This document shows, in pieces, positions 1-64,000 of a stretch of DNA of 64,000 nucleotides. The DNA is from Eubacteriales bacterium. Its GTDB lineage: Bacteria > Bacillota > Clostridia > Oscillospirales > CAG-272. Numbering within the stretch: position 1 is the stretch's first letter; every line of letters starts with the position of its first letter. Under the pieces are notes generated by a model. That model had not been told where the DNA came from, made no database searches, and saw only the letters and a program-made list of their open reading frames with translations. The translations under genes were made by a program, and so were the position numbers. The stretch is taken from assembly GCA_045580325.1 (NCBI GenBank), contig JAZNNR010000005.1, forward strand, positions 67,504 to 131,503, written 5' to 3'.

Positions 1-466
1 CGTTAGGTGAGTTTTCCTTCGGAATCGAAACAGAGCCGGGATTCATATAAATATAGCTTCCAAATTTTTCGCACTTAGGAACGTGCGTATGTCCGTGAAG
101 GAGAATATCGCCGATTGAGAGCGGCGGAATATTTGCCGTGTTAAACTTGTGCCCGTGAGTTATGAATATTAGGTTATCACCGTGCGGAAGGAGCGCGTAG
201 TCCGCGAGAATGGGGAAGTCGAGCACCATCTGATCGACCTCGCTGTCGCAGTTTCCTCTGACGCATAAAAGCTTATCTTTTAAGGGATTAAGCATAGAAA
301 TAACGCTTTTAGGGGAATAATCTCTTGGAAGATCATTTCTCGGACCGTGATATAAAATATCTCCGAGCAGTATCATTTTATCTGCTTTTTCTTTAATAAA
401 TGCCGATATAAGCTTTTCACAGTAGTAAGCCGAGCCGTGTATGTCGGAAGCAATTAACCATTTCAT
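1..466 (-). CDS. YfcE-like metallophosphoesterase/phosphodiesterase (C-terminal end runs off the window)
   Basis: Manual minus-strand translation from ATG (464-466): MKWLIASDIHGSAYYCEKL..LGDILYHGPRN..VRGNCDSEV..ITHGHKF..LLHGHTHVP. This gives the ordered DxH / GD / GNxD / GH / GHxH calcineurin-like motifs. The ORF is absent from the track because it is open at the window edge. Confidence 0.8.
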   Translation of the reverse strand, partial: MKWLIASDIHGSAYYCEKLISAFIKEKADKMILLGDILYHGPRNDLPRDYSPKSVISMLNPLKDKLLCVRGNCDSEVDQMVLDFPILADYALLPHGDNLIFITHGHKFNTANIPPLSIGDILLHGHTHVPKCEKFGSYIYMNPGSVSIPKENSPN

Positions 467-607
467 TTCAGTATAAATCTCCTAATCTTCTTTCGTAAAT
501 TATATTACATAAATCCCCGTTTGTCAATCGCATTTGCGAAATATTATTAAGAGTGTAGATAAACTGATAAAAAAATTGTTTTTTGGTGAAAATGAGCGCC
601 TTTTAGG

Positions 608-636
608 TTGACATTGGGGAGAATGAATGTTATAAT
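608..636 (+). promoter_or_regulatory. SigA-type promoter upstream of the transketolase genes
   Basis: TTGACA (608-613), 17-nt spacer, TATAAT (631-636), about 95 nt upstream of ATG 731. Confidence 0.5.
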
Positions 637-730
637 ATATGTAATATGTTACTATGTGTAACTATGCTTGTTTGGATATGTTCGAAACCAAAAATAAGTA
701 AATTTGCGCTTACTCATAGCGTGTGAAAGG

Positions 731-1576
731 ATGAATAATATGACGACTAAAGAACTAAAGCTTATTGCAGCCAAAGCAAGAAAACTTTGTGTGGAGGCTG
801 TATATACTGCATCTTCAGGACATCCCGGCGGATCACTTTCTTCTACCGACATTATGACAGCACTTTATTTTTCAAAAATGAGAGTAGACCCCGCAAATCC
901 TCATTGGGAGGACAGAGATAGATTTGTACTCTCAAAAGGACACTGCTCACCTGCACTCTACGGAGTACTCGCGCTTAAAGGATTTTTCCCTATAGAAGAC
1001 GTAAAGACCTTCAGAAGCATCGACGGTCATATGTCAGGACACGCTGAAATGCGTAAGATAAAGGGAATAGATATGTCAACAGGCTCACTCGGACAGGGAA
1101 TTTCCGCCGCTGTCGGTATGGCAATGGCAGGTAAGCTTGATAAGAAGGATTACCGCGTGTACGCTATAATGGGCGACGGTGAGATCGAAGAAGGTCAGGT
1201 TTGGGAAGCGGCTATGGCTGCAAATAAGTATAAGCTTGATAATCTCTGCGCTTTCGTTGACGTAAACGGACTTCAGATAGACGGACCGACCTGCGAGGTA
1301 ATGCCTACAGAGCCCATCGACGAGAAGTTTGCAGCATTCGGCTGGAACGTAATAAAGATCGACGGACATAACTTTGACGAGATTCTTTCCGCACTTGACA
1401 AGGCGGAAGCGTGCAAGGGCAAGCCTACCGTGATACTCGCAAAGACTGTCAAGGGTAAGGGCGTATCCTTTATGGAAAACAGTGTTTCTTGGCACGGAAA
1501 AGCTCCGAACGCCGCAGAATACGAAATTGCCGTGAGTGAGCTCGATAAAATAATTTCCGAACTGGAGGAAAACTAA
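731..1576 (+). CDS. Transketolase, N-terminal (TPP-binding) subunit of a split enzyme
   Basis: The ORF-track protein contains SGHPGGSLS, GHCSPALY and GDGEIEEGQVWEA, typical of the transketolase PP domain. I moved the start to ATG 731 (MNNMTTKEL), preceded by GAAAGGA. The track start at 704 is a TTG without an RBS. Confidence 0.9.
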   Translation: MNNMTTKELKLIAAKARKLCVEAVYTASSGHPGGSLSSTDIMTALYFSKMRVDPANPHWEDRDRFVLSKGHCSPALYGVLALKGFFPIEDVKTFRSIDGHMSGHAEMRKIKGIDMSTGSLGQGISAAVGMAMAGKLDKKDYRVYAIMGDGEIEEGQVWEAAMAANKYKLDNLCAFVDVNGLQIDGPTCEVMPTEPIDEKFAAFGWNVIKIDGHNFDEILSALDKAEACKGKPTVILAKTVKGKGVSFMENSVSWHGKAPNAAEYEIAVSELDKIISELEEN

Positions 1577-1577
1577 G

Positions 1578-2525
1578 ATGGCTGATAAGATCGCAACAAG
1601 AGAAGCCTACGGAAAAGCACTCGTAGCGCTCGCAGAAAAATATACGGATTTTGTAGTGCTTGATGCAGACCTTGCGGAAGCAACAAAGACAATAGGATTT
1701 TCAAAGGCATATCCCGAAAGATTTTTCGATATGGGTATTGCTGAATCTAATATGGTAGGCTGTGCGGCAGGACTTGCAAGCTGCGGTAAGAAGGTATTTG
1801 CCAACTCTTTTGCTATGTTCGCGGCAGGAAGAGCCTTTGAACAGGTAAGAAACTCTGTGGCTTATCCCGGACTTGACGTAACGGTCGTAGGCTCTCACGG
1901 CGGACTTTCTGTCGGTGAGGACGGAGCTACACACCAGTGCTGCGAGGATATTGCGCTTATGCGTACACTTCCCGGAATGACAGTACTCGTACCCTGCGAC
2001 GGTAATGAAATGACACAGGCAGTCGAGGCTATTATGAACCACGAGGGTCCTGTTTATTTAAGACTTGGCAGACTTGCTGTAGACGTTGTTACCGATACGG
2101 TAGACGGATATAAGTTCGAGATCGGCAAGGGAATTACCTTGAAGGACGGAAGCGACGTTACGATAGTCGGCGCAGGTATGATGGTACAGATGGCACTGAA
2201 AGCGGCAGAGATCCTCGCAGAAGAGGGAATTTCCGCACGTGTTATAGATATGCACACTATCAAGCCTCTCGATACCGAGATACTTCTCAAAGCCGCAAAG
2301 GAAACAGGCGCGATAGTTACAACCGAGGAGCATTCGATAATCGGCGGTCTTGGCGCCGCGGTTTGCGAATATATTTCAGAGGCGTGTCCCGTGCCCGTAG
2401 TTCGCCACGGCGTTAACGACGAGTTCGGTCGCTCGGGTAAAGCACCGCTTGTACTTCAGAAATACGGACTTACTCCCGAAAATATTGCAGAAAAGTGTAA
2501 AAAGGCTATATCCCTGAAAAAATAA
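1578..2525 (+). CDS. Transketolase, C-terminal (pyrimidine-binding) subunit
   Basis: 315 aa containing FDMGIAESNMVG..GSHGGLSVGEDGATHQ. It starts 1 nt after the stop of the N-terminal subunit, the typical split-tkt pair. Confidence 0.9.
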   Translation: MADKIATREAYGKALVALAEKYTDFVVLDADLAEATKTIGFSKAYPERFFDMGIAESNMVGCAAGLASCGKKVFANSFAMFAAGRAFEQVRNSVAYPGLDVTVVGSHGGLSVGEDGATHQCCEDIALMRTLPGMTVLVPCDGNEMTQAVEAIMNHEGPVYLRLGRLAVDVVTDTVDGYKFEIGKGITLKDGSDVTIVGAGMMVQMALKAAEILAEEGISARVIDMHTIKPLDTEILLKAAKETGAIVTTEEHSIIGGLGAAVCEYISEACPVPVVRHGVNDEFGRSGKAPLVLQKYGLTPENIAEKCKKAISLKK

Positions 2526-2544
2526 AATATTCGGAGATAAATAT

Positions 2545-4200
2545 ATGAAAATGCTTAAATCATTAGTATCTCTTTTGCTGATTTTGACATTTTGTTTTAC
2601 AGCTTTGATCTCCTGCCAAAAGGAAGAGATAACCGAGGATAACGTAATTGATATAAGCGGATATACTATCGTAAAGCCTGACGTAACCTCGGGCGATATT
2701 ACAAAGACTATATCAAATTTCAAAAAGCTCCTTAACTCTTTTACGGGAGTAGAGCTTAAAGTTGAGTCGGATTGGTATAATCCCACAAAGCCACAGGATT
2801 TTGAGTCTAAGTGTGAGATACTCGTAGGAAAAACAAACCGAGCTTTGAGCTTGGAGCTTGCCGAAGAGCTTGAAAACATAGAAGACGAAAACGCTTTTAT
2901 CATCAAGGCTACCGACAAAAAGATTGCTATTCTCGGCAAAAATGATGATGTAACCAAAAGAGCGCTTAAATATTTTCTCGTAAATTATGCTAAAACTACC
3001 GAAAGCGGCAGTAAAAAGGTAAATCTCAAAAGTGGTCATAGCGAAATAAAAACTGCTGATACGGATTCTGTTTTGCTAAATAATTTTACCGAATTTAAGG
3101 TTGAATTGAGAGCTACCGTTACCGAGCCGCCCGAAGATCATAAGGGTGTCTATCAGTATCCCACTATGATAAAGCTCGAGCATAACAAAGAGCATAACGG
3201 CACATTGCTTGCTACGCTCGAATGCGGCGATAAGGGTTACAGGATACTGAAAAGCAGTGATGACGGAAAGACTTGGGAGAAAATATCTGCTGTGCAAGAC
3301 ACTCTTAACGAGGATTACGCTACGACTTGGATGCCTTTTCTCTACGAGCTTCCTTGCGACATCGGTGAATATAAAGCGGGAACGATAATTCTTGCCGCTA
3401 CCTCGAGAAACAGAAGAGGAAACGCCTTCGAAATAAGCACAATAACACTGCACGTAAGTACAGATGTCGGCGTATCGTGGGAAACGATATGTAACGTTGA
3501 TAAAGCAGGCGGGTCTTCGTGGGGTGTCTGGGAGCCCTTCCTTATCTATGATGAAGGCACTAAAAGACTCTACTGCTTCTATTCGGACGATTCAGATCCT
3601 GAGCATAGTCAGAAGCTCGTATATAAATATACTACCGATATGAAAGCTTGGAGTGAGCTTAAGGAGTGCGTTGCCTGTGATGATCCCGAGCTTCGTCCGG
3701 GTATGATATCTATTGCGAAAATGGATAACGGCGAGTATGCTATGGCATTTGAGCTTGTAGGTTCGCGTGACGACATATATATTAAAAAGACCAAAGACCT
3801 TGACGATTGGGGCGATGTTTCCGATTACGGAAAACCCGTTAAAACAAATGACGGTATAGGAATTGGTTCTGCACCTTGGTGTGCGTGGGGGTCCGCAGGC
3901 GGAGAAAACGGTATGCTTGTGGTAGCCGCAAGACATGAGATGCCTTATCATCAGGCCGGTGAGGATGGCTCTCCGCTTCTTATAAGCTTTGACTACGGTG
4001 AGACTTATATTTCGATAGATAATCCCATTCCTCATAAGGTGGATCTGTGGGCAGATTGCAGATGCGGATACAGTCCTTGTCTTTACTTCTCACAGGACGG
4101 TAAGACACTTTATTATATGAATAATCCATATCCCGAAGATAATGAAGACTGTCAGTACATAGAGCTTGTGAAAATAAAGATAACAAGCATTTACGACTAA
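2545..4200 (+). CDS. Lipoprotein with BNR/Asp-box (sialidase-like beta-propeller) domain
   Basis: Lipobox signal MKMLKSLVSLLLILTFCFTALISC. Asp-box motifs SSDDGKTW and STDVGVSW (SxDxGxxW). GGAG RBS upstream of the ATG. Confidence 0.6.
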   Translation: MKMLKSLVSLLLILTFCFTALISCQKEEITEDNVIDISGYTIVKPDVTSGDITKTISNFKKLLNSFTGVELKVESDWYNPTKPQDFESKCEILVGKTNRALSLELAEELENIEDENAFIIKATDKKIAILGKNDDVTKRALKYFLVNYAKTTESGSKKVNLKSGHSEIKTADTDSVLLNNFTEFKVELRATVTEPPEDHKGVYQYPTMIKLEHNKEHNGTLLATLECGDKGYRILKSSDDGKTWEKISAVQDTLNEDYATTWMPFLYELPCDIGEYKAGTIILAATSRNRRGNAFEISTITLHVSTDVGVSWETICNVDKAGGSSWGVWEPFLIYDEGTKRLYCFYSDDSDPEHSQKLVYKYTTDMKAWSELKECVACDDPELRPGMISIAKMDNGEYAMAFELVGSRDDIYIKKTKDLDDWGDVSDYGKPVKTNDGIGIGSAPWCAWGSAGGENGMLVVAARHEMPYHQAGEDGSPLLISFDYGETYISIDNPIPHKVDLWADCRCGYSPCLYFSQDGKTLYYMNNPYPEDNEDCQYIELVKIKITSIYD

Positions 4201-4210
4201 ATTAAACATA

Positions 4211-4248
4211 AAACAAGCCTAAAAGGGAAGATTCTCTTAGGCTTGTTT
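4211..4248. terminator. Bidirectional stem-loop between convergent genes
   Basis: AAACAAGCCTAA (4211-4222) pairs perfectly with TTAGGCTTGTTT (4237-4248). A/T tracts flank both sides. Confidence 0.55.
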
Positions 4249-4252
4249 CTTT

Positions 4253-4480
4253 TTAGTGATGATAGTCGCGCATCTTGTTTGAATACTGACTGAATTTCAG
4301 CATATAGAAATGATGCTGTTTTTCGTTTATTTTACCTTCTTTGAAAAGCTCCTGAGTCCGCTTTTCAAGCTTTCGTCTTGACTCGTGCGCGAGATCCTTG
4401 TAATTGTTCATAAGATACTGATCTATATCGTTTATGATGTTATCAAGCTCGCGGCGAGCCTTTGATTTAAAAAGTAGCAT
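4253..4480 (-). CDS. Small hypothetical protein (75 aa, charged/helical)
   Basis: ORF-track 4253..4507. I prefer ATG 4480 (MLLFKSKARREL..), which removes the 23-nt overlap with iorB. No recognisable family. Confidence 0.35.
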   Translation of the reverse strand: MLLFKSKARRELDNIINDIDQYLMNNYKDLAHESRRKLEKRTQELFKEGKINEKQHHFYMLKFSQYSNKMRDYHH

Positions 4481-4484
4481 AATT

Positions 4485-5066
4485 TTATGCGTTGTACCCG
4501 AGCGCAAACGCTTTTTTGTTCATCTCGATAAATTTGGGAGCAACCGTGTTTTCGATAGCGGCGATCCACTTTTCGTAGGGAATATCAAAATATTTTGCAA
4601 GTCTTCCCATAAGAACGATGTTTACCGCCTTTGAAGATCCTGCTTCGTTTGCAAGAGAGAGCGCGTCGATGGCATCGGGAACTATTCCGAGCGCTTCAAG
4701 CTTTTCAAGCGCGTCGTGAGGATACTCTGCCGCACCTGTGATTACGGGCATCGGGTCGATCTCCTGATTGTTTACGATGATCTTTCCGCCCTCTTTAAGA
4801 CAGGACGCCCATCTTACAGCTTCGATCTTTTCGAAAGAAACGATAAAATCAGCTTCGTTTTCGCATATAATGGGAGAATACACCTTATCTCCGAATTTAA
4901 CGTAGGTAATTACGCTTCCGCCGCGCTGGCTCATACCGTGAACCTCGGAAACCTTTACGTCGTATCCCTCGTCAACGAGAAGACGACCGAGAAGCTTACT
5001 TGCAAGCAGAGAACCCTGTCCGCCAACACCTGAAATTATAATATTTGTAGTTTTCATATTTCTCAT
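4485..5066 (-). CDS. iorB: Indolepyruvate:ferredoxin oxidoreductase, beta subunit
   Basis: 193 aa with ISGVGGQG..HGMSQRGGSV, typical of the 2-oxoacid:Fd oxidoreductase gamma-like domain. It lies directly downstream of iorA. The start could be ATG 5066 or 5057. Confidence 0.85.
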   Translation of the reverse strand: MRNMKTTNIIISGVGGQGSLLASKLLGRLLVDEGYDVKVSEVHGMSQRGGSVITYVKFGDKVYSPIICENEADFIVSFEKIEAVRWASCLKEGGKIIVNNQEIDPMPVITGAAEYPHDALEKLEALGIVPDAIDALSLANEAGSSKAVNIVLMGRLAKYFDIPYEKWIAAIENTVAPKFIEMNKKAFALGYNA

Positions 5067-5089
5067 TTTCCTTTCAAATAATTAAGATT

Positions 5090-6808
5090 TCAGTTGATTG
5101 CGTCAAAGGCGCAAAGCTGAGTACATACGCCGCATCCGACACAAAGAGTAGTGTCAATTACAGCCTTGTTATTCTTCATACTGATTGCAGGGCAACCGAG
5201 TCGCATACAGCTCTTGCAGGAGCGGCACTTGTCGGGATCAACCTTTACAGCGGGCTTAGCCTTGACCGATTTAAGAAGCACGCAGGGACGTCTTGAAATA
5301 ATCACCGAAGGCTCATCAACAGACGTTTCTTCCTTGATTGCGGTGTCGCACGCCTTAAGATCGTAAGGATCGACTACGCGAACACGGTTTATACCGATAG
5401 AACGGCAAAGTGTTTCGAGATCTATCTTGCTTGCGGGATCGCCCTTGATATTATATCCTGTTGTGGGGTTCTGCTGATGACCTGTCATACCCGTGATAGA
5501 GTTGTCAAGTATTATAACGGTCGAATTAGATGCGTTGTAGGCGATGTTTATAAGACCGGTTACTCCTGAATGGATAAAGGTGGAATCGCCGATTACAGCC
5601 ACGCATTTTCCGTCAAAGCCTGCCTTGTTGAAACCGTGAAGTCCCGAAACCGAAGCACCCATACAAAGAGTCGAGTCGAGAGCGTTAAGAGGAGCCTGTG
5701 CGCCAAGCGTGTAGCAGCCTATATCGCCGAGAACGGTTATCTTGTTTTTGGCAAGGGTGTAGAACATTCCTCTGTGAGGACAGCCTGCACACATAACGGG
5801 CGGACGCACGGGAACGGCAGGGAAATCGCTTGTATTTGCTGTGTTTTCGAAAGCACCGAGAGCCTTTGCGATAGTTGTCTGCGAAAATTCTCCGATGCAG
5901 GAGAAAAGCGACTTGCCTTCAACGCCGAGTCCTATGCACTTGCAGAATTCTTCGATAACAGGGTCAAGCTCTTCGATAACGATAAGTCTGTCAACCTTGG
6001 AAGCAAAGTCGGAAACGAGCTTCTTCGAAATGGGGTTTACCATACCGAGCTTGAGAATACTGTATTTATCTCCAAACACCTCTTTGACGTACTGATATGA
6101 TGCGCCCGAGGTGATGATACCGATAGAAGAGTCGGCATATTCAACCTTGTTAAGAGGAGATGTTTCCGCATACTGAGCAAGTTTCTGAGTGCGCTCCTCA
6201 ACGAAGGGGTGGCGGAGCTTCGCGTATGCGGGCATCATTATGTATTTCTGCGGATTCTTTTCGTATTTGGGAAGAGCGCGGCAGGTACGCTCGCAGAGAT
6301 CTGTAATGCTCTGCGAGTGTGCAATTCTTGTGCACATTCTTATCATTACGGGAGTGTCGAATTTTTCGGATATTTCAAAAGCAAGCTTCGCGTATTCCTT
6401 TGCCTCCTGCGAGTCGGCAGGCTCAAGCATAGGAACCTTGGACGCGATAGCGTATCTGCGCGAGTCCTGTTCGTTCTGAGATGAGTGCATTCCGGGGTCG
6501 TCTGCAACGCAAATTACAAGACCGCCTGTAACACCTGTATAAGAGAGCGTGAAGAGCGGGTCAGCCGCCACGTTAAGTCCTACGTGCTTCATAGCACATG
6601 CAGAGCGCGCTCCTGCGAGGGACGCACCGAACGCCGCCTCGAGAGCAACCTTTTCGTTAGGCGCCCATTCGCAGTAGATGTCCTCATATTTTGCTGCGAA
6701 CTCGGTAATTTCGGTCGAAGGAGTTCCCGGATAGCTCGAAATAACAGAGCATCCCGCTTCCCAAAGACCTCTTGCAAGTGCTTCATTTCCAATAAGTAAT
6801 TTTTTCAT
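5090..6808 (-). CDS. iorA: Indolepyruvate:ferredoxin oxidoreductase, alpha subunit
   Basis: TPP motif GDSTFIHSG and two C-terminal 4Fe-4S motifs (CRSCKSCMRLGCP, CVGCGVCTQLC). Start moved to ATG 6808 (MKKLLIGNEALARG). Confidence 0.9.
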   Translation of the reverse strand: MKKLLIGNEALARGLWEAGCSVISSYPGTPSTEITEFAAKYEDIYCEWAPNEKVALEAAFGASLAGARSACAMKHVGLNVAADPLFTLSYTGVTGGLVICVADDPGMHSSQNEQDSRRYAIASKVPMLEPADSQEAKEYAKLAFEISEKFDTPVMIRMCTRIAHSQSITDLCERTCRALPKYEKNPQKYIMMPAYAKLRHPFVEERTQKLAQYAETSPLNKVEYADSSIGIITSGASYQYVKEVFGDKYSILKLGMVNPISKKLVSDFASKVDRLIVIEELDPVIEEFCKCIGLGVEGKSLFSCIGEFSQTTIAKALGAFENTANTSDFPAVPVRPPVMCAGCPHRGMFYTLAKNKITVLGDIGCYTLGAQAPLNALDSTLCMGASVSGLHGFNKAGFDGKCVAVIGDSTFIHSGVTGLINIAYNASNSTVIILDNSITGMTGHQQNPTTGYNIKGDPASKIDLETLCRSIGINRVRVVDPYDLKACDTAIKEETSVDEPSVIISRRPCVLLKSVKAKPAVKVDPDKCRSCKSCMRLGCPAISMKNNKAVIDTTLCVGCGVCTQLCAFDAIN

Positions 6809-6877
6809 TTGTTTTACGGAATAAAAATTCCATTCCTTTCTGCCTTGCGGCAAAGTTGTAAACTTATTTTGTAACTA

Positions 6878-6906
6878 TTGACAAAAAGAGTTTAAATTGG
6901 TATAAT
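6878..6906 (+). promoter_or_regulatory. SigA-type promoter for the YerC-like gene
   Basis: TTGACA (6878-6883), 17 nt, TATAAT (6901-6906). Confidence 0.5.
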
Positions 6907-7057
6907 TATAACAGAAATTAAAAGCGTTACATAATGTTATAATATCTGTAAATCAATTACCTTTTATTATAACAGAAATGTGTGATGATTTCAATACTTT
7001 TTAGAAGATTTTAAAATATTTTAAAGAAACAACTCAAATTTACGCTATAAAACAAGG

Positions 7058-7384
7058 ATGGGTAAAAAAATGTTAAACCAGCATAAAGAAAGAGACACGT
7101 CATTACTTTTTAAAACTCTTGCACAGATCAAAAGCGAAGAGGAGTTCCGTATGTTTTTCGAGGATCTCTGCACGTATAAGGAAATAGCACAGATGAGCCA
7201 GAGGCTCGAAAGCGCCTGTCTGCTTCTTGAAGGAAAGACCTATTCGAAGATAATCGAGAAAACCGAAATTTCATCTGCAACGCTCAGCCGTATTTCAAGA
7301 TGTATTCAGCACGGAAGCGGCGGATATAATAAGGTCCTCTTTGACATTATGAACAGCGAAAACAAGGATCCCGAGGATAACTGA
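7058..7384 (+). CDS. YerC/YecD family TrpR-related protein
   Basis: 108 aa: FFEDLCTYKEIAQMSQRLESACLL..GKTYSKIIEKTEISSATLSRISRC..GSGGY, the characteristic YerC/YecD pattern. Confidence 0.8.
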   Translation: MGKKMLNQHKERDTSLLFKTLAQIKSEEEFRMFFEDLCTYKEIAQMSQRLESACLLLEGKTYSKIIEKTEISSATLSRISRCIQHGSGGYNKVLFDIMNSENKDPEDN

Positions 7385-7412
7385 CTCCAGAATCACCGCA
7401 TATAAACAGTAC

Positions 7413-7451
7413 TCGACAGCCGTCGGAATTTTCGGTGGCTGTCGAATTTTA
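7413..7451 (+). terminator. Intrinsic terminator after the YerC-like gene
   Basis: TCGACAGCC (7413-7421) pairs with GGCTGTCGA (7437-7445), followed by ATTTTA. Confidence 0.5.
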
Positions 7452-7486
7452 TCGTTTTAAACTTAAAGCGATATTTAGAGTAAGGA

Positions 7487-7515
7487 TTGACAAACAAGAA
7501 AGTTTGTGGTAAAAT
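7487..7515 (+). promoter_or_regulatory. Promoter for tRNA-Arg
   Basis: TTGACA (7487-7492), 17 nt, TAAAAT (7510-7515), about 24 nt before the tRNA 5' end. Confidence 0.45.
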
Positions 7516-7538
7516 TTTAATGCTCTAATTTAATATTT

Positions 7539-7612
7539 CTGCTCGTAGCGTAGCTGGATAACGCACAAGACTCCGACTCTTGAGATCGCAGGTTCAAATC
7601 CTGTCGAGCAGG
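7539..7612 (+). tRNA. tRNA-Arg (anticodon CCG)
   Basis: Hand-folded cloverleaf. Acceptor CTGCTCG/CGAGCAG, D-arm GCGT..ACGC, anticodon stem CAAGA/TCTTG with loop CTCCGAC (CCG), T-arm GCAGG-TTCAAAT-CCTGT. CCA is not encoded. Confidence 0.85.
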
Positions 7613-7621
7613 TGAAAAAAT

Positions 7622-7653
7622 AAGACTCAAATCAAAATTTGAGTCTTATTTTT
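7622..7653 (+). terminator. Intrinsic terminator after tRNA-Arg
   Basis: AAGACTCAAA (7622-7631) pairs with TTTGAGTCTT (7638-7647), followed by ATTTTT. Confidence 0.7.
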
Positions 7654-7667
7654 ACGTTAATTCAAAA

Positions 7668-8231
7668 TTATGTCAAAGTGGCAAGAAGTCCGCTTGCAAA
7701 CATTTCTACGCTTATCCAAAAGAGAGTCATTGGAATGAAGTAAAGAGACATAGTAAGTAGATCTACCGCTATACCCTGTAAGGAGTAATTTTTTCTGCGG
7801 AAGTAATAATATAGAATGACCAAAATGCAACAAGCGAAAAAGCATAGAAGCGCTGCAAAAAAACTAACGGGATAGCTTATCGGATGAAGCTTTGATTCGT
7901 TGAAAACGACATACACGTACAGATTAAACAGAGATACAAGTACGAGTGAACCGAAAGCAGAAATAGAAATAGAAATTACTGTGGTTGATGTTCTGCAAAC
8001 ATTTTCAGTGAAAGCAGGAAAAAGGGTAACAAAAAGTCCGTTCAGCAGAAGCGCAAAGCCTGCCGGGATAAAAGCGAGTGCGATATACAGAGACACTCTT
8101 TGCGGACTCAGAACATTGACCTGCTCAGCGGCAGGTGCTTTTACAAGGTTAGAAAAAACGAGCGGAGCTACTATTCCCAAAATCAATATAACAACGCCTA
8201 TTATAAGTGTTATAATACCTCTTTTTTTCAT
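7668..8231 (-). CDS. Hypothetical polytopic membrane protein
   Basis: 187 aa with about 5 hydrophobic segments and no recognisable motifs. Confidence 0.5.
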   Translation of the reverse strand: MKKRGIITLIIGVVILILGIVAPLVFSNLVKAPAAEQVNVLSPQRVSLYIALAFIPAGFALLLNGLFVTLFPAFTENVCRTSTTVISISISAFGSLVLVSLFNLYVYVVFNESKLHPISYPVSFFAALLCFFACCILVILYYYFRRKNYSLQGIAVDLLTMSLYFIPMTLFWISVEMFASGLLATLT

Positions 8232-8279
8232 TTTAAATTCCTTTCCGTAATAACTACTGCGGTAATCATACGTTAATTT

Positions 8280-9140
8280 TTATTTTCTTTTAGCGAAATT
8301 TTCTGCTGCGGTAAGCGTGTTTTTAAGAAGCATCGTTATCGTCATAGGTCCGACACCGCCGGGAACGGGAGTTATGTAAGATGTTTTTTCGCTGACGGTG
8401 GCATAGTCAACGTCGCCTGTGAGCTTTCCGTCTGCGCGTCTGTTCATTCCGACGTCGATAACGACAGCACCCTCTTTTACCATATCTGCTGTGATAAAAT
8501 CGGCTTTTCCGATAGCCACAACGAGTATATCAGCGCGGCGTGTAACCTCTGCAAGATCCTTTGTGCGCGAATGACAGATGGTAACAGTACCGTTAGCCTG
8601 TAAGAGAAGCATAGCCATAGGCTTTCCGACGATGTTGCTTCTTCCTACAACGACACATTCTTTTCCCGAAATGTCGATTTCACTTGCTCGAAGAAGCTCC
8701 ATAACACCTGCGGGAGTGCAGGGAAGGAAGCTGTAATTTCCTATCATTATGCGTCCTACGTTTGACTCGTGGAAAGCATCAACGTCCTTTTCGGGAGATA
8801 TACGCGCTATGACCTCTTCGCTGTCGAGATGCTTCGGGAGAGGGAGCTGAACGAGTATTCCGTGAACGCTCTCGTCTGCGTTGAGCTTGTCTATAAGAGA
8901 ATTAAGCTCCTCACGTGTTGTATTTTCGGGAAGCTCATATACGCTTGAATTAAATCCAACCTGTTCGCATCCAAGCTTCTTGTTGCGAACGTAAACCTTT
9001 GATGCGGGATCCTCACCTACGATAATTACCGAAAGACCGGGAGCGTATCCGTAGGTCTTCTTGAAGCTTTCGGTGTCCTGTGCGATCTTATTTCTGCAAG
9101 ACAGGCTTATAGCTTTGCCGTCGATTATTTTTGCTGTCAT
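8280..9140 (-). CDS. folD: Bifunctional methylenetetrahydrofolate dehydrogenase/cyclohydrolase
   Basis: 286 aa: MTAKIIDGKAIS..GILVQLPLP..CTPAGVMELL..GRSNIVGKPMA..TPVPGGVGPMTI. Confidence 0.92.
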   Translation of the reverse strand: MTAKIIDGKAISLSCRNKIAQDTESFKKTYGYAPGLSVIIVGEDPASKVYVRNKKLGCEQVGFNSSVYELPENTTREELNSLIDKLNADESVHGILVQLPLPKHLDSEEVIARISPEKDVDAFHESNVGRIMIGNYSFLPCTPAGVMELLRASEIDISGKECVVVGRSNIVGKPMAMLLLQANGTVTICHSRTKDLAEVTRRADILVVAIGKADFITADMVKEGAVVIDVGMNRRADGKLTGDVDYATVSEKTSYITPVPGGVGPMTITMLLKNTLTAAENFAKRK

Positions 9141-9164
9141 TTTTATATTCCTTTCGTCAGTAAA

Positions 9165-10388
9165 CTATTCGTTTTCGGGATCAGAAGGTGCTTCTTCAGC
9201 AAATTCTTCTGTATTTTCTTCAATCTCGTCAGACTCGTCAGACTCTTCAGACTCTTCGGACTCTTCGGACTCTTCGGAAATCTCTTCGTTTTTAGTAATT
9301 TCCTCAATAATTTCGGGCGCCTCAGAGCTGTTTTCAGTATCAACAGCTTCTGTAATTTCTTCTGTTGTTTCTTCGTCCGTTTCACTTGGTTCAACGGCTT
9401 CGGGGGATAGTTGAATCTCCGCATTTTTTACGGTTTCTTCGATTTCAGAAGAGTTCTTTGTGTAAAGTATATTTACGTCATAGTCGTAATCGGGGTCTTT
9501 TCCGTCCTCGACTTCATAAGAAATATATTTGGGCGAGTCAGAGGTATAAATACATCTTGCGACGTGGCGCTCGCGGTTCTTTATAAACAAAACGATAATA
9601 AGCACAAGGCTTACCATAAAGAGCGCAGCTGCAAGAACCTGTGATACTCTGAAGCTTCCGATATAAAGGCTGTCCTGTCTGAGTCCTTCGATAAACATAC
9701 GGCCAAGTCCGTACCAGGATACTGCCATAAGGAATATCTGTCCGTCAAACTTGCGTTTTTTGAACATAAGCGAGAGAATAATACAGCCTAAAAGATTCCA
9801 AAGCGATTCATACAGGAACGTGGGGTGTACGTAGATAGCCGTACCCGATTCGTAAGAGAGCTTCATACGGCAGAATATGTCAGTTTCCGCGCCGTAAGCC
9901 TCCATATTGAAGAAGTTGCCCCAGCGTCCCATGGCCTGCGCGAGCAGTACGCCCGGGAATCCGCTGTCAAGAAGAGTAAGCACACGCATTTTTTTGATTT
10001 TGAGTGCAATAACAACGCCGATAACGCCGAAAATAAGACCGCCGTATATTGCAAGACCGCCGTTCCATACAGCGATAAAATCAAGAAATTCGCTGTAATT
10101 TTGGGGATTTTTCAGATAATCGAAGAAAACGTAGTAGGCACGTGCTCCGATAACGCCGGGGATAACGGCAGAGAGGGCAAGGTCGATAAGGTCGTCAAAA
10201 ATCAGACCGTGGCGTTTTGCGTGAAGGTATGTATATATGAATGCGGCGATTATTCCGCTGACTATTATTATAGCATACCATCTTACTTCAAGATCTCCAA
10301 GTGAAAAAGCCACGCTGTCAACGTGAAAATCCTTGATACCGAGATCGGGAAAGCCGATATAGTAATATAAAAGTGCAAGTGGCGACAT
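9165..10388 (-). CDS. lgt: Prolipoprotein diacylglyceryl transferase with a ~135-aa acidic C-terminal extension
   Basis: Lgt hallmarks are present: RWYAIIIVSGI, GARAYYV, GGLAIYGG, GRWGNFFNMEAYG. The C-terminal tail is ...EESEESEESEESDESDEIEENTEEF.... Confidence 0.85.
   Translation of the reverse strand: MSPLALLYYYIGFPDLGIKDFHVDSVAFSLGDLEVRWYAIIIVSGIIAAFIYTYLHAKRHGLIFDDLIDLALSAVIPGVIGARAYYVFFDYLKNPQNYSEFLDFIAVWNGGLAIYGGLIFGVIGVVIALKIKKMRVLTLLDSGFPGVLLAQAMGRWGNFFNMEAYGAETDIFCRMKLSYESGTAIYVHPTFLYESLWNLLGCIILSLMFKKRKFDGQIFLMAVSWYGLGRMFIEGLRQDSLYIGSFRVSQVLAAALFMVSLVLIIVLFIKNRERHVARCIYTSDSPKYISYEVEDGKDPDYDYDVNILYTKNSSEIEETVKNAEIQLSPEAVEPSETDEETTEEITEAVDTENSSEAPEIIEEITKNEEISEESEESEESEESDESDEIEENTEEFAEEAPSDPENE
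9223..9276 (-). repeat. 9-bp tandem repeat (GACTCKTCR, 5 full units plus 1 partial) encoding the (S/D)EE tract of Lgt
   Basis: Read directly: ..ctcgtca gactcgtca gactcttca gactcttcg gactcttcg gactcttcg.. Confidence 0.8.
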
Positions 10389-10470
10389 TTTCTCTGTAAT
10401 TCCGATAATAATTAAAAATCGGAAAGTTCTCCTTTTTGTAAATTTATTTGTGTTTTGTTTATTATGTAAA

Positions 10471-10770
10471 TTAAAACTCTATGGATTTATATTGCGGTTG
10501 ATAATCAGTGTGCTGACAAACAATAACAGCTTTTTTGCTACCGGTACAATAATTGTTATTCAGCCATTTTATAAAACCAACTGTTTCAAGATTTGAAACT
10601 CTCTTTTCTCTAGTGAAAACCCAATAATCGGAATCATCTAACGGTGCAGTTGGAATCCAGTTCAAAAAAGCCTGTACTATTTCGTCCAATGTGTTGATTA
10701 TTTCTGACGGTATGGCTACAATATCAACGTCATCATCGACACCATCATATCTTATATTTATTCTAACCAT
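10471..10770 (-). CDS. Hypothetical protein (99 aa), AT-rich orphan gene
   Basis: ORF-track 10471..10782 starts at a TTG. ATG 10770 (MVRINIRYDG..) sits 6 nt after GGAG. No recognisable family. Confidence 0.4.
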   Translation of the reverse strand: MVRINIRYDGVDDDVDIVAIPSEIINTLDEIVQAFLNWIPTAPLDDSDYWVFTREKRVSNLETVGFIKWLNNNYCTGSKKAVIVCQHTDYQPQYKSIEF

Positions 10771-10807
10771 ATTCGACTCCAAATGTATAAACGTTAAATA
10801 TTTTTAA

Positions 10808-12109
10808 TCAGTTATCCTTAGGATAAATCGTTGCAAGTGTGTAATATTCGTTTTTGAACATTTCTACAAGCGTACTGTTTACGTCGCTGGGAGTGATCTT
10901 CTCGAACATTTCAATATAATCGAAAATATCGTAATCCTCCATTATAAACGAGAGAAATTCGTTGGCAATACTTCCGACAGAATCAAATATTCCGATAAGC
11001 GCGCCGTAAGCCGAGCGCAGTACACGGGTAAAGGTTTCCTCACTTATCCCGGTATTCTGCATTTTTTCGATATACTTTTTAAAACGCTCGAATACTTCCT
11101 CGGGGTTCTCAGATTCGCCCGAAAGCTCGATAAAAGAGAAGGCTCTGTTATGCTCGGAGTAGTAAGACAGAGGATTTCTGATAACGCCCTCTTCGTAAAG
11201 GGAAGCCGAAAACTCGGAGCTTTGTCCGAAAAGACATTCGGTAAGAGTTTCCACTATAACGCGCTTTTTAAGGCGTTCAGCGGCTGCTTCGGAAATCTTG
11301 ATATCTTTTATACCGATAGAGAATATCGGCTTTGAAACCTGCATTTTTCGCGTGAAGCGGTCGGATACTACCCCCTCACGCTCCTCAGGCTGTGCCCAAA
11401 TGCTCTCGATCTCAATTTCTGGAGCGACCTTTAACACGTCGTCGCAAACCGAAACAACGTCATTTACGTCGATGTTTCCGCAGACACAAAGAGCCATATT
11501 GTTAAGATTATAGAAGGTGTTGTAGCATTTGTAAAGTATCTCGGGAGTAATCTGAGAAATTGATTTTATAGTTCCGACGATCTCTGTGCGAACGTTGCTT
11601 GAAGCATACATAGCCTTAAGCATACCAAAGAACAGCGCGTTATGCACGTTGTCCTCGTACATACGGATCTCCTGACCGATGATTCCTTGCTCCTTTTCTA
11701 CGTTTTTGTCGGTAAAATAGGGCGACGTTACACCGCGCAGGAGTATGTCAAGCGACGACTTGAAATTCTCCGTACAGGAGAAAAGGTACATCGTGTGCAT
11801 AAAAGAGGTGTAGGCATTTGCCGAAGCGCCTGTGCGCGCGAACTTTTCGAAAAGGTCCTCGCCGTCTTCGTTTTCGAACATCTTGTGCTCAAGAAAGTGC
11901 GCTATTCCGTCGGGAACGCTTACAAACTCGCTGTCCTTACCGATGCGGAAGCAGTTGTCGATAGAGCCGTACTTTGTTCCAAAAAGGGCATAAGCGCTTG
12001 TGAGCTCCTTTGGGAAAACGTATACGGAAAGTCCGCTGGTATGCTTGAAATAATAATATTTTTCGCCGAGTCTTTTGTTCTCGCGGATCTTAATATCATT
12101 TGCGGTCAT
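10808..12109 (-). CDS. M16 (pitrilysin/insulinase) family peptidase
   Basis: GIAHFLEHKMFE matches the HxxEH zinc motif. ATG 12109 is preceded by GAAAGGG. It is paired with a second M16-like gene upstream. Confidence 0.8.
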   Translation of the reverse strand: MTANDIKIRENKRLGEKYYYFKHTSGLSVYVFPKELTSAYALFGTKYGSIDNCFRIGKDSEFVSVPDGIAHFLEHKMFENEDGEDLFEKFARTGASANAYTSFMHTMYLFSCTENFKSSLDILLRGVTSPYFTDKNVEKEQGIIGQEIRMYEDNVHNALFFGMLKAMYASSNVRTEIVGTIKSISQITPEILYKCYNTFYNLNNMALCVCGNIDVNDVVSVCDDVLKVAPEIEIESIWAQPEEREGVVSDRFTRKMQVSKPIFSIGIKDIKISEAAAERLKKRVIVETLTECLFGQSSEFSASLYEEGVIRNPLSYYSEHNRAFSFIELSGESENPEEVFERFKKYIEKMQNTGISEETFTRVLRSAYGALIGIFDSVGSIANEFLSFIMEDYDIFDYIEMFEKITPSDVNSTLVEMFKNEYYTLATIYPKDN

Positions 12110-12123
12110 ATTATTAAACCCTT

Positions 12124-13443
12124 TCACTCGTCATCTTCGTCGGCATCTTCTGCGCTCAAAGTTCCTTTGAGGAAATATACGGTATCAACAGAAAGTCTTG
12201 AAGCCGACGCTATAAGCTCCTCTTTGGTAACAGAAAGAATTTTTTGTGCTACTTCTTCGGGCGAGTCGCTTCTGTCTGCAAAAGACCTTGTAAGATACCA
12301 CGAAACAAGACCCGCGGGGCTGTCAGTAAGCTCTCTGTAAGCATTTATAAGCGATTTTTTTGCGCTTTCTATTTCAAAATCGGATATATCTCCGGCTTTC
12401 AGAGCTTCAAGCTGCTCTAAAATAGCGTTTTTAGCCTTTTCAAAGTTTTCTACCTCAATACCGCTTGCTATCGTCATAATACCCTTAAGCGCATTCGGGC
12501 GCGAGCTGCAATAGTAGCAAAGGCTCATTTTCTCGCGCACGTTCATAAATAGCTTGCTCGTGGGAGAAGAACCGAGAACAGAACTCAGAAGCGAGAAGAT
12601 ATGATAATCGTCATCGGTAAGGCAGTATCCGCTACGCAGACCTATTGTCAGCTTGCCCTGTGCCACGCTCTGTTCCTCGATGACCGTTTTAATTTCACCC
12701 GATGCACATCTTCTTATCTCTGTTTGGGTTTTTACGGAAAGCGGAATGTCGAAATCAGAGAAAATCTCCTTGAATTTTGATATGAGCCGAGAAGTATCCG
12801 CGCTTCCTGCGTAGTATATCTCAACAGCTGTAGCTCCCGGTAGAGCTTTATAATACTCGTAAAGCTCTTTGGCCTGTACGGACGAAACGCTTTCTACAGT
12901 ACCGCTTGGCGAAACCGAAAAGCGTTCGTCTGCACACATAATTTCTTCACAGCGTCTTACTGCGTAAGATGCGGGATTGTTGATACGCGCCTTTATTCTG
13001 CCGCAGAGCTTTGTTTTCTCGCTCTCTACGACGCCCTCGTCAAATCCGCCCTTTTCGTCGGTCAGAGGATTTTTAAGAAGCTCTGATATAAGGTCGGTAA
13101 TTTCACCTAAAATATCGGTGTTATCAAAGGCGTAGCGATTTTCGGGAAAAGAAGAGTAGAGTCCGAAGACGTGAGCCTCGCCCATAAGCATATTCACAGG
13201 GTCAATTGACGCTCCGTAGAGGGACTGAAGTTTTGTGTTCAGCGCCGTCATAGAGGGGTATTTTTCACACGCACGGGTCAGAATTTCAGGAATAAGAGCA
13301 TTTTTCGGAGCATCCTTTTCATTTGCGGGGCGTGAAAAATAGACCGAGAGATATGAGATTTTAAATTTTTCGCTCGGTATCACGTTTAAGGTAACCGAAG
13401 GGTAGAGGCTGATTCTTTTTATCTTGTTCAAATCCCGATTCAC
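12124..13443 (-). CDS. M16 family peptidase-like protein (probable non-catalytic partner subunit)
   Basis: 439 aa, same size and architecture as its neighbour, but I see no HxxEH. The annotated start is a GTG and is uncertain. Confidence 0.7.
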   Translation of the reverse strand: MNRDLNKIKRISLYPSVTLNVIPSEKFKISYLSVYFSRPANEKDAPKNALIPEILTRACEKYPSMTALNTKLQSLYGASIDPVNMLMGEAHVFGLYSSFPENRYAFDNTDILGEITDLISELLKNPLTDEKGGFDEGVVESEKTKLCGRIKARINNPASYAVRRCEEIMCADERFSVSPSGTVESVSSVQAKELYEYYKALPGATAVEIYYAGSADTSRLISKFKEIFSDFDIPLSVKTQTEIRRCASGEIKTVIEEQSVAQGKLTIGLRSGYCLTDDDYHIFSLLSSVLGSSPTSKLFMNVREKMSLCYYCSSRPNALKGIMTIASGIEVENFEKAKNAILEQLEALKAGDISDFEIESAKKSLINAYRELTDSPAGLVSWYLTRSFADRSDSPEEVAQKILSVTKEELIASASRLSVDTVYFLKGTLSAEDADEDDE

Positions 13444-13504
13444 CGACCTTCAAAAAGATTTATTTTATATTATAACATATATTTACAGGATTTTCAACCG
13501 TTAT

Positions 13505-16500
13505 TTAGAGTAAAAGACCTCTATTGCCAAAAAAATTTTCTTTTTCGGGGTCTGTTTTCCTGCCGTTACAGTAGATCTCGACTTTTTTCAGGTCAGCGTT
13601 GAGCCTTGCGCTTATTTCGTAGCTACATCCCCCTCTTGATATTTTTAAATCAAAGCGGTCGAATTTCTCGCACAGGTGCGGAGAAACAGTAAAGCTTTCG
13701 CCGCTGTGCTCGCGGTATCCGAGAAGCTCGTTTATGACTATACGAACAAACCAAGATGCAGAGCCTGTATACAAGCTCCAACCGCCCCGACCGAGATGCT
13801 GCACATTTGAATATACGTCCCCGCAAAGAGCATAAGGCTCGGTTTTATAGCGAAGTGCGGAGGATATTTCAAGAGAGCGTGCGATAGGGTTTATATCAGA
13901 AAGCATTTCATAAGCCTTTTCGTGTTCACCGACAGAGAGCAGTCCCCATACTGCCCAGGTCGCAGCGTGAGTGTACTGTCCGCCGTTTTCTCTGAAGCCG
14001 TCGCAGTATCTTATAATATATCCGGGGTCGTCGCCGATTCCCGAAAACGGTGGAGTAAAGAGCTTAACTACCGAATTTTCTCTGTCCCAAAGCTTTTCAC
14101 ACGCAAGTAGAATAGCCTTTTTCGCACGTGAAGGGTCGCCGCCCGAAATAGCTGCAAATGCCTGCGGGAGAAAATCAATTTCACACTCTCTGTCGCCTCG
14201 CGCACCGAGCTTTTTGCCGCTGTCGTAGAAGCCTCTGATATAACGGTCGCCGTCAAAGGCTTCTTTTTCGAGGGTATCGTATAGCTCTGATGCTATCTCG
14301 CTGTACTTTTTAGCGCCTTCAAGGTCGCCGTAATTCTTGCAAATTACCGTAAAATCGGAAAGTATCATACGCATAAACTGCGCAAGCCAAACCGACTCGC
14401 CCTTGCCCTTATGACCTACGCGATCAAAGCCGTCGTTCCAGTCGCAGCTTCCGATAAGGGGTAGTTTGTGCTTGCCAAAGCGCAAGGCTCTCTCTATCGC
14501 TCTTATACAGTGATTGTATAGGCTCTCTCTGTATTTTGAGCGCACAGGACGCTCGTAACGGGTAAGCTCACCATCTTCAAGCTCTTTTGACTCAATATAC
14601 CTTACCTTTGCGTCGAGTATAGAATAATCGCCCGTAACTCTGAGATATTCGGAAACAGCGTAGGGAAGCCATAAAAGATCGTCAGAACACCTTGAACGCA
14701 GTCCTGCGTGCCATTTTCCGCCGCTTTTGTCAGAATTATGCCACCAGTGTTGTACGTCGCCTTCGGTATATTGATGCGCGGCGGCACGGAATATCTGATA
14801 TTTGCAGAAGCGAGGGTCGTATAACAGGGAAATAAGCGAGTCCTGAAGCTGATCTCTGAATCCGTATGCACCGCTTGACTGATAAAATCCTGTACGCCCG
14901 AAGAGCCTTGCCGTGAAGGTCTGATAAGGAATATAATAATTTATCGCTCTGTCAAGCGAGGCATCAGCGCTTTTTATCTGTATTTTACCAAAAAGATCTT
15001 TGTAAAAATCTCCGTACTGACTAAAGCCGCTCTCAAAATCCTTGGGAGTGGAATATTTTTTTCTCATATGATAGTACGCGCGGTCTGAAGCACTCGGAAA
15101 AATACCGAAAAGGAATCCGTATTTTCTCGAAATTTCTTCTTTTTCCTGCTTTTCACCAAAATCGTACGAGGTCAGAAAAACGGTATGCTCGGAAAGGTGA
15201 GAATCATATCTTCTTCTGAAAAATTCGGTATCTGTATCTTTTTTGCGTATTATAAGACTGGGCGGACAGACCTTTTCGCCAATAACCGGATCTACGCTGT
15301 AAACAAGACTTCCGAAATTATCAAGATCACCCTTGACCTCTGCTGTAAGAAGCTTGACGGGAAGCTTTTTATCCACACCGACCTTTACGGTAATATGAAT
15401 ACCCTCAATTTCGCTTTTGTAAAGAGCGCACCCGTGCTCAAACTCGCAGAAGTACGAAGATGCGATAACGTCATATTTTTTACCGTGTGTGGTAACAAGG
15501 ATAAGCCTCTCACCGCAAATATCCTGTCTGTACGATGAAAAATAAGGAGTAAGCCTCTTTTCCTTGGAGTTGGCAAACCAAGTAAATCCGAGCGAATTTT
15601 GAGTCATAAGCGTACCGAAAACTCGATTTGAATAGATATATGACCATACGAGATCTACACGCTCTTTGTCAACGAGAAAGCCTCTGTCATTAAATACTCC
15701 ACCGTAAACCTCGAGAGCATTTTCGCCTTCAGCTTTACTGTTCTCACACGTCTTTTTTACTATCTCGACGTCATCGTAAGTTCTGAGCGAACGCTTCATA
15801 ACGGTATGGAAAATATCTTCAATGGAAGAATCCTTTTCAAGACGTATAAAAAGCGCGCTGACCGATGAAAACAGGTCTTCAAGGGATAGATCGCCTACTA
15901 AGAAAACTCCGCCGTAGCGGCAAAAAAGCTCCTCGGAACCGCACTCGGATATTATACCCGAAAGGGTATTACGGTTAGTGCTGTTATATCCGTCTGCCTC
16001 GGGAACGATGAATACAAGATCGCTCAGCTTTCCCCTCAGAGTGCATAGCTTGTGGATACGAATGAGGGTACTTGCAATTTTTTTGCACATAGGTGAAAGC
16101 TCGTTTGGTAAAAGCAGGCAAACGATGGGAAGATCTCCCGAGATTCCGTGTGCCCAGAGAGCATTTTTTTCGTACTTTTTATCACTTGCCTGATTATTGT
16201 TCGGGTGGAAATACAGGGATGCGAGATAATCATCGACGTATTTTAAATATCCGGGCGAAATGTTTGCAAGTGCAAGTCTGCTCTGTGAAAGAGAGTACAT
16301 AGACGAGGCAAAAAAGCTGCTGATCGACTTTACTGTGGTCTTTCTTATGCGAACATATTTTCTTAAAATATCCTCGTATGAATTTCCGTAAGCTATAACA
16401 AATTCGCACGAATTTTTCTCCGAACTCTTTATATTTTCGCCCTTAATAATACAGTAAGGCGATATACAAGCACCCGTGCGAGAGGGAAGTTTTCTGTAAA

Positions 16501-19500
16501 GAAGAGCTTTTATATCCTCGGCGGTATAGTTAAGCGGAAGTATATCGCTTCGCGTATCAAATTCCTTTTTTAGAGGATAATTTTCTATCGATATACCAAG
16601 CCACTTGTCGTCTTTTCCGCTTTTTGAGCGTGAGTGATAAATAAGAATATCATGTTCTTCATCATAAAACGCCTCAACCGACAGCGAATCGTAAAAGGGG
16701 TGAGAGGCTCTGTCCTGTGCTTTTGTAAGGACGACCTCAAAGGCTATCATCGGCGTAAGCTCGGAAAATTTGCCGCTAACGTCGAGTTTAACGCAAAAAA
16801 TATCTTCTTCTCGCATCAGAGTAAGTGTCAGGGCTGACGATATTTTTTCCCCCATAACTATTCTCTGATTTTTGAATACTATCTTTGTTCCCGAGTAGTG
16901 CATACTGTCGGGAATAAACTGCAGCGCCTCGCTGTCAATACCGTAAAATACCTGCAAACCGTTTATTACAGAGTACATATCCCGCATATCAAAGGGATCT
17001 CTTGTTATAAGAATGTCCTTGTGTGCAAGCATAATGTGTCCCGCGTCCGATGCTGTGAGCGACGCAGTCTTTGAAGAGATCATACATACAGAGGGTATAT
17101 TTCCGCTTTTAGAAGCACTTTTCAGCGTTCTATCTGTGTTCGGATATCCGCGCGAAACATATTCGGGAATTTGAGCCTGTCTGTGTTTTGATATGCCCGC
17201 ATCTGTCGGGATAGCCTCGCAGAGAAGCTCCTTTACAGATGACATTTCTGGATCTCTCATAAATCTCTTTACAAATATATTGTCAAAACAGAGATTTACC
17301 GCCGAAATTATGCTCATACCGACATGATGCGACATATAGCTTTTTATTATCTCGGGCGAAAATCCTACTCTCGATACAGTAAAATCAAGAGCTTCGTAGA
17401 AGCCGTGCTTACCGTATGCTCCGTGTTTACAGAGCCGTTCGAGGTTCTTTATTGCGGCTTTTTCGGCTATTGCAAGGCAGAGAAATGAAGCGTAAGGCGC
17501 TATTACCTTATCCTTTCCTATCATCGGGTCAAGGGCAAGACGTGAAACTCCGTTTGCGCGGTACTGATAGTTCATAGCGAAATCAAAGGCATAATATCCG
17601 CTTTCTGAGATACCCCAAAAGCCTTTTATACGGTTTTCAATTTGGGCGTTTGCCGCAAAGGCAAGAGCTTCGCCCGAAAAAGAGTTTGCATACGACGGGA
17701 GAAAAAGGTGAGGCATAAAATACTCAAACATACTGCCCGACCAGGACGCAACCCCGATATATCCTCTGCTGCCAATTATCGGACGTCCGAGCCGATTCCA
17801 TGACTTTGCGGGAATTTGACCGTTTGCTACCGCAAAGTAGTAGGTCGAGCGCGCCTCGCTCATATAAAGATCGTAGCAGTTTTCACCCGACACCTCGCCC
17901 GAGGTGTCCATACCGATATAAAAAAGCTTGCGCTTTTTTGAATAAAGAATGGTAAAATCGGTAGAATATGCGATGTTTTTAAGCCTTTCTCTTATATCTG
18001 CAAGCCTTGGCTCGTCCTTTTCATATTCGCTTATACCTTCAATGAGAGTTATAAGCGATACGACGAAATTTCCGCTGTCTACTGTTGAAATATAAGGTGT
18101 ACCGAGGACTGTAAGCTTCTCGGTATCGTACCAGTTATAGAGATGTCCGTGCTTTTTAGGGAGATCTTCTATCGTTAAGAGGGTCTTTTCAAGCTTTGTA
18201 TAAAGAGTATGAGCATCTATAAAACCGCAGTCGCAGGCGGCAAGAGCGGACACGAGATACATTCCGATATTCGTAGGCGAAGTGCGGTGCGCTACGGCAA
18301 ATACAGGCGACTCCTGTACGTTATCGGGTGGAAGATAGTTTTCTTCGATAGTAACGTATGAGTCGAAATAGCTCCACATATCCTTTACCCAAGAAAGAAG
18401 TTTTTCTTTGTTTGCAGAGGATCTGATTTGCTTATAAGGTATATCAAAAGAGAGCAGTAAAAGAATTACGGGGAGAAAGCTCCATAAAAGTCCCATACAT
18501 TTAAGAAGGGGACTTCGCGCAAAAACGAGAGTAAAAAATCCGCAGGTGTAAGAAAGTACGCTCCAAGAGATCTGTGCGAAAAAGCCGCCGCGAGATTCAA
18601 GTGAGGATACCGTCCATTCAAGTGTATGCTTGTGGGTAATACGTGATCGCACAAATCCCTTTGTCAGCGCGTCAAGTGATACGAAAGCGTAAGCGAATAT
18701 TGACGATACACCGAAAAAAATGTCCCATAGCGCACTTCCGACAGATGGTATTACCTGCGAGAAAAAACGTCTGTTTATACCTCTGAGCGATTTGAAAATA
18801 ACGCACAGCGGCGGGATTATAAGATAGGAAAGTGCGGATAGGAGTAAAATATCCTGTGCGCCTGTATATAAAAGAGAAAGCAGAATAAGAGCTCCCGCAA
18901 AAATAGGGACAAGCGCTCTTCTTACGTTGTCTAATATAAAAAATTTTGAAACAGATGATACAGGATTTTTTTCACGCTTTCCGGCTTTGTTATATACGTA
19001 TTTCTTTGCATATAAGGTGGACTGTATATCGCCGCGTATCCATCTATGCAGACGCTTGAAGAAGGATGAAGGACTTGACGGATGCGAGTCGCTGAGGGTA
19101 ATATCGGCAAGTATACCGCAGCGCAGGCGCGAGCCTTCAAGGAGATCGTGGCTCAGTATCAGCTCGTCCCTGAAAGCATCAGGAATAAGCTCACAGTAGG
19201 CATCAACGTCGAAAATACCTTTTCCGCAAAAGATCCCCTCGTTAAAAAGCGACTGATAAAGGTCATACGATGCACTCTGATAGGACATAATGCCGCCTCG
19301 TGTCATAAGTGCTGAAAAATAACTTTTTCCCGCAGAGGCAAGTGAGGTCCGCATATGAGGCTGCATAATAGCGTACCCCGATATGACCCGTCCGTTTTTA
19401 ATTACAGGCTTGTTACTCGGGTGGAGCATAGCCGATACCATATCAAGCACAGCTTTGCTGTAAAGCTTTGTATCGCGGTCGAGGGTTACTACGTATTTTA

Positions 19501-20719
19501 TATCGGAAATATTCTCTTTATTTCCGTAAACTACCGAAAAGGTGTTACCCTTGTTTCTCAAAAGGGAAACGAGATCGATAAGCGCGCCTCTTTTTCGCTC
19601 GTAGCCCATATATTTGTTTTCCGAATTGCTTTTTACGCGGTATCTAAGGAAAAAATAAAAATATTCGCCGTATTTTTCGTTAAGCTCGGAAATTTTTTCC
19701 TTTGTATAGGAAATAAGGCTTTGGTCGCTGTCGTTACTTTTGCTTTCAGACTCGCCAAAATCGAGAAGCAGTCCGAAATAAGCATTTTTATCCCTTGTAA
19801 GCAGATAAAACTCCTCGAGCTGTCGAAAGAGTGAATCGTCCTTGTCCGATATAAGTGAGGTAATAACTGTAAGTGTTTTCGCACTGTCGGGTATTTTCTC
19901 CATATTCAGACGGGGGACAGCAGTAAGCGGAAGCATGCGTGAAGCCGTGCGGTCGGTAATAAATTTTACAGCCTCGCTTATCGGGAAAATGATAAGCAAA
20001 ACTATAAACACATTTACACGCGCAAAATAGAGCGCAAGGAAGGCAAAAAGCAAGGTGAAAAACACCCAAAACGTAAAATACAGCCTTGTATTTTTCTTTT
20101 GTCTTTTTTTATCCTCGATGTATCCGAGATTATCACAGTATATCTTTACCGCGTCTTTTTCGGATATTTTATGCCTTTTGGCAAAAGCTGAAATTTTACC
20201 GCGTATAAGAGATTTTGTAAGAGAAGTACTTGCAAAGTAGTAGGTTCCGGGGCAATCTCTCAGATTTCTGTCAAGCACCGATATTTTTTCGCGAAGCTCT
20301 TCGGTATCAGATATTTCAAGAGAGCGTATTATATTACTTACGTTTCCGATTAGGATATTTTTTTCGTTTTCCGAATATTTCTTCAAAGATACTATTTTAC
20401 GTGAAATAATGTCCGCAACAATAGGAAGAATAGCTACCGTTTCTTCATCGCGAAAGGGCTTTTCTTCTGCCTCGGATATAAGCATATCGGATATTTCTTT
20501 TTCTGTAAGAGCAAAATTATGTTTAGATAAAAGCGATTCAAGAAGAATATATATTCTCCACCTGCGTTTTTCTCTTGTAATTTTTTCATATGAAGTCAGT
20601 ATCGAGAGGAGAAAGGGATATTCCTTAATTAAAATATTGTGGACAGCTATTTTAAGAAAAACTCCCGAAAGACTGCTCAAATTACCGTTTTTTCTGTTGA
20701 TAATAAAACCTCCCCACAA
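13505..20719 (-). CDS. Cyclic beta-1,2-glucan synthase-like giant protein (GT84 glycosyltransferase + central alpha/alpha-barrel + GH94 phosphorylase-like domain)
   Basis: 2,404 aa. The N-terminal TM segments are followed by GT84 signatures YERKRGAL, TLDRDTKL, LSHDLLEGSRLRCG and RLHRWIRGDIQ. The central region has HRTSPTNIGMY. The C-terminal region has the GH94-like motifs GFRDQLQDS and RCSDDLLWLP. The track start at 20719 is a TTG inside a GGGGAGG-like sequence, so the true start is uncertain by tens of nt. Confidence 0.8.
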   Translation of the reverse strand: MWGGFIINRKNGNLSSLSGVFLKIAVHNILIKEYPFLLSILTSYEKITREKRRWRIYILLESLLSKHNFALTEKEISDMLISEAEEKPFRDEETVAILPIVADIISRKIVSLKKYSENEKNILIGNVSNIIRSLEISDTEELREKISVLDRNLRDCPGTYYFASTSLTKSLIRGKISAFAKRHKISEKDAVKIYCDNLGYIEDKKRQKKNTRLYFTFWVFFTLLFAFLALYFARVNVFIVLLIIFPISEAVKFITDRTASRMLPLTAVPRLNMEKIPDSAKTLTVITSLISDKDDSLFRQLEEFYLLTRDKNAYFGLLLDFGESESKSNDSDQSLISYTKEKISELNEKYGEYFYFFLRYRVKSNSENKYMGYERKRGALIDLVSLLRNKGNTFSVVYGNKENISDIKYVVTLDRDTKLYSKAVLDMVSAMLHPSNKPVIKNGRVISGYAIMQPHMRTSLASAGKSYFSALMTRGGIMSYQSASYDLYQSLFNEGIFCGKGIFDVDAYCELIPDAFRDELILSHDLLEGSRLRCGILADITLSDSHPSSPSSFFKRLHRWIRGDIQSTLYAKKYVYNKAGKREKNPVSSVSKFFILDNVRRALVPIFAGALILLSLLYTGAQDILLLSALSYLIIPPLCVIFKSLRGINRRFFSQVIPSVGSALWDIFFGVSSIFAYAFVSLDALTKGFVRSRITHKHTLEWTVSSLESRGGFFAQISWSVLSYTCGFFTLVFARSPLLKCMGLLWSFLPVILLLLSFDIPYKQIRSSANKEKLLSWVKDMWSYFDSYVTIEENYLPPDNVQESPVFAVAHRTSPTNIGMYLVSALAACDCGFIDAHTLYTKLEKTLLTIEDLPKKHGHLYNWYDTEKLTVLGTPYISTVDSGNFVVSLITLIEGISEYEKDEPRLADIRERLKNIAYSTDFTILYSKKRKLFYIGMDTSGEVSGENCYDLYMSEARSTYYFAVANGQIPAKSWNRLGRPIIGSRGYIGVASWSGSMFEYFMPHLFLPSYANSFSGEALAFAANAQIENRIKGFWGISESGYYAFDFAMNYQYRANGVSRLALDPMIGKDKVIAPYASFLCLAIAEKAAIKNLERLCKHGAYGKHGFYEALDFTVSRVGFSPEIIKSYMSHHVGMSIISAVNLCFDNIFVKRFMRDPEMSSVKELLCEAIPTDAGISKHRQAQIPEYVSRGYPNTDRTLKSASKSGNIPSVCMISSKTASLTASDAGHIMLAHKDILITRDPFDMRDMYSVINGLQVFYGIDSEALQFIPDSMHYSGTKIVFKNQRIVMGEKISSALTLTLMREEDIFCVKLDVSGKFSELTPMIAFEVVLTKAQDRASHPFYDSLSVEAFYDEEHDILIYHSRSKSGKDDKWLGISIENYPLKKEFDTRSDILPLNYTAEDIKALLYRKLPSRTGACISPYCIIKGENIKSSEKNSCEFVIAYGNSYEDILRKYVRIRKTTVKSISSFFASSMYSLSQSRLALANISPGYLKYVDDYLASLYFHPNNNQASDKKYEKNALWAHGISGDLPIVCLLLPNELSPMCKKIASTLIRIHKLCTLRGKLSDLVFIVPEADGYNSTNRNTLSGIISECGSEELFCRYGGVFLVGDLSLEDLFSSVSALFIRLEKDSSIEDIFHTVMKRSLRTYDDVEIVKKTCENSKAEGENALEVYGGVFNDRGFLVDKERVDLVWSYIYSNRVFGTLMTQNSLGFTWFANSKEKRLTPYFSSYRQDICGERLILVTTHGKKYDVIASSYFCEFEHGCALYKSEIEGIHITVKVGVDKKLPVKLLTAEVKGDLDNFGSLVYSVDPVIGEKVCPPSLIIRKKDTDTEFFRRRYDSHLSEHTVFLTSYDFGEKQEKEEISRKYGFLFGIFPSASDRAYYHMRKKYSTPKDFESGFSQYGDFYKDLFGKIQIKSADASLDRAINYYIPYQTFTARLFGRTGFYQSSGAYGFRDQLQDSLISLLYDPRFCKYQIFRAAAHQYTEGDVQHWWHNSDKSGGKWHAGLRSRCSDDLLWLPYAVSEYLRVTGDYSILDAKVRYIESKELEDGELTRYERPVRSKYRESLYNHCIRAIERALRFGKHKLPLIGSCDWNDGFDRVGHKGKGESVWLAQFMRMILSDFTVICKNYGDLEGAKKYSEIASELYDTLEKEAFDGDRYIRGFYDSGKKLGARGDRECEIDFLPQAFAAISGGDPSRAKKAILLACEKLWDRENSVVKLFTPPFSGIGDDPGYIIRYCDGFRENGGQYTHAATWAVWGLLSVGEHEKAYEMLSDINPIARSLEISSALRYKTEPYALCGDVYSNVQHLGRGGWSLYTGSASWFVRIVINELLGYREHSGESFTVSPHLCEKFDRFDLKISRGGCSYEISARLNADLKKVEIYCNGRKTDPEKENFFGNRGLLL

Positions 20720-20771
20720 CAGTTATCGTAATATAACATATTATGGGGAGAATTTATCGTTTTTAATCTTA

Positions 20772-23030
20772 TTATTTCAGTTTGGTGTAAAAAGAAGTAT
20801 ATATCGGCTCGTATGGAATGTATTTTTCAATAGTCGAGATAGCCTCATCTGAGTCGCCGTGAGATGCGCATATCACATAGTCGCATCGTTTTGAACATTC
20901 TATAATGAAATCTCTGAAATCTTCGTTTATCAGAGTCATATCCTTTGTATTTGAAATATACATATAGCTGTCGGTAGTACCTTTTTTATCTTCAATAAAA
21001 ATAAGTGATGCGGGATTTGCGCTGTCGTGCTCGTAAATAGATACGTTTAAAAGAAAATCTCCGAAGATCAGAGAATTTTCTCCTGCTCTGTAAAGACGCA
21101 CGTCGCAGTCTGACGCCCTTGCATATCTTACCGCCGCATAGTGATAGTTTTTATCACGTCCGAGCGAAATTGGGAGTACAAAGCTTCTTATATCGGTATA
21201 GTCAACAAGGCGAGTAATAGTTGCTATATGATTATAGTGATAATCTGTAACCATATACGAGCTTATATCGACCTTTCCGACCTCTTTTGCGTAATCAATA
21301 GCGTTCTTTGCAAATGAATATGAGCCGTCAGAGCTGTCGCAAAGCATAGCCTTACCGTCGTTTATTAAGATAATGGCGTCGTTTTCGCCCTCGGTGTAAT
21401 AGAGCACCGACATTCCGCTGTGATAAGGGCACATAACAAGAGAGTTTCCTATAAAGCAGCAAAGTATAAAGGCTATCATAGGGATATATACAAGCTCTTT
21501 GTGTTTAGAAAATCCTTTTATGAATATAGCCATAAGAGGTATAGCTATAACCATCAAAACAAAAAGAAGAGTGCAGAAGGGATAGTCAAGCCTTACCAAG
21601 TAATCACCCGAGTCTGCAAAAGACTGTGCAAATCTTACCGTAATATTCGATATAAATGAAATAATATACCCGATAGGATACGCAAGATACTTGACGGGTG
21701 AGATAACTATCATAACGGGCAAAAGGTACATTATCAGCGTAATAAGCGGCGCAAAAAGAAGGTTTGCGAGCGGCGACACGTAAGATATGTAACCAAAGCA
21801 AAAATGGACTATCGGGAGTGTAAAAAGAACTGCCGATAGGGTTATGTTCAGAGCCGAAAGCAGAGCAAATATCGGCTTGATTTTTGTGATTTTATTTTGA
21901 CGGATCCGCTCGTTTATCGGAAGTGCAACGGTAAGTATTCCGAGGGTTGAAAGAAAAGAAAGCAACATTCCGACGTCGTATATCGCGTACGGAGATATAA
22001 GACATATCAAAAATATTGCAATAAACAGAGAAGTTACCGAATCTGCTTTTCTGCCGAAGATGAAAGAAGCGTAGGATAAAAGCAGCATAAATGCCGCGCG
22101 TATAACGGACGGAGAAAATCCTGCAAGAAAAGCATAGAATATTACAAAAAGTGTGAGAAGTATAAGCGAAAATTGCTTTTTCATACGTGCTTTGGATAAA
22201 ATTATTGCAAGAAGACCAACCACTACCGAAAAGTGCATTCCGCTTATTGCAAGCATATGCGATATTCCAAGCTCTTTAAAGGCAGATGTGAACGAGTAGG
22301 GAAGCTCATCTCTGTTTCCGTAAACGAGAGCACGCGAAAGCGCACCTGCATTTTCGTTTGTGAATTTCTCTATTATCAAGGAAATATCTTCCTGCACAGG
22401 ATAAACAAGGGTGTACGGGAAAATATCTTGACTTTCTAAAACCTCGATGTTTTCAGCGTTTTCCGATGTTGCGTACAGCAAAAATCCGTGCGAAAGGTCA
22501 TATGCCTCCGATAGATTTGAATATTTACTATTAGCAGTAAGCTTCAGAGGAAGCCGTAGCGTATCACCGACTCTGTAAGTATTATAATAGTTTGACGTGA
22601 GTCTGGCTTTTATTTTGCAAGACTCTCCGTTTATCTTTGTTATCATAATCTCGTGCTCCGAATAAAACTCGGACATAGAGTTTACGTTTATTACAGTTAT
22701 CTCGGCATCTGCGTCGACGTCTTCATATTTATCAGTTATTTCACCCAAGTTGCAGTCAAAGTTTACAAAGGAAAGTAACACTCCGAGCGCACAGGCGCAT
22801 ATAATAAGCAGTAAAGGAAATATGTATCTTCTCAGAAATTCTATATTTATTCTTCGTTTTACTGCGAAAAACACAACAGATAGAATAAATAACGCAAAAA
22901 GTGATATGGCTATATATAATTTATAATCACCGCGCAAAAATCCGAGGGTAAAATAGACAGTAAGAAAGCCCGCAAGCATATAGCATAACGGGCGTTTTAC
23001 AATAGAATCAGATATTTTTTTAGTAAACAT
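20772..23030 (-). CDS. comEC: ComEC/Rec2 DNA internalisation channel protein
   Basis: 752 aa, polytopic, with the competence-domain motif GISHMLAISGMHFSVV and a C-terminal metallo-beta-lactamase-like region. Confidence 0.85.
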   Translation of the reverse strand: MFTKKISDSIVKRPLCYMLAGFLTVYFTLGFLRGDYKLYIAISLFALFILSVVFFAVKRRINIEFLRRYIFPLLLIICACALGVLLSFVNFDCNLGEITDKYEDVDADAEITVINVNSMSEFYSEHEIMITKINGESCKIKARLTSNYYNTYRVGDTLRLPLKLTANSKYSNLSEAYDLSHGFLLYATSENAENIEVLESQDIFPYTLVYPVQEDISLIIEKFTNENAGALSRALVYGNRDELPYSFTSAFKELGISHMLAISGMHFSVVVGLLAIILSKARMKKQFSLILLTLFVIFYAFLAGFSPSVIRAAFMLLLSYASFIFGRKADSVTSLFIAIFLICLISPYAIYDVGMLLSFLSTLGILTVALPINERIRQNKITKIKPIFALLSALNITLSAVLFTLPIVHFCFGYISYVSPLANLLFAPLITLIMYLLPVMIVISPVKYLAYPIGYIISFISNITVRFAQSFADSGDYLVRLDYPFCTLLFVLMVIAIPLMAIFIKGFSKHKELVYIPMIAFILCCFIGNSLVMCPYHSGMSVLYYTEGENDAIILINDGKAMLCDSSDGSYSFAKNAIDYAKEVGKVDISSYMVTDYHYNHIATITRLVDYTDIRSFVLPISLGRDKNYHYAAVRYARASDCDVRLYRAGENSLIFGDFLLNVSIYEHDSANPASLIFIEDKKGTTDSYMYISNTKDMTLINEDFRDFIIECSKRCDYVICASHGDSDEAISTIEKYIPYEPIYTSFYTKLK

Positions 23031-23033
23031 TAA

Positions 23034-23312
23034 TTACTTGTTGTTTATTTTTTCGCGAAGCTTGCTAGACTGATGGAACGAAACTATTTTGGTGTTCGAA
23101 AGCTGAATCTGTTCACCGGTAATAGGATGACGTCCGATTCTTCCGAGTCTTTCTTTAACTTCAAATGTGCCGAAACCGGAGAGCATTATTTTTTCTCCGT
23201 CGGAAAGTGTTTTAACTACCTCGTCAAGGAATGCGTCAATTACAGCGGTAGCTTTAGCGGCAGAAACACCAGAGACCTGCGCGGATTTAGCAATAAGATC
23301 CTTTTTTTTCAT
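23034..23312 (-). CDS. hup: HU family DNA-binding protein
   Basis: 92 aa: MKKKDLIAK..GFGTFEVKERLGRIGRHPITGEQIQL. Its stop lies 3 nt upstream of the comEC ATG. Confidence 0.92.
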   Translation of the reverse strand: MKKKDLIAKSAQVSGVSAAKATAVIDAFLDEVVKTLSDGEKIMLSGFGTFEVKERLGRIGRHPITGEQIQLSNTKIVSFHQSSKLREKINNK

Positions 23313-23532
23313 AGTTTTTTCTAAGTCTTTCGAAAAAGAGAAAAGACATCCTTTCTTTATTTTTTTTAATTATACCATATAACTTACTAAAAGTCAACCG
23401 TTTTTTTTATAAAAATTTGATGTTTTTATCATTTTTTGTTGATTTTTATGCTTGACCAAACAAATAATTAGTGTTATAATACATAAACACTATAGTAAAC
23501 AGTTAATCGCTTTAAGGAAAACAGGTGAAAAT

Positions 23533-24702
23533 ATGCTTATAAATATTTTTATAAAAAATATAGATTCACTTTCGAAGGATGAGCGGCGTGAAAAATACGG
23601 AGTATTTTATGGTACGCTCGGAATTTTTCTGAATCTTGTTTTATTTGTAATCAAATTCTTGGCAGGGCTCATAACAGGTGCGATCTCGGTTACAGCTGAT
23701 GCATTCAACAACCTTTCGGATGCAGGATCGTCTATTATAACTCTTTTCGGCTTCAGACTCGCATCTAAAAAGCCTGACGAGGATCACCCGTTCGGACACG
23801 GAAGATCGGAATACATATCGGGATTTATAATCTCAATGCTTATTTTACTTGTCGGCTTTGAGCTTGGAAAGACCTCTGTCGAAAAGATATTCGCTCCTGT
23901 CGCAGTTGAGTTTTCTGTTGTTTCGATAGTAATTCTTATAATTTCCGTAATTATAAAGCTTTATATGGCATATTACAATTATTTTGTAGGAAAGAAAATA
24001 AATTCAAGTGCTATGAAAGCTACTGCCACCGACTCGCTGTCCGACTCTGTTTCGACGACAGTAGTGCTTATATGTATGCTGATTTCTTATTTTACCGATT
24101 TTCATATAGATGCCTACTGCGGTCTTGCGGTATCGGGATTTATACTCTTTTCGGGTTTTCGTTCGGCAAAAGAAACGATAAGTCCGCTTCTCGGTCAGAC
24201 ACCTACGCCTGAATTTGTCAGTAAAATTGAAAGTACTGTAAAAGAATGCTCTTACGTCTGCGGTATTCACGACCTTATAGTACACGATTACGGTCCGGGT
24301 CGAAGAATGATCTCCCTTCACGCAGAAGTGCCCTCTGACTCAAACCTTCTCGAAGTACACGATGCGATAGATAACATCGAAAAAATACTGCGCGATACCC
24401 TTAACTGTGATGCGGTAATACATATGGATCCTGTTGAGCAGGGAAACTCTGTTGTATCGGAAACACGTGAAAAAGTAGAAAAAACGATAAAAAATATTGA
24501 TGAGCGCATAACGATACACGATTTTCGTATGGTTGTCGGAAATACGCATACAAATCTCATTTTTGATGCTGTAATTCCGTATGATATAAAGATGTCAGAT
24601 ACCGAAATAAAGAATCTTATATCAGAAAAAATAAACGAAATTGACAGCCATTATAACACGGTTATAGAGATTGACAGACCGTTTGTAAACTCAAATTCTT
24701 AA
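23533..24702 (+). CDS. Cation diffusion facilitator (CDF) family transporter
   Basis: Motifs SVTADAFNNLSDAGSS, HPFGHGRSEY and C-terminal HDLIVHDYGPG. Start moved to ATG 23533 (MLINIF..) after GGTGAAAAT; the track start is a TTG. Confidence 0.85.
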   Translation: MLINIFIKNIDSLSKDERREKYGVFYGTLGIFLNLVLFVIKFLAGLITGAISVTADAFNNLSDAGSSIITLFGFRLASKKPDEDHPFGHGRSEYISGFIISMLILLVGFELGKTSVEKIFAPVAVEFSVVSIVILIISVIIKLYMAYYNYFVGKKINSSAMKATATDSLSDSVSTTVVLICMLISYFTDFHIDAYCGLAVSGFILFSGFRSAKETISPLLGQTPTPEFVSKIESTVKECSYVCGIHDLIVHDYGPGRRMISLHAEVPSDSNLLEVHDAIDNIEKILRDTLNCDAVIHMDPVEQGNSVVSETREKVEKTIKNIDERITIHDFRMVVGNTHTNLIFDAVIPYDIKMSDTEIKNLISEKINEIDSHYNTVIEIDRPFVNSNS

Positions 24703-24720
24703 ACAGTCAGGAGAATATAA

Positions 24721-25338
24721 ATGAAAGTACTTATGTTAAACGGAAGTCCTCGCGTAAACGGTAATACTGCAAGAGCGCTTTCAGAGCTTGAAAAGACGTT
24801 TGAGCTCGAGGGAGTGGAAACAGAAACGGTGCAGATAGGAAACAAGGATATCCGAGGCTGTGTATCCTGTTTTTCCTGCTATAAAACAGGAAAATGTGCG
24901 ATCGACGATATTGTTAACGAGCTTGCCAAAAAATTCGAGGAATGCGACGGACTCATCGTTGCAAGTCCTGTATACTACGCATCTCCAAACGGAACGCTTC
25001 TCTCCTGTCTTGACAGACTTTTTTACAGCACACACTTTGATAAGCGTATGAAGGTAGGAGCAAGTATAGCCGTTGCAAGACGAGGCGGCTGCTCGGCAAC
25101 CTTTGACGTGCTCAATAAATATTTCACGATAAGCGGTATGCCGATAGCTTCAAGTCAGTATTGGAACAGCGTTCACGGGGCAAAGCCGGGACAGGCGCAG
25201 GAGGACCTTGAGGGACTTCAGACAATGCGTACCCTTGCAAGAAATATGACTTTTCTTATGAAAAGTATCGCTCTCGGTAAAAAAGAGTTCGGATTGCCGA
25301 TACAGGAAGCAAAGACGCCGACGAATTTTATCAGATGA
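24721..25338 (+). CDS. Flavodoxin-like fold / NADPH-dependent FMN reductase family protein
   Basis: MKVLMLNGSPRVNGNT..CVSCFSCYKTGKC..ASPVYYASPNG. Confidence 0.7.
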   Translation: MKVLMLNGSPRVNGNTARALSELEKTFELEGVETETVQIGNKDIRGCVSCFSCYKTGKCAIDDIVNELAKKFEECDGLIVASPVYYASPNGTLLSCLDRLFYSTHFDKRMKVGASIAVARRGGCSATFDVLNKYFTISGMPIASSQYWNSVHGAKPGQAQEDLEGLQTMRTLARNMTFLMKSIALGKKEFGLPIQEAKTPTNFIR

Positions 25339-25344
25339 ATATAA

Positions 25345-25376
25345 AAAGGTGTAGCGATTTAGCTACACCTTTTTGT
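25345..25376. terminator. Bidirectional stem-loop terminator
   Basis: AAAGGTGTAGC (25345-25355) pairs with GCTACACCTTT (25362-25372), followed by TTTG. Confidence 0.6.
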
Positions 25377-25379
25377 GAA

Positions 25380-26327
25380 TTATAATCTATACTTTTTAGG
25401 ACTTACACCGTACTTTTTATTAAAAATTCTGTGAAAATAGCTTTTGTTTTCATAACCGACAGCGAGCGCGATATCCTCGACAGAGAGAAATGTATTTTTC
25501 AGCAGAAACGCCGCTTGGGAAAGGCGCTTTTCCTGCAAGTGCTCGGTGAAGGTTTTGCCCGTGCGGTTCCTTATTTCGTGGCTGAGCCAATAAAAATCAT
25601 AATGTAAAAGCTTCGCCGCTTCGGTAAGACTTGCGTTTTTGTAATTTTCCTCAATGTACCTGAAAATATCTATTATCGCGTTGTCCTCACGGGACTCGTA
25701 TGAGAGCTTATCGGTATGGTTAAGAAGCTGCATAAAGAGAAGACCCATAGTGATCTGATTGATATTTCGCTTGTTTGTTGTGTTACTGATGAGCGTCCAA
25801 ATAAGGTTCTCAATGAGATTTTGAACGGGTAAAACTCCCGCAACCTTGAAATGTAAATATCTTTGATTTTCATTCTCAAAGAGGGAAGAGAGAAGAAAGT
25901 TTTTTATAGGTGTTTCTTCTGCGCCGAGCATCTCAAGAGTCTTATCAAAAAAAGCAGGCTGAATGATAAAGTTTACCGCTATATCCTTTTCGCCTGCGGG
26001 TAGAATTTCCTGCCGTGCATTCTGACCGAGAAAGAGTAGCTCACCCTCTCTGAGTATCAGCTTTTTGCCGTTTATAATATGCGTTGTTTCGCCCGAACAC
26101 ATATATACAGCCTCAATAAAATCGTGAGTGTGCTCGGGAAAGTGAACAAAACGGGTGTGTGTTCTCGCACGTATAAGCTTGCCCTCGGAGAGAAGCTTTT
26201 TTGAGCGGATAACACGGCCGCCGTGAGTTGTATAAATGCTTTTATCCACGCTGTCTGCGCCGTTCAGTATGGCCATCTCTTCATCTGTTATAGGAATAAG
26301 CTTTTCAAGTATCTCCTGTCTGATCAT
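25380..26327 (-). CDS. AraC family transcriptional regulator (cupin + HTH), probable rhamnose-operon regulator
   Basis: C-terminal AraC HTH (..VEDIALAVGYENKSYFHRIFNKKYGVSPKKYR). Divergent from rhaB. Start moved to ATG 26327 (MIRQEILEKL) after AGGTGAT. Confidence 0.8.
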   Translation of the reverse strand: MIRQEILEKLIPITDEEMAILNGADSVDKSIYTTHGGRVIRSKKLLSEGKLIRARTHTRFVHFPEHTHDFIEAVYMCSGETTHIINGKKLILREGELLFLGQNARQEILPAGEKDIAVNFIIQPAFFDKTLEMLGAEETPIKNFLLSSLFENENQRYLHFKVAGVLPVQNLIENLIWTLISNTTNKRNINQITMGLLFMQLLNHTDKLSYESREDNAIIDIFRYIEENYKNASLTEAAKLLHYDFYWLSHEIRNRTGKTFTEHLQEKRLSQAAFLLKNTFLSVEDIALAVGYENKSYFHRIFNKKYGVSPKKYRL

Positions 26328-26468
26328 AGAATCACCTCGTCTGATTTTAACATAAAATAAGAAAAAAATCAATACAAATAAGGACACTTTTTTAAACAAA
26401 TAGTGTTCTTTTATTTTTATATTCATTATGATATTATTATTATGGATCAACACAAAAGGAGAGAAATC

Positions 26469-27758
26469 TTGAAATACTACTTAGCAATTGATATAGGAGC
26501 GTCCTCGGGAAGACATATTATCGGTTGGAATGAGGACAGAAAGATCAACACAAAAGAGGTCTTTCGCTTTCCGAACGGAGTGAAAAAGGAAAGTGGACAT
26601 CTCGTATGGGATATTGAAGCGCTCTATAGTAGCGTTCTTGAGGGAATTAAAGAAGCATTTTGTCTTTATCCAAAAATTGAGAGCCTTTCAATAGATACGT
26701 GGGGCGTGGATTACGTTTTACTTCGTGATGATAAGGAAATTTTGCCCGTCTATGCCTACCGCGATCAAAGAACCGAAGCGGTAATACCGAAAGTACACGA
26801 AATTATCCCTTTTTCCGAACAATATCGAAGAGTTGGCTGTCAGTTTCAGCCGTTTAACTCGATCTATCAGCTGTATGACGATAAGCTGAACTCACGTCTT
26901 GATATTGCGACAGATATGCTTATGATCCCCGAATATCTGATGTGGAAGCTTTGCGGTATTAAGGCACGAGAATATACTAATGCCACCACGAGCGGTATGG
27001 TAAACGGTGAGTTTGATATGGAAATGGTGAGAAAGCTCGGATATCCTGAGCACCTCTTTCCGAAGCTCTCACAGCCAGGGCAAATTTTAGGCGATCTGCT
27101 CCCCGAAATTTCACAGACTGTCGGCGGAAACTGTAAGGTCGTGCTCTGTGCAACTCACGATACGGGATCTGCAGTTGAGGGTATCCCGATGGACGAAAAT
27201 CAGCTCTATATTTCCTCGGGTACGTGGTCGCTCCTAGGTGTTAAAACCGAGAAACCTATTACCGACGAGGGAAGCGAAAGAGCCAACTACTCTAACGAGG
27301 GCGGTGTCGGATATAACCGTTATCAGAAAAATATTATGGGTATGTGGCTGATAAACGAATTAAAGAAAGAGCTTTGTCCCGAAGCCTCCTTTTCCGAAAT
27401 TGTCGAAATGGCGCAGGAGAGCACGTGTGAAGTCTTAGTCGATGCAAATGCAAATGATTTTTTAGCCCCTGCGAGTATGAAATCAGCCTTTGACAATGCG
27501 GCGAGCGGATTTAGCAGCATCGGTGATTACTTCCGTTGTGCATACCGCAGCCTTGCTTATAGCTACAAACAGGCAATAGAAGAACTTGAAGCAAATACGA
27601 CTTGTAAATACAGCAAAATATATATTGTCGGCGGCGGTGCTAAAAACACCTTCCTTAACCGCCTGACCGAAGAGATCACAGGCAAAGAGGTAATTGCATT
27701 ACCTATCGAAGCAACCGCTCTCGGAAATCTTAAAATACAAATGGAGATAAAGGTATGA
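26469..27758 (+). CDS. rhaB: Rhamnulokinase
   Basis: FGGY kinase with YLAIDIGASSGRHI..DTWGVDY..GGGAKN. The best start is TTG 26469, 5 nt after AAAGGAGAG. The ATG at 26442 has no RBS. Confidence 0.85.
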   Translation: MKYYLAIDIGASSGRHIIGWNEDRKINTKEVFRFPNGVKKESGHLVWDIEALYSSVLEGIKEAFCLYPKIESLSIDTWGVDYVLLRDDKEILPVYAYRDQRTEAVIPKVHEIIPFSEQYRRVGCQFQPFNSIYQLYDDKLNSRLDIATDMLMIPEYLMWKLCGIKAREYTNATTSGMVNGEFDMEMVRKLGYPEHLFPKLSQPGQILGDLLPEISQTVGGNCKVVLCATHDTGSAVEGIPMDENQLYISSGTWSLLGVKTEKPITDEGSERANYSNEGGVGYNRYQKNIMGMWLINELKKELCPEASFSEIVEMAQESTCEVLVDANANDFLAPASMKSAFDNAASGFSSIGDYFRCAYRSLAYSYKQAIEELEANTTCKYSKIYIVGGGAKNTFLNRLTEEITGKEVIALPIEATALGNLKIQMEIKV

Positions 27759-28990
27759 GTTATAATGAAGCAAAGAAAAAGTATGCCGAGTATGGCATAG
27801 ACACAGAAAAAGCTATTGAAAAACTTAAAAACGTTAGCATTTCGGTTCATTGTTGGCAGGGCGATGACGTTATCGGCTTTGACAGCCGCGAGAGCCTTTC
27901 GGGCGGTATTCAGACAACAGGGAATTATCCGGGTAGAGCAACTACTCCCGAAGAGCTTATGGCTGACTACGATAAGGCATTTTCTCTTATTCCAGGCAAA
28001 AAGAAGCTGAATCTACACGCATCTTACGCTATTTTTGAGAAAGGCGAGGAGGTAGGCAGAGATAAGATCGAGCCGAAGCACTTTGCAAAATGGGTGGAAT
28101 TTGCCAAGGAAAGAGGTATGGGCATTGATTTTAACCCCACCTTCTTCTCACATCCTATGGTAAAGGACGGACTTACTCTTTCTTCCCCCGATGACGAGGT
28201 CCGCAAATACTGGATCGAGCACGGCAAGGCTTGTCTTAAAATAGCAGAATATTTCGCTACCGAAACAGGCATTCCCACGGTAATGAACATATGGATTCCC
28301 GACGGATATAAGGATATTCCCGCTGACAGACTTTCTCCGAGAGCAAGATTCAAGGCGGCGCTTGACGAAATTCTTGATACACCATACGACAAGAGCAAGG
28401 TTTACGTTACACTCGAAAGCAAGGTGTTCGGTATCGGAGTTGAGAGTTATACCGTAGGATCGGCAGAATTCTGTCTTTCATACTCAGATTACAAGGGCAT
28501 AACACCCCTTATGGACAACGGACATTACCATCCCACCGAGGTTGTAAGCGATAAGATCTCATCACTTCTTCTCTTTAATGAAAAAATCGCGCTCCACGTA
28601 ACACGTGCAGTGCGTTGGGATAGCGACCACGTTGTTATATTTGACGACGAAACCAAGGAGATTGCCAAGGAGATCGTGAGAAACGATGCGCTTGACCGCG
28701 TATTTATCGCAACCGATTATTTCGATGCCTCTATCAACAGAATCTCCGCTTGGGTAACCGGTGTACGAAACGTTCAAAAGGCGCTTCTCTTCGCAATTCT
28801 TCAGCCTGAGGAGCAGTTGAAGGAACTCCAGAATGAAGGCAATTTCACAGAAATTATGTACATTCAGGAAGAAATGAAAACTATGCCTTTCGGCGATATT
28901 TGGGAAGAATTTTTATCACGCGAGGGCGTTCCTGCGAACTATCTTGCTCCTATAAAGGAATACGAAAGAGAGGTTTTAAATAAAAGATGA
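27755..28990 (+). CDS. rhaA: L-rhamnose isomerase
   Basis: 411 aa: ..KLKNVSISVHCWQGDDV.., NLHASYA, WDSDHVV. ATGA overlap with the rhaB stop. Confidence 0.9.
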   Translation: MSYNEAKKKYAEYGIDTEKAIEKLKNVSISVHCWQGDDVIGFDSRESLSGGIQTTGNYPGRATTPEELMADYDKAFSLIPGKKKLNLHASYAIFEKGEEVGRDKIEPKHFAKWVEFAKERGMGIDFNPTFFSHPMVKDGLTLSSPDDEVRKYWIEHGKACLKIAEYFATETGIPTVMNIWIPDGYKDIPADRLSPRARFKAALDEILDTPYDKSKVYVTLESKVFGIGVESYTVGSAEFCLSYSDYKGITPLMDNGHYHPTEVVSDKISSLLLFNEKIALHVTRAVRWDSDHVVIFDDETKEIAKEIVRNDALDRVFIATDYFDASINRISAWVTGVRNVQKALLFAILQPEEQLKELQNEGNFTEIMYIQEEMKTMPFGDIWEEFLSREGVPANYLAPIKEYEREVLNKR

Positions 28991-29802
28991 AGGATATAAT
29001 TACAGCCCCCTTTCTCACAGAAATGAGAAAGACCTGCGCAAATATGTACCGACTCGGCTGGGACGAGCGTAACGGCGGAAATATCAGCTATATGCTTGAC
29101 GAAAAGGAAGTGGCCGAGTATCTCGATATAAATAACGTTATTCGTACGATAGCGCTCGGATTTGACGCAAGTATTCTTGCAGGCAGGATCTTCATAGTAA
29201 CGGGTACAGGCAAATATTTTAAGAACGTCGAGGATGATCCCGAAACCAACCTCGGAATCTTCCGTATTGCCAAGGACGGCAAAGCAGCTGAGCTTCTTTG
29301 GGGTTATAAAGACGGCGGACGCTTTACAAGCGAGCTTCCCGCACATCTTATGAGCCATATCGCGCGACTTTCAGTCGATCCCGAAAACCGTGTCGTTATG
29401 CATTCTCACCCGACCAACACTCTTGCTATGAACTACGTTCACGAGCTTGACGAAAAGAAATTCACTCATACTCTTTGGGAAATGTGTACCGAATGTATAG
29501 TCGTATTTCCCGACGGTGTCGGCGTGCTTCCTTGGATGCTTTGCGGAACAAACGAGATCGGCGAAGCAACTGCAAACAAAATGAAGGAATTTCGCCTTGT
29601 GGTCTGGGGAATGCACGGTATATATGCCGCAGGTAAGACTATGGACGAGACCTTCGGTCTTATCGAAACTGTAGAAAAGGCTGCGAACATCTATATGCTC
29701 ACCGCACACCTTCCTCGTATAAACACAATTAAGGACGAGGAAATGGTCCGTCTTGCTAAGTTTTTCGGTGTGAATTACAGAAAAGACTTTCTTGATCTCT
29801 GA
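28987..29802 (+). CDS. rhaD: Rhamnulose-1-phosphate aldolase (class II aldolase family)
   Basis: 271 aa: GWDERNGGNIS..MHSHPTN..VWGMHG. ATGA overlap with rhaA. Confidence 0.85.
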   Translation: MKDIITAPFLTEMRKTCANMYRLGWDERNGGNISYMLDEKEVAEYLDINNVIRTIALGFDASILAGRIFIVTGTGKYFKNVEDDPETNLGIFRIAKDGKAAELLWGYKDGGRFTSELPAHLMSHIARLSVDPENRVVMHSHPTNTLAMNYVHELDEKKFTHTLWEMCTECIVVFPDGVGVLPWMLCGTNEIGEATANKMKEFRLVVWGMHGIYAAGKTMDETFGLIETVEKAANIYMLTAHLPRINTIKDEEMVRLAKFFGVNYRKDFLDL

Positions 29803-29819
29803 TACTACAAAATAAAAAT

Positions 29820-29848
29820 GCGCCCGTAGATATTTTTTCTACGGGCGC
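29820..29848. terminator. Bidirectional stem-loop terminator
   Basis: GCGCCCGTAGA (29820-29830) pairs with TCTACGGGCGC (29838-29848) around a T-rich loop, between convergent genes. Confidence 0.65.
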
Positions 29849-29863
29849 TGCTTGTTATATAAA

Positions 29864-31339
29864 TCAGAGGACAACCGTGGGAATATCCATGAGTTCACCT
29901 AACTTAACAAGTACGTCTGCGTTATGACCAACTGCAAGTGCACAGTGATGTGTAGGAGCCTCGGCAAACCATTTTGACATATAGCTGTCGGGATCACAGT
30001 TAAAGCGTACGTGTGTTTGGGTGTTACCTATTTTCATAATAGGGTAGTCCATCGACTGCGCTTCACTGACAATAAATTTCAGCCTTCCGTCAACCGTTTG
30101 TGTTACGTTAAGCGTCGTTACAGGACCAGGCTGAACCTTTGCCTCTACGGAAATACCGCTTCCTTTTTTACCGTGATAAACTCCCATACTGCGAAGTATC
30201 GGCTTTTTACCGGATATTTTAATATGGAAAGGTCCGTCGTGTCCGATCAGAATAGTGCCGTTAACATAGTCGGTAACTACAATTTCAGCAAAGCTACCGC
30301 CTACACCGAGAAGGTCGCATATTTTCATAGCAAGAGCCGTTTTCAGATCGGCTTCGCCCGCGCAGGGAATACCGTTTGCGGTGAGCAGAGAGTGTCCTAC
30401 TATAAATCCGCTCTGCAGATCCTCGTAAGGATTGCCGTCCACGCTGTGATAATAATAGGCAAGAGCATCTAAATCGAAGTCCTTTACTAACTGAGCCTGA
30501 GCTGCTGCTACCTTTGCAGACCAGTTCAGCTGCTCGTCGGTAGGCTTTTTGACTCTGCTGTCAGAAGGGGAATCCTCAGAAATTTCAAACATTTCATATA
30601 TTTCAGCGAGTTTTTCGGAAATCTCTTCGTTTGTAACATTCTCAAGTCGCTGACTCAGATCGCACATTTCTAAAATCTTGACATTAATACCTGCCTGTGC
30701 CGACATCATAGCGAAATCACTGTACATATCGAGCATTCCCGAATAGTTTCCGCCAAGAAATCCGAAATTAGATGCAAGTAGCGAGCGCTTGACCATAGCA
30801 GCACGGCACCAGTTACCGATTTCTTCCCACGCACGCATCGCTTGAGGCATCTGAGCGGTCTTTTCGTCAGCCATAGCTCCTTCGGGAGTCTTAGTCAGTC
30901 CCAACAAGCCGTTTACGCATCTGAACGGGATCCCCGCTCTGTTAAAGGCGTTGGAAAGCTCAGGAACAGGACAAGCGCCGCACTGAGAAAGCCACTCGCC
31001 TGTATCGGTACGGTCGTAATCTATTTGGGGTGTCGGCTGTAAGTTGAGTACAATTACAGGGGCTTTACATATCTTGTGTATCGGCAGTACCGAATCGGAG
31101 GTGAAATAGGTTGCACTGTGCAGAAAAATAATATCTACGTTGTTTTTCTGAAAATATTCGCCTGCATCCTCTGCAACATCAACGTTGTCAACAAGTCCGT
31201 AGTTAAATACCTCGCCGTATGCGCCGAGCTTCTCAGATACAAAGCTGTTATAATGAAGCATTCTGTCACGGAGATTTGCGAACTGTGCCCAGTAAACTCT
31301 TAGGCCTGCGCTGTAAATACCAATTCTTAACTTTTTCAT
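29864..31339 (-). CDS. L-fucose/L-arabinose isomerase family protein (substrate unknown)
   Basis: 491 aa. The size and overall pattern (MKKLRIGIYSAGLRVYW.. N-terminal Rossmann-like start, C-terminal barrel) match FucI/AraA-like isomerases. The assignment is by recollection, not by diagnostic motifs. Confidence 0.55.
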   Translation of the reverse strand: MKKLRIGIYSAGLRVYWAQFANLRDRMLHYNSFVSEKLGAYGEVFNYGLVDNVDVAEDAGEYFQKNNVDIIFLHSATYFTSDSVLPIHKICKAPVIVLNLQPTPQIDYDRTDTGEWLSQCGACPVPELSNAFNRAGIPFRCVNGLLGLTKTPEGAMADEKTAQMPQAMRAWEEIGNWCRAAMVKRSLLASNFGFLGGNYSGMLDMYSDFAMMSAQAGINVKILEMCDLSQRLENVTNEEISEKLAEIYEMFEISEDSPSDSRVKKPTDEQLNWSAKVAAAQAQLVKDFDLDALAYYYHSVDGNPYEDLQSGFIVGHSLLTANGIPCAGEADLKTALAMKICDLLGVGGSFAEIVVTDYVNGTILIGHDGPFHIKISGKKPILRSMGVYHGKKGSGISVEAKVQPGPVTTLNVTQTVDGRLKFIVSEAQSMDYPIMKIGNTQTHVRFNCDPDSYMSKWFAEAPTHHCALAVGHNADVLVKLGELMDIPTVVL

Positions 31340-31543
31340 TTTAGAATCTTCCTCTCTGATGTGTTTGATTTTACAAGTATATTATAAGAGAGCAGCGTGA
31401 AAAAATCAACAAAGTATGTTGGTGAAAAATAACAGTATCTTGGCATTGACATAACGAAACAAATGTGTTACAATCAATAATAGAGATTACGCTGAAAACA
31501 GAGCCTGCTAAGCGACTCTCTTTTTGATATTAGGAGCTAAAAA

Positions 31544-32401
31544 ATGATTGAAATAACCAGAGATGAGTGGTCGGATAAATCGGTCAGAATGATATTAACA
31601 CCGAGCAATTACGCTCAAAAATCACTCTTTTATATTCAAGAAATAGGATTTTTTGAGGCTACTCTAAACTATTACGTCCAAAGAAAAAATCTTTCTTCTT
31701 TTTTGATACTGCAAACTCTGGAGGGAAACGGTATTCTTAACTATAACGGTAAAGAATACTCTCTTTCAAGGGGCGATGTCTTTTTTATAGATTGCAGAAA
31801 AGAACATTTTTATTATATTGTTGGCGATAAACCGTGGGTATTTAACTGGGTTCATTTTAACGGACTTAGCAGCTATGAATATTACGATAGTTATATACGT
31901 TATAATTCCTCTCCGGTTATGAAAACAGAGATAAAAGAGCTAAGTGAAATATTTACTTCTTTACTCAGTATAAACAAGGTTAAACAAAGCACAAACGAAA
32001 TACTGTCTTCGCTGAAAATAACAGAAATGATAACCTTGCTGATACTGTATTGCCAAGCTCTTTATTCTGATATTTCGCCAAGTAATGATTTTATTGATAA
32101 AGCTGTGTGGTACATAGAAAAGCATTTGCAAGAAAAAATAACTCTGGACGAAATCTCTAAACAGTTTAGTATGAATAAGTATTCCTTCCATAAGGCCTTC
32201 AAGAGATACACGAATATACCGTTTAACGAATTTATCATATTACACAGGGTGAATCGCGCCAAAGAGCTACTACGATCTTCAAATATGAGCGTACGCGAAA
32301 TAGGAGAGACTGTCGGAATTTGCAACACAAGCCATTTTATTAACCTGTTCAAGCAGAGAGAAGGGGTAAGTCCGCTTCAGTACAAACATCAGTGGGATTA
32401 G
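31544..32401 (+). CDS. AraC family transcriptional regulator
   Basis: 285 aa, cupin-like N-terminus and C-terminal AraC HTH (..VREIGETVGICNTSHFINLFKQREGVSPLQYK). Divergent from the isomerase-like gene. Confidence 0.8.
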   Translation: MIEITRDEWSDKSVRMILTPSNYAQKSLFYIQEIGFFEATLNYYVQRKNLSSFLILQTLEGNGILNYNGKEYSLSRGDVFFIDCRKEHFYYIVGDKPWVFNWVHFNGLSSYEYYDSYIRYNSSPVMKTEIKELSEIFTSLLSINKVKQSTNEILSSLKITEMITLLILYCQALYSDISPSNDFIDKAVWYIEKHLQEKITLDEISKQFSMNKYSFHKAFKRYTNIPFNEFIILHRVNRAKELLRSSNMSVREIGETVGICNTSHFINLFKQREGVSPLQYKHQWD

Positions 32402-32430
32402 TGCCTGTAAGGTAATACTATGAATGAAAA

Positions 32431-32465
32431 AATATCCACCCGTATGTGCGGGTGGATATTTTTTC
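32431..32465. terminator. Bidirectional terminator closing the minus-strand fibre operon and the AraC gene
   Basis: AATATCCACCCG (32431-32442) pairs with CGGGTGGATATT (32449-32460), flanked by A5 upstream and T5 downstream. Confidence 0.7.
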
Positions 32466-32502
32466 AAACTTTAATTTAATTCATCATAAAAATCTGTACT
32501 AT

Positions 32503-33096
32503 TTACGGATTTCCAACGTTGATTTGCAGATCAACCGTTTCTCCGTCCCTGATATAATAGGTGCTGTCCGTGCCGCTTTCAACGTAATCGGCGTAGTAAG
32601 GGGAGGTGCCCCACGTGGAAGTGAAGCTTACCTTAGTGGTTTCGGTAACCTCTATTGTAAATGTGATAGAGTAAGTCTTTCCGTCCTGTGCGCTTACGTC
32701 TTTTCCAAGCTGCTGAGTATAATACTGAACGTTTCCGCCGTTTTCTGCGGAAATTACGCAGAATCCTGTCGAGGCACTGCCGAGCTTTTCGATCGTAACA
32801 ACGTATTTTCCTGCCTCAAGAGTAGCCGATTTGGTTACACTGTTGACGTCGCTTATATCTACCGACAGATCTGTGTCTAAATTCTTTATCGAAAGCAGGG
32901 TTTCAAAATTTCCGGACTGAATAACAGTAGAAGAGGACGCGACACCGTGACCAAAATATGCATATGCGGAGATACCCATAGCAAATAGGCAAGCGATTAT
33001 TAAAATAACTGTGAGCGTCATTCTCGTAACGATTACTTTGTCAGTGATTTTTTCGTCTTTTGAAACGTGTAAAAATTCATTATACAGTTTTCTCAC
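32503..33096 (-). CDS. Small secreted protein with variant SipW-type signal peptide (class III: ..ISAYAYFGHGVASSSTVIQSGN)
   Basis: GTG 33096 lies 9 nt after AAAGGAGG. There is one N-terminal TM segment followed by the AYAYF motif. The mature part is beta-rich and T/S-rich. It is the last gene of the minus operon. Confidence 0.6.
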   Translation of the reverse strand: MRKLYNEFLHVSKDEKITDKVIVTRMTLTVILIIACLFAMGISAYAYFGHGVASSSTVIQSGNFETLLSIKNLDTDLSVDISDVNSVTKSATLEAGKYVVTIEKLGSASTGFCVISAENGGNVQYYTQQLGKDVSAQDGKTYSITFTIEVTETTKVSFTSTWGTSPYYADYVESGTDSTYYIRDGETVDLQINVGNP

Positions 33097-33139
33097 TTTG
33101 CCCGGCCTCCTTTCCTAACCTTGATGTTTTTACCGTGTT

Positions 33140-33787
33140 TTATTTTTGCTGTTCAGCCTTGACAATTAGTCCGAGATCCACCTTCGGAATAGTGGTGCCT
33201 TGATAGTTGGCTTCGTTGCCTATTTCCTTGGGCATACGAACGACGAGCGCCATATAAACGGTATCGCCCGCTTCAAGAGATGCTACGTCGGTATCGTAAT
33301 TCTGCAGCTTCATCGTAGCGATCGCAACTGCCTTTTCACGAGTCGATACGAGCTCTTCCATACCGCTTTCGCTGTCGGCATAGGCTATACCGAATTTCAG
33401 ATATTCGTGCAGCCAAAATTCCTGTCCGAACTTGTTCTTTGCCGTAGAAGAATTTATTACGCTTACTGCCGTGTGGAAATCAAAGGCTACATCTCCCTTG
33501 TTTTCTACTTTAAGATATACTACCTGAACGTAACCGGGCTCGTAAAGTGCATTGTCCTCGAAAATATCGGTCTTGCCGTCTATCGATTCCCAAGTGCCGT
33601 CGTCGAGTCGGTGTGATACCTCAAGATCGAATTCGGCAAAGTGGAATATGTTTACTACTTCTTCCGATGTATCGGTGAACCAAGCAAGTGATGCGCCTGT
33701 GCCGAGAATACCCCAAATGACAAGGATACATAGACTGAGGGCTAAAGCTATTTTCTTGTACTGTTTTTTCTTTACGGTGATTGACAC
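33140..33787 (-). CDS. TasA/camelysin-like secreted protein, SipW-type signal (class II: ..GASLAWFTDTSEEVVN)
   Basis: GTG 33787 lies 8 nt after AAGGAGG. Family motifs: NALYEPGYVQVVYLKVENKGDVAF and GNEANYQG..LGLIVKAEQ. Confidence 0.75.
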   Translation of the reverse strand: MSITVKKKQYKKIALALSLCILVIWGILGTGASLAWFTDTSEEVVNIFHFAEFDLEVSHRLDDGTWESIDGKTDIFEDNALYEPGYVQVVYLKVENKGDVAFDFHTAVSVINSSTAKNKFGQEFWLHEYLKFGIAYADSESGMEELVSTREKAVAIATMKLQNYDTDVASLEAGDTVYMALVVRMPKEIGNEANYQGTTIPKVDLGLIVKAEQQK

Positions 33788-33809
33788 GCTTCAATCCTCC
33801 TTGTCGGCA

Positions 33810-34478
33810 TTATTTGGCGTATTCTTCGTCTTTTCTGTCCTTTTTACGCCATACTAAAAGAACGATTATCATAAATATACAGCAGATAGCGAGGAGAAAA
33901 TACAGACCTGCACGGCTGTCATCTCCCGTCTGCGGGGGCTTGGGATCGTCGGGATCTATCGGGAACTCTTCAACCTTGAACTCCCAGTCGATATATCCTA
34001 CCTGATCCTGAAATTCGTTTGAAAGGGAAGTGGGAACGGACAGTATTACGTCCAGATTCACCTCTCCGCCCGAATAGAGAGTGCCGAGGCAGACCCAATC
34101 GGTAAGCTGAGCGCTTTCATTTGCTGCGGCGTCGAACATATACGCCATTTCGTTTTCCTTGCTCGTTTTTACCTTAAGACCGAGCTCTGAAAGGAATTCC
34201 TCCGAGCCGCCCGAAGCTCCGAGCGAACGGATATAGATCTTGACCTTAACGTTATTTGCTGTGTCGTTTTTGACCGTTATCTGCTGCGTAAGAGTATCGC
34301 CCGGCATAACTCCCTTGAAGTTCGGGAAAAGGTCGGTCAGCGAGAGCGTGCTGCCCGGCTCAAAAAAGAACTTTTTGGCATCGCCGCTGTAGGTTACCTT
34401 GCCGCCTTCAGCAAGTACGGGAAGTACACAGGAGAAAACGGTAAAAGCAGCTATAAGTAAAGCTAATATTTTCTTCAT
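33810..34478 (-). CDS. TasA-like domain protein with classical signal peptide and C-terminal PPQTG cell-wall sorting signal
   Basis: MKKILALLIAAFTVFSCVLPVLA|EGG. TasA-like motifs: MPGDTLTQQITVKNDTANNV and SNEFQDQVGYIDWEFKVEE. C-terminus: KPPQTGDDSRAGLYFLLAICCIFMIIVLLVWRKKDRK, i.e. motif + TM + basic tail. Confidence 0.75.
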   Translation of the reverse strand: MKKILALLIAAFTVFSCVLPVLAEGGKVTYSGDAKKFFFEPGSTLSLTDLFPNFKGVMPGDTLTQQITVKNDTANNVKVKIYIRSLGASGGSEEFLSELGLKVKTSKENEMAYMFDAAANESAQLTDWVCLGTLYSGGEVNLDVILSVPTSLSNEFQDQVGYIDWEFKVEEFPIDPDDPKPPQTGDDSRAGLYFLLAICCIFMIIVLLVWRKKDRKDEEYAK

Positions 34479-34494
34479 TTAATATATACCCTCC

Positions 34495-35058
34495 TTACTC
34501 TGCGGGCCAACCCAAAGCGGTGTGGGTCTTACCGTCTTCGATCGGGTTGTTTTCGCTCTGTACCGCCTGAGCCTTTACGGTCAGCGTCAGAGTCTTGCCT
34601 ATGTAGCTGTTATCGACCTTCGAGCCAACGATCTCAACGTGCGAGAAAACGTTCTGAGTGGTCTCGCCCGGCTCAACGATACCCTTGTAGTAGTACCAGC
34701 CGTCGTGAAGCTCCCAGTACTCATTGTTAATATTGAGCTTGAAGCATTCCTCTGCCGTAAGCTCCTGCGAGTTTACGCCGTAAACTATCTTTACGCGGAG
34801 ATAGAAGGGGTGATCACAGTCGCTTTCGATGTTGACCTTCTTGGAAACGACGTCGCCGGGGACGATATACACGCCTTCCTCGGGGAAGGGAGTGCCCTGA
34901 TCGGTCGTTTCGTGAATAATGAAGCGAATATTACCGGAGGTTATGACGTTAGTAGCTTTTCCTACCGTTGAATAGTAAGCAAGAGTGCTGTAACTAAATA
35001 AAGATATTAAGATAGCGACAAGAGCCACTACAGCCATGCGTATCTTGATTTTTCCCAA
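34495..35058 (-). CDS. Small TasA-like secreted protein, SipW-type signal (class III: ..YSTLAYYSTVGKATNVITSGN)
   Basis: Start re-set to TTG 35058, 8 nt after AAAGGAGG (MGKIKIRMAVVALV..). Motifs: VPGDVVSKKVNIESD and DNSYIGKTLTLTVKAQAVQ. Confidence 0.7.
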   Translation of the reverse strand: MGKIKIRMAVVALVAILISLFSYSTLAYYSTVGKATNVITSGNIRFIIHETTDQGTPFPEEGVYIVPGDVVSKKVNIESDCDHPFYLRVKIVYGVNSQELTAEECFKLNINNEYWELHDGWYYYKGIVEPGETTQNVFSHVEIVGSKVDNSYIGKTLTLTVKAQAVQSENNPIEDGKTHTALGWPAE

Positions 35059-35213
35059 AATTAACGTCCTCCTTTTTATTATTATTACTAAATATTTGCC
35101 TGTCAGCAATCAAAAGGTATAACTTTTATTACTTAAGTTATGCCCTTTGATTGCCGCCCAAACCCACCGAAATGGGTTTGGAACGGACTTTTGTTATCTG
35201 TTAGCCGTTAAAA

Positions 35214-37349
35214 TTACTGCTGTACCAGATCGTATCTTCCTAATCCGGCATCAGCTACGAATGTGCAGCTTGCTCCGTTAGAGTCGGTAACGTCAAAGGT
35301 GCAGTTTTCAATTGTAACGCCGGCTATCTTGTTAACCAAGCCCTCGCCGCCAAACTGGGAGAGAACGAAATTATCTATCGTCATAGTTGTGTTTTTCATC
35401 TCAAGAGTGGAAGCCTGGTTAAGAGTGATTATAGCAGTGCCGTTTGTCTTGAAAGTGCCAATGTTGATCTGTGCGCCGTCGATAACGACTGCAACCGCAC
35501 CGTTGTTGTTTATAAGTGCGGTGCCAAGGTAATCAATGTTAACAACTGTTCCTTCACCAAGAGTGAGGTCCCCGTATACTTTGAAAGGATTGGGGGAATA
35601 ATTATCGCAACCGGTTACGTTGATAGTAACATTGCTGATCACAGTGCTGCCGTATCCGAGAACTACCGCTGTATCGCCACCTGTGATGTTGATCGCAGCT
35701 CCTGCTGTGGAGGAGGTGATGGTTATGTCAGGAGCAGCATTGCTCTGGGACTGGAACATATTACCGGAAGCAGGTGCTGTTATGGTATTACCGTTAAGGT
35801 CGATAACTGCATCATTGGTTGTCATAAGAGTGCTGTCCAATACGATGTCATTATTCAGCACAACACTGTTGCCGTTTGCAAGAGCGTCAGCGAGATCGTC
35901 AACGTCATTTACAGCAGAGAATATAGTCAACCAGTCAGAAGTCTTAACGCCTGCGTTTACGATATCCTGAGTCTTAAAGCCAGCGTCGAAAGTACCGCCT
36001 GTAACGGTAGCCTTCATGTTACCGGAAACGTTGCTGAAGTTAAGAAGTCTTACGTTAGCCGTAACACCGTTGGTGGTAACGAATTCACCGCCAGTGATGT
36101 TAAGGATACCGTAGCCTGCACGGCTTGCAGCGGGATCCTGGAAGCTTACGCGGTTGATGATTGTACCGCCGTTGATGTTTACTGTTGTAGCGAGAGTTTC
36201 GCTGTTACAGAACATACGGATGGAGTCATAGTTAAGGCTCTTAACTGTACCGCCGTTGATGGTGGTTACAGAACCCTGGTAAGCGTCGATAGCGTGAGGA
36301 TAGCTGAAGTTCATAACTTCTGCGGAAGTGTTGTTTTCAATGATACCGCTGTTAACAGTCAGAGTACCGAGGTTCTTGATAGTGTTGGAAGCCCAACCGA
36401 TATCAGAAGTGTAGGGAGTTGCGTCAGTGAAGCTGATCTTACCGTTGCCGAGGCTGTCCATAATAGTAAGGTCACCGTTGTTGGTGATTACAGCGTATGC
36501 AGTTGTGAGATCTGCCTTTTCAGAGCTGATTGCGCAGCCTGCAAGGTCGATAGTTACGGTCTTGCCAGCGGGAATTTCGATAGTTTCATCAACTACGAGA
36601 TTAGCGCCGAGAACGATGAGATCATAATCGCCTGCGAGAGCTTCTGCAAGCTCTGCAAGGTCATCAACTGTAGCCATCTTGTCGTAGTCAGGTCCGAAAT
36701 CGTCTTCCTCATATGTAAACTGAGTAGCTACGAGTGCGATACCGAACTCGATAGAGGGCTGGTGTCCTTTAAGGTGGTTTGCTTCGTTGCCAACTGTTGT
36801 AGGCATTGTGAGAACGAGAGCAAATTCTTCAGATGCACCGGGGAGCAGAGAAGTGCCTGCTGCCATGTTGAGTCCTGTGCCGAGCTTTTCTGTAGCCTGA
36901 GCAGCTGCAGTAGCTCTGTCTGTAATAGTAGCAACGTCAACCTTACCTGTGTAGATATACTCGGAAAGATTGAAGGGCTCGTTATATACGTTGATACCGG
37001 CTTCTTCCTTGTAAATTGTTGCTGACATGTTGTACTTGAGTGCAAGAGAGCCTGCATTCTCAACCTTGAATCTAACAACTTCGGTGTAACCGGGCTCGTA
37101 AAGAGCGTTTTCATCGAAGATCTTTGTGTTTGCATTTACTTCAGCATAGTCGGACCATGTGTTAGTTGTAGAGTCCCAAGTGCTGTAGTAAAGCACAACG
37201 TCCAAGTTACCGGAAACGATCTGGTTTCTGGCACTTGTAACAGAATCTGTGAACCAAGCGAATGTGCTTCCAACGAGCATAGAAACGCACATGAGAATTG
37301 CAAGTGCGCTAAGCACGAGAGCACGCTTGGTGCTTCTTGTTTTTGTCAT
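35214..37349 (-). CDS. 711-aa TasA/camelysin-like N-domain protein with beta-helix-like C-terminal region, SipW-type signal (class I)
   Basis: MTKTRSTKRALVLSALAILMCVSMLVGSTFAWFTDSVTSARNQIVSGNLDV. Motifs: NALYEPGYTEVVRFKVENAGSLALKY and GNEANHLKG..IALVATQ. The C-terminal part has repetitive NGGT(I/V)/TVN-type strands. AAAGGAG RBS. Confidence 0.8.
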   Translation of the reverse strand: MTKTRSTKRALVLSALAILMCVSMLVGSTFAWFTDSVTSARNQIVSGNLDVVLYYSTWDSTTNTWSDYAEVNANTKIFDENALYEPGYTEVVRFKVENAGSLALKYNMSATIYKEEAGINVYNEPFNLSEYIYTGKVDVATITDRATAAAQATEKLGTGLNMAAGTSLLPGASEEFALVLTMPTTVGNEANHLKGHQPSIEFGIALVATQFTYEEDDFGPDYDKMATVDDLAELAEALAGDYDLIVLGANLVVDETIEIPAGKTVTIDLAGCAISSEKADLTTAYAVITNNGDLTIMDSLGNGKISFTDATPYTSDIGWASNTIKNLGTLTVNSGIIENNTSAEVMNFSYPHAIDAYQGSVTTINGGTVKSLNYDSIRMFCNSETLATTVNINGGTIINRVSFQDPAASRAGYGILNITGGEFVTTNGVTANVRLLNFSNVSGNMKATVTGGTFDAGFKTQDIVNAGVKTSDWLTIFSAVNDVDDLADALANGNSVVLNNDIVLDSTLMTTNDAVIDLNGNTITAPASGNMFQSQSNAAPDITITSSTAGAAINITGGDTAVVLGYGSTVISNVTINVTGCDNYSPNPFKVYGDLTLGEGTVVNIDYLGTALINNNGAVAVVIDGAQINIGTFKTNGTAIITLNQASTLEMKNTTMTIDNFVLSQFGGEGLVNKIAGVTIENCTFDVTDSNGASCTFVADAGLGRYDLVQQ

Positions 37350-37545
37350 TATAAAGTCTCCTTTTGGAATTTATCGGCGGAAATCAGAACTACACTCCTC
37401 GCGCGCCGACAAGCGAGGGGAGTTTGGCTTTCTTATGTTACGGTCGATCTTTAAACCATAAATCAAAGGACCGTTTTAGAAACAGTCTGTTTTAATCTCA
37501 AATGCTTCTTTGAAAAGAAAGGGAAATCACTTCAAGACTAGAACC

Positions 37546-38943
37546 TTAGCTCTGTGTCCAGTCTACTCCGTCGAGGGTATTGCCTGTTACAGTCTTAGTA
37601 CCGCCTGCAATAACGGGACCTGTTCCGGAACCGGAAACAAGGATCTTATTCGGGTTAGCGTCGTGGCCCTTAACACCGATCATAGTGTTGTTTGTAAATG
37701 TGAAGTTGCCTGTTACGCCGCCACCAAGAGTCTTAAATACACCATCTCCGGTGTTGAAGGTGCAGTTATCAATGGTTACGTTTCCGTTGATAGTGCTGTT
37801 TATAAGAATTGCCCAAGAACCAAAGTTGTTGAATGTACAACCTGTAAATACGAGATCGCCTGTGGTTGCACCGCTGTGAGAAACAGCATAGTCGCCTGTG
37901 CCCTTACCGTCGAAGGTGCAATCAACAACTGTGAAGTTACCTGCAACGGGACTGATCGCTGCATCAGCGTGCTTTCCACCGCCACTTACGAAAGAGCAAT
38001 CAACAACTGTAACGTCGCCGGTGAAGCCTGCTTCGGACGAGATGTTCTTTCCGGTTGTTTCGGTGTCAACAATACCGGTGATTACAACGTTCTCAGCGGT
38101 AGCGTTTGCAGTGAAGGCAACATTAGCGTTTGCACCCGAGAAATCAAGAGTCTTGTTTGCAATAGCGCCGTCAATTGTCAAAGTGTTGTTTGTAAGAGCT
38201 GCAGGGGAAATAATGAGATATGCCTCTTCATCAGAAGCAAGAGCTGCAGCGAGATCTGCGGGTGTGCTTACGGGAACAGCCTTTATAAGGCCAACGGTAT
38301 CAAATGCTTCGTATACGTTGTCGCCAACATTTTCAACCTGAACAGCATCAGCTACAACCTTGATATCGAAAGAGCCTGCGAGTTCAGCAGCCTGATACTG
38401 ATCGAGCGCGCTGTTAATTGTTACTGTGTCGAATACTACGAATTTCTCATCGGGAGCAATTGCCTTGTCATAGTAAATCTGATAAACAAAAGCATCGTTT
38501 TCATAGTCATAGTATGCTACTTCAGTGTGAATGGGTGCGTGACCATTGTACTTGTAGTTTACAAAGTTTTCGAGAGCAACCATTCTTGTACCGAATACGT
38601 CCTGCCAAACAGAAGCGTCGGTAATGGTTATGGTAGCGCGGATATACTCATCATAGGAACCGGTATTTTCGATATGTACTTCCTTGAAGAGCTCGTCGCC
38701 GGGGAGGATGTTTTCGAACTTGATACCATCCAGCTTAGGTTCATTTCCGTTGTCTTCGGGAGTGTCATCTTCCCAAACATCTACGGAGAAAATACTATCG
38801 GGATCATCTTCAGAATTTGCGATGTAGAAGTTGTTGGTTACTTCATCTTTAGCGGTGAACCATGCCAATGTGCTCATAGAAGCAATGGCAATGAGACAAA
38901 CAGCCAAAGAGAGCGCCAAAACTTTCTTTTTGGTAAGTTTCAT
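37546..38943 (-). CDS. 465-aa TasA-like N-domain protein with beta-helix-like C-terminus, SipW-type signal (class II: ..MSTLAWFTAKDEVTN)
   Basis: Start moved to ATG 38943 (MKLTKKKVLALSLAV..) after AAAAGGAGAAAAA. Motifs: ILPGDELFKEVHIENTGSYDEY and QYQAAELAGSFDIKVVADAVQ. Confidence 0.8.
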   Translation of the reverse strand: MKLTKKKVLALSLAVCLIAIASMSTLAWFTAKDEVTNNFYIANSEDDPDSIFSVDVWEDDTPEDNGNEPKLDGIKFENILPGDELFKEVHIENTGSYDEYIRATITITDASVWQDVFGTRMVALENFVNYKYNGHAPIHTEVAYYDYENDAFVYQIYYDKAIAPDEKFVVFDTVTINSALDQYQAAELAGSFDIKVVADAVQVENVGDNVYEAFDTVGLIKAVPVSTPADLAAALASDEEAYLIISPAALTNNTLTIDGAIANKTLDFSGANANVAFTANATAENVVITGIVDTETTGKNISSEAGFTGDVTVVDCSFVSGGGKHADAAISPVAGNFTVVDCTFDGKGTGDYAVSHSGATTGDLVFTGCTFNNFGSWAILINSTINGNVTIDNCTFNTGDGVFKTLGGGVTGNFTFTNNTMIGVKGHDANPNKILVSGSGTGPVIAGGTKTVTGNTLDGVDWTQS

Positions 38944-39092
38944 TGAATTTTTCTCCTTTTTATTATTTAATTGTTGATGGTTTACTTGTTTTGATAAGAC
39001 TTTCACAGCAATTTCCCTCCTTTCTTCAAAATTTATATTTCAAACTCATACCTACTGGAATTCCTTTAATAGATAAAAGTTGGAAATCAAGG

Positions 39093-39731
39093 TTACTCGG
39101 ATTTTTCGTCCGACTTTTCAGCACGAAGGCGTTCAAGCTCTGCTTTCAGACGCTCATTCTCCTCGCTTATCGCGTTTAATTCAGCCTGCTTTTCAGCTAC
39201 TTCGGGAGTTGTCTCGGGAGCTTTTTCGGGGTCTGCTACGACTTTTTCCTTCTTTTTTATTATATCAGGCAAAAATACGAGCGCAATGAGGAGCAGTCCC
39301 AAGCCCAGTGTGATATACATACCGGGGGGATTCTGAACGAAATCGGAAACGTATCCGAGCTTCGGAATGGAAAACTTCGGAACACCGATAAGGTTATTGA
39401 AGTGAACAGGTGCGTCCTCGGTGTCGTTCGTGTCGCCCTTGGTAATAAACTGTTTCTTTTCATTGTCGATTCTGACAACTCTGTGAGTACCGACCACGAG
39501 ATCCTCGTTTACTACAAATGTAATAACGTCGCCGACCTTGATAGTAGAAGGATCGACCTCTTTTACGTAAATAAGATCTCCGACGCTGTACTCGGGCTCC
39601 ATTGAAGGAGAAATAACGTTATAGCATTCATATCCGATAAGGCGCGAGCCCATCAGAAAGACTGCACAAAGAACCATCAGTATAACGATAACGGTAGTTG
39701 TGATACTCCATATTTTTTTTAGCGTAGTCAT
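39093..39731 (-). CDS. sipW: Signal peptidase I, archaeal/ER type (SipW-like, S26B)
   Basis: Start ATG 39731 (MTTLKKIW..). Motifs: ISPSMEPEYSVGDLIYVKE (catalytic Ser), GDVITF, GTHRVV (catalytic His), TKGDTNDTED. There is a second TM, then the coiled-coil acidic tail AEKQAELNAISEENERLKAELERLRAEK. Confidence 0.85.
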   Translation of the reverse strand: MTTLKKIWSITTTVIVILMVLCAVFLMGSRLIGYECYNVISPSMEPEYSVGDLIYVKEVDPSTIKVGDVITFVVNEDLVVGTHRVVRIDNEKKQFITKGDTNDTEDAPVHFNNLIGVPKFSIPKLGYVSDFVQNPPGMYITLGLGLLLIALVFLPDIIKKKEKVVADPEKAPETTPEVAEKQAELNAISEENERLKAELERLRAEKSDEKSE

Positions 39732-39762
39732 AGTATATGTACTCCTTATGATAGGTGTGAAC

Positions 39763-40473
39763 TTAGTCTGCGTTTTCTTCTTCGTTTGATGCTTCGGCAG
39801 GCTGCGAGTTTTTCTCTTCAAGCTGAGCCTTGAGAGCTTTCAGTTCCTCGAGCATCTTTGCATTTTCTGCCTTTTCCGACTCGATCAGATCTCTTTCTGC
39901 CTGCATTTCCTGCATCTGTTCCTGTCTGTATCTGCGGAAGAGGTTAAAGAATTTAACACCTTCGTAGAGAATTATCAGCATAAAGGGAGTGAAGATACAG
40001 ATGAAATATCCGGGAGTGGTCTTGAGGAAGTTGAAGAAAAATCCAAGACCCGGGATATGACTTTCGTACTTACCCAGAATGTAAGGGTAGGTAACGATCG
40101 TATCGTCGTCTGTGCCTGTTGTTGTACCGTATGTAATAAAGCCGGGGTTTCCTTCGGCATCAGTAGTAAGTTTGCGGATCTTATGGGTGATGATCCTTCC
40201 GAGGCTGTCCGAATCCTGAGACATAAAGGTGATGATGTCGCCCTCCTTCAAGGTGGAGGGATCTATTTCTTTTACGAAGATCAGGGCTCCTGCATTAAAG
40301 TCGGTCTTTGCCATCGAGTCCGAATTTACGATATACATCTTGTATCCGAAAATATCTCTGTCATTTCGGTTAAAGGTAGTTACCGAAACGACTGTGAATA
40401 TCATCATAGATATCGCCAGCAGTATAACAAGCCAGACAAGTGTTGTTTTTATTATGTTAAGAGCTTTTTTCAT
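39763..40473 (-). CDS. SipW-like signal peptidase paralog 2 (divergent, Ser/His retained) with C-terminal coiled-coil tail
   Basis: GYKMYIVNSDSMAKTDFNAGALIFVKE, GDIITF, ITHKIRK, TYGTTTGTDDD, a second TM, then EQMQEMQAERDLIESEKAENAKMLEELKALKAQLEEK. Confidence 0.75.
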   Translation of the reverse strand: MKKALNIIKTTLVWLVILLAISMMIFTVVSVTTFNRNDRDIFGYKMYIVNSDSMAKTDFNAGALIFVKEIDPSTLKEGDIITFMSQDSDSLGRIITHKIRKLTTDAEGNPGFITYGTTTGTDDDTIVTYPYILGKYESHIPGLGFFFNFLKTTPGYFICIFTPFMLIILYEGVKFFNLFRRYRQEQMQEMQAERDLIESEKAENAKMLEELKALKAQLEEKNSQPAEASNEEENAD

Positions 40474-40685
40474 ACAAGAAACGTTCTCCTTCGCTTAAAT
40501 ACTGCCAGAGGGTGCTGTGTAAAACTCCTATCGCAGTTGGTTTTCAAGGTATTATTAGCCACAAAGTGATAAAAGGCCGTATTCCCGCTCCGCCACACAA
40601 CACGAAGAAGATAATAAAACGTAAAAAAACAGGTTACAGACCAAATATTGAGCACTCTTAGCGCAAGGGATAACCATACAGATAA

Positions 40686-40714
40686 ATTGTAGCATAAATT
40701 TAAATAAAAATCAA
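40686..40714 (-). promoter_or_regulatory. Candidate SigA-type promoter for the minus-strand fibre operon
   Basis: On the minus strand: TTGATT (40714-40709), 17 nt, TACAAT (40691-40686). About 210-nt leader to ATG 40473. Confidence 0.4.
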
Positions 40715-40890
40715 GGGTTTTCGTAAAAAAATCTTATTTTATATTATAAATGTATATATTTAACTAATTTTACTGAATAAGACCGTAAATGTTGTGTTCT
40801 TTTCTTTTTCGTAGTGCGTTGTAAACAGTCAAAAGGTCATCAAAATTGTAAATTTAGAGAAAATAATGTGTAAATAATTTGTGAAAGGCA

Positions 40891-40919
40891 TTGTCAAGTC
40901 TTGATTCAGGTATTATAAT
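40891..40919 (+). promoter_or_regulatory. Candidate SigA-type promoter for the plus-strand fibre operon
   Basis: TTGTCA (40891-40896), 17 nt, TATAAT (40914-40919), about 100 nt upstream of ATG 41021. Confidence 0.45.
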
Positions 40920-41020
40920 TTTCTTGGTATATTATATTTTCAGGTCTGATAACTATGTTGTAAGTCGTTGCGAGTCGTGCTGATAAATATGACAGCGACA
41001 GTAAAATAAAGGAGTAATCT

Positions 41021-41857
41021 ATGGCAAATCAAAAAATGAAAAGCGTTCTATCCCTCGTTATCAAGATTGCCAGTTGGGTTTTGATAGCGTTTGCCGTCTT
41101 CATTATGATATTTACCATTGTTTCGATGGCTACCTTAAATAAAAACGACCGAAATATTTTTGGATACAAATTCCTGATCGTAAAAACCGATTCAATGAGT
41201 CTGTCCGAAAATAATGCTGACGATGACGTTCATTTCAGTGCGGGCGACGTTATTATTATCAAAGATGTAGAAAATGCGTGGGCACTTAAACCCGGTGATG
41301 TAATTTCATTTACCTCTTTCGACGAGGATAGCTATATGGAAACCATCACGCATATGATTTATGAGGTCAAGAAAGACGACAAAGGTAATGTAGTAGGCTA
41401 CGTTACATATGGTACTAATACAGGAGCTACGGACGAAGCCATTGTTGAGCCGGAGTATATTTTAGGTAAATATACAGGCAAGCTACCCGGCGTCGGTCAT
41501 TTCTTCGCTTTCATTAAATCCACACCCGGATATATCGTATGCATACTCATACCATTTCTTTTACTTATCCTTTATCACGCTGTTAATGTGGTTAAGCTCT
41601 TCAGACAGTATAAGAAAGAGCAAAACGCAGTTTTGGAGGCAGAGAAGGCACAAATTGCAGAAGAAAAACGTCAGACAGAACAAATGCTTCGCGAGCTCCA
41701 AGCATTGAAGGAGCAGTTGACAATGCAAGGTCAAGTTCCGACCGAATCAACACCTACGAAGGATACTGCTTTCACATCTGATGCCGAGGCTGCTTCGGAG
41801 TCTTCACCCGAAAACGAATCCAAACCCCATTCTGATTCTACAAACGAACAGGATTGA
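41021..41857 (+). CDS. SipW-like signal peptidase paralog 3 (closest to paralog 2) with C-terminal coiled-coil/acidic tail
   Basis: GYKFLIVKTDSMSLSE, GDVISF, ITHMIYEV, TYGTNTGATDE, a second TM, then KKEQNAVLEAEKAQIAEEKRQTEQMLRELQALKEQL. Confidence 0.75.
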   Translation: MANQKMKSVLSLVIKIASWVLIAFAVFIMIFTIVSMATLNKNDRNIFGYKFLIVKTDSMSLSENNADDDVHFSAGDVIIIKDVENAWALKPGDVISFTSFDEDSYMETITHMIYEVKKDDKGNVVGYVTYGTNTGATDEAIVEPEYILGKYTGKLPGVGHFFAFIKSTPGYIVCILIPFLLLILYHAVNVVKLFRQYKKEQNAVLEAEKAQIAEEKRQTEQMLRELQALKEQLTMQGQVPTESTPTKDTAFTSDAEAASESSPENESKPHSDSTNEQD

Positions 41858-41948
41858 AATTCGTGCGGCAAAATCAATTAGGTTATTCTAAAATTAACAT
41901 AGAATATACAAAAAAACTACCATTTATATTTTGAAAAGGAGAAAACAA

Positions 41949-44189
41949 ATGAACAACAAAACCACAAAACGCACTTTGGTTTCCAGCGTAGTAGCTCTTC
42001 TTATTTGCTTTACAATGCTCATAGGAACTACATACGCATGGTTTACTGATGTTGTTACCTCTTCGGATAACATCATCAAGACCGGTATTCTGGATGCTGC
42101 TGTAACATGGACAGATGATTTTGCAGCTGCAGAAGATACTTGGAACGACGTTGAGGATCCTAACACAGAAGCCATATTCAACTATGAGCTTTGGGAGCCC
42201 GGATACGTTGCTGTTCGTTACCTTAAGGTTGCGAATGTCGGAACCCTTGCTTTCAAGTATAAGCTTGTTATCATTACTAACGGCTCTCTTGAGGACAAGG
42301 ATGGCGTTAAGCTTTCTGACGTAATTGACGTTTATTACGCACCCTCTAAGGTTGACGTTCCCAATCGAGACCTTGACAACAACCCCAACCTTACCAAAGT
42401 TGGTACTCTTAGCGACCTGATAACCGGCACTTCGGTTGTTAACGGTGTGCTTCTTGCAGGTCAGACCGATAGCATTGACTATGGTACTATCGTTCTTAAG
42501 ATGCAGGAGTCTGCGGGCAACGAATATCAGGACCTCGCAGTTGGTACCTCCTTCGACCTTATGCTCTTCGCAACTCAGTATACCTACGAAGAGGACAGCT
42601 TCGACCACCTCTACGACGAAGGCGCTGATTTCCCTAAATTCGGTACCGGAAGCGCACCTATCGTAGAAGGTAGCGCAGGTGTAGACATTGAAGTTCGTAA
42701 CGACGCTGGATATAAGGTTGCTTCCGTTACTGTTACTAAGGAATCCTACGCAACCGATGAATCCCAGATTGACGTTATCATCACCGAGAGCGATTATGTT
42801 CCTAATATCACAATCGCAGCAGGACGTGAGACTGAAACCGTTGATGTAAAGGTTACAGGTATTAAGCCCGGTAACACCGCTCCTATTAAGGTTGAGTATA
42901 GAATCGCTACAGGTCTTGACCCCGCTACCGTAAAGGTTTACCACTATGATACAGAGATCGTTGGTATAAATGATCTTCCCGACTATAAGACCACCTACGA
43001 TCCTAGCACCGGATACGTAACATTCTACACAACATCCTTCAGCCCGTACACTATCGAGTACGATAAGGATTCTGTTTACGTTCCTCCGGTAACTGATCCC
43101 GACGAACTTCCCGAAGCAATAGTAGTTGGATCTCCCGAGTACGAAAACGTTGATCTTCCTTGGGGTAACTTCGGCGGCTTCGCTCCCACAGAGGGTCTTG
43201 ACAGCCATCTCGAGTCTGCATTCACATTCAGCTGTGCTCAGACCGCAGAACAGGCAAAGGCAAGCCCCTATGCTGATTGGCACTGCGATTTCTACGTAAA
43301 GCTTGACAAGGATCTTGGCGAAAACGAGATCTTCCTCGGCGGTAACTACGGCGACTTCGGTTGGGTAGGCTTCCACAACGGTGATCTTACCCTTGATGCT
43401 AACACCGAAATTCCGCTTCTTGGTAGCGTAACTACAAATCCTTGGACTTATGCGGACATCGTTTCCTTCGTTGGTACATTCATTTGCGGCGTAGGTGACG
43501 TTAATGACGCTCTTGCAGGTGCAACATTCACCGTAATGCTTCGCCTCACCAATCCTGCGGATGCTACCGATTTCCACGATGTAGCAACTATCAACCACGT
43601 CTTCGAGGATAACAGAATCTACAACGCTGCTGATCTCCAGACTGCTGTTAATGCAGGCGGAAAAGTTGTGCTTGGCGCAGACGTTAATATGAACGGCGCA
43701 GCACTTCAGATTCCCGAAAACAGCGAGGTTACTCTTGATCTGAACGGTTACACTCTCACCTCTAAGGACGGTGGCGAAGGCAACTGGATGGCTGTTAAGG
43801 TTAACAGAGGCGCTAATTTCACTCTTAACGATAGCAAGGGAACAGGTAAGATAGTTTCCTCTTGCTACGGTGTTTACGTAAATCCCGGAGCAACCTTCAC
43901 TATGAACGGTGGTACTATTTCCGTTAGCGGAAACGGTGCATACGATATGGGAGTTGTTGTCTGGAACGGTAAGTTTGTTATGAATGCGGGCACAGTTGAA
44001 GGTAAGTATAGTGTATACGCTTCTGACTATTGGAAGAATATCGGCGACACTACTTGCGACTGCGAGATTATCGTTGCAAACGGCTGCACTCTTAACGCTT
44101 TAGTAGATCAGGTTAACACAGCTGAGGCACCTACTGCAATTGTCAGTGTTCCTAGTGGCGTTGTAGTAAACAGCACTGTATCTCAGTAA
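41949..44189 (+). CDS. 746-aa TasA/camelysin-like N-domain protein with Ig-like and beta-helix-like modules, SipW-type signal (class I)
   Basis: Start ATG 41949 after AAAGGAGAAAACAA (MNNKTTKRTLVSSVVALLICFTMLIGTTYAWFTDVVTSSDN). Motifs: ELWEPGYVAVRYLKVANVGTLAFKY and MQESAGNEYQD..LMLFATQYTYEEDSF. Confidence 0.8.
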   Translation: MNNKTTKRTLVSSVVALLICFTMLIGTTYAWFTDVVTSSDNIIKTGILDAAVTWTDDFAAAEDTWNDVEDPNTEAIFNYELWEPGYVAVRYLKVANVGTLAFKYKLVIITNGSLEDKDGVKLSDVIDVYYAPSKVDVPNRDLDNNPNLTKVGTLSDLITGTSVVNGVLLAGQTDSIDYGTIVLKMQESAGNEYQDLAVGTSFDLMLFATQYTYEEDSFDHLYDEGADFPKFGTGSAPIVEGSAGVDIEVRNDAGYKVASVTVTKESYATDESQIDVIITESDYVPNITIAAGRETETVDVKVTGIKPGNTAPIKVEYRIATGLDPATVKVYHYDTEIVGINDLPDYKTTYDPSTGYVTFYTTSFSPYTIEYDKDSVYVPPVTDPDELPEAIVVGSPEYENVDLPWGNFGGFAPTEGLDSHLESAFTFSCAQTAEQAKASPYADWHCDFYVKLDKDLGENEIFLGGNYGDFGWVGFHNGDLTLDANTEIPLLGSVTTNPWTYADIVSFVGTFICGVGDVNDALAGATFTVMLRLTNPADATDFHDVATINHVFEDNRIYNAADLQTAVNAGGKVVLGADVNMNGAALQIPENSEVTLDLNGYTLTSKDGGEGNWMAVKVNRGANFTLNDSKGTGKIVSSCYGVYVNPGATFTMNGGTISVSGNGAYDMGVVVWNGKFVMNAGTVEGKYSVYASDYWKNIGDTTCDCEIIVANGCTLNALVDQVNTAEAPTAIVSVPSGVVVNSTVSQ

Positions 44190-44212
44190 TAATAGCTCAA
44201 GTAATTACAAAA

Positions 44213-44334
44213 GCCACCCGATTCCACGGGGTCGGGTGGCAACAAAAGAGCAGAAAGAAAGCGGTAAATGGTAGTTTACAAAAAATGTTATTTTCTGCTT
44301 TAACGCTAAATCGTAAATGCTATTTTTAGCAAAA
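44213..44334 (+). repeat. Leader/spacer module copy 1 (degenerate): GC hairpin plus weak GCAGAAA/TTTCTGC hairpin
   Basis: GCCACCCGA (44213-44221) pairs with TCGGGTGGC (44232-44240), followed by CAACAAAAGAGCAGAAAG..GTTTACAAAAAA..TTATTTTCTGC. It is in tandem with copy 2, with a period of about 126 nt. Confidence 0.6.
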
Positions 44335-44338
44335 ATGA

Positions 44339-44424
44339 GCCCCCGACCTTTTGGTCGGGCGGCAATAAAAGCGCAGAAAGAAGACAGTTTACAAAAAAAC
44401 TTATTTTCTGCGCTTCTATTGCCG
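44339..44424 (+). repeat. Leader module copy 2, upstream of the first giant gene: GC hairpin plus 20-bp long hairpin
   Basis: CCCGACC (44342-44348) pairs with GGTCGGG (44353-44359). CGGCAATAAAAGCGCAGAAA (44360-44379) pairs with TTTCTGCGCTTCTATTGCCG (44405-44424) at 19 of 20 positions. Confidence 0.65.
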
Positions 44425-44480
44425 AAAAGTCAGGCAAATAAATTTGTTAATGAAAATAATATAAATAAAAGGGAAAGAAA

Positions 44481-47400
44481 ATGAAAAAAACAAGACGTTC
44501 ATTCCTGCTGAGCGTAACGGCACTTATTCTGTGCTTTGCTATGCTCCTTGGCTCTACATTTGCGTGGTTTACCGATATCGTAACCAGCTCAAACAACAAA
44601 ATTGTATCAGGTACGCTTGACCTTGACCTTCAGCTTAAGGACAAGGAAACAGGGCAGTACACCTCTATTAACGAGAGCTCCGATCCCGTATTTGACTACG
44701 ACAATTGGGAACCCGGTTATACCGACGTGAAGGTATTAAAGGTTCTTAACGCAGGCTCGCTGTCGTTAAAATGGGTTAGTAATTTTGTGTCCCGCGAAGC
44801 TATTACAAAGCTCGCAGAGGTTATCGACGTTTACGTTAAGACTTCCGACAGCGATATTGCATACCCCGATGAAAGAACCGAGCTCACCTCTGCAAACGGC
44901 TGGAGGAAGATTGGTACTCTTAATCAGATAATCGATTCGACGATTCAGCCCGTAAACGGACAGCTCCTCCCGGGCGAAGCTGATTACTTTGCTGTAGCTC
45001 TGCATATGCAGGAGTCTGCGGGCAACGAATATCAGAACACCTCCGTCGGAGCGTTTGATATTACTGTTCACGCTACTCAGTATACTGTTGAAAACGATTC
45101 CTTCGGTCCCGACTACGACCAGAACGCGCAGTGGCCGAGCGGAGTAATTGACGGTACTATCGTTGCATCTTCTGCCGTAACTACCGATGAAAACGGCAAA
45201 GTAACCACCGCTGTAACTATGACAAACGGCAAGGTTAGTGCAACCGTTCCTGCAGGCACTCAGCTTGTTAGCGGCACAACGAGCGTAACAGTTACGGTTA
45301 GCCCTGTTCGTGAAAGCCAGGCTAACGTTACTCTTAGCGATACCGAAAAAATGCTTCCCGTTGACGTTCACATTGACGGCGTAGCAGAGAATAACGACGT
45401 TCCTATTCCCGTATATCTTACAGAGTGGCTCGACACCGGTCTTAATATCGGTAACTATCATCTCTATCACGTAGAGGACGGCGTAACAACCGAAATGACT
45501 CTCCGCGCGGATAATGCTACTCCCGTACATAATAATTTTGACTATGATCCCGCAACCGGCGACGTAGTTCTCTATATGGCATCATTCTCTGAAGTTGCTA
45601 TTGTAGCAGATACACTTAAGGCTTGGGAAGGTAACTACGATTATTCTTGGTATGATGCAGATGCTACCGAATTGAAGATCGCAAATGCTGACCAGCTTGC
45701 CGCTTTTAGCGCAATCGTCGGCGGTATGGCTAAGGACGAGAACGGCAACTTCTTAATTACATATACAGATACTGATGGTGATGTGCACCACAATGACTTT
45801 TTCGAAAACAAAACCGTAAAGCTTCTAGCTGACATCAACCTTGGCGACAAGGAATCCGAAAACAACCCTGATCTCATATTCTATCCTATCGGTTATTGGA
45901 ATAGTGAGGGCACTTACGAAAAGACCGGCACTGCTATCTCCAGCGGATTCTACGCATTCAAGGGGACATTCGATGGAAACGGTAATACCATCAAGAACTT
46001 CTATCAGAACACTTGGGAAATGAAGGGAGACCACGATTGGTACGACGCTACTCTTCAGTATTACCGCGACGGTATGGGACTCTTTGGTAAGATTCTCGGC
46101 GGTACCGTAAAGAATCTGACCGTTGACAATTTCTCTTGCGACAGTGAAATTGGTACATCTGGCGTTATTGCAGCGTATGCGGACTCCATATACGGCAAAC
46201 CCGCTGTTTTTGAAAATATCACGATAACAAACTGTAATCCCCGCGTTTATAATATAGGAAACGGCGGTATTGTCGGCTGCGCAGGCTGGTATTCGAGAAA
46301 TGACAGCTTGGGTACTGATGACTATGCCAATGCCGTAACATTCAGAAATATCACAGTTGACCAGACAAATAAGATCTCTGCACTGTGGGGCTCTTGGGGA
46401 GTTTCCTGCGCAGGTATTCTCGGTCAGTATTATCCTGACAGCGACTGCGGAATCAAGCTTGAAAACTGCCACGTTGCGGCAATAATTGACGTTAACAATG
46501 ACGTTTGCTCCAACTATCAGTATTATTGGTACAGATATGCAGGTATGTTTATCGGTACTATCAGAGCTAACACCACCGATAATGACGGCTATACAGTTGC
46601 AAACACTACCGGTGTTACTGCTACCGATTGTACCTACACTATGGGTAACTGGAATGAGTATTGGTACTGCGAGATCGTTGCAAACTCGATCGCTTCCTAT
46701 ACTCACGACCACCAGTTCAGCCGTCTTGAAAATATCTACGATTTGTCTAAGATTAAATCCGGTGATACTTGGTTGCAGGAAGGTCACTTCGCTCTGCTTG
46801 ACGAGAACAGAGATATTGTTGACTGCTACCACATCTTTAAAAACTCGGAAGGCGTGCTTTACAGGCACTTCCACGATAAGGGCGACGAAACCAATGGCTA
46901 CGAGCCTTATGAAACCGTTGATGTCGATGGAGACGGAGTAAAAGAAACAGTCCTCAAAGAAGACCGTCAGCGCTACTTTATCCCCTTCAACCAGCTTATG
47001 ACCGGACTTGATATGGGTATCAAAGCGCATACCGAGTTTGAAGGTATTAAGTTTGTTGAGAACGGAACGGTTCAGTCCGTACAGAAATTCAACGCTACTG
47101 AAAATACTGAAATTGCCGAGAATGCTACTGTAACGATCAAGGATTTGTTTATAGCAAGCGGCAATGGAACTATAAGTTCACCCACTGTTCAGGTTTACGT
47201 TTCTCCCATTGGATATGGCAGCACTGTTAGTGCGACATATTCGGGAAATACCGCAGATTGGGAAAAGGGAACTCTTACATTCTCAGGAACAGGTTCGGCA
47301 AAGGTTGTTATTACAGATTATTTCTATTGCACAAATACTGTTCTTTACGTAACGGTTGGCGGCAAAGTAACCGCATATAATAAATTCGACTCTAAGCTTA

Positions 47401-50400
47401 CCGGCGACTTCCTCTACCGAGTAGGTAATAAGAACACAGTTAATCTTGGCAGCTTGTTTAAGGCAAAAGAGGGCGTAACGATCGGTACAGTTGACGTAAC
47501 TATCGAGTCCGTTGGAGGCACAACTGCAAGCGGTACATACACTTCTAATGCAACTTGGACAAACGGAACGATTCAGTTCTCGGGTACAGGCGTTGTTAAG
47601 GTTACGATTACCGATAACAACTATTGCACACCTACCGTTCTTTACCTCGAAGTTGTTGATGCAACGAACGTAACAGGGCTTAGCGGAACTATATCAGGCA
47701 ACGTTGTTCTCCTTAACGACTGCGGACTTTCCTCGCTTACCGTAAGCGGACGTAATGCAGTTTACGGCAACGGATTCACTGCTACTTATACAGGCAACGG
47801 TCAGTACCTCAACAACGGTCTTAAGCAGGGCATTGTCACCGTAAAAGAAAATGGTACACTTGATAACCTTAGAGTGATTGCACCGATATATCCTAGAGCA
47901 TATCTCTATTATGGAACTACTTCATTAGGTGATTACGTTCAGGACGGTCCTTATGATGTAGGACCTAACGGTAATAGATATCATTATCAGCTTTCTGCAG
48001 TAGCAGCAAGCGGTAATGCTACGATTTCTAATTGCTACATCTACGGCGGTAGAAATAACATCTTTGTTAATACCGGCGATGTAACTATCAAGGATACAAT
48101 TCTTGAGTGTGGCACGGTTGCTAACATACAAATCCAGAGCAATAGCTCACATACAATTACCCTTGAAAATCTTACAACAATTCAGTATCAAGTAAATCCT
48201 ACTATTGATGATACTTCTAAGGTTATGCTTGGTGCAGGTATTATAGTTGGTCCCGAAACTACTGAAAATCCCGCTATCGTTTTGAATGGTGAGTTCAAGC
48301 AGTATAACTGGGTTAATGAAGATGATAAGAATGCTGCTTCAGATAAGGTTGCTAAAGAAATTATTAATGCAGCACTTAACGCAACAGCATACAATCATAC
48401 AATAAACGGAAAAACAACTTCTAACCTTGGCATCATTTATATGAATGATTACGAAGCAAAGGTTACTAATAACACAGGCTTACCTTATGTAATGGATACG
48501 CTTTCCATAAGCGGCGTAAATGGTCAGGCATACTCTCTCCAGGGTGCGACCGAAGAGCAGATTTACAGCGATTACGAAAACGCAGACAAATCTACTGAAA
48601 ACGATTGGTATCAGCCTCAGTTCAAGTATGATAGCACTCTCGGCGATCAGTATGTCGCTGAAGGCGGTGACGAGCATTGCTTCCGTGAAGGCGACACTAT
48701 TAAGGTATTGTTCCCCAGTGGCGATACCAAGGAGATTGATCTTGCTGCACTCGTAAATATCACGAAATACACAGGTCAGAATCTCGGTCTTGTAATTACT
48801 GTTAAGGATGAAAACGGCAATACTATCCCTGCAACAAATGGAAAAATAACTCTTACCAACGCGGGTGAGTACACAGTAACCTACACCGTAACAGATACAC
48901 TGTTCTTTGATAAAGACGGCAATACTGTTACTAAGACAGTAGAGTATTCTTGGGATGTAACTGTATCCGTTTCATTGAAGGACACTGCTGTTCCTAATGC
49001 ATATTTCGCTTATGATACTACAAAGCAGACTATGGGATATGCAAAGAAGAGTATGTTTGCGGGTGGAAACACGCAGTATCTTCCTTTCCTTGCAGGACTT
49101 AAGATTTATGACTACAACGGTCAAAATGCTTACTTGCGTTTTGACGGTGACAACGATTTCAACAAGATTGCCGCCGCTGAAATAACAGGTTATACGAGTG
49201 CAAATCATGTCCTCATTAAAGTAACACTTACTGATGGTGGCGTTATTAACATTGATACTACTGCTAGAGCAGCTTCTGGTGGATCTACTTATACAGGAAA
49301 ACTTCAAACAAGCGGTAACACTCTGTACTATGTAAATGACGGTACAACAAGTGCAACTACAACAACTTGGGTAATTTCTAGCTATAAATTTGTAGGAAAT
49401 AATGGTGTTGAAATAGACTCCGGTGCTGTTACATTCTCTAATTGTGAAAATGGAAGCGTACCTACCGGTAACTTCAACACATCTATCAAATACACCGTAA
49501 CCTACGATGCAAACGGCGGTAACTGCGGTCAAACTACCGGTTATGCTACTTCTGCAAGTGCAGCAGTAACACTTCCTACACCTACACGTAGCGGCTACAT
49601 CTTCGCTGGCTGGTACACGGCGGTAGAGGGCGGCACAAGAGTTGGCGGTGCAGGGGAAAGCTATACACCTTCCGCAAATATTACCCTTTATGCACAGTGG
49701 GGTAAGCCTTGCACGGTAACTTATAATGCAAACGGTGGTTCTTGCGGTACGGCTTCTGAAAAGTACATAGGCACAGCACTTACGCTTCCTACACCTACCC
49801 GCGACGGCTATTGGTTTATCGGTTGGTACGATGCAGCAAATGGCGGTAAAAAGGTAGGCGATGCAGGCGCAACCTATAATCCCAGTGGCGAAATCACACT
49901 TTATGCACATTGGCAGGAAAAGGTCGAGTACACTGTAACCTACAACGCGAACGGCGGTACGTGTGGTACAGCTTCTGCTACCTATCAGGGTACGGCACTG
50001 ACGCTTCCCACACCTACTCGTACAGGATATAAGTTCCTCGGCTGGTACACAGCGGCAAGTAGCGGTACCAAGATTGGCGATGCAGGTGCATCCTACATAC
50101 CTGAGGCAAATATCACACTTTACGCACAGTGGCAGATAAATAGCTATACAATTAAAGTTACAACGAACAATGCAACTGTTAATGTAAATGGTACAGCAGT
50201 TAGCAACAATGGCACAGTATCGATACAGTATGGTGCACAGGTAACTGTAGAAGTTACTTATTCCCAGAGTAGCAGCAAGTCAACGACAATTGAAGGCGCG
50301 GATGGAACAACTTACACCAGTCCCTTTAATATGCCTGCTCAGAATGTAACTATTAACGCAACCAGTACCAGTCCCTGCGTAACCTCCGACACAGTTATTA

Positions 50401-51053
50401 CTCTCGCAGACGGTACTCAGAAGAGAATCGACGAGGTGACATACGATGATTATTTGCTCGTTTGGGACTTCTACAATGGCAAGTATTCTGTTGCTCCTGC
50501 ATCTATCGTAATGAATCATGGATACAATAATTATACGGTTGTTGCTCTAAGATTCAGCGACGGAACGGAGGTTAAGACTATTAACGGACACGGTTTCTTC
50601 GATGTGGCAACTAATGAGTATGTAATACTTAACGAAGAAAATGTTGCAAACTATCTTGGTCATGAATTTGTTCAAGTTGATGGTGATGGATATAACACTG
50701 TAAAGCTTGAAAGCTATGATATTTACAAGGAATATACCGAAAGCTGGTCTATCCTCACAGTGAAACACTACAACTGCATACTTGAAAATATGTGGACAAT
50801 AACACCCGCAGAGGTTGAAGGAAGCTGTGAATACCTTATGCCCTTCGATGTAAGTGATGAAATGAAATTTGATGCTGTTGCTATGCAGACAGACATCGAA
50901 AAGTATGGTCTTTACACCTATGAAGATTTTAGAGAGTATTGCACGTATGAGCAGTTTGCAGCCTTTGGCCTTGAAAACTGGAAGGTTGCAGTTGGCAAGG
51001 GATACATTACTTGGGAAGAGATCCTTTACTTAATAAGCATTCACATTGGATAA
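44481..51053 (+). CDS. 2,190-aa giant secreted protein: SipW-type signal + TasA/camelysin-like domain + Ig-like modules + GLUG-like conserved module + beta-helix region + 3 Listeria-Bacteroides repeats + C-terminal Hint domain
   Basis: MKKTRRSFLLSVTALILCFAMLLGSTFAWFTDIVTSSNNKIVSG. Motifs: DNWEPGYTDVKVLKVLNAGSLSLKW, MQESAGNEYQN..ITVHATQYTVENDSFGPDYD, ADQLAAFSAIVGGM and FKGTFDGNGNTIKNFYQNTWE. The repeats and Hint domain are listed separately. Confidence 0.85.
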   Translation: MKKTRRSFLLSVTALILCFAMLLGSTFAWFTDIVTSSNNKIVSGTLDLDLQLKDKETGQYTSINESSDPVFDYDNWEPGYTDVKVLKVLNAGSLSLKWVSNFVSREAITKLAEVIDVYVKTSDSDIAYPDERTELTSANGWRKIGTLNQIIDSTIQPVNGQLLPGEADYFAVALHMQESAGNEYQNTSVGAFDITVHATQYTVENDSFGPDYDQNAQWPSGVIDGTIVASSAVTTDENGKVTTAVTMTNGKVSATVPAGTQLVSGTTSVTVTVSPVRESQANVTLSDTEKMLPVDVHIDGVAENNDVPIPVYLTEWLDTGLNIGNYHLYHVEDGVTTEMTLRADNATPVHNNFDYDPATGDVVLYMASFSEVAIVADTLKAWEGNYDYSWYDADATELKIANADQLAAFSAIVGGMAKDENGNFLITYTDTDGDVHHNDFFENKTVKLLADINLGDKESENNPDLIFYPIGYWNSEGTYEKTGTAISSGFYAFKGTFDGNGNTIKNFYQNTWEMKGDHDWYDATLQYYRDGMGLFGKILGGTVKNLTVDNFSCDSEIGTSGVIAAYADSIYGKPAVFENITITNCNPRVYNIGNGGIVGCAGWYSRNDSLGTDDYANAVTFRNITVDQTNKISALWGSWGVSCAGILGQYYPDSDCGIKLENCHVAAIIDVNNDVCSNYQYYWYRYAGMFIGTIRANTTDNDGYTVANTTGVTATDCTYTMGNWNEYWYCEIVANSIASYTHDHQFSRLENIYDLSKIKSGDTWLQEGHFALLDENRDIVDCYHIFKNSEGVLYRHFHDKGDETNGYEPYETVDVDGDGVKETVLKEDRQRYFIPFNQLMTGLDMGIKAHTEFEGIKFVENGTVQSVQKFNATENTEIAENATVTIKDLFIASGNGTISSPTVQVYVSPIGYGSTVSATYSGNTADWEKGTLTFSGTGSAKVVITDYFYCTNTVLYVTVGGKVTAYNKFDSKLTGDFLYRVGNKNTVNLGSLFKAKEGVTIGTVDVTIESVGGTTASGTYTSNATWTNGTIQFSGTGVVKVTITDNNYCTPTVLYLEVVDATNVTGLSGTISGNVVLLNDCGLSSLTVSGRNAVYGNGFTATYTGNGQYLNNGLKQGIVTVKENGTLDNLRVIAPIYPRAYLYYGTTSLGDYVQDGPYDVGPNGNRYHYQLSAVAASGNATISNCYIYGGRNNIFVNTGDVTIKDTILECGTVANIQIQSNSSHTITLENLTTIQYQVNPTIDDTSKVMLGAGIIVGPETTENPAIVLNGEFKQYNWVNEDDKNAASDKVAKEIINAALNATAYNHTINGKTTSNLGIIYMNDYEAKVTNNTGLPYVMDTLSISGVNGQAYSLQGATEEQIYSDYENADKSTENDWYQPQFKYDSTLGDQYVAEGGDEHCFREGDTIKVLFPSGDTKEIDLAALVNITKYTGQNLGLVITVKDENGNTIPATNGKITLTNAGEYTVTYTVTDTLFFDKDGNTVTKTVEYSWDVTVSVSLKDTAVPNAYFAYDTTKQTMGYAKKSMFAGGNTQYLPFLAGLKIYDYNGQNAYLRFDGDNDFNKIAAAEITGYTSANHVLIKVTLTDGGVINIDTTARAASGGSTYTGKLQTSGNTLYYVNDGTTSATTTTWVISSYKFVGNNGVEIDSGAVTFSNCENGSVPTGNFNTSIKYTVTYDANGGNCGQTTGYATSASAAVTLPTPTRSGYIFAGWYTAVEGGTRVGGAGESYTPSANITLYAQWGKPCTVTYNANGGSCGTASEKYIGTALTLPTPTRDGYWFIGWYDAANGGKKVGDAGATYNPSGEITLYAHWQEKVEYTVTYNANGGTCGTASATYQGTALTLPTPTRTGYKFLGWYTAASSGTKIGDAGASYIPEANITLYAQWQINSYTIKVTTNNATVNVNGTAVSNNGTVSIQYGAQVTVEVTYSQSSSKSTTIEGADGTTYTSPFNMPAQNVTINATSTSPCVTSDTVITLADGTQKRIDEVTYDDYLLVWDFYNGKYSVAPASIVMNHGYNNYTVVALRFSDGTEVKTINGHGFFDVATNEYVILNEENVANYLGHEFVQVDGDGYNTVKLESYDIYKEYTESWSILTVKHYNCILENMWTITPAEVEGSCEYLMPFDVSDEMKFDAVAMQTDIEKYGLYTYEDFREYCTYEQFAAFGLENWKVAVGKGYITWEEILYLISIHIG
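49491..50147 (+). repeat. Three tandem 219-nt (73-aa) Listeria-Bacteroides (Flg_new-type) repeats inside the giant gene
   Basis: Units start at 49491, 49710 and 49929. Each reads (Y/C)TVTY(D/N)ANGG.CG....Y.G.A(L/V)TLPTPTR.GY.F.GWY.A..GG.(K/R)(V/I)G.AG..Y.P...ITLYA(Q/H)W. Confidence 0.85.
50376..50805 (+). other. Hint (Hedgehog/intein-like) autoprocessing domain at residues ~1966-2108 of the giant protein
   Basis: It begins ..TSTSP|CVTSDTVITLADGTQKRIDEV (intein block-A-like Cys..DT.V...DG). A block-B-like EVKTINGHGFF follows, then the terminal strands WSILTVKHYNCILENMWTIT. An ~82-aa unassigned tail comes after it. Confidence 0.65.
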
Positions 51054-51066
51054 CTTTACTCCAGCC

Positions 51067-51145
51067 CCCGACCCTTCGGGGTCGGGCGGCAACAAAAGCG
51101 CGACGAAAACTCGGTTTATTCATTTTTCACGCGTTTTTGTTTCCG
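51067..51145 (+). repeat. Leader module copy 3, upstream of the second giant gene: GC hairpin plus long imperfect hairpin
   Basis: CCCGACCC (51067-51074), loop TTCG, GGGTCGGG (51079-51086). CGGCAACAAAAGCGCGACGAAAA (51087-51109) pairs imperfectly with TTTTCACGCGTTTTTGTTTCCG (51124-51145). All three copies share GGTCGGGYGGCAAYAAAAG. Confidence 0.6.
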
Positions 51146-51206
51146 AAAATCATTATTTTGTAAGCAAAAATCCTTAAAATAAATAAAATAAAAGGAGAAA
51201 GAGATA

Positions 51207-54200
51207 ATGAAAACCAAAAAATCATTACTCGCAAGCAGCATAGCACTGCTTTTGTGCTTTGCAATGTTGCTCGGATCTACGTTTGCGTGGTTTACCGACG
51301 TCGTAACGAGCTCCGGCAACAAAATTCAGTCAGGCTCATTAAAGCTTGATCTGAAGGTGCTTACCGAGGTTGAAGCCACGGACGGCACGACTTATTACGA
51401 ATGGGTATCTATCAAGAATGACAGATCACCCCTTTTCACCTATGAAAATTGGGAACCCGGTTATACCGACGTTACCATTTTAATGGTTGAAAACCTTGGC
51501 ACTCTGGCACTCAAATGGGAAGCTAGATTTGCCTCTGACAAACCCCTTTCTGCTTTGGCAGACGTTATCGACGTTTACGTCAAGCCCGGCGTAACTTCGT
51601 ATCCTGCTAACAGATCTGATCTTGAGGCTAACGGTTGGAACAACGTTGGCTGCCTCAAAGACTTCGTTAACAAGCTTTCAGAAACCACGTACGGTTATCT
51701 TGACGGCATCGGCAGCGGCGGCACTACCAGTGCTACTCTCGGTATTGCTCTCAAGATGCGTGAGGAAGCGGGCAACGAGTATCAGAACCTCACACTCGGT
51801 GAATTTGATATTCGTATCGTAGCAACACAGGCAATGAAGGAAGATGACTCCTTTGGTCCTGACTACGACGAAGACGCTCAGTGGCCTGTATTTAAAGGCA
51901 GCGTAAGCGCTTCCGCGCCCGTAACCAATAATAATGGTACGCTTGCTTCTGATACAACTGTTTCCAGTACAGACGGCAAGATCAGTGCAACTCTTCCTGC
52001 AGGCGTTACGCTTAATAACGGTACAGACAAGGTTACCCTCAGCGTAAGCGAGAAGACCGAAAGTGAAGCAGGTATTCTCGCTGCACCTGGTGTAGCTATG
52101 TCCCCTGTTGACGTACATATTGAAGGCGTTGCAGAAGGGAACACCACTCCTATTCCTGTAACCATTCAGGCGCTCCTTCCTGCCGGTCTTAATGCAGGTA
52201 ACTACAAGCTCTACCACGTAGAAGACGGTAATACCATTGAGATGACTCTTCGTGCAGCAGGTCAGACTCCTGCTCATAATACCTTTGATTACGATCCCGC
52301 AACAGGCGACGTAACACTCTATCTTGCATCCTTCTCTGAGGTTATGGTGCAGGCAGACATGGAAAACAAGTGGCAAGGCGGTATGGATTTCAGTTGGTAT
52401 GAGTATTCTCTCGACGGTGAAATTTTCAAGATCTCCAACGCTGACCAGCTTGCAGCCTTTAGCGCAATCGTCGGCGGTATGAAATATGATTTTGAAGGAA
52501 ATCTTCTCCCCGAATATACCCCCAACTATGCCGCTGATTCCTTCGAAGGCAAGATCGTAACTCTTACCGGTGATATCTTCATCGGTGATACTGACAAATA
52601 TGCCGAAAACGGTGATGCTTCCGCAAACGGCTTTATGTTCTATCCTATCGGTTACTATAACACTACTTATAGTTACCAAAAGAAAGATAAGATAGATGTT
52701 TCCAGTGGTTTTAAGCGCTTCAAAGGCACATTTGACGGTTGTGGACACATTATTTCCGACTTCTATCAGAACACATGGGAAGCATTCGGTGACTACAATG
52801 ACGGTTACTCAGGCACACCTAACCACAACCGCGACGGCTTCGGTCTGTTCGGTAATGTTTTAGGTTCTAGAGATGGCGAAGAATACACCGGCGGTATCAT
52901 TAAGAACCTTACTGTTAATAATTTCTCTTCTGACGGTGAATTTACCACCACAGGTGCTATCGCAGCTTATGCTGACGGAGCACTCTTCGAAAATATCTCT
53001 ATTACCAACTGTAATCCCCGTGTTTACAACATCGGTAACGGCGGTATCGTAGGATGCGTTGGTTGGTATGCTGAGACAGCAGGCTTACTTACCACCTTCA
53101 AGAACGTTACCGTAGATAACTCTAACAAGATCACAGCTCTTTGGGGATCTTGGGACGTTGCCTGCGGCGGTATCGTTGGTCAGTACTATCCCACCAGCGG
53201 TCAGTCGGCACACAACTATCCCGTAAACGCCGGAATGCACTTCGAGAACTGTCATTCCTCTGCTGTTATAGACGTTTATAACGACGTGTGCGCAAACTAT
53301 CAGTACTACGCATACCGTTATTCAGGACTTCTTATCGGTTCTGTTCGCGAGAACGTTGAGGAGGACGGCCACTCATATCCCGATATGACAGGCATCACCG
53401 CAAGCGGCTGTACCGTTCACTTCGGCGACTGGAACGACTACTACTACTGCGAGATCGTTGCAAACTCTCTCGCATCCTATACTCATGACCACCAGATGAG
53501 CCGTTTGACTCAGGTGAAGAGTATTGATGTAGAAAATATGAAGTATCTCCCTCTCGGTGAAACAAATAGCGCTGAGAATTGGGTTAATATTCCTACATCC
53601 GGTTGGGCTCACTACGTTGTAGTTAAGGATTATAACGAAACTACAGGTAAATATACCCACGGTGACGGACACGGCTTTGCAGATTGCTACCACTTTAATA
53701 ACGGTAATGTTCATACACACGAAAGTGCAGGCACCGAAACCGTTAATGGAGTTCCGGGTATACTCAAAGAAGATAAGCAGCTTATCTACCGCGAATTCAA
53801 CAACCTTGTAACCGGCTACGGCTGGGGCGTAACAAGCAAGGGTGTTGGCGACCTTGACGGTGTAGAGAACCTTGACGATATAATAGAAAACGAAGGCGAA
53901 TCCTACGATAAGTTCGTACAGAAGAGCCACGACGCTAACCTTACGAGCAATAATACATACAGATTCGGTGAATTCTTTGATGCTATATCTAATAATCCTA
54001 CAGTAAGCATTCTTTCTCCTACGGTAACCATTTCTGCAAACAACGTTACCGCAGAGGATAAAGTAACCGTAGAGATTACCCGTAATAAGGATAATTGGGA
54101 AAATAGCACCATCGTATTCCGCGGTGCAGGTACGATTACCCTTACTATTCAGGATTACTATTTCTGTAATCCCACCACAACCACACTTCAATTTGAAGTT

Positions 54201-60876: not shown

Positions 60877-61274
60877 AAATAACCGAAGTGGTGGCTGCCC
60901 TGATCTGGCAGGGCAATACATTCATGATCTGCCAACGCCCGGCGCACAAGGCGAGAGGTCTCCTTTGGGAGTTTGTTGGCGGCAAGGTCGAGCCAGGAGA
61001 AACAAAAGAACAAGCCCTAATCCGCGAGTGCAGAGAAGAGCTTGCGATAACGCTGTCGGTAGGTAATGTATTTATGGATGTCATCCACGAATATCCCGAT
61101 TTGACGGTGCATTTGACTTTGTTCAATGCTACCATAGCCAAAGGAGAGCCGCAGAAGTTGGAGCACAACGATATCCAATGGATCACGCCGAGTGAGATTC
61201 CGAACTATGAGTTCTGCCCGGCAGACGAGGAGATCCTCGCCAAAATTATCGAAAGGTACGGTAATACCGTATGA
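60873..61274 (+). CDS. NUDIX hydrolase (MutT-like)
   Basis: NUDIX box GGKVEPGETKEQALIRECREELAI. ATGA overlap with the DUF2075 stop. Confidence 0.85.
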   Translation: MKITEVVAALIWQGNTFMICQRPAHKARGLLWEFVGGKVEPGETKEQALIRECREELAITLSVGNVFMDVIHEYPDLTVHLTLFNATIAKGEPQKLEHNDIQWITPSEIPNYEFCPADEEILAKIIERYGNTV

Positions 61275-62125
61275 ACAAGCTAAAGCAAAACCGTGCGGTG
61301 AATTTTATTGTTGTCACGCTGGTATACATAATTGCCACCGTGGTGGGCGTGCTTGCCTATCGCACGCTCACGTTCGATTGGTGGCTGTCATTGCTCATCG
61401 CGGATGCTACGGCAACCGTGGTGACATTCGTTTTCAGTCTCATTTTTAAGAATGCATCGGTCTACGACCCCTATTGGAGCGTGCAACCGCCCGTCATTCT
61501 CGTAGCGTTTGCCGTCGGCAAGGAACTGACGGTCCTCGGAGTTCTTCTGCTTGTGGTCGTGTCCTTTTGGGCAATTCGCTTGACGGCGAACTGGGCGTAC
61601 ACCTTTGGGAATCTCACGCACCAGGACTGGCGTTACACCATGCTCAGTGAAAAGACGGGTGTATTTTACCCCATCATCAATTTCGTGGGCATCCATATGG
61701 TGCCGACGCTGGTGGTGTACGGCTGTATTCTGCCCGGCGTTTATGCCATCCGTGAAGGACTTTCGGCTAATATCGCAAGCGTGCTGCTGCTGTGCCTGTC
61801 CCTCTGCGCGGCAAGCATGCAGGGGATCGCCGATATACAAATGCACAAATTCCGCAAGAATCGCACCGCGCCTTTTATTCGCATAGGCCTTTGGAAATAC
61901 TCGCGCCATCCCAACTATCTTGGCGAGATTCTCATGTGGTGGGGCGTGGGTCTGTCCGTGGTTTGCGCGGCACCAAGCGCGTGGTACTTGATCGCAGGGG
62001 CGGTCGCAAACACGGTGCTTTTCCTTGCGGTAAGCATTCCCATGGCTGATAAACGCCAGTCTCGCAAGGATGGCTTTGCGGAGTACAAAAAGCAGACGAG
62101 AATGCTGTTGCCCATCAAAAAATAA
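61271..62125 (+). CDS. DUF1295 / ICMT-like membrane protein (putative methyltransferase/reductase fold)
   Basis: Polytopic, with YSRHPNYLGEILMWWG. ATGA overlap with the NUDIX stop. Confidence 0.7.
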   Translation: MNKLKQNRAVNFIVVTLVYIIATVVGVLAYRTLTFDWWLSLLIADATATVVTFVFSLIFKNASVYDPYWSVQPPVILVAFAVGKELTVLGVLLLVVVSFWAIRLTANWAYTFGNLTHQDWRYTMLSEKTGVFYPIINFVGIHMVPTLVVYGCILPGVYAIREGLSANIASVLLLCLSLCAASMQGIADIQMHKFRKNRTAPFIRIGLWKYSRHPNYLGEILMWWGVGLSVVCAAPSAWYLIAGAVANTVLFLAVSIPMADKRQSRKDGFAEYKKQTRMLLPIKK

Positions 62126-62152
62126 TTTCTTACATAAGAAAAAGGTACGACT

Positions 62153-63022
62153 ATGCTTTGGATTATTGCCGCTATACTTTCCGCTGTGTTTGCAGGGGTG
62201 ACCTCAATTCTTGCCAAATGTGGCATCAAAAAGACTGACTCCGACCTCGCTACAGCGATTCGCACCGTTGTGGTGCTGATCTTTTCGTGGGTGATGGTAT
62301 TCGTAGTCGGATTGCAAGGCACGATTGTGGAAATCGATCCCAAGTCACTGATCTTTTTGATTCTCTCGGGGCTTGCCACGGGCGCTTCGTGGATCTGCTA
62401 CTTTAAGGCGCTTTCGATGGGGGACATCAATAAGGTCGTTCCCATTGATAAGTCAAGCACGATACTCACTGTCCTGCTCGCGATCCTTTGCTTTGGTGAG
62501 ACGTCGAATCTGGTATTCAAGCTGATCGCCACCGCCATTCTCACGCTTGGAATCTTTTTTATGATCGAAAAGAAAAAGACCGAAGGACAGGCCAAGGGGC
62601 GTTCGTGGATGATCTACGCGGTGCTCTCCGCCGTTTTTGCCGCACTCACATCGATACTTGCCAAGGTGGGTATTTCGGGCGTGGACTCCAATCTTGGCAC
62701 AGCGATCCGCACGTGCGTCGTGCTCGTTATGGCTTGGGGAATCGTTCTTGCGCGCGGAAAGCAAAAGCAATTGCCGTCGCTTGACAAAAAGGAACTGCTG
62801 TTCATTTCGCTTTCGGGTATTGCTACGGGAGCATCGTGGTTGTGTTACTATTACGCAATCGGTCATGGACTTGTCAGCGTAGTTGTACCAATCGATAAGC
62901 TAAGTATCGTCGTGACCGTTGCATTTTCTTATTTTGTGTTCAAAGAAAAGCTGTCGAAAAAAGCCTTCCTTGGGCTTGTCCTCATGGTCGCTGGCACGTT
63001 GCTGATGGCGTTTTTCAAGTGA
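62153..63022 (+). CDS. EamA/DMT family transporter
   Basis: 289 aa, 10 predicted TM segments in two homologous halves (..LAKCGIKKTDSDLATAIRT.. and ..LAKVGISGVDSNLGTAIRT..). Confidence 0.8.
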   Translation: MLWIIAAILSAVFAGVTSILAKCGIKKTDSDLATAIRTVVVLIFSWVMVFVVGLQGTIVEIDPKSLIFLILSGLATGASWICYFKALSMGDINKVVPIDKSSTILTVLLAILCFGETSNLVFKLIATAILTLGIFFMIEKKKTEGQAKGRSWMIYAVLSAVFAALTSILAKVGISGVDSNLGTAIRTCVVLVMAWGIVLARGKQKQLPSLDKKELLFISLSGIATGASWLCYYYAIGHGLVSVVVPIDKLSIVVTVAFSYFVFKEKLSKKAFLGLVLMVAGTLLMAFFK

Positions 63023-63043
63023 TGATAAGGAGAAAAAATTGAT

Positions 63044-63421
63044 ATGATAAACGATTATGAATCCGAAACTCGCGCACGCTGGGGCAACACCGATGCCTAC
63101 CGCGAGCACGAGCAAAAGACAAAGAATTACACAAAAGAAAAATGGGCAGAAGCAAACGATGGCATGATGGCGATCTTTACCGAGTTTGCCGCGTGCAAGG
63201 AAAGTGGCGCAAGTGCCGATTCTGCCGAGGCGCAGGCGCTTGTTGCCAAGCTTCAGGCGCACATCACGGAGAACTACTATACCTGCACGGACGAGATCCT
63301 CGCAGGGCTGGGGAAGATGTACGTTGCCGACGAGCGATTCAAAAAGAACATCGATAAGTACGGCGACGGAACTGCGGAGTTTGCAACTGATGCAATTGCC
63401 GCTTACACGAGGGAAATTTGA
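63044..63421 (+). CDS. TipAS antibiotic-recognition domain protein (stand-alone)
   Basis: 125 aa: ..ETRARWGNTDAYREHEQKTKNYTKEKW..LGKMYVADERFKKNIDKYGDGTAEF.., characteristic of TipAS/Mta C-terminal domains. There is no MerR HTH. Confidence 0.75.
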   Translation: MINDYESETRARWGNTDAYREHEQKTKNYTKEKWAEANDGMMAIFTEFAACKESGASADSAEAQALVAKLQAHITENYYTCTDEILAGLGKMYVADERFKKNIDKYGDGTAEFATDAIAAYTREI

Positions 63422-63528
63422 ATCACCCCCAATGATGAACGACTCGGGGTTAACGTAGCCGATCATCGTTTATTGTCATTTTGAAAAAAATGACATGATG
63501 GTGTTATCACAAAGGAGATGATGGAAAA

Positions 63529-64000
63529 ATGGGAGGAAAAAGCCTGTCAAAGGATTTTACACAAGGAAATATAGCCCGACAGCTTTTTTTCTTTGCGATA
63601 CCCTTCATGGCGTCAAACGCACTTCAAGTGTTATACAGTACCATCGATATGATCATTGTCGGAGAGTTTGTGGGGACGCCCGGACTTTCGGCCGTTTCAC
63701 AGAGCAGTCAAATCGTTAATTTTGCAACGATGGTTTGCCTTGGTTTTTCCAATGCAGGGCAGGTCCTTTTAGCACAAGCGCTTGGTGCGAAAAAGCGAAA
63801 AGAAATGAACGATATCATCGGCACGCTTTTCACTTTTGTTAGCGTTATTGCGCTGATATTCACTGGCGCTATGCTTTGTGCGCAGGGATGGATCCTGGAC
63901 ACGATGAAGATTCCCGATGAATCGTACGATATGGCAAGAGATTATCTTGTTATCTGCGCCTCTGGACTCATCTTCACAGCCGGGTATAATTTGGTTTCCG
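63529..64000 (+). CDS. MATE family efflux transporter (N-terminal part; continues beyond the window)
   Basis: Manual translation from ATG 63529: MGGKSLSKDFTQGNIARQLFFFAIPFMASNALQVLYSTIDMIIVGEFVG..., open to the window end. It is not in the ORF track. Confidence 0.75.
   Translation, partial: MGGKSLSKDFTQGNIARQLFFFAIPFMASNALQVLYSTIDMIIVGEFVGTPGLSAVSQSSQIVNFATMVCLGFSNAGQVLLAQALGAKKRKEMNDIIGTLFTFVSVIALIFTGAMLCAQGWILDTMKIPDESYDMARDYLVICASGLIFTAGYNLVS

Follow-up and report, generated by a model that had tools for sequence, protein, structure and literature searches.

A 2,190-residue secreted protein encoded within the window (the whole 64,000-nucleotide stretch of DNA analysed) ends in a cassette of 225 residues, composed of a Hint domain and a small conserved domain. 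From its sequence and predicted structure, we propose that this region (residues 1966–2190) is a self-contained cassette for single-turnover autoprocessing at the C-terminus, with the layout of the Hedgehog "Hog" domain, a reading to which we assign a probability of about 0.7. In gut Clostridia, the large surface proteins that end in this unannotated Hint-tail cassette number in the thousands.

Organization of the giant protein

The gene occupies positions 44481..51053 of the forward strand as an open reading frame that is uninterrupted in the window, with 51053 as the final base of the stop codon. Residues 1–46 (44481..44618, forward strand) constitute a SipW-type signal peptide that contains the motif LLGSTFAWFTD and is matched by TIGR04088 over residues 16–46 (23 bits, cutoff 19). 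A TasA/camelysin-like N-terminal domain follows the signal, the match to PF12389 (Peptidase_M73) covering residues 12–100 (25 bits, cutoff 22.5). A short way upstream (39093..41857) are three genes for SipW-type (archaeal-type) signal peptidase I, at 39093–39821 and 39763–40473 on the reverse strand and at 41021–41857 on the forward strand, all with matches to TIGR02228 and NF046067. These peptidases are presumed to process the N-terminus of the giant, and the preliminary description of the protein as SipW-dependent is thus well founded. The same description called the 1,965-residue cargo an adhesin, which is an assumption: apart from the TasA-like N-terminus, the cargo contains only three recognizable Listeria-Bacteroides (Flg_new) repeats at approximately residues 1671–1886 (49491..50138, forward strand; PF09479, E = 8.8e-44 in three stretches). 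The repeats are followed by a β-rich spacer of ~80 residues and a Ser/Thr linker ending in ..ATSTSP.

The Hint domain and its predicted chemistry

The Hint domain comprises residues 1966–2108 (50376..50804, forward strand). Its 143 residues correspond to the size of a mini-intein and leave no endonuclease insert, as had been noted previously. The comparison with Hint-family HMMs proposed at that stage gave a divided result. All curated Hint/intein models were sub-threshold on the giant alone, including TIGR01445 for the intein N-terminal region (21–22 bits, E 2e-4 to 4e-4; cutoff 24.5) and Intein_splicing (14–18 bits versus 35.8), whereas the family profile matched the PDB sequence of Tetrahymena BIL2 (6y75/6tmm) across the full domain with E = 7e-8, with weaker matches to Hedgehog and inteins. 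PF01079 is the Pfam model that matches the most relatives (15 of 37, best 9e-9); on most of them it scores ~20 bits and does not reach its threshold of 29.7. PF14890, PF05203 and PF07591 (PT-HINT) also match relatives, the last only weakly and in 3 of the 37. The AF2 model of Hint domain and tail (235 residues; pLDDT 93.9, pTM 0.89) matches mini-inteins, BIL2 and Hedgehog (1at0) in Foldseek, with E values of 3e-9 to 3e-7, a probability of 1.00 and target-normalised TM of 0.75–0.85. The Hint assignment is settled by the family profile, the Pfam matches in relatives and the predicted fold, and is beyond chance in both the profile and the fold comparison.

Position 1 of TIGR01445 aligns exactly with Cys1966 (50376..50378, forward strand), and the match continues through residue 2040, in agreement with the earlier suggestion that this cysteine resembles intein/Hedgehog block A. 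Cys1966 (Hint residue 1) is the predicted catalytic nucleophile and is a cysteine in all 243 aligned family members. The predicted scissile bond is Pro1965–Cys1966, with ..NATSTSP on one side and CVTSDTVITLADGTQKRIDEV on the other. The block-B histidine is His2037 (Hint residue 72; 50589..50591, forward strand), which is conserved in 259 of 259 sequences. It lies in KTINGHGFF, previously described as a T...H block, of which the histidine part holds; the threonine paired with it, that of the intein TxxH motif, varies across the family. Absolute conservation of both Cys1 and the block-B histidine, in ~250 sequences that share only 28–70% identity, predicts that the 1,965 residues upstream are either cleaved off or transferred through a thioester. 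It is likely, judging from these residues, that N-terminal cleavage chemistry is active in the Hint domain of the giant. A catalytically dead Hint fold, acting as a purely structural or binding module, would be compatible with the sub-threshold scores of the curated HMMs and the missing TxxH threonine, but is improbable given that such conservation over a deep family is a signature of retained chemistry.

The terminal strands WSILTVKHYNCILENMWTIT, singled out in the preliminary description, align with blocks F/G of Tetrahymena BIL2 ("...HNFFANGVLAH(N)"). Asn2098 (50772..50774, forward strand; 96% conserved) is part of the sequence HYN, a block-F "HNF"-type motif aligned to HNFF of BIL2, and is not a terminal asparagine. 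This alignment places Thr2108 (50802..50804, forward strand) at the position homologous to the terminal asparagine of inteins and A-type BIL domains. In the family, this position is occupied by Thr (59%), Pro (17%), Asp (12%) or Ser (7%), and the +1 residue is Pro, Phe, Gly or Ala, with Pro in the giant. Neither a terminal His-Asn nor a +1 nucleophile is present in the family alignment, which extends what had been observed for the single protein; the nearest other Hint clades retain "..LT[SG]N" at the terminus. With Thr2108 at the terminal-Asn position and Pro at +1, neither Asn cyclisation nor C-terminal cleavage nor splicing should be possible, and the sequence predicts N-terminal cleavage or transfer instead. 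True splicing or BIL-type ligation, in which the Hint domain is excised and the tail joined to the cargo, could be accommodated by the mini-intein size, the presence of blocks A, B and F and the terminal asparagine of sister clades, and splicing that needs no +1 nucleophile has been reported for A-type BIL domains (Dassa et al. 2004, summarised in PMC7765530). However, the T/P/D/S composition at the terminal position, the lack of a penultimate histidine, the proline at +1 and the occurrence on variable surface proteins, rather than conserved enzymes, render it highly improbable.

Based on sequence and family chemistry, the preferred autoprocessing reaction would proceed as follows. Once Sec had exported the giant and a SipW-type peptidase had cut off its signal, the Hint domain would fold extracellularly. 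In an N-to-S acyl shift, Cys1966, aided by His2037, would attack the Pro1965–Cys1966 bond, leaving the mature cargo of 1,919 residues as a thioester on the cysteine side chain, while the tail would remain joined to the Hint domain. A nucleophile would then resolve the thioester, freeing a 26-kDa Hint-tail fragment and a cargo that ends at Pro1965. We tentatively lean towards water or a small thiol as this nucleophile, which would result in simple release or maturation.

The tail domain and its carriers

The tail comprises 82 residues (2109–2190; 50805..51050, forward strand). A short variable linker leads into a conserved domain of five helices, whose core motif is DIEKYGLYTYEDF...FKVxVGKG. 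The structure prediction and homologue search that had been proposed for it were both productive: the tail modelled alone has a pLDDT of 90.7, and its profile matches 2,136 representative proteins. It is also confidently folded within the 235-residue model, whose overall pTM suggests packing against the Hint domain. With a pI of 4.1, the tail is an acidic, soluble domain. As in the preliminary description, it resembles nothing recognized, with zero matches in Pfam, NCBIfam, PDB sequences, PDB folds and BFVD (viral folds). It is among the most conserved parts of the giant and is not polymorphic, with YGLYxY conserved at 98–100% across ~270 sequences, although selection of the sequence sets by means of the tail inflates these figures.

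The tail directly follows this Hint clade in each full-length protein examined. Among the 141 best new matches to the tail profile, 137 have the clade directly upstream and the remaining four are fragments of 80–129 residues. All but 4 of these 141 carriers have the tail as their extreme C-terminus, and it is the end of the protein in >95% of members. The hosts are gut Clostridia and some Bacilli, and the cargoes are surface proteins of 1,000–5,800 residues. The cassette is better conserved than its cargo, being 62–71% identical between proteins whose cargoes are 24–50% identical or unrelated. No neighbouring gene is conserved across ~80 loci, which suggests that the cassette is self-sufficient.

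Since the tail is conserved, not polymorphic and without a conserved partner gene, the earlier idea that it might be a small effector is disfavoured. Release of the tail by a pre-toxin Hint domain, as in a polymorphic toxin, would agree with the weak PF07591 matches and the C-terminal location on large secreted proteins. However, it is the least probable explanation considered, as the tail is an invariant, acidic helical domain without a toxin fold, no immunity-like gene is conserved downstream, and the tail should stay fused to the Hint domain because a C-terminal cleavage site is absent. A better fit is a role in assembly or in nucleophile recognition, coupled to the Hint domain. The tail always accompanies this Hint clade, is probably packed against it and is most likely what makes the Hint reaction productive. 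The tail may recruit or position the attacking nucleophile, like the sterol/adduct-recognition region of Hedgehog, or may keep the module where cleavage ought to occur. It resembles neither the Hedgehog SRR nor any known binding domain, so the role as nucleophile recruiter is pure analogy.

A minority of relatives run past the tail, with a terminal transmembrane helix in P0147 and an extra domain of ~200 residues in L067, L079, L082, P0154 and P0162, as expected if the C-terminal fragment is retained. Such retention at the cell or site, followed by hydrolysis of the thioester, slow or triggered by a thiol, would shed the giant or unmask its C-terminus, and simple cleavage is known for BIL and PT-HINT domains (PMC7765530). 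This timed release is rather doubtful, as the tail ends nearly all members and has no anchor-like feature, and no wall-binding domain is recognizable in the extensions.

The N-termini of the carriers are SipW/TasA-like, type IV pilin-type (N_methyl above threshold), plain Sec or "SxWLI". An LPXTG motif was not found in the carriers, and 43 of 109 have only a cleavable Sec signal. These features, and the fibre-forming or surface nature of the carriers, would suit covalent transfer, in which the cassette acts as a built-in sortase or chemical harpoon: the tail would bind a specific acceptor, to which the C-terminus of the cargo would become ester- or amide-linked. Candidate acceptors are a peptidoglycan or lipid II amine in the cell wall, a lysine of an adjacent fibre subunit and an external hydroxyl or amine of a host or plant. 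The Hog-like ending in a conserved domain of ~70 residues points the same way, and water as the sole nucleophile would hardly account for how strictly the tail is coupled and how well it is conserved, especially as related Hint clades do without the tail. Against transfer, there is no known acceptor or conserved partner gene, and the acidic, soluble tail has no recognizable wall-, lipid- or sugar-binding fold. Moreover, many carriers are probably already tethered N-terminally (by a TasA-like strand, pilin helix or membrane anchor) and thus have no obvious need of self-anchoring, and the variety of these tethers speaks against a single universal anchoring role. We regard transfer as possible. 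As an analogy only, sortase anchoring and the thioester-domain adhesins of Gram-positive bacteria also pass a C-terminal carboxyl or surface group through a cysteine thioester that an amine from the wall, another pilin or a host protein can resolve. There, a distinct enzyme (sortase) carries the thioester, or the thioester is an internal Cys-Gln bond, and the folds are unrelated; in the cassette, transfer is a proposal.

Comparison with known Hint systems

The Hint domain of the giant resembles class 1 mini-inteins (for example Ssp/Npu DnaB and Mtu RecA): it shares their fold (Foldseek E 3e-9 to 1e-7), their blocks A, B and F and the nucleophile Cys1, and is likewise ~140 residues long. Unlike these, it has no terminal Asn and no +1 Cys/Ser/Thr, and ends a non-conserved surface protein instead of residing inside an essential enzyme. 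It also differs from inteins in lacking a homing endonuclease and any evidence of DNA-level mobility. PT-HINT domains (PF07591) likewise lie towards the C-terminal end of secreted proteins of very large size and are presumed to release flanking parts, but their downstream domain is a variable toxin accompanied by an immunity gene, whereas that of the giant family is invariant, non-toxin-like and without a partner gene.

BIL domains (types A and B, and BIL2 of Tetrahymena BUBL) are self-cleaving and occur in variable secreted bacterial proteins (PMC7765530, PMC2362128), as does the Hint domain of the cassette. BIL2 is the best solved-structure sequence match of the family profile, but A-type BILs and BIL2 end in His-Asn, and this clade in Thr, Pro, Asp or Ser. 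To our knowledge, an obligatory conserved C-terminal partner domain has not been described for BIL domains.

The Hog domain of Hedgehog, made up of a Hint domain and an adduct-recognition region, offers the closest analogy. In Hedgehog, cholesterol is linked to the new C-terminus of the cargo, and the SRR recruits or positions the attacking nucleophile. The cassette differs in its bacterial hosts and its surface-protein cargoes of 1,000–5,800 residues, in PF01079 scores below threshold, and in a soluble, acidic, helical tail without detectable relation to the SRR. Nor could a position be assigned in it to the cholesterol-activating Asp of Hedgehog. In both systems, a secreted cargo is followed by a Hint domain starting with Cys and an accessory region of ~70 residues at the extreme C-terminus, and the terminal Asn is absent, so that the N-terminal bond alone would be processed. 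PF01079 is also the leading Pfam model among the relatives, and the predicted fold matches 1at0 and 6tyy with Foldseek E values of 3e-7 to 5e-7 and a target-normalised TM of ~0.76.

The SipW-type giant and its island

The gene for the giant protein (44481–51053, + strand) is a single unbroken ORF of 2,190 codons for amino acids. The codon for Cys1966 lies at 50376–50378 (+); in the protein, a linker rich in Ser and Thr (..NATSTSP) leads up to this Cys, and VTSDTVITLADGTQKRIDEV comes after it. The preliminary description had placed a C-terminal Hint domain and an additional tail at 50376–51053, and these limits coincide exactly with the Cys1966 codon and the stop codon. We refer to the Hint domain (residues 1966–2108, 143 residues) and the tail (residues 2109–2190) as the cassette, and to everything N-terminal to Cys1966 as the cargo. 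The protein begins with a SipW-type signal (TIGR04088, 23 bits; cutoff 19), followed by a TasA/camelysin-like domain (PF12389, 25 bits; cutoff 22.5). A short way ahead of the gene are three genes for SipW-type signal peptidases (39093–39821, −; 39763–40473, −; 41021–41857, +), and genes for three further SipW-cognate proteins flank the giant gene (37546–39006, −; 41931–44189, +; 51207–57788, +). Therefore, the earlier designation of the protein as a SipW-dependent giant is correct. Its designation of the cargo as an adhesin is an assumption; three Flg_new repeats are the only other cargo domains that can be recognised. Scanning the surroundings of the gene for promoters and terminators gave nothing above shuffled expectation.

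The region 37546–57788 forms a SipW/TasA-like island with three paralogous SipW-type peptidase genes and four SipW-signal proteins of 485, 752, 2,190 and 2,193 residues. Within the island, the cassette is found on the 2,190-residue protein only; its 2,193-residue neighbour has BspA-type LRRs instead. Unrelated genes elsewhere in the window encode a 2,404-residue protein with GH94 catalytic, GH94 supersandwich and glucoamylase-like domains (13505–20719, −), a ComEC-type competence protein (20772–23030, −) and a Schlafen-group-3-like helicase (58747–60876, +).

The Hint domain and its C-terminal junction

The preliminary description had read a Hint domain from Cys1966 onwards and expected Hint-family models to detect it. 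On the window protein itself, the curated models remain below threshold: TIGR01445 (intein N-terminal region) aligns residues 1966–2040 with model positions 1–82 of 83 at 21–22 bits (E 2e-4 to 4e-4; threshold 24.5 bits), PF14890 (Intein_splicing) reaches 14–18 bits (threshold 35.8 bits), and the Hog-type Hint model PF01079 gives no match. A single-sequence search of the last 235 residues against PDB sequences likewise found nothing, and detection succeeded with a family profile alone. The homologue search with these 235 residues returned 71 relatives, nearly all covering 95–100% of the query, and a profile built from 37 of them, when compared with all PDB sequences, matched the whole BIL2 Hint domain of Tetrahymena BUBL1 (6y75/6tmm) with E=7e-8, followed by weaker matches to an intein-C-containing protein, Hedgehog and inteins. 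A Pfam scan of these relatives identified PF01079 in 15 of the 37 (best 9e-9, in one relative), Hom_end_hint in 7, Intein_splicing in 6 and, weakly, PT-HINT (PF07591) in 3. The AlphaFold2 model computed from the same alignment has a pLDDT of 93.9 and a pTM of 0.89. Residues 11–153 of this model match mini-inteins (DnaB, RecA, DnaE), BIL2 and Hedgehog (1at0) in a Foldseek comparison with the PDB, with E 3e-9 to 3e-7, a probability of 1.00 and a target-normalised TM of 0.75–0.85. We consider the Hint assignment of residues 1966–2108 secure, with position 1 of TIGR01445 aligned at Cys1966. With its fold, its Cys1 and its block-B His, the domain belongs to the HINT superfamily.

Conservation was examined in about 250–270 family members, comprising representative proteins, genomic ORFs and the window protein; as the tail motif had served in part to choose these sequences, the tail appears more conserved in them than it is. 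Cys1966, the first residue and predicted nucleophile, is present in all relatives (243/243), and His2037 (the block-B His, Hint residue 72) and the structural Gly1978 and Gly2000 are also 100% conserved. A catalytically dead Hint domain is unlikely, given that the Cys1/His pair is intact under absolute conservation. Within the TxxH motif of block B, position His-3 has Ile/Val in place of Thr, and a Thr at His-4 (Thr2033) is confined to close relatives. The residue preceding Cys1966 (1965, −1) is small (S/G/T/P).

The C-terminal junction is different. Asn2098, in an 'HYN' motif, is 96% conserved, and 'HYNCILENMWTIT' of the window protein pairs with 'HNFFANGVLAHN' in the alignment with BIL2. Therefore, Asn2098 is the block-F Asn, and Thr2108 stands in the place of the terminal Asn of inteins. 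This position is T in 59%, P in 17%, D in 12% and S in 7% of the family, and residue 2109 (+1) is P/F/G/A, with Pro in the window protein. We also considered 'KHYN' followed by C as a terminal Asn with a +1 Cys and rejected it, since this Asn corresponds to block-F 'HNF' of BIL2 and the following Cys is not conserved. The earlier observation that a splicing-type terminal HN and nucleophile are missing was thus accurate, and true protein splicing by the cassette, with neither a terminal Asn nor a +1 nucleophile, is unlikely. Thus, to judge from its residues, the Hint domain retains what is required for an N-to-S acyl shift and lacks what is required for Asn cyclisation, C-terminal cleavage and splicing.

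More distant Hint clades, reached with a Hint-only profile, still end in '..LT[SG]N' and continue with other C-terminal sequences. It is therefore only in the tail-bearing clade that the Asn has been lost. Two sister clades that keep this ending comprise P0225, P0230–P0237, P0243, P0247 and P0070, and P0238–P0248, respectively. Their Asn is followed either by a few residues or by a different tail of ~70 residues (NIYPIxDMKFVKDxRxLR..EEFxGID.KYI.GLRLQEQ). Homology of this 'DMKF' tail to that of the window protein was rejected (hhalign E=0.07, not significant); the two have only a short 'DMK[FY]' hairpin in common.

The terminal domain and its carriers

The tail consists of a short variable linker and a conserved domain with the consensus F-E-x-G-E-D-M-K-Y-D-E-x-x-M-Q-A-D-I-E-K-Y-G-L-Y-T-Y-E-D-F...F-K-V-x-V-G-K-G..T..E.I. 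It is acidic (pI 4.1) and not hydrophobic. Modelled alone, it folds into a small hairpin followed by five short helices (pLDDT 90.7), and its confidence is equal within the 235-residue model, whose pTM of 0.89 suggests that the tail is packed in a fixed position against the Hint domain. The 82 residues had been described as matching nothing recognisable, and we likewise obtained no match in Pfam, NCBIfam, PDB sequences, PDB folds (best E=2.5) or the viral folds of BFVD.

The tail defines a very large family. A search of 1.84 billion representative proteins with its profile identified 2,136 at E<=1e-3, each a cluster at 50% identity, and 1,765 at E<=1e-10. Among the 141 best new matches, the tail directly follows a Hint domain of this clade in 137, the other 4 being fragments of 80–129 residues, and only 4 proteins continue beyond it. 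The exceptions have a beta-rich extension of ~200 residues, a C-terminal transmembrane helix (P0147) or a chimeric structure. We therefore regard the tail, on its co-occurrence and predicted structure, as a putative obligatory, co-folded terminal accessory domain of this Hint clade. In an extended subfamily (L067, L079, L082, P0154, P0162), an acidic or Pro-rich linker and the ~200-residue beta-rich domain follow the tail, with the pattern ..TLTASGTA.TGYA.ITVDG..YT...GDVYVAVY..; Pfam gave nothing significant for these extensions. Two apparent chimeras, an AraC-type HTH joined to the last Hint strand and tail (P0069) and a Hint-tail unit joined to a TldD/PmbA-like C-terminus (P0212), are probably assembly or gene-call artefacts.

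PF01079 scores about 20 bits in the representatives (cutoff 29.7), and most database entries of relatives have neither a precomputed Pfam match nor a name. As the Hint domain is sub-threshold in Pfam and the tail is in no family, the cassette is effectively unannotated, and our literature search found no description of it. Unclassified C-terminal Hint-like proteins of proteobacteria and myxobacteria were noted by Bürglin (PMC2362128); bacterial 'Hog-like' layouts are therefore not unprecedented in principle. We take the cassette to represent a large Hint clade that has escaped annotation and is joined to a novel, obligatory partner domain, on surface giants of gut Clostridia.

In a scan with a single genome for each GTDB species, we identified 193 cassette loci, nearly all in Clostridia MAGs from gut, caecum, rectum or rumen (Oscillospiraceae, Faecousia, Acutalibacteraceae, Christensenellaceae and Lachnospiraceae), with a few in Bacilli/Acholeplasmatales. 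The carrier ORFs range from 1,100 to >3,500 residues at the genomic loci, and representatives reach 5,822 residues, which rules against a small stand-alone protein as the normal form. The homologue search had returned only proteins of <=410 residues, near the query length, and is no evidence for stand-alone modules, since short homologues reflect contig-end fragments, split genes or the length bias of that search. One locus (L062) encodes 255 residues consisting of a signal peptide, Hint domain and tail, and nothing else.

The 109 representatives of >=700 residues begin in several ways. A plain Sec-like signal is present in 43, a hydrophobic segment followed by [GS][SA]SW[LIV][IV] ('SxWLI') in 17, a type IV pilin-like leader (KGFTLVELLVVIAILAIL) in at least 15 plus 4 missed by the pattern, and a SipW-type signal (GTTFAWFTD) in 11; the remaining 23, mostly fragments, are unclassified and include the 4 missed pilins. 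The pilin-type carriers match PF07963 (N_methyl) above threshold. The 'SxWLI' pattern of ~17 giants (among them L056, L072, L074, L077, L078, L080, P0083, P0118 and P0145; for example GASSWLIINE) is distinct from the SipW-type and pilin-type motifs and may be another processing or anchoring signal. Cassettes are 62–71% identical between carriers whose cargo is 24–50% identical or unrelated, including pilin-type carriers compared with the SipW-type window protein. The cassette, better kept than its cargo, therefore acts as a conserved, shuffled unit. A conserved partner gene, whether for an acceptor, an immunity protein or an enzyme, was sought by clustering the neighbours of about 80 loci and rejected; the only recurrent neighbours are other giants, SipW peptidases and small TasA-like proteins. 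Thus, the cassette appears self-sufficient. Hint-tail giants often occur as tandem pairs on a contig or several per MAG (L007, L050, L071, L083, L002; MAGs JAZRDI01 and JAZOQZ01), usually beside other giant secreted proteins.

Known Hint systems and the predicted reaction

Inteins and the lipidation of Hedgehog both rely on Hint-domain chemistry; the Hint domains known from bacteria are mainly of the BIL and pre-toxin types, which do no more than cut. The cassette is not an intein. Succinimide formation in inteins needs the C-terminal Asn of the block G His-Asn, whereas the cassette has Thr2108 (T/P/D/S in the family); the +1 residue of the C-extein is Cys/Ser/Thr, compared to Pro2109 (P/F/G/A); and inteins sit in conserved sites of conserved hosts, whereas the cassette ends variable surface proteins. 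Nor is it a PT-HINT toxin system, in which a variable toxin follows the Hint domain and an immunity gene is adjacent. A toxin-release role for the tail is unlikely, as the tail is invariant and no conserved immunity gene is found downstream or elsewhere at the roughly 80 loci. A-type BILs have a highly conserved C-terminal His-Asn (PMC7765530); the cassette is not one of them, as its domain does not end in His-Asn and the conserved Asn2098 is part of block F. B-type BILs occur in variable proteins that bacteria secrete and have all intein motifs except that at the C-terminus (PMC7765530); the cassette, compared by description only, fits this outline.

In layout, the cassette most resembles the Hog region of Hedgehog, which we use as a working analogy and not as a membership. 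A Hint domain followed by an SRR/ARR ends a secreted protein in Hog, and the same order is seen in the window protein and in 137 of the 141 representatives; however, PF01079 is sub-threshold in the cassette and the tail shows no relationship to the SRR. [quoted passage not shown] A Hint domain devoid of a C-terminal cleavage site and welded to a conserved accessory domain is the layout that makes Hedgehog ligate.

The chemistry of the HINT superfamily is established (PMC7765530, PMC2362128), and from it we infer the steps for the cassette. After export, Cys1966 would convert the Pro1965-Cys1966 peptide bond into a thioester, which a nucleophile would then resolve, such that the cargo would end at Pro1965 and a 26-kDa Hint-tail fragment would be freed. 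The conserved residues indicate that this N-terminal cleavage chemistry is probably active. Simple hydrolytic or thiol-driven maturation or release is a quite possible outcome, though we would not call it probable; specific transfer to an acceptor, suggested by the analogy with Hedgehog, is more tentative. We argue from the sequences that the tail would participate in the reaction and would not be a passenger, because it is strictly coupled and conserved in a clade devoid of C-terminal chemistry. In our most far-reaching reading, to which we assign a probability of roughly 0.3, the cassette would be the bacterial equivalent of Hedgehog autoprocessing and would ligate, not merely cleave, with the tail selecting the acceptor and the Cys1966 thioester transferring the giant by its C-terminus. 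The acceptor could be the wall of the cell itself, a TasA-like or pilus subunit nearby, or a molecule of the host or of plant fibre; nothing in the sequence or structure comparisons identifies one, and no binding fold can be recognised in the tail. For many carriers, an N-terminal tether is probably in place already.

Abundant Clostridia of gut and rumen bear the cassette at the end of their largest surface proteins, among which are TasA-like fibre proteins and type IV pilin-like giants. Should cleavage be its sole activity, the cassette would define the maturation route and true C-terminus of these giants. If it ligates, it would represent a new route of covalent surface attachment across gut Clostridia that is sortase-independent, enzyme-free and single-use, and its compact 225 residues would be of interest in biotechnology as a self-ligating tag.

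Breaks directly before the cassette are seen in several related Hint-tail genes. At one locus, which lies within a type IV pilus operon (L005, 9296–10834), a 170-residue type IV pilin is separated by one in-frame TAG from 341 residues that include the Hint domain and tail; one in-frame TAA divides a protein of ~1,550 residues at another locus (L001, 9935–10001); and an identical frameshift is present in two independent samples (L002, 9984–10001, equivalent to L003). These interrupted genes could represent pseudogenes, phase variation, readthrough or assembly error.
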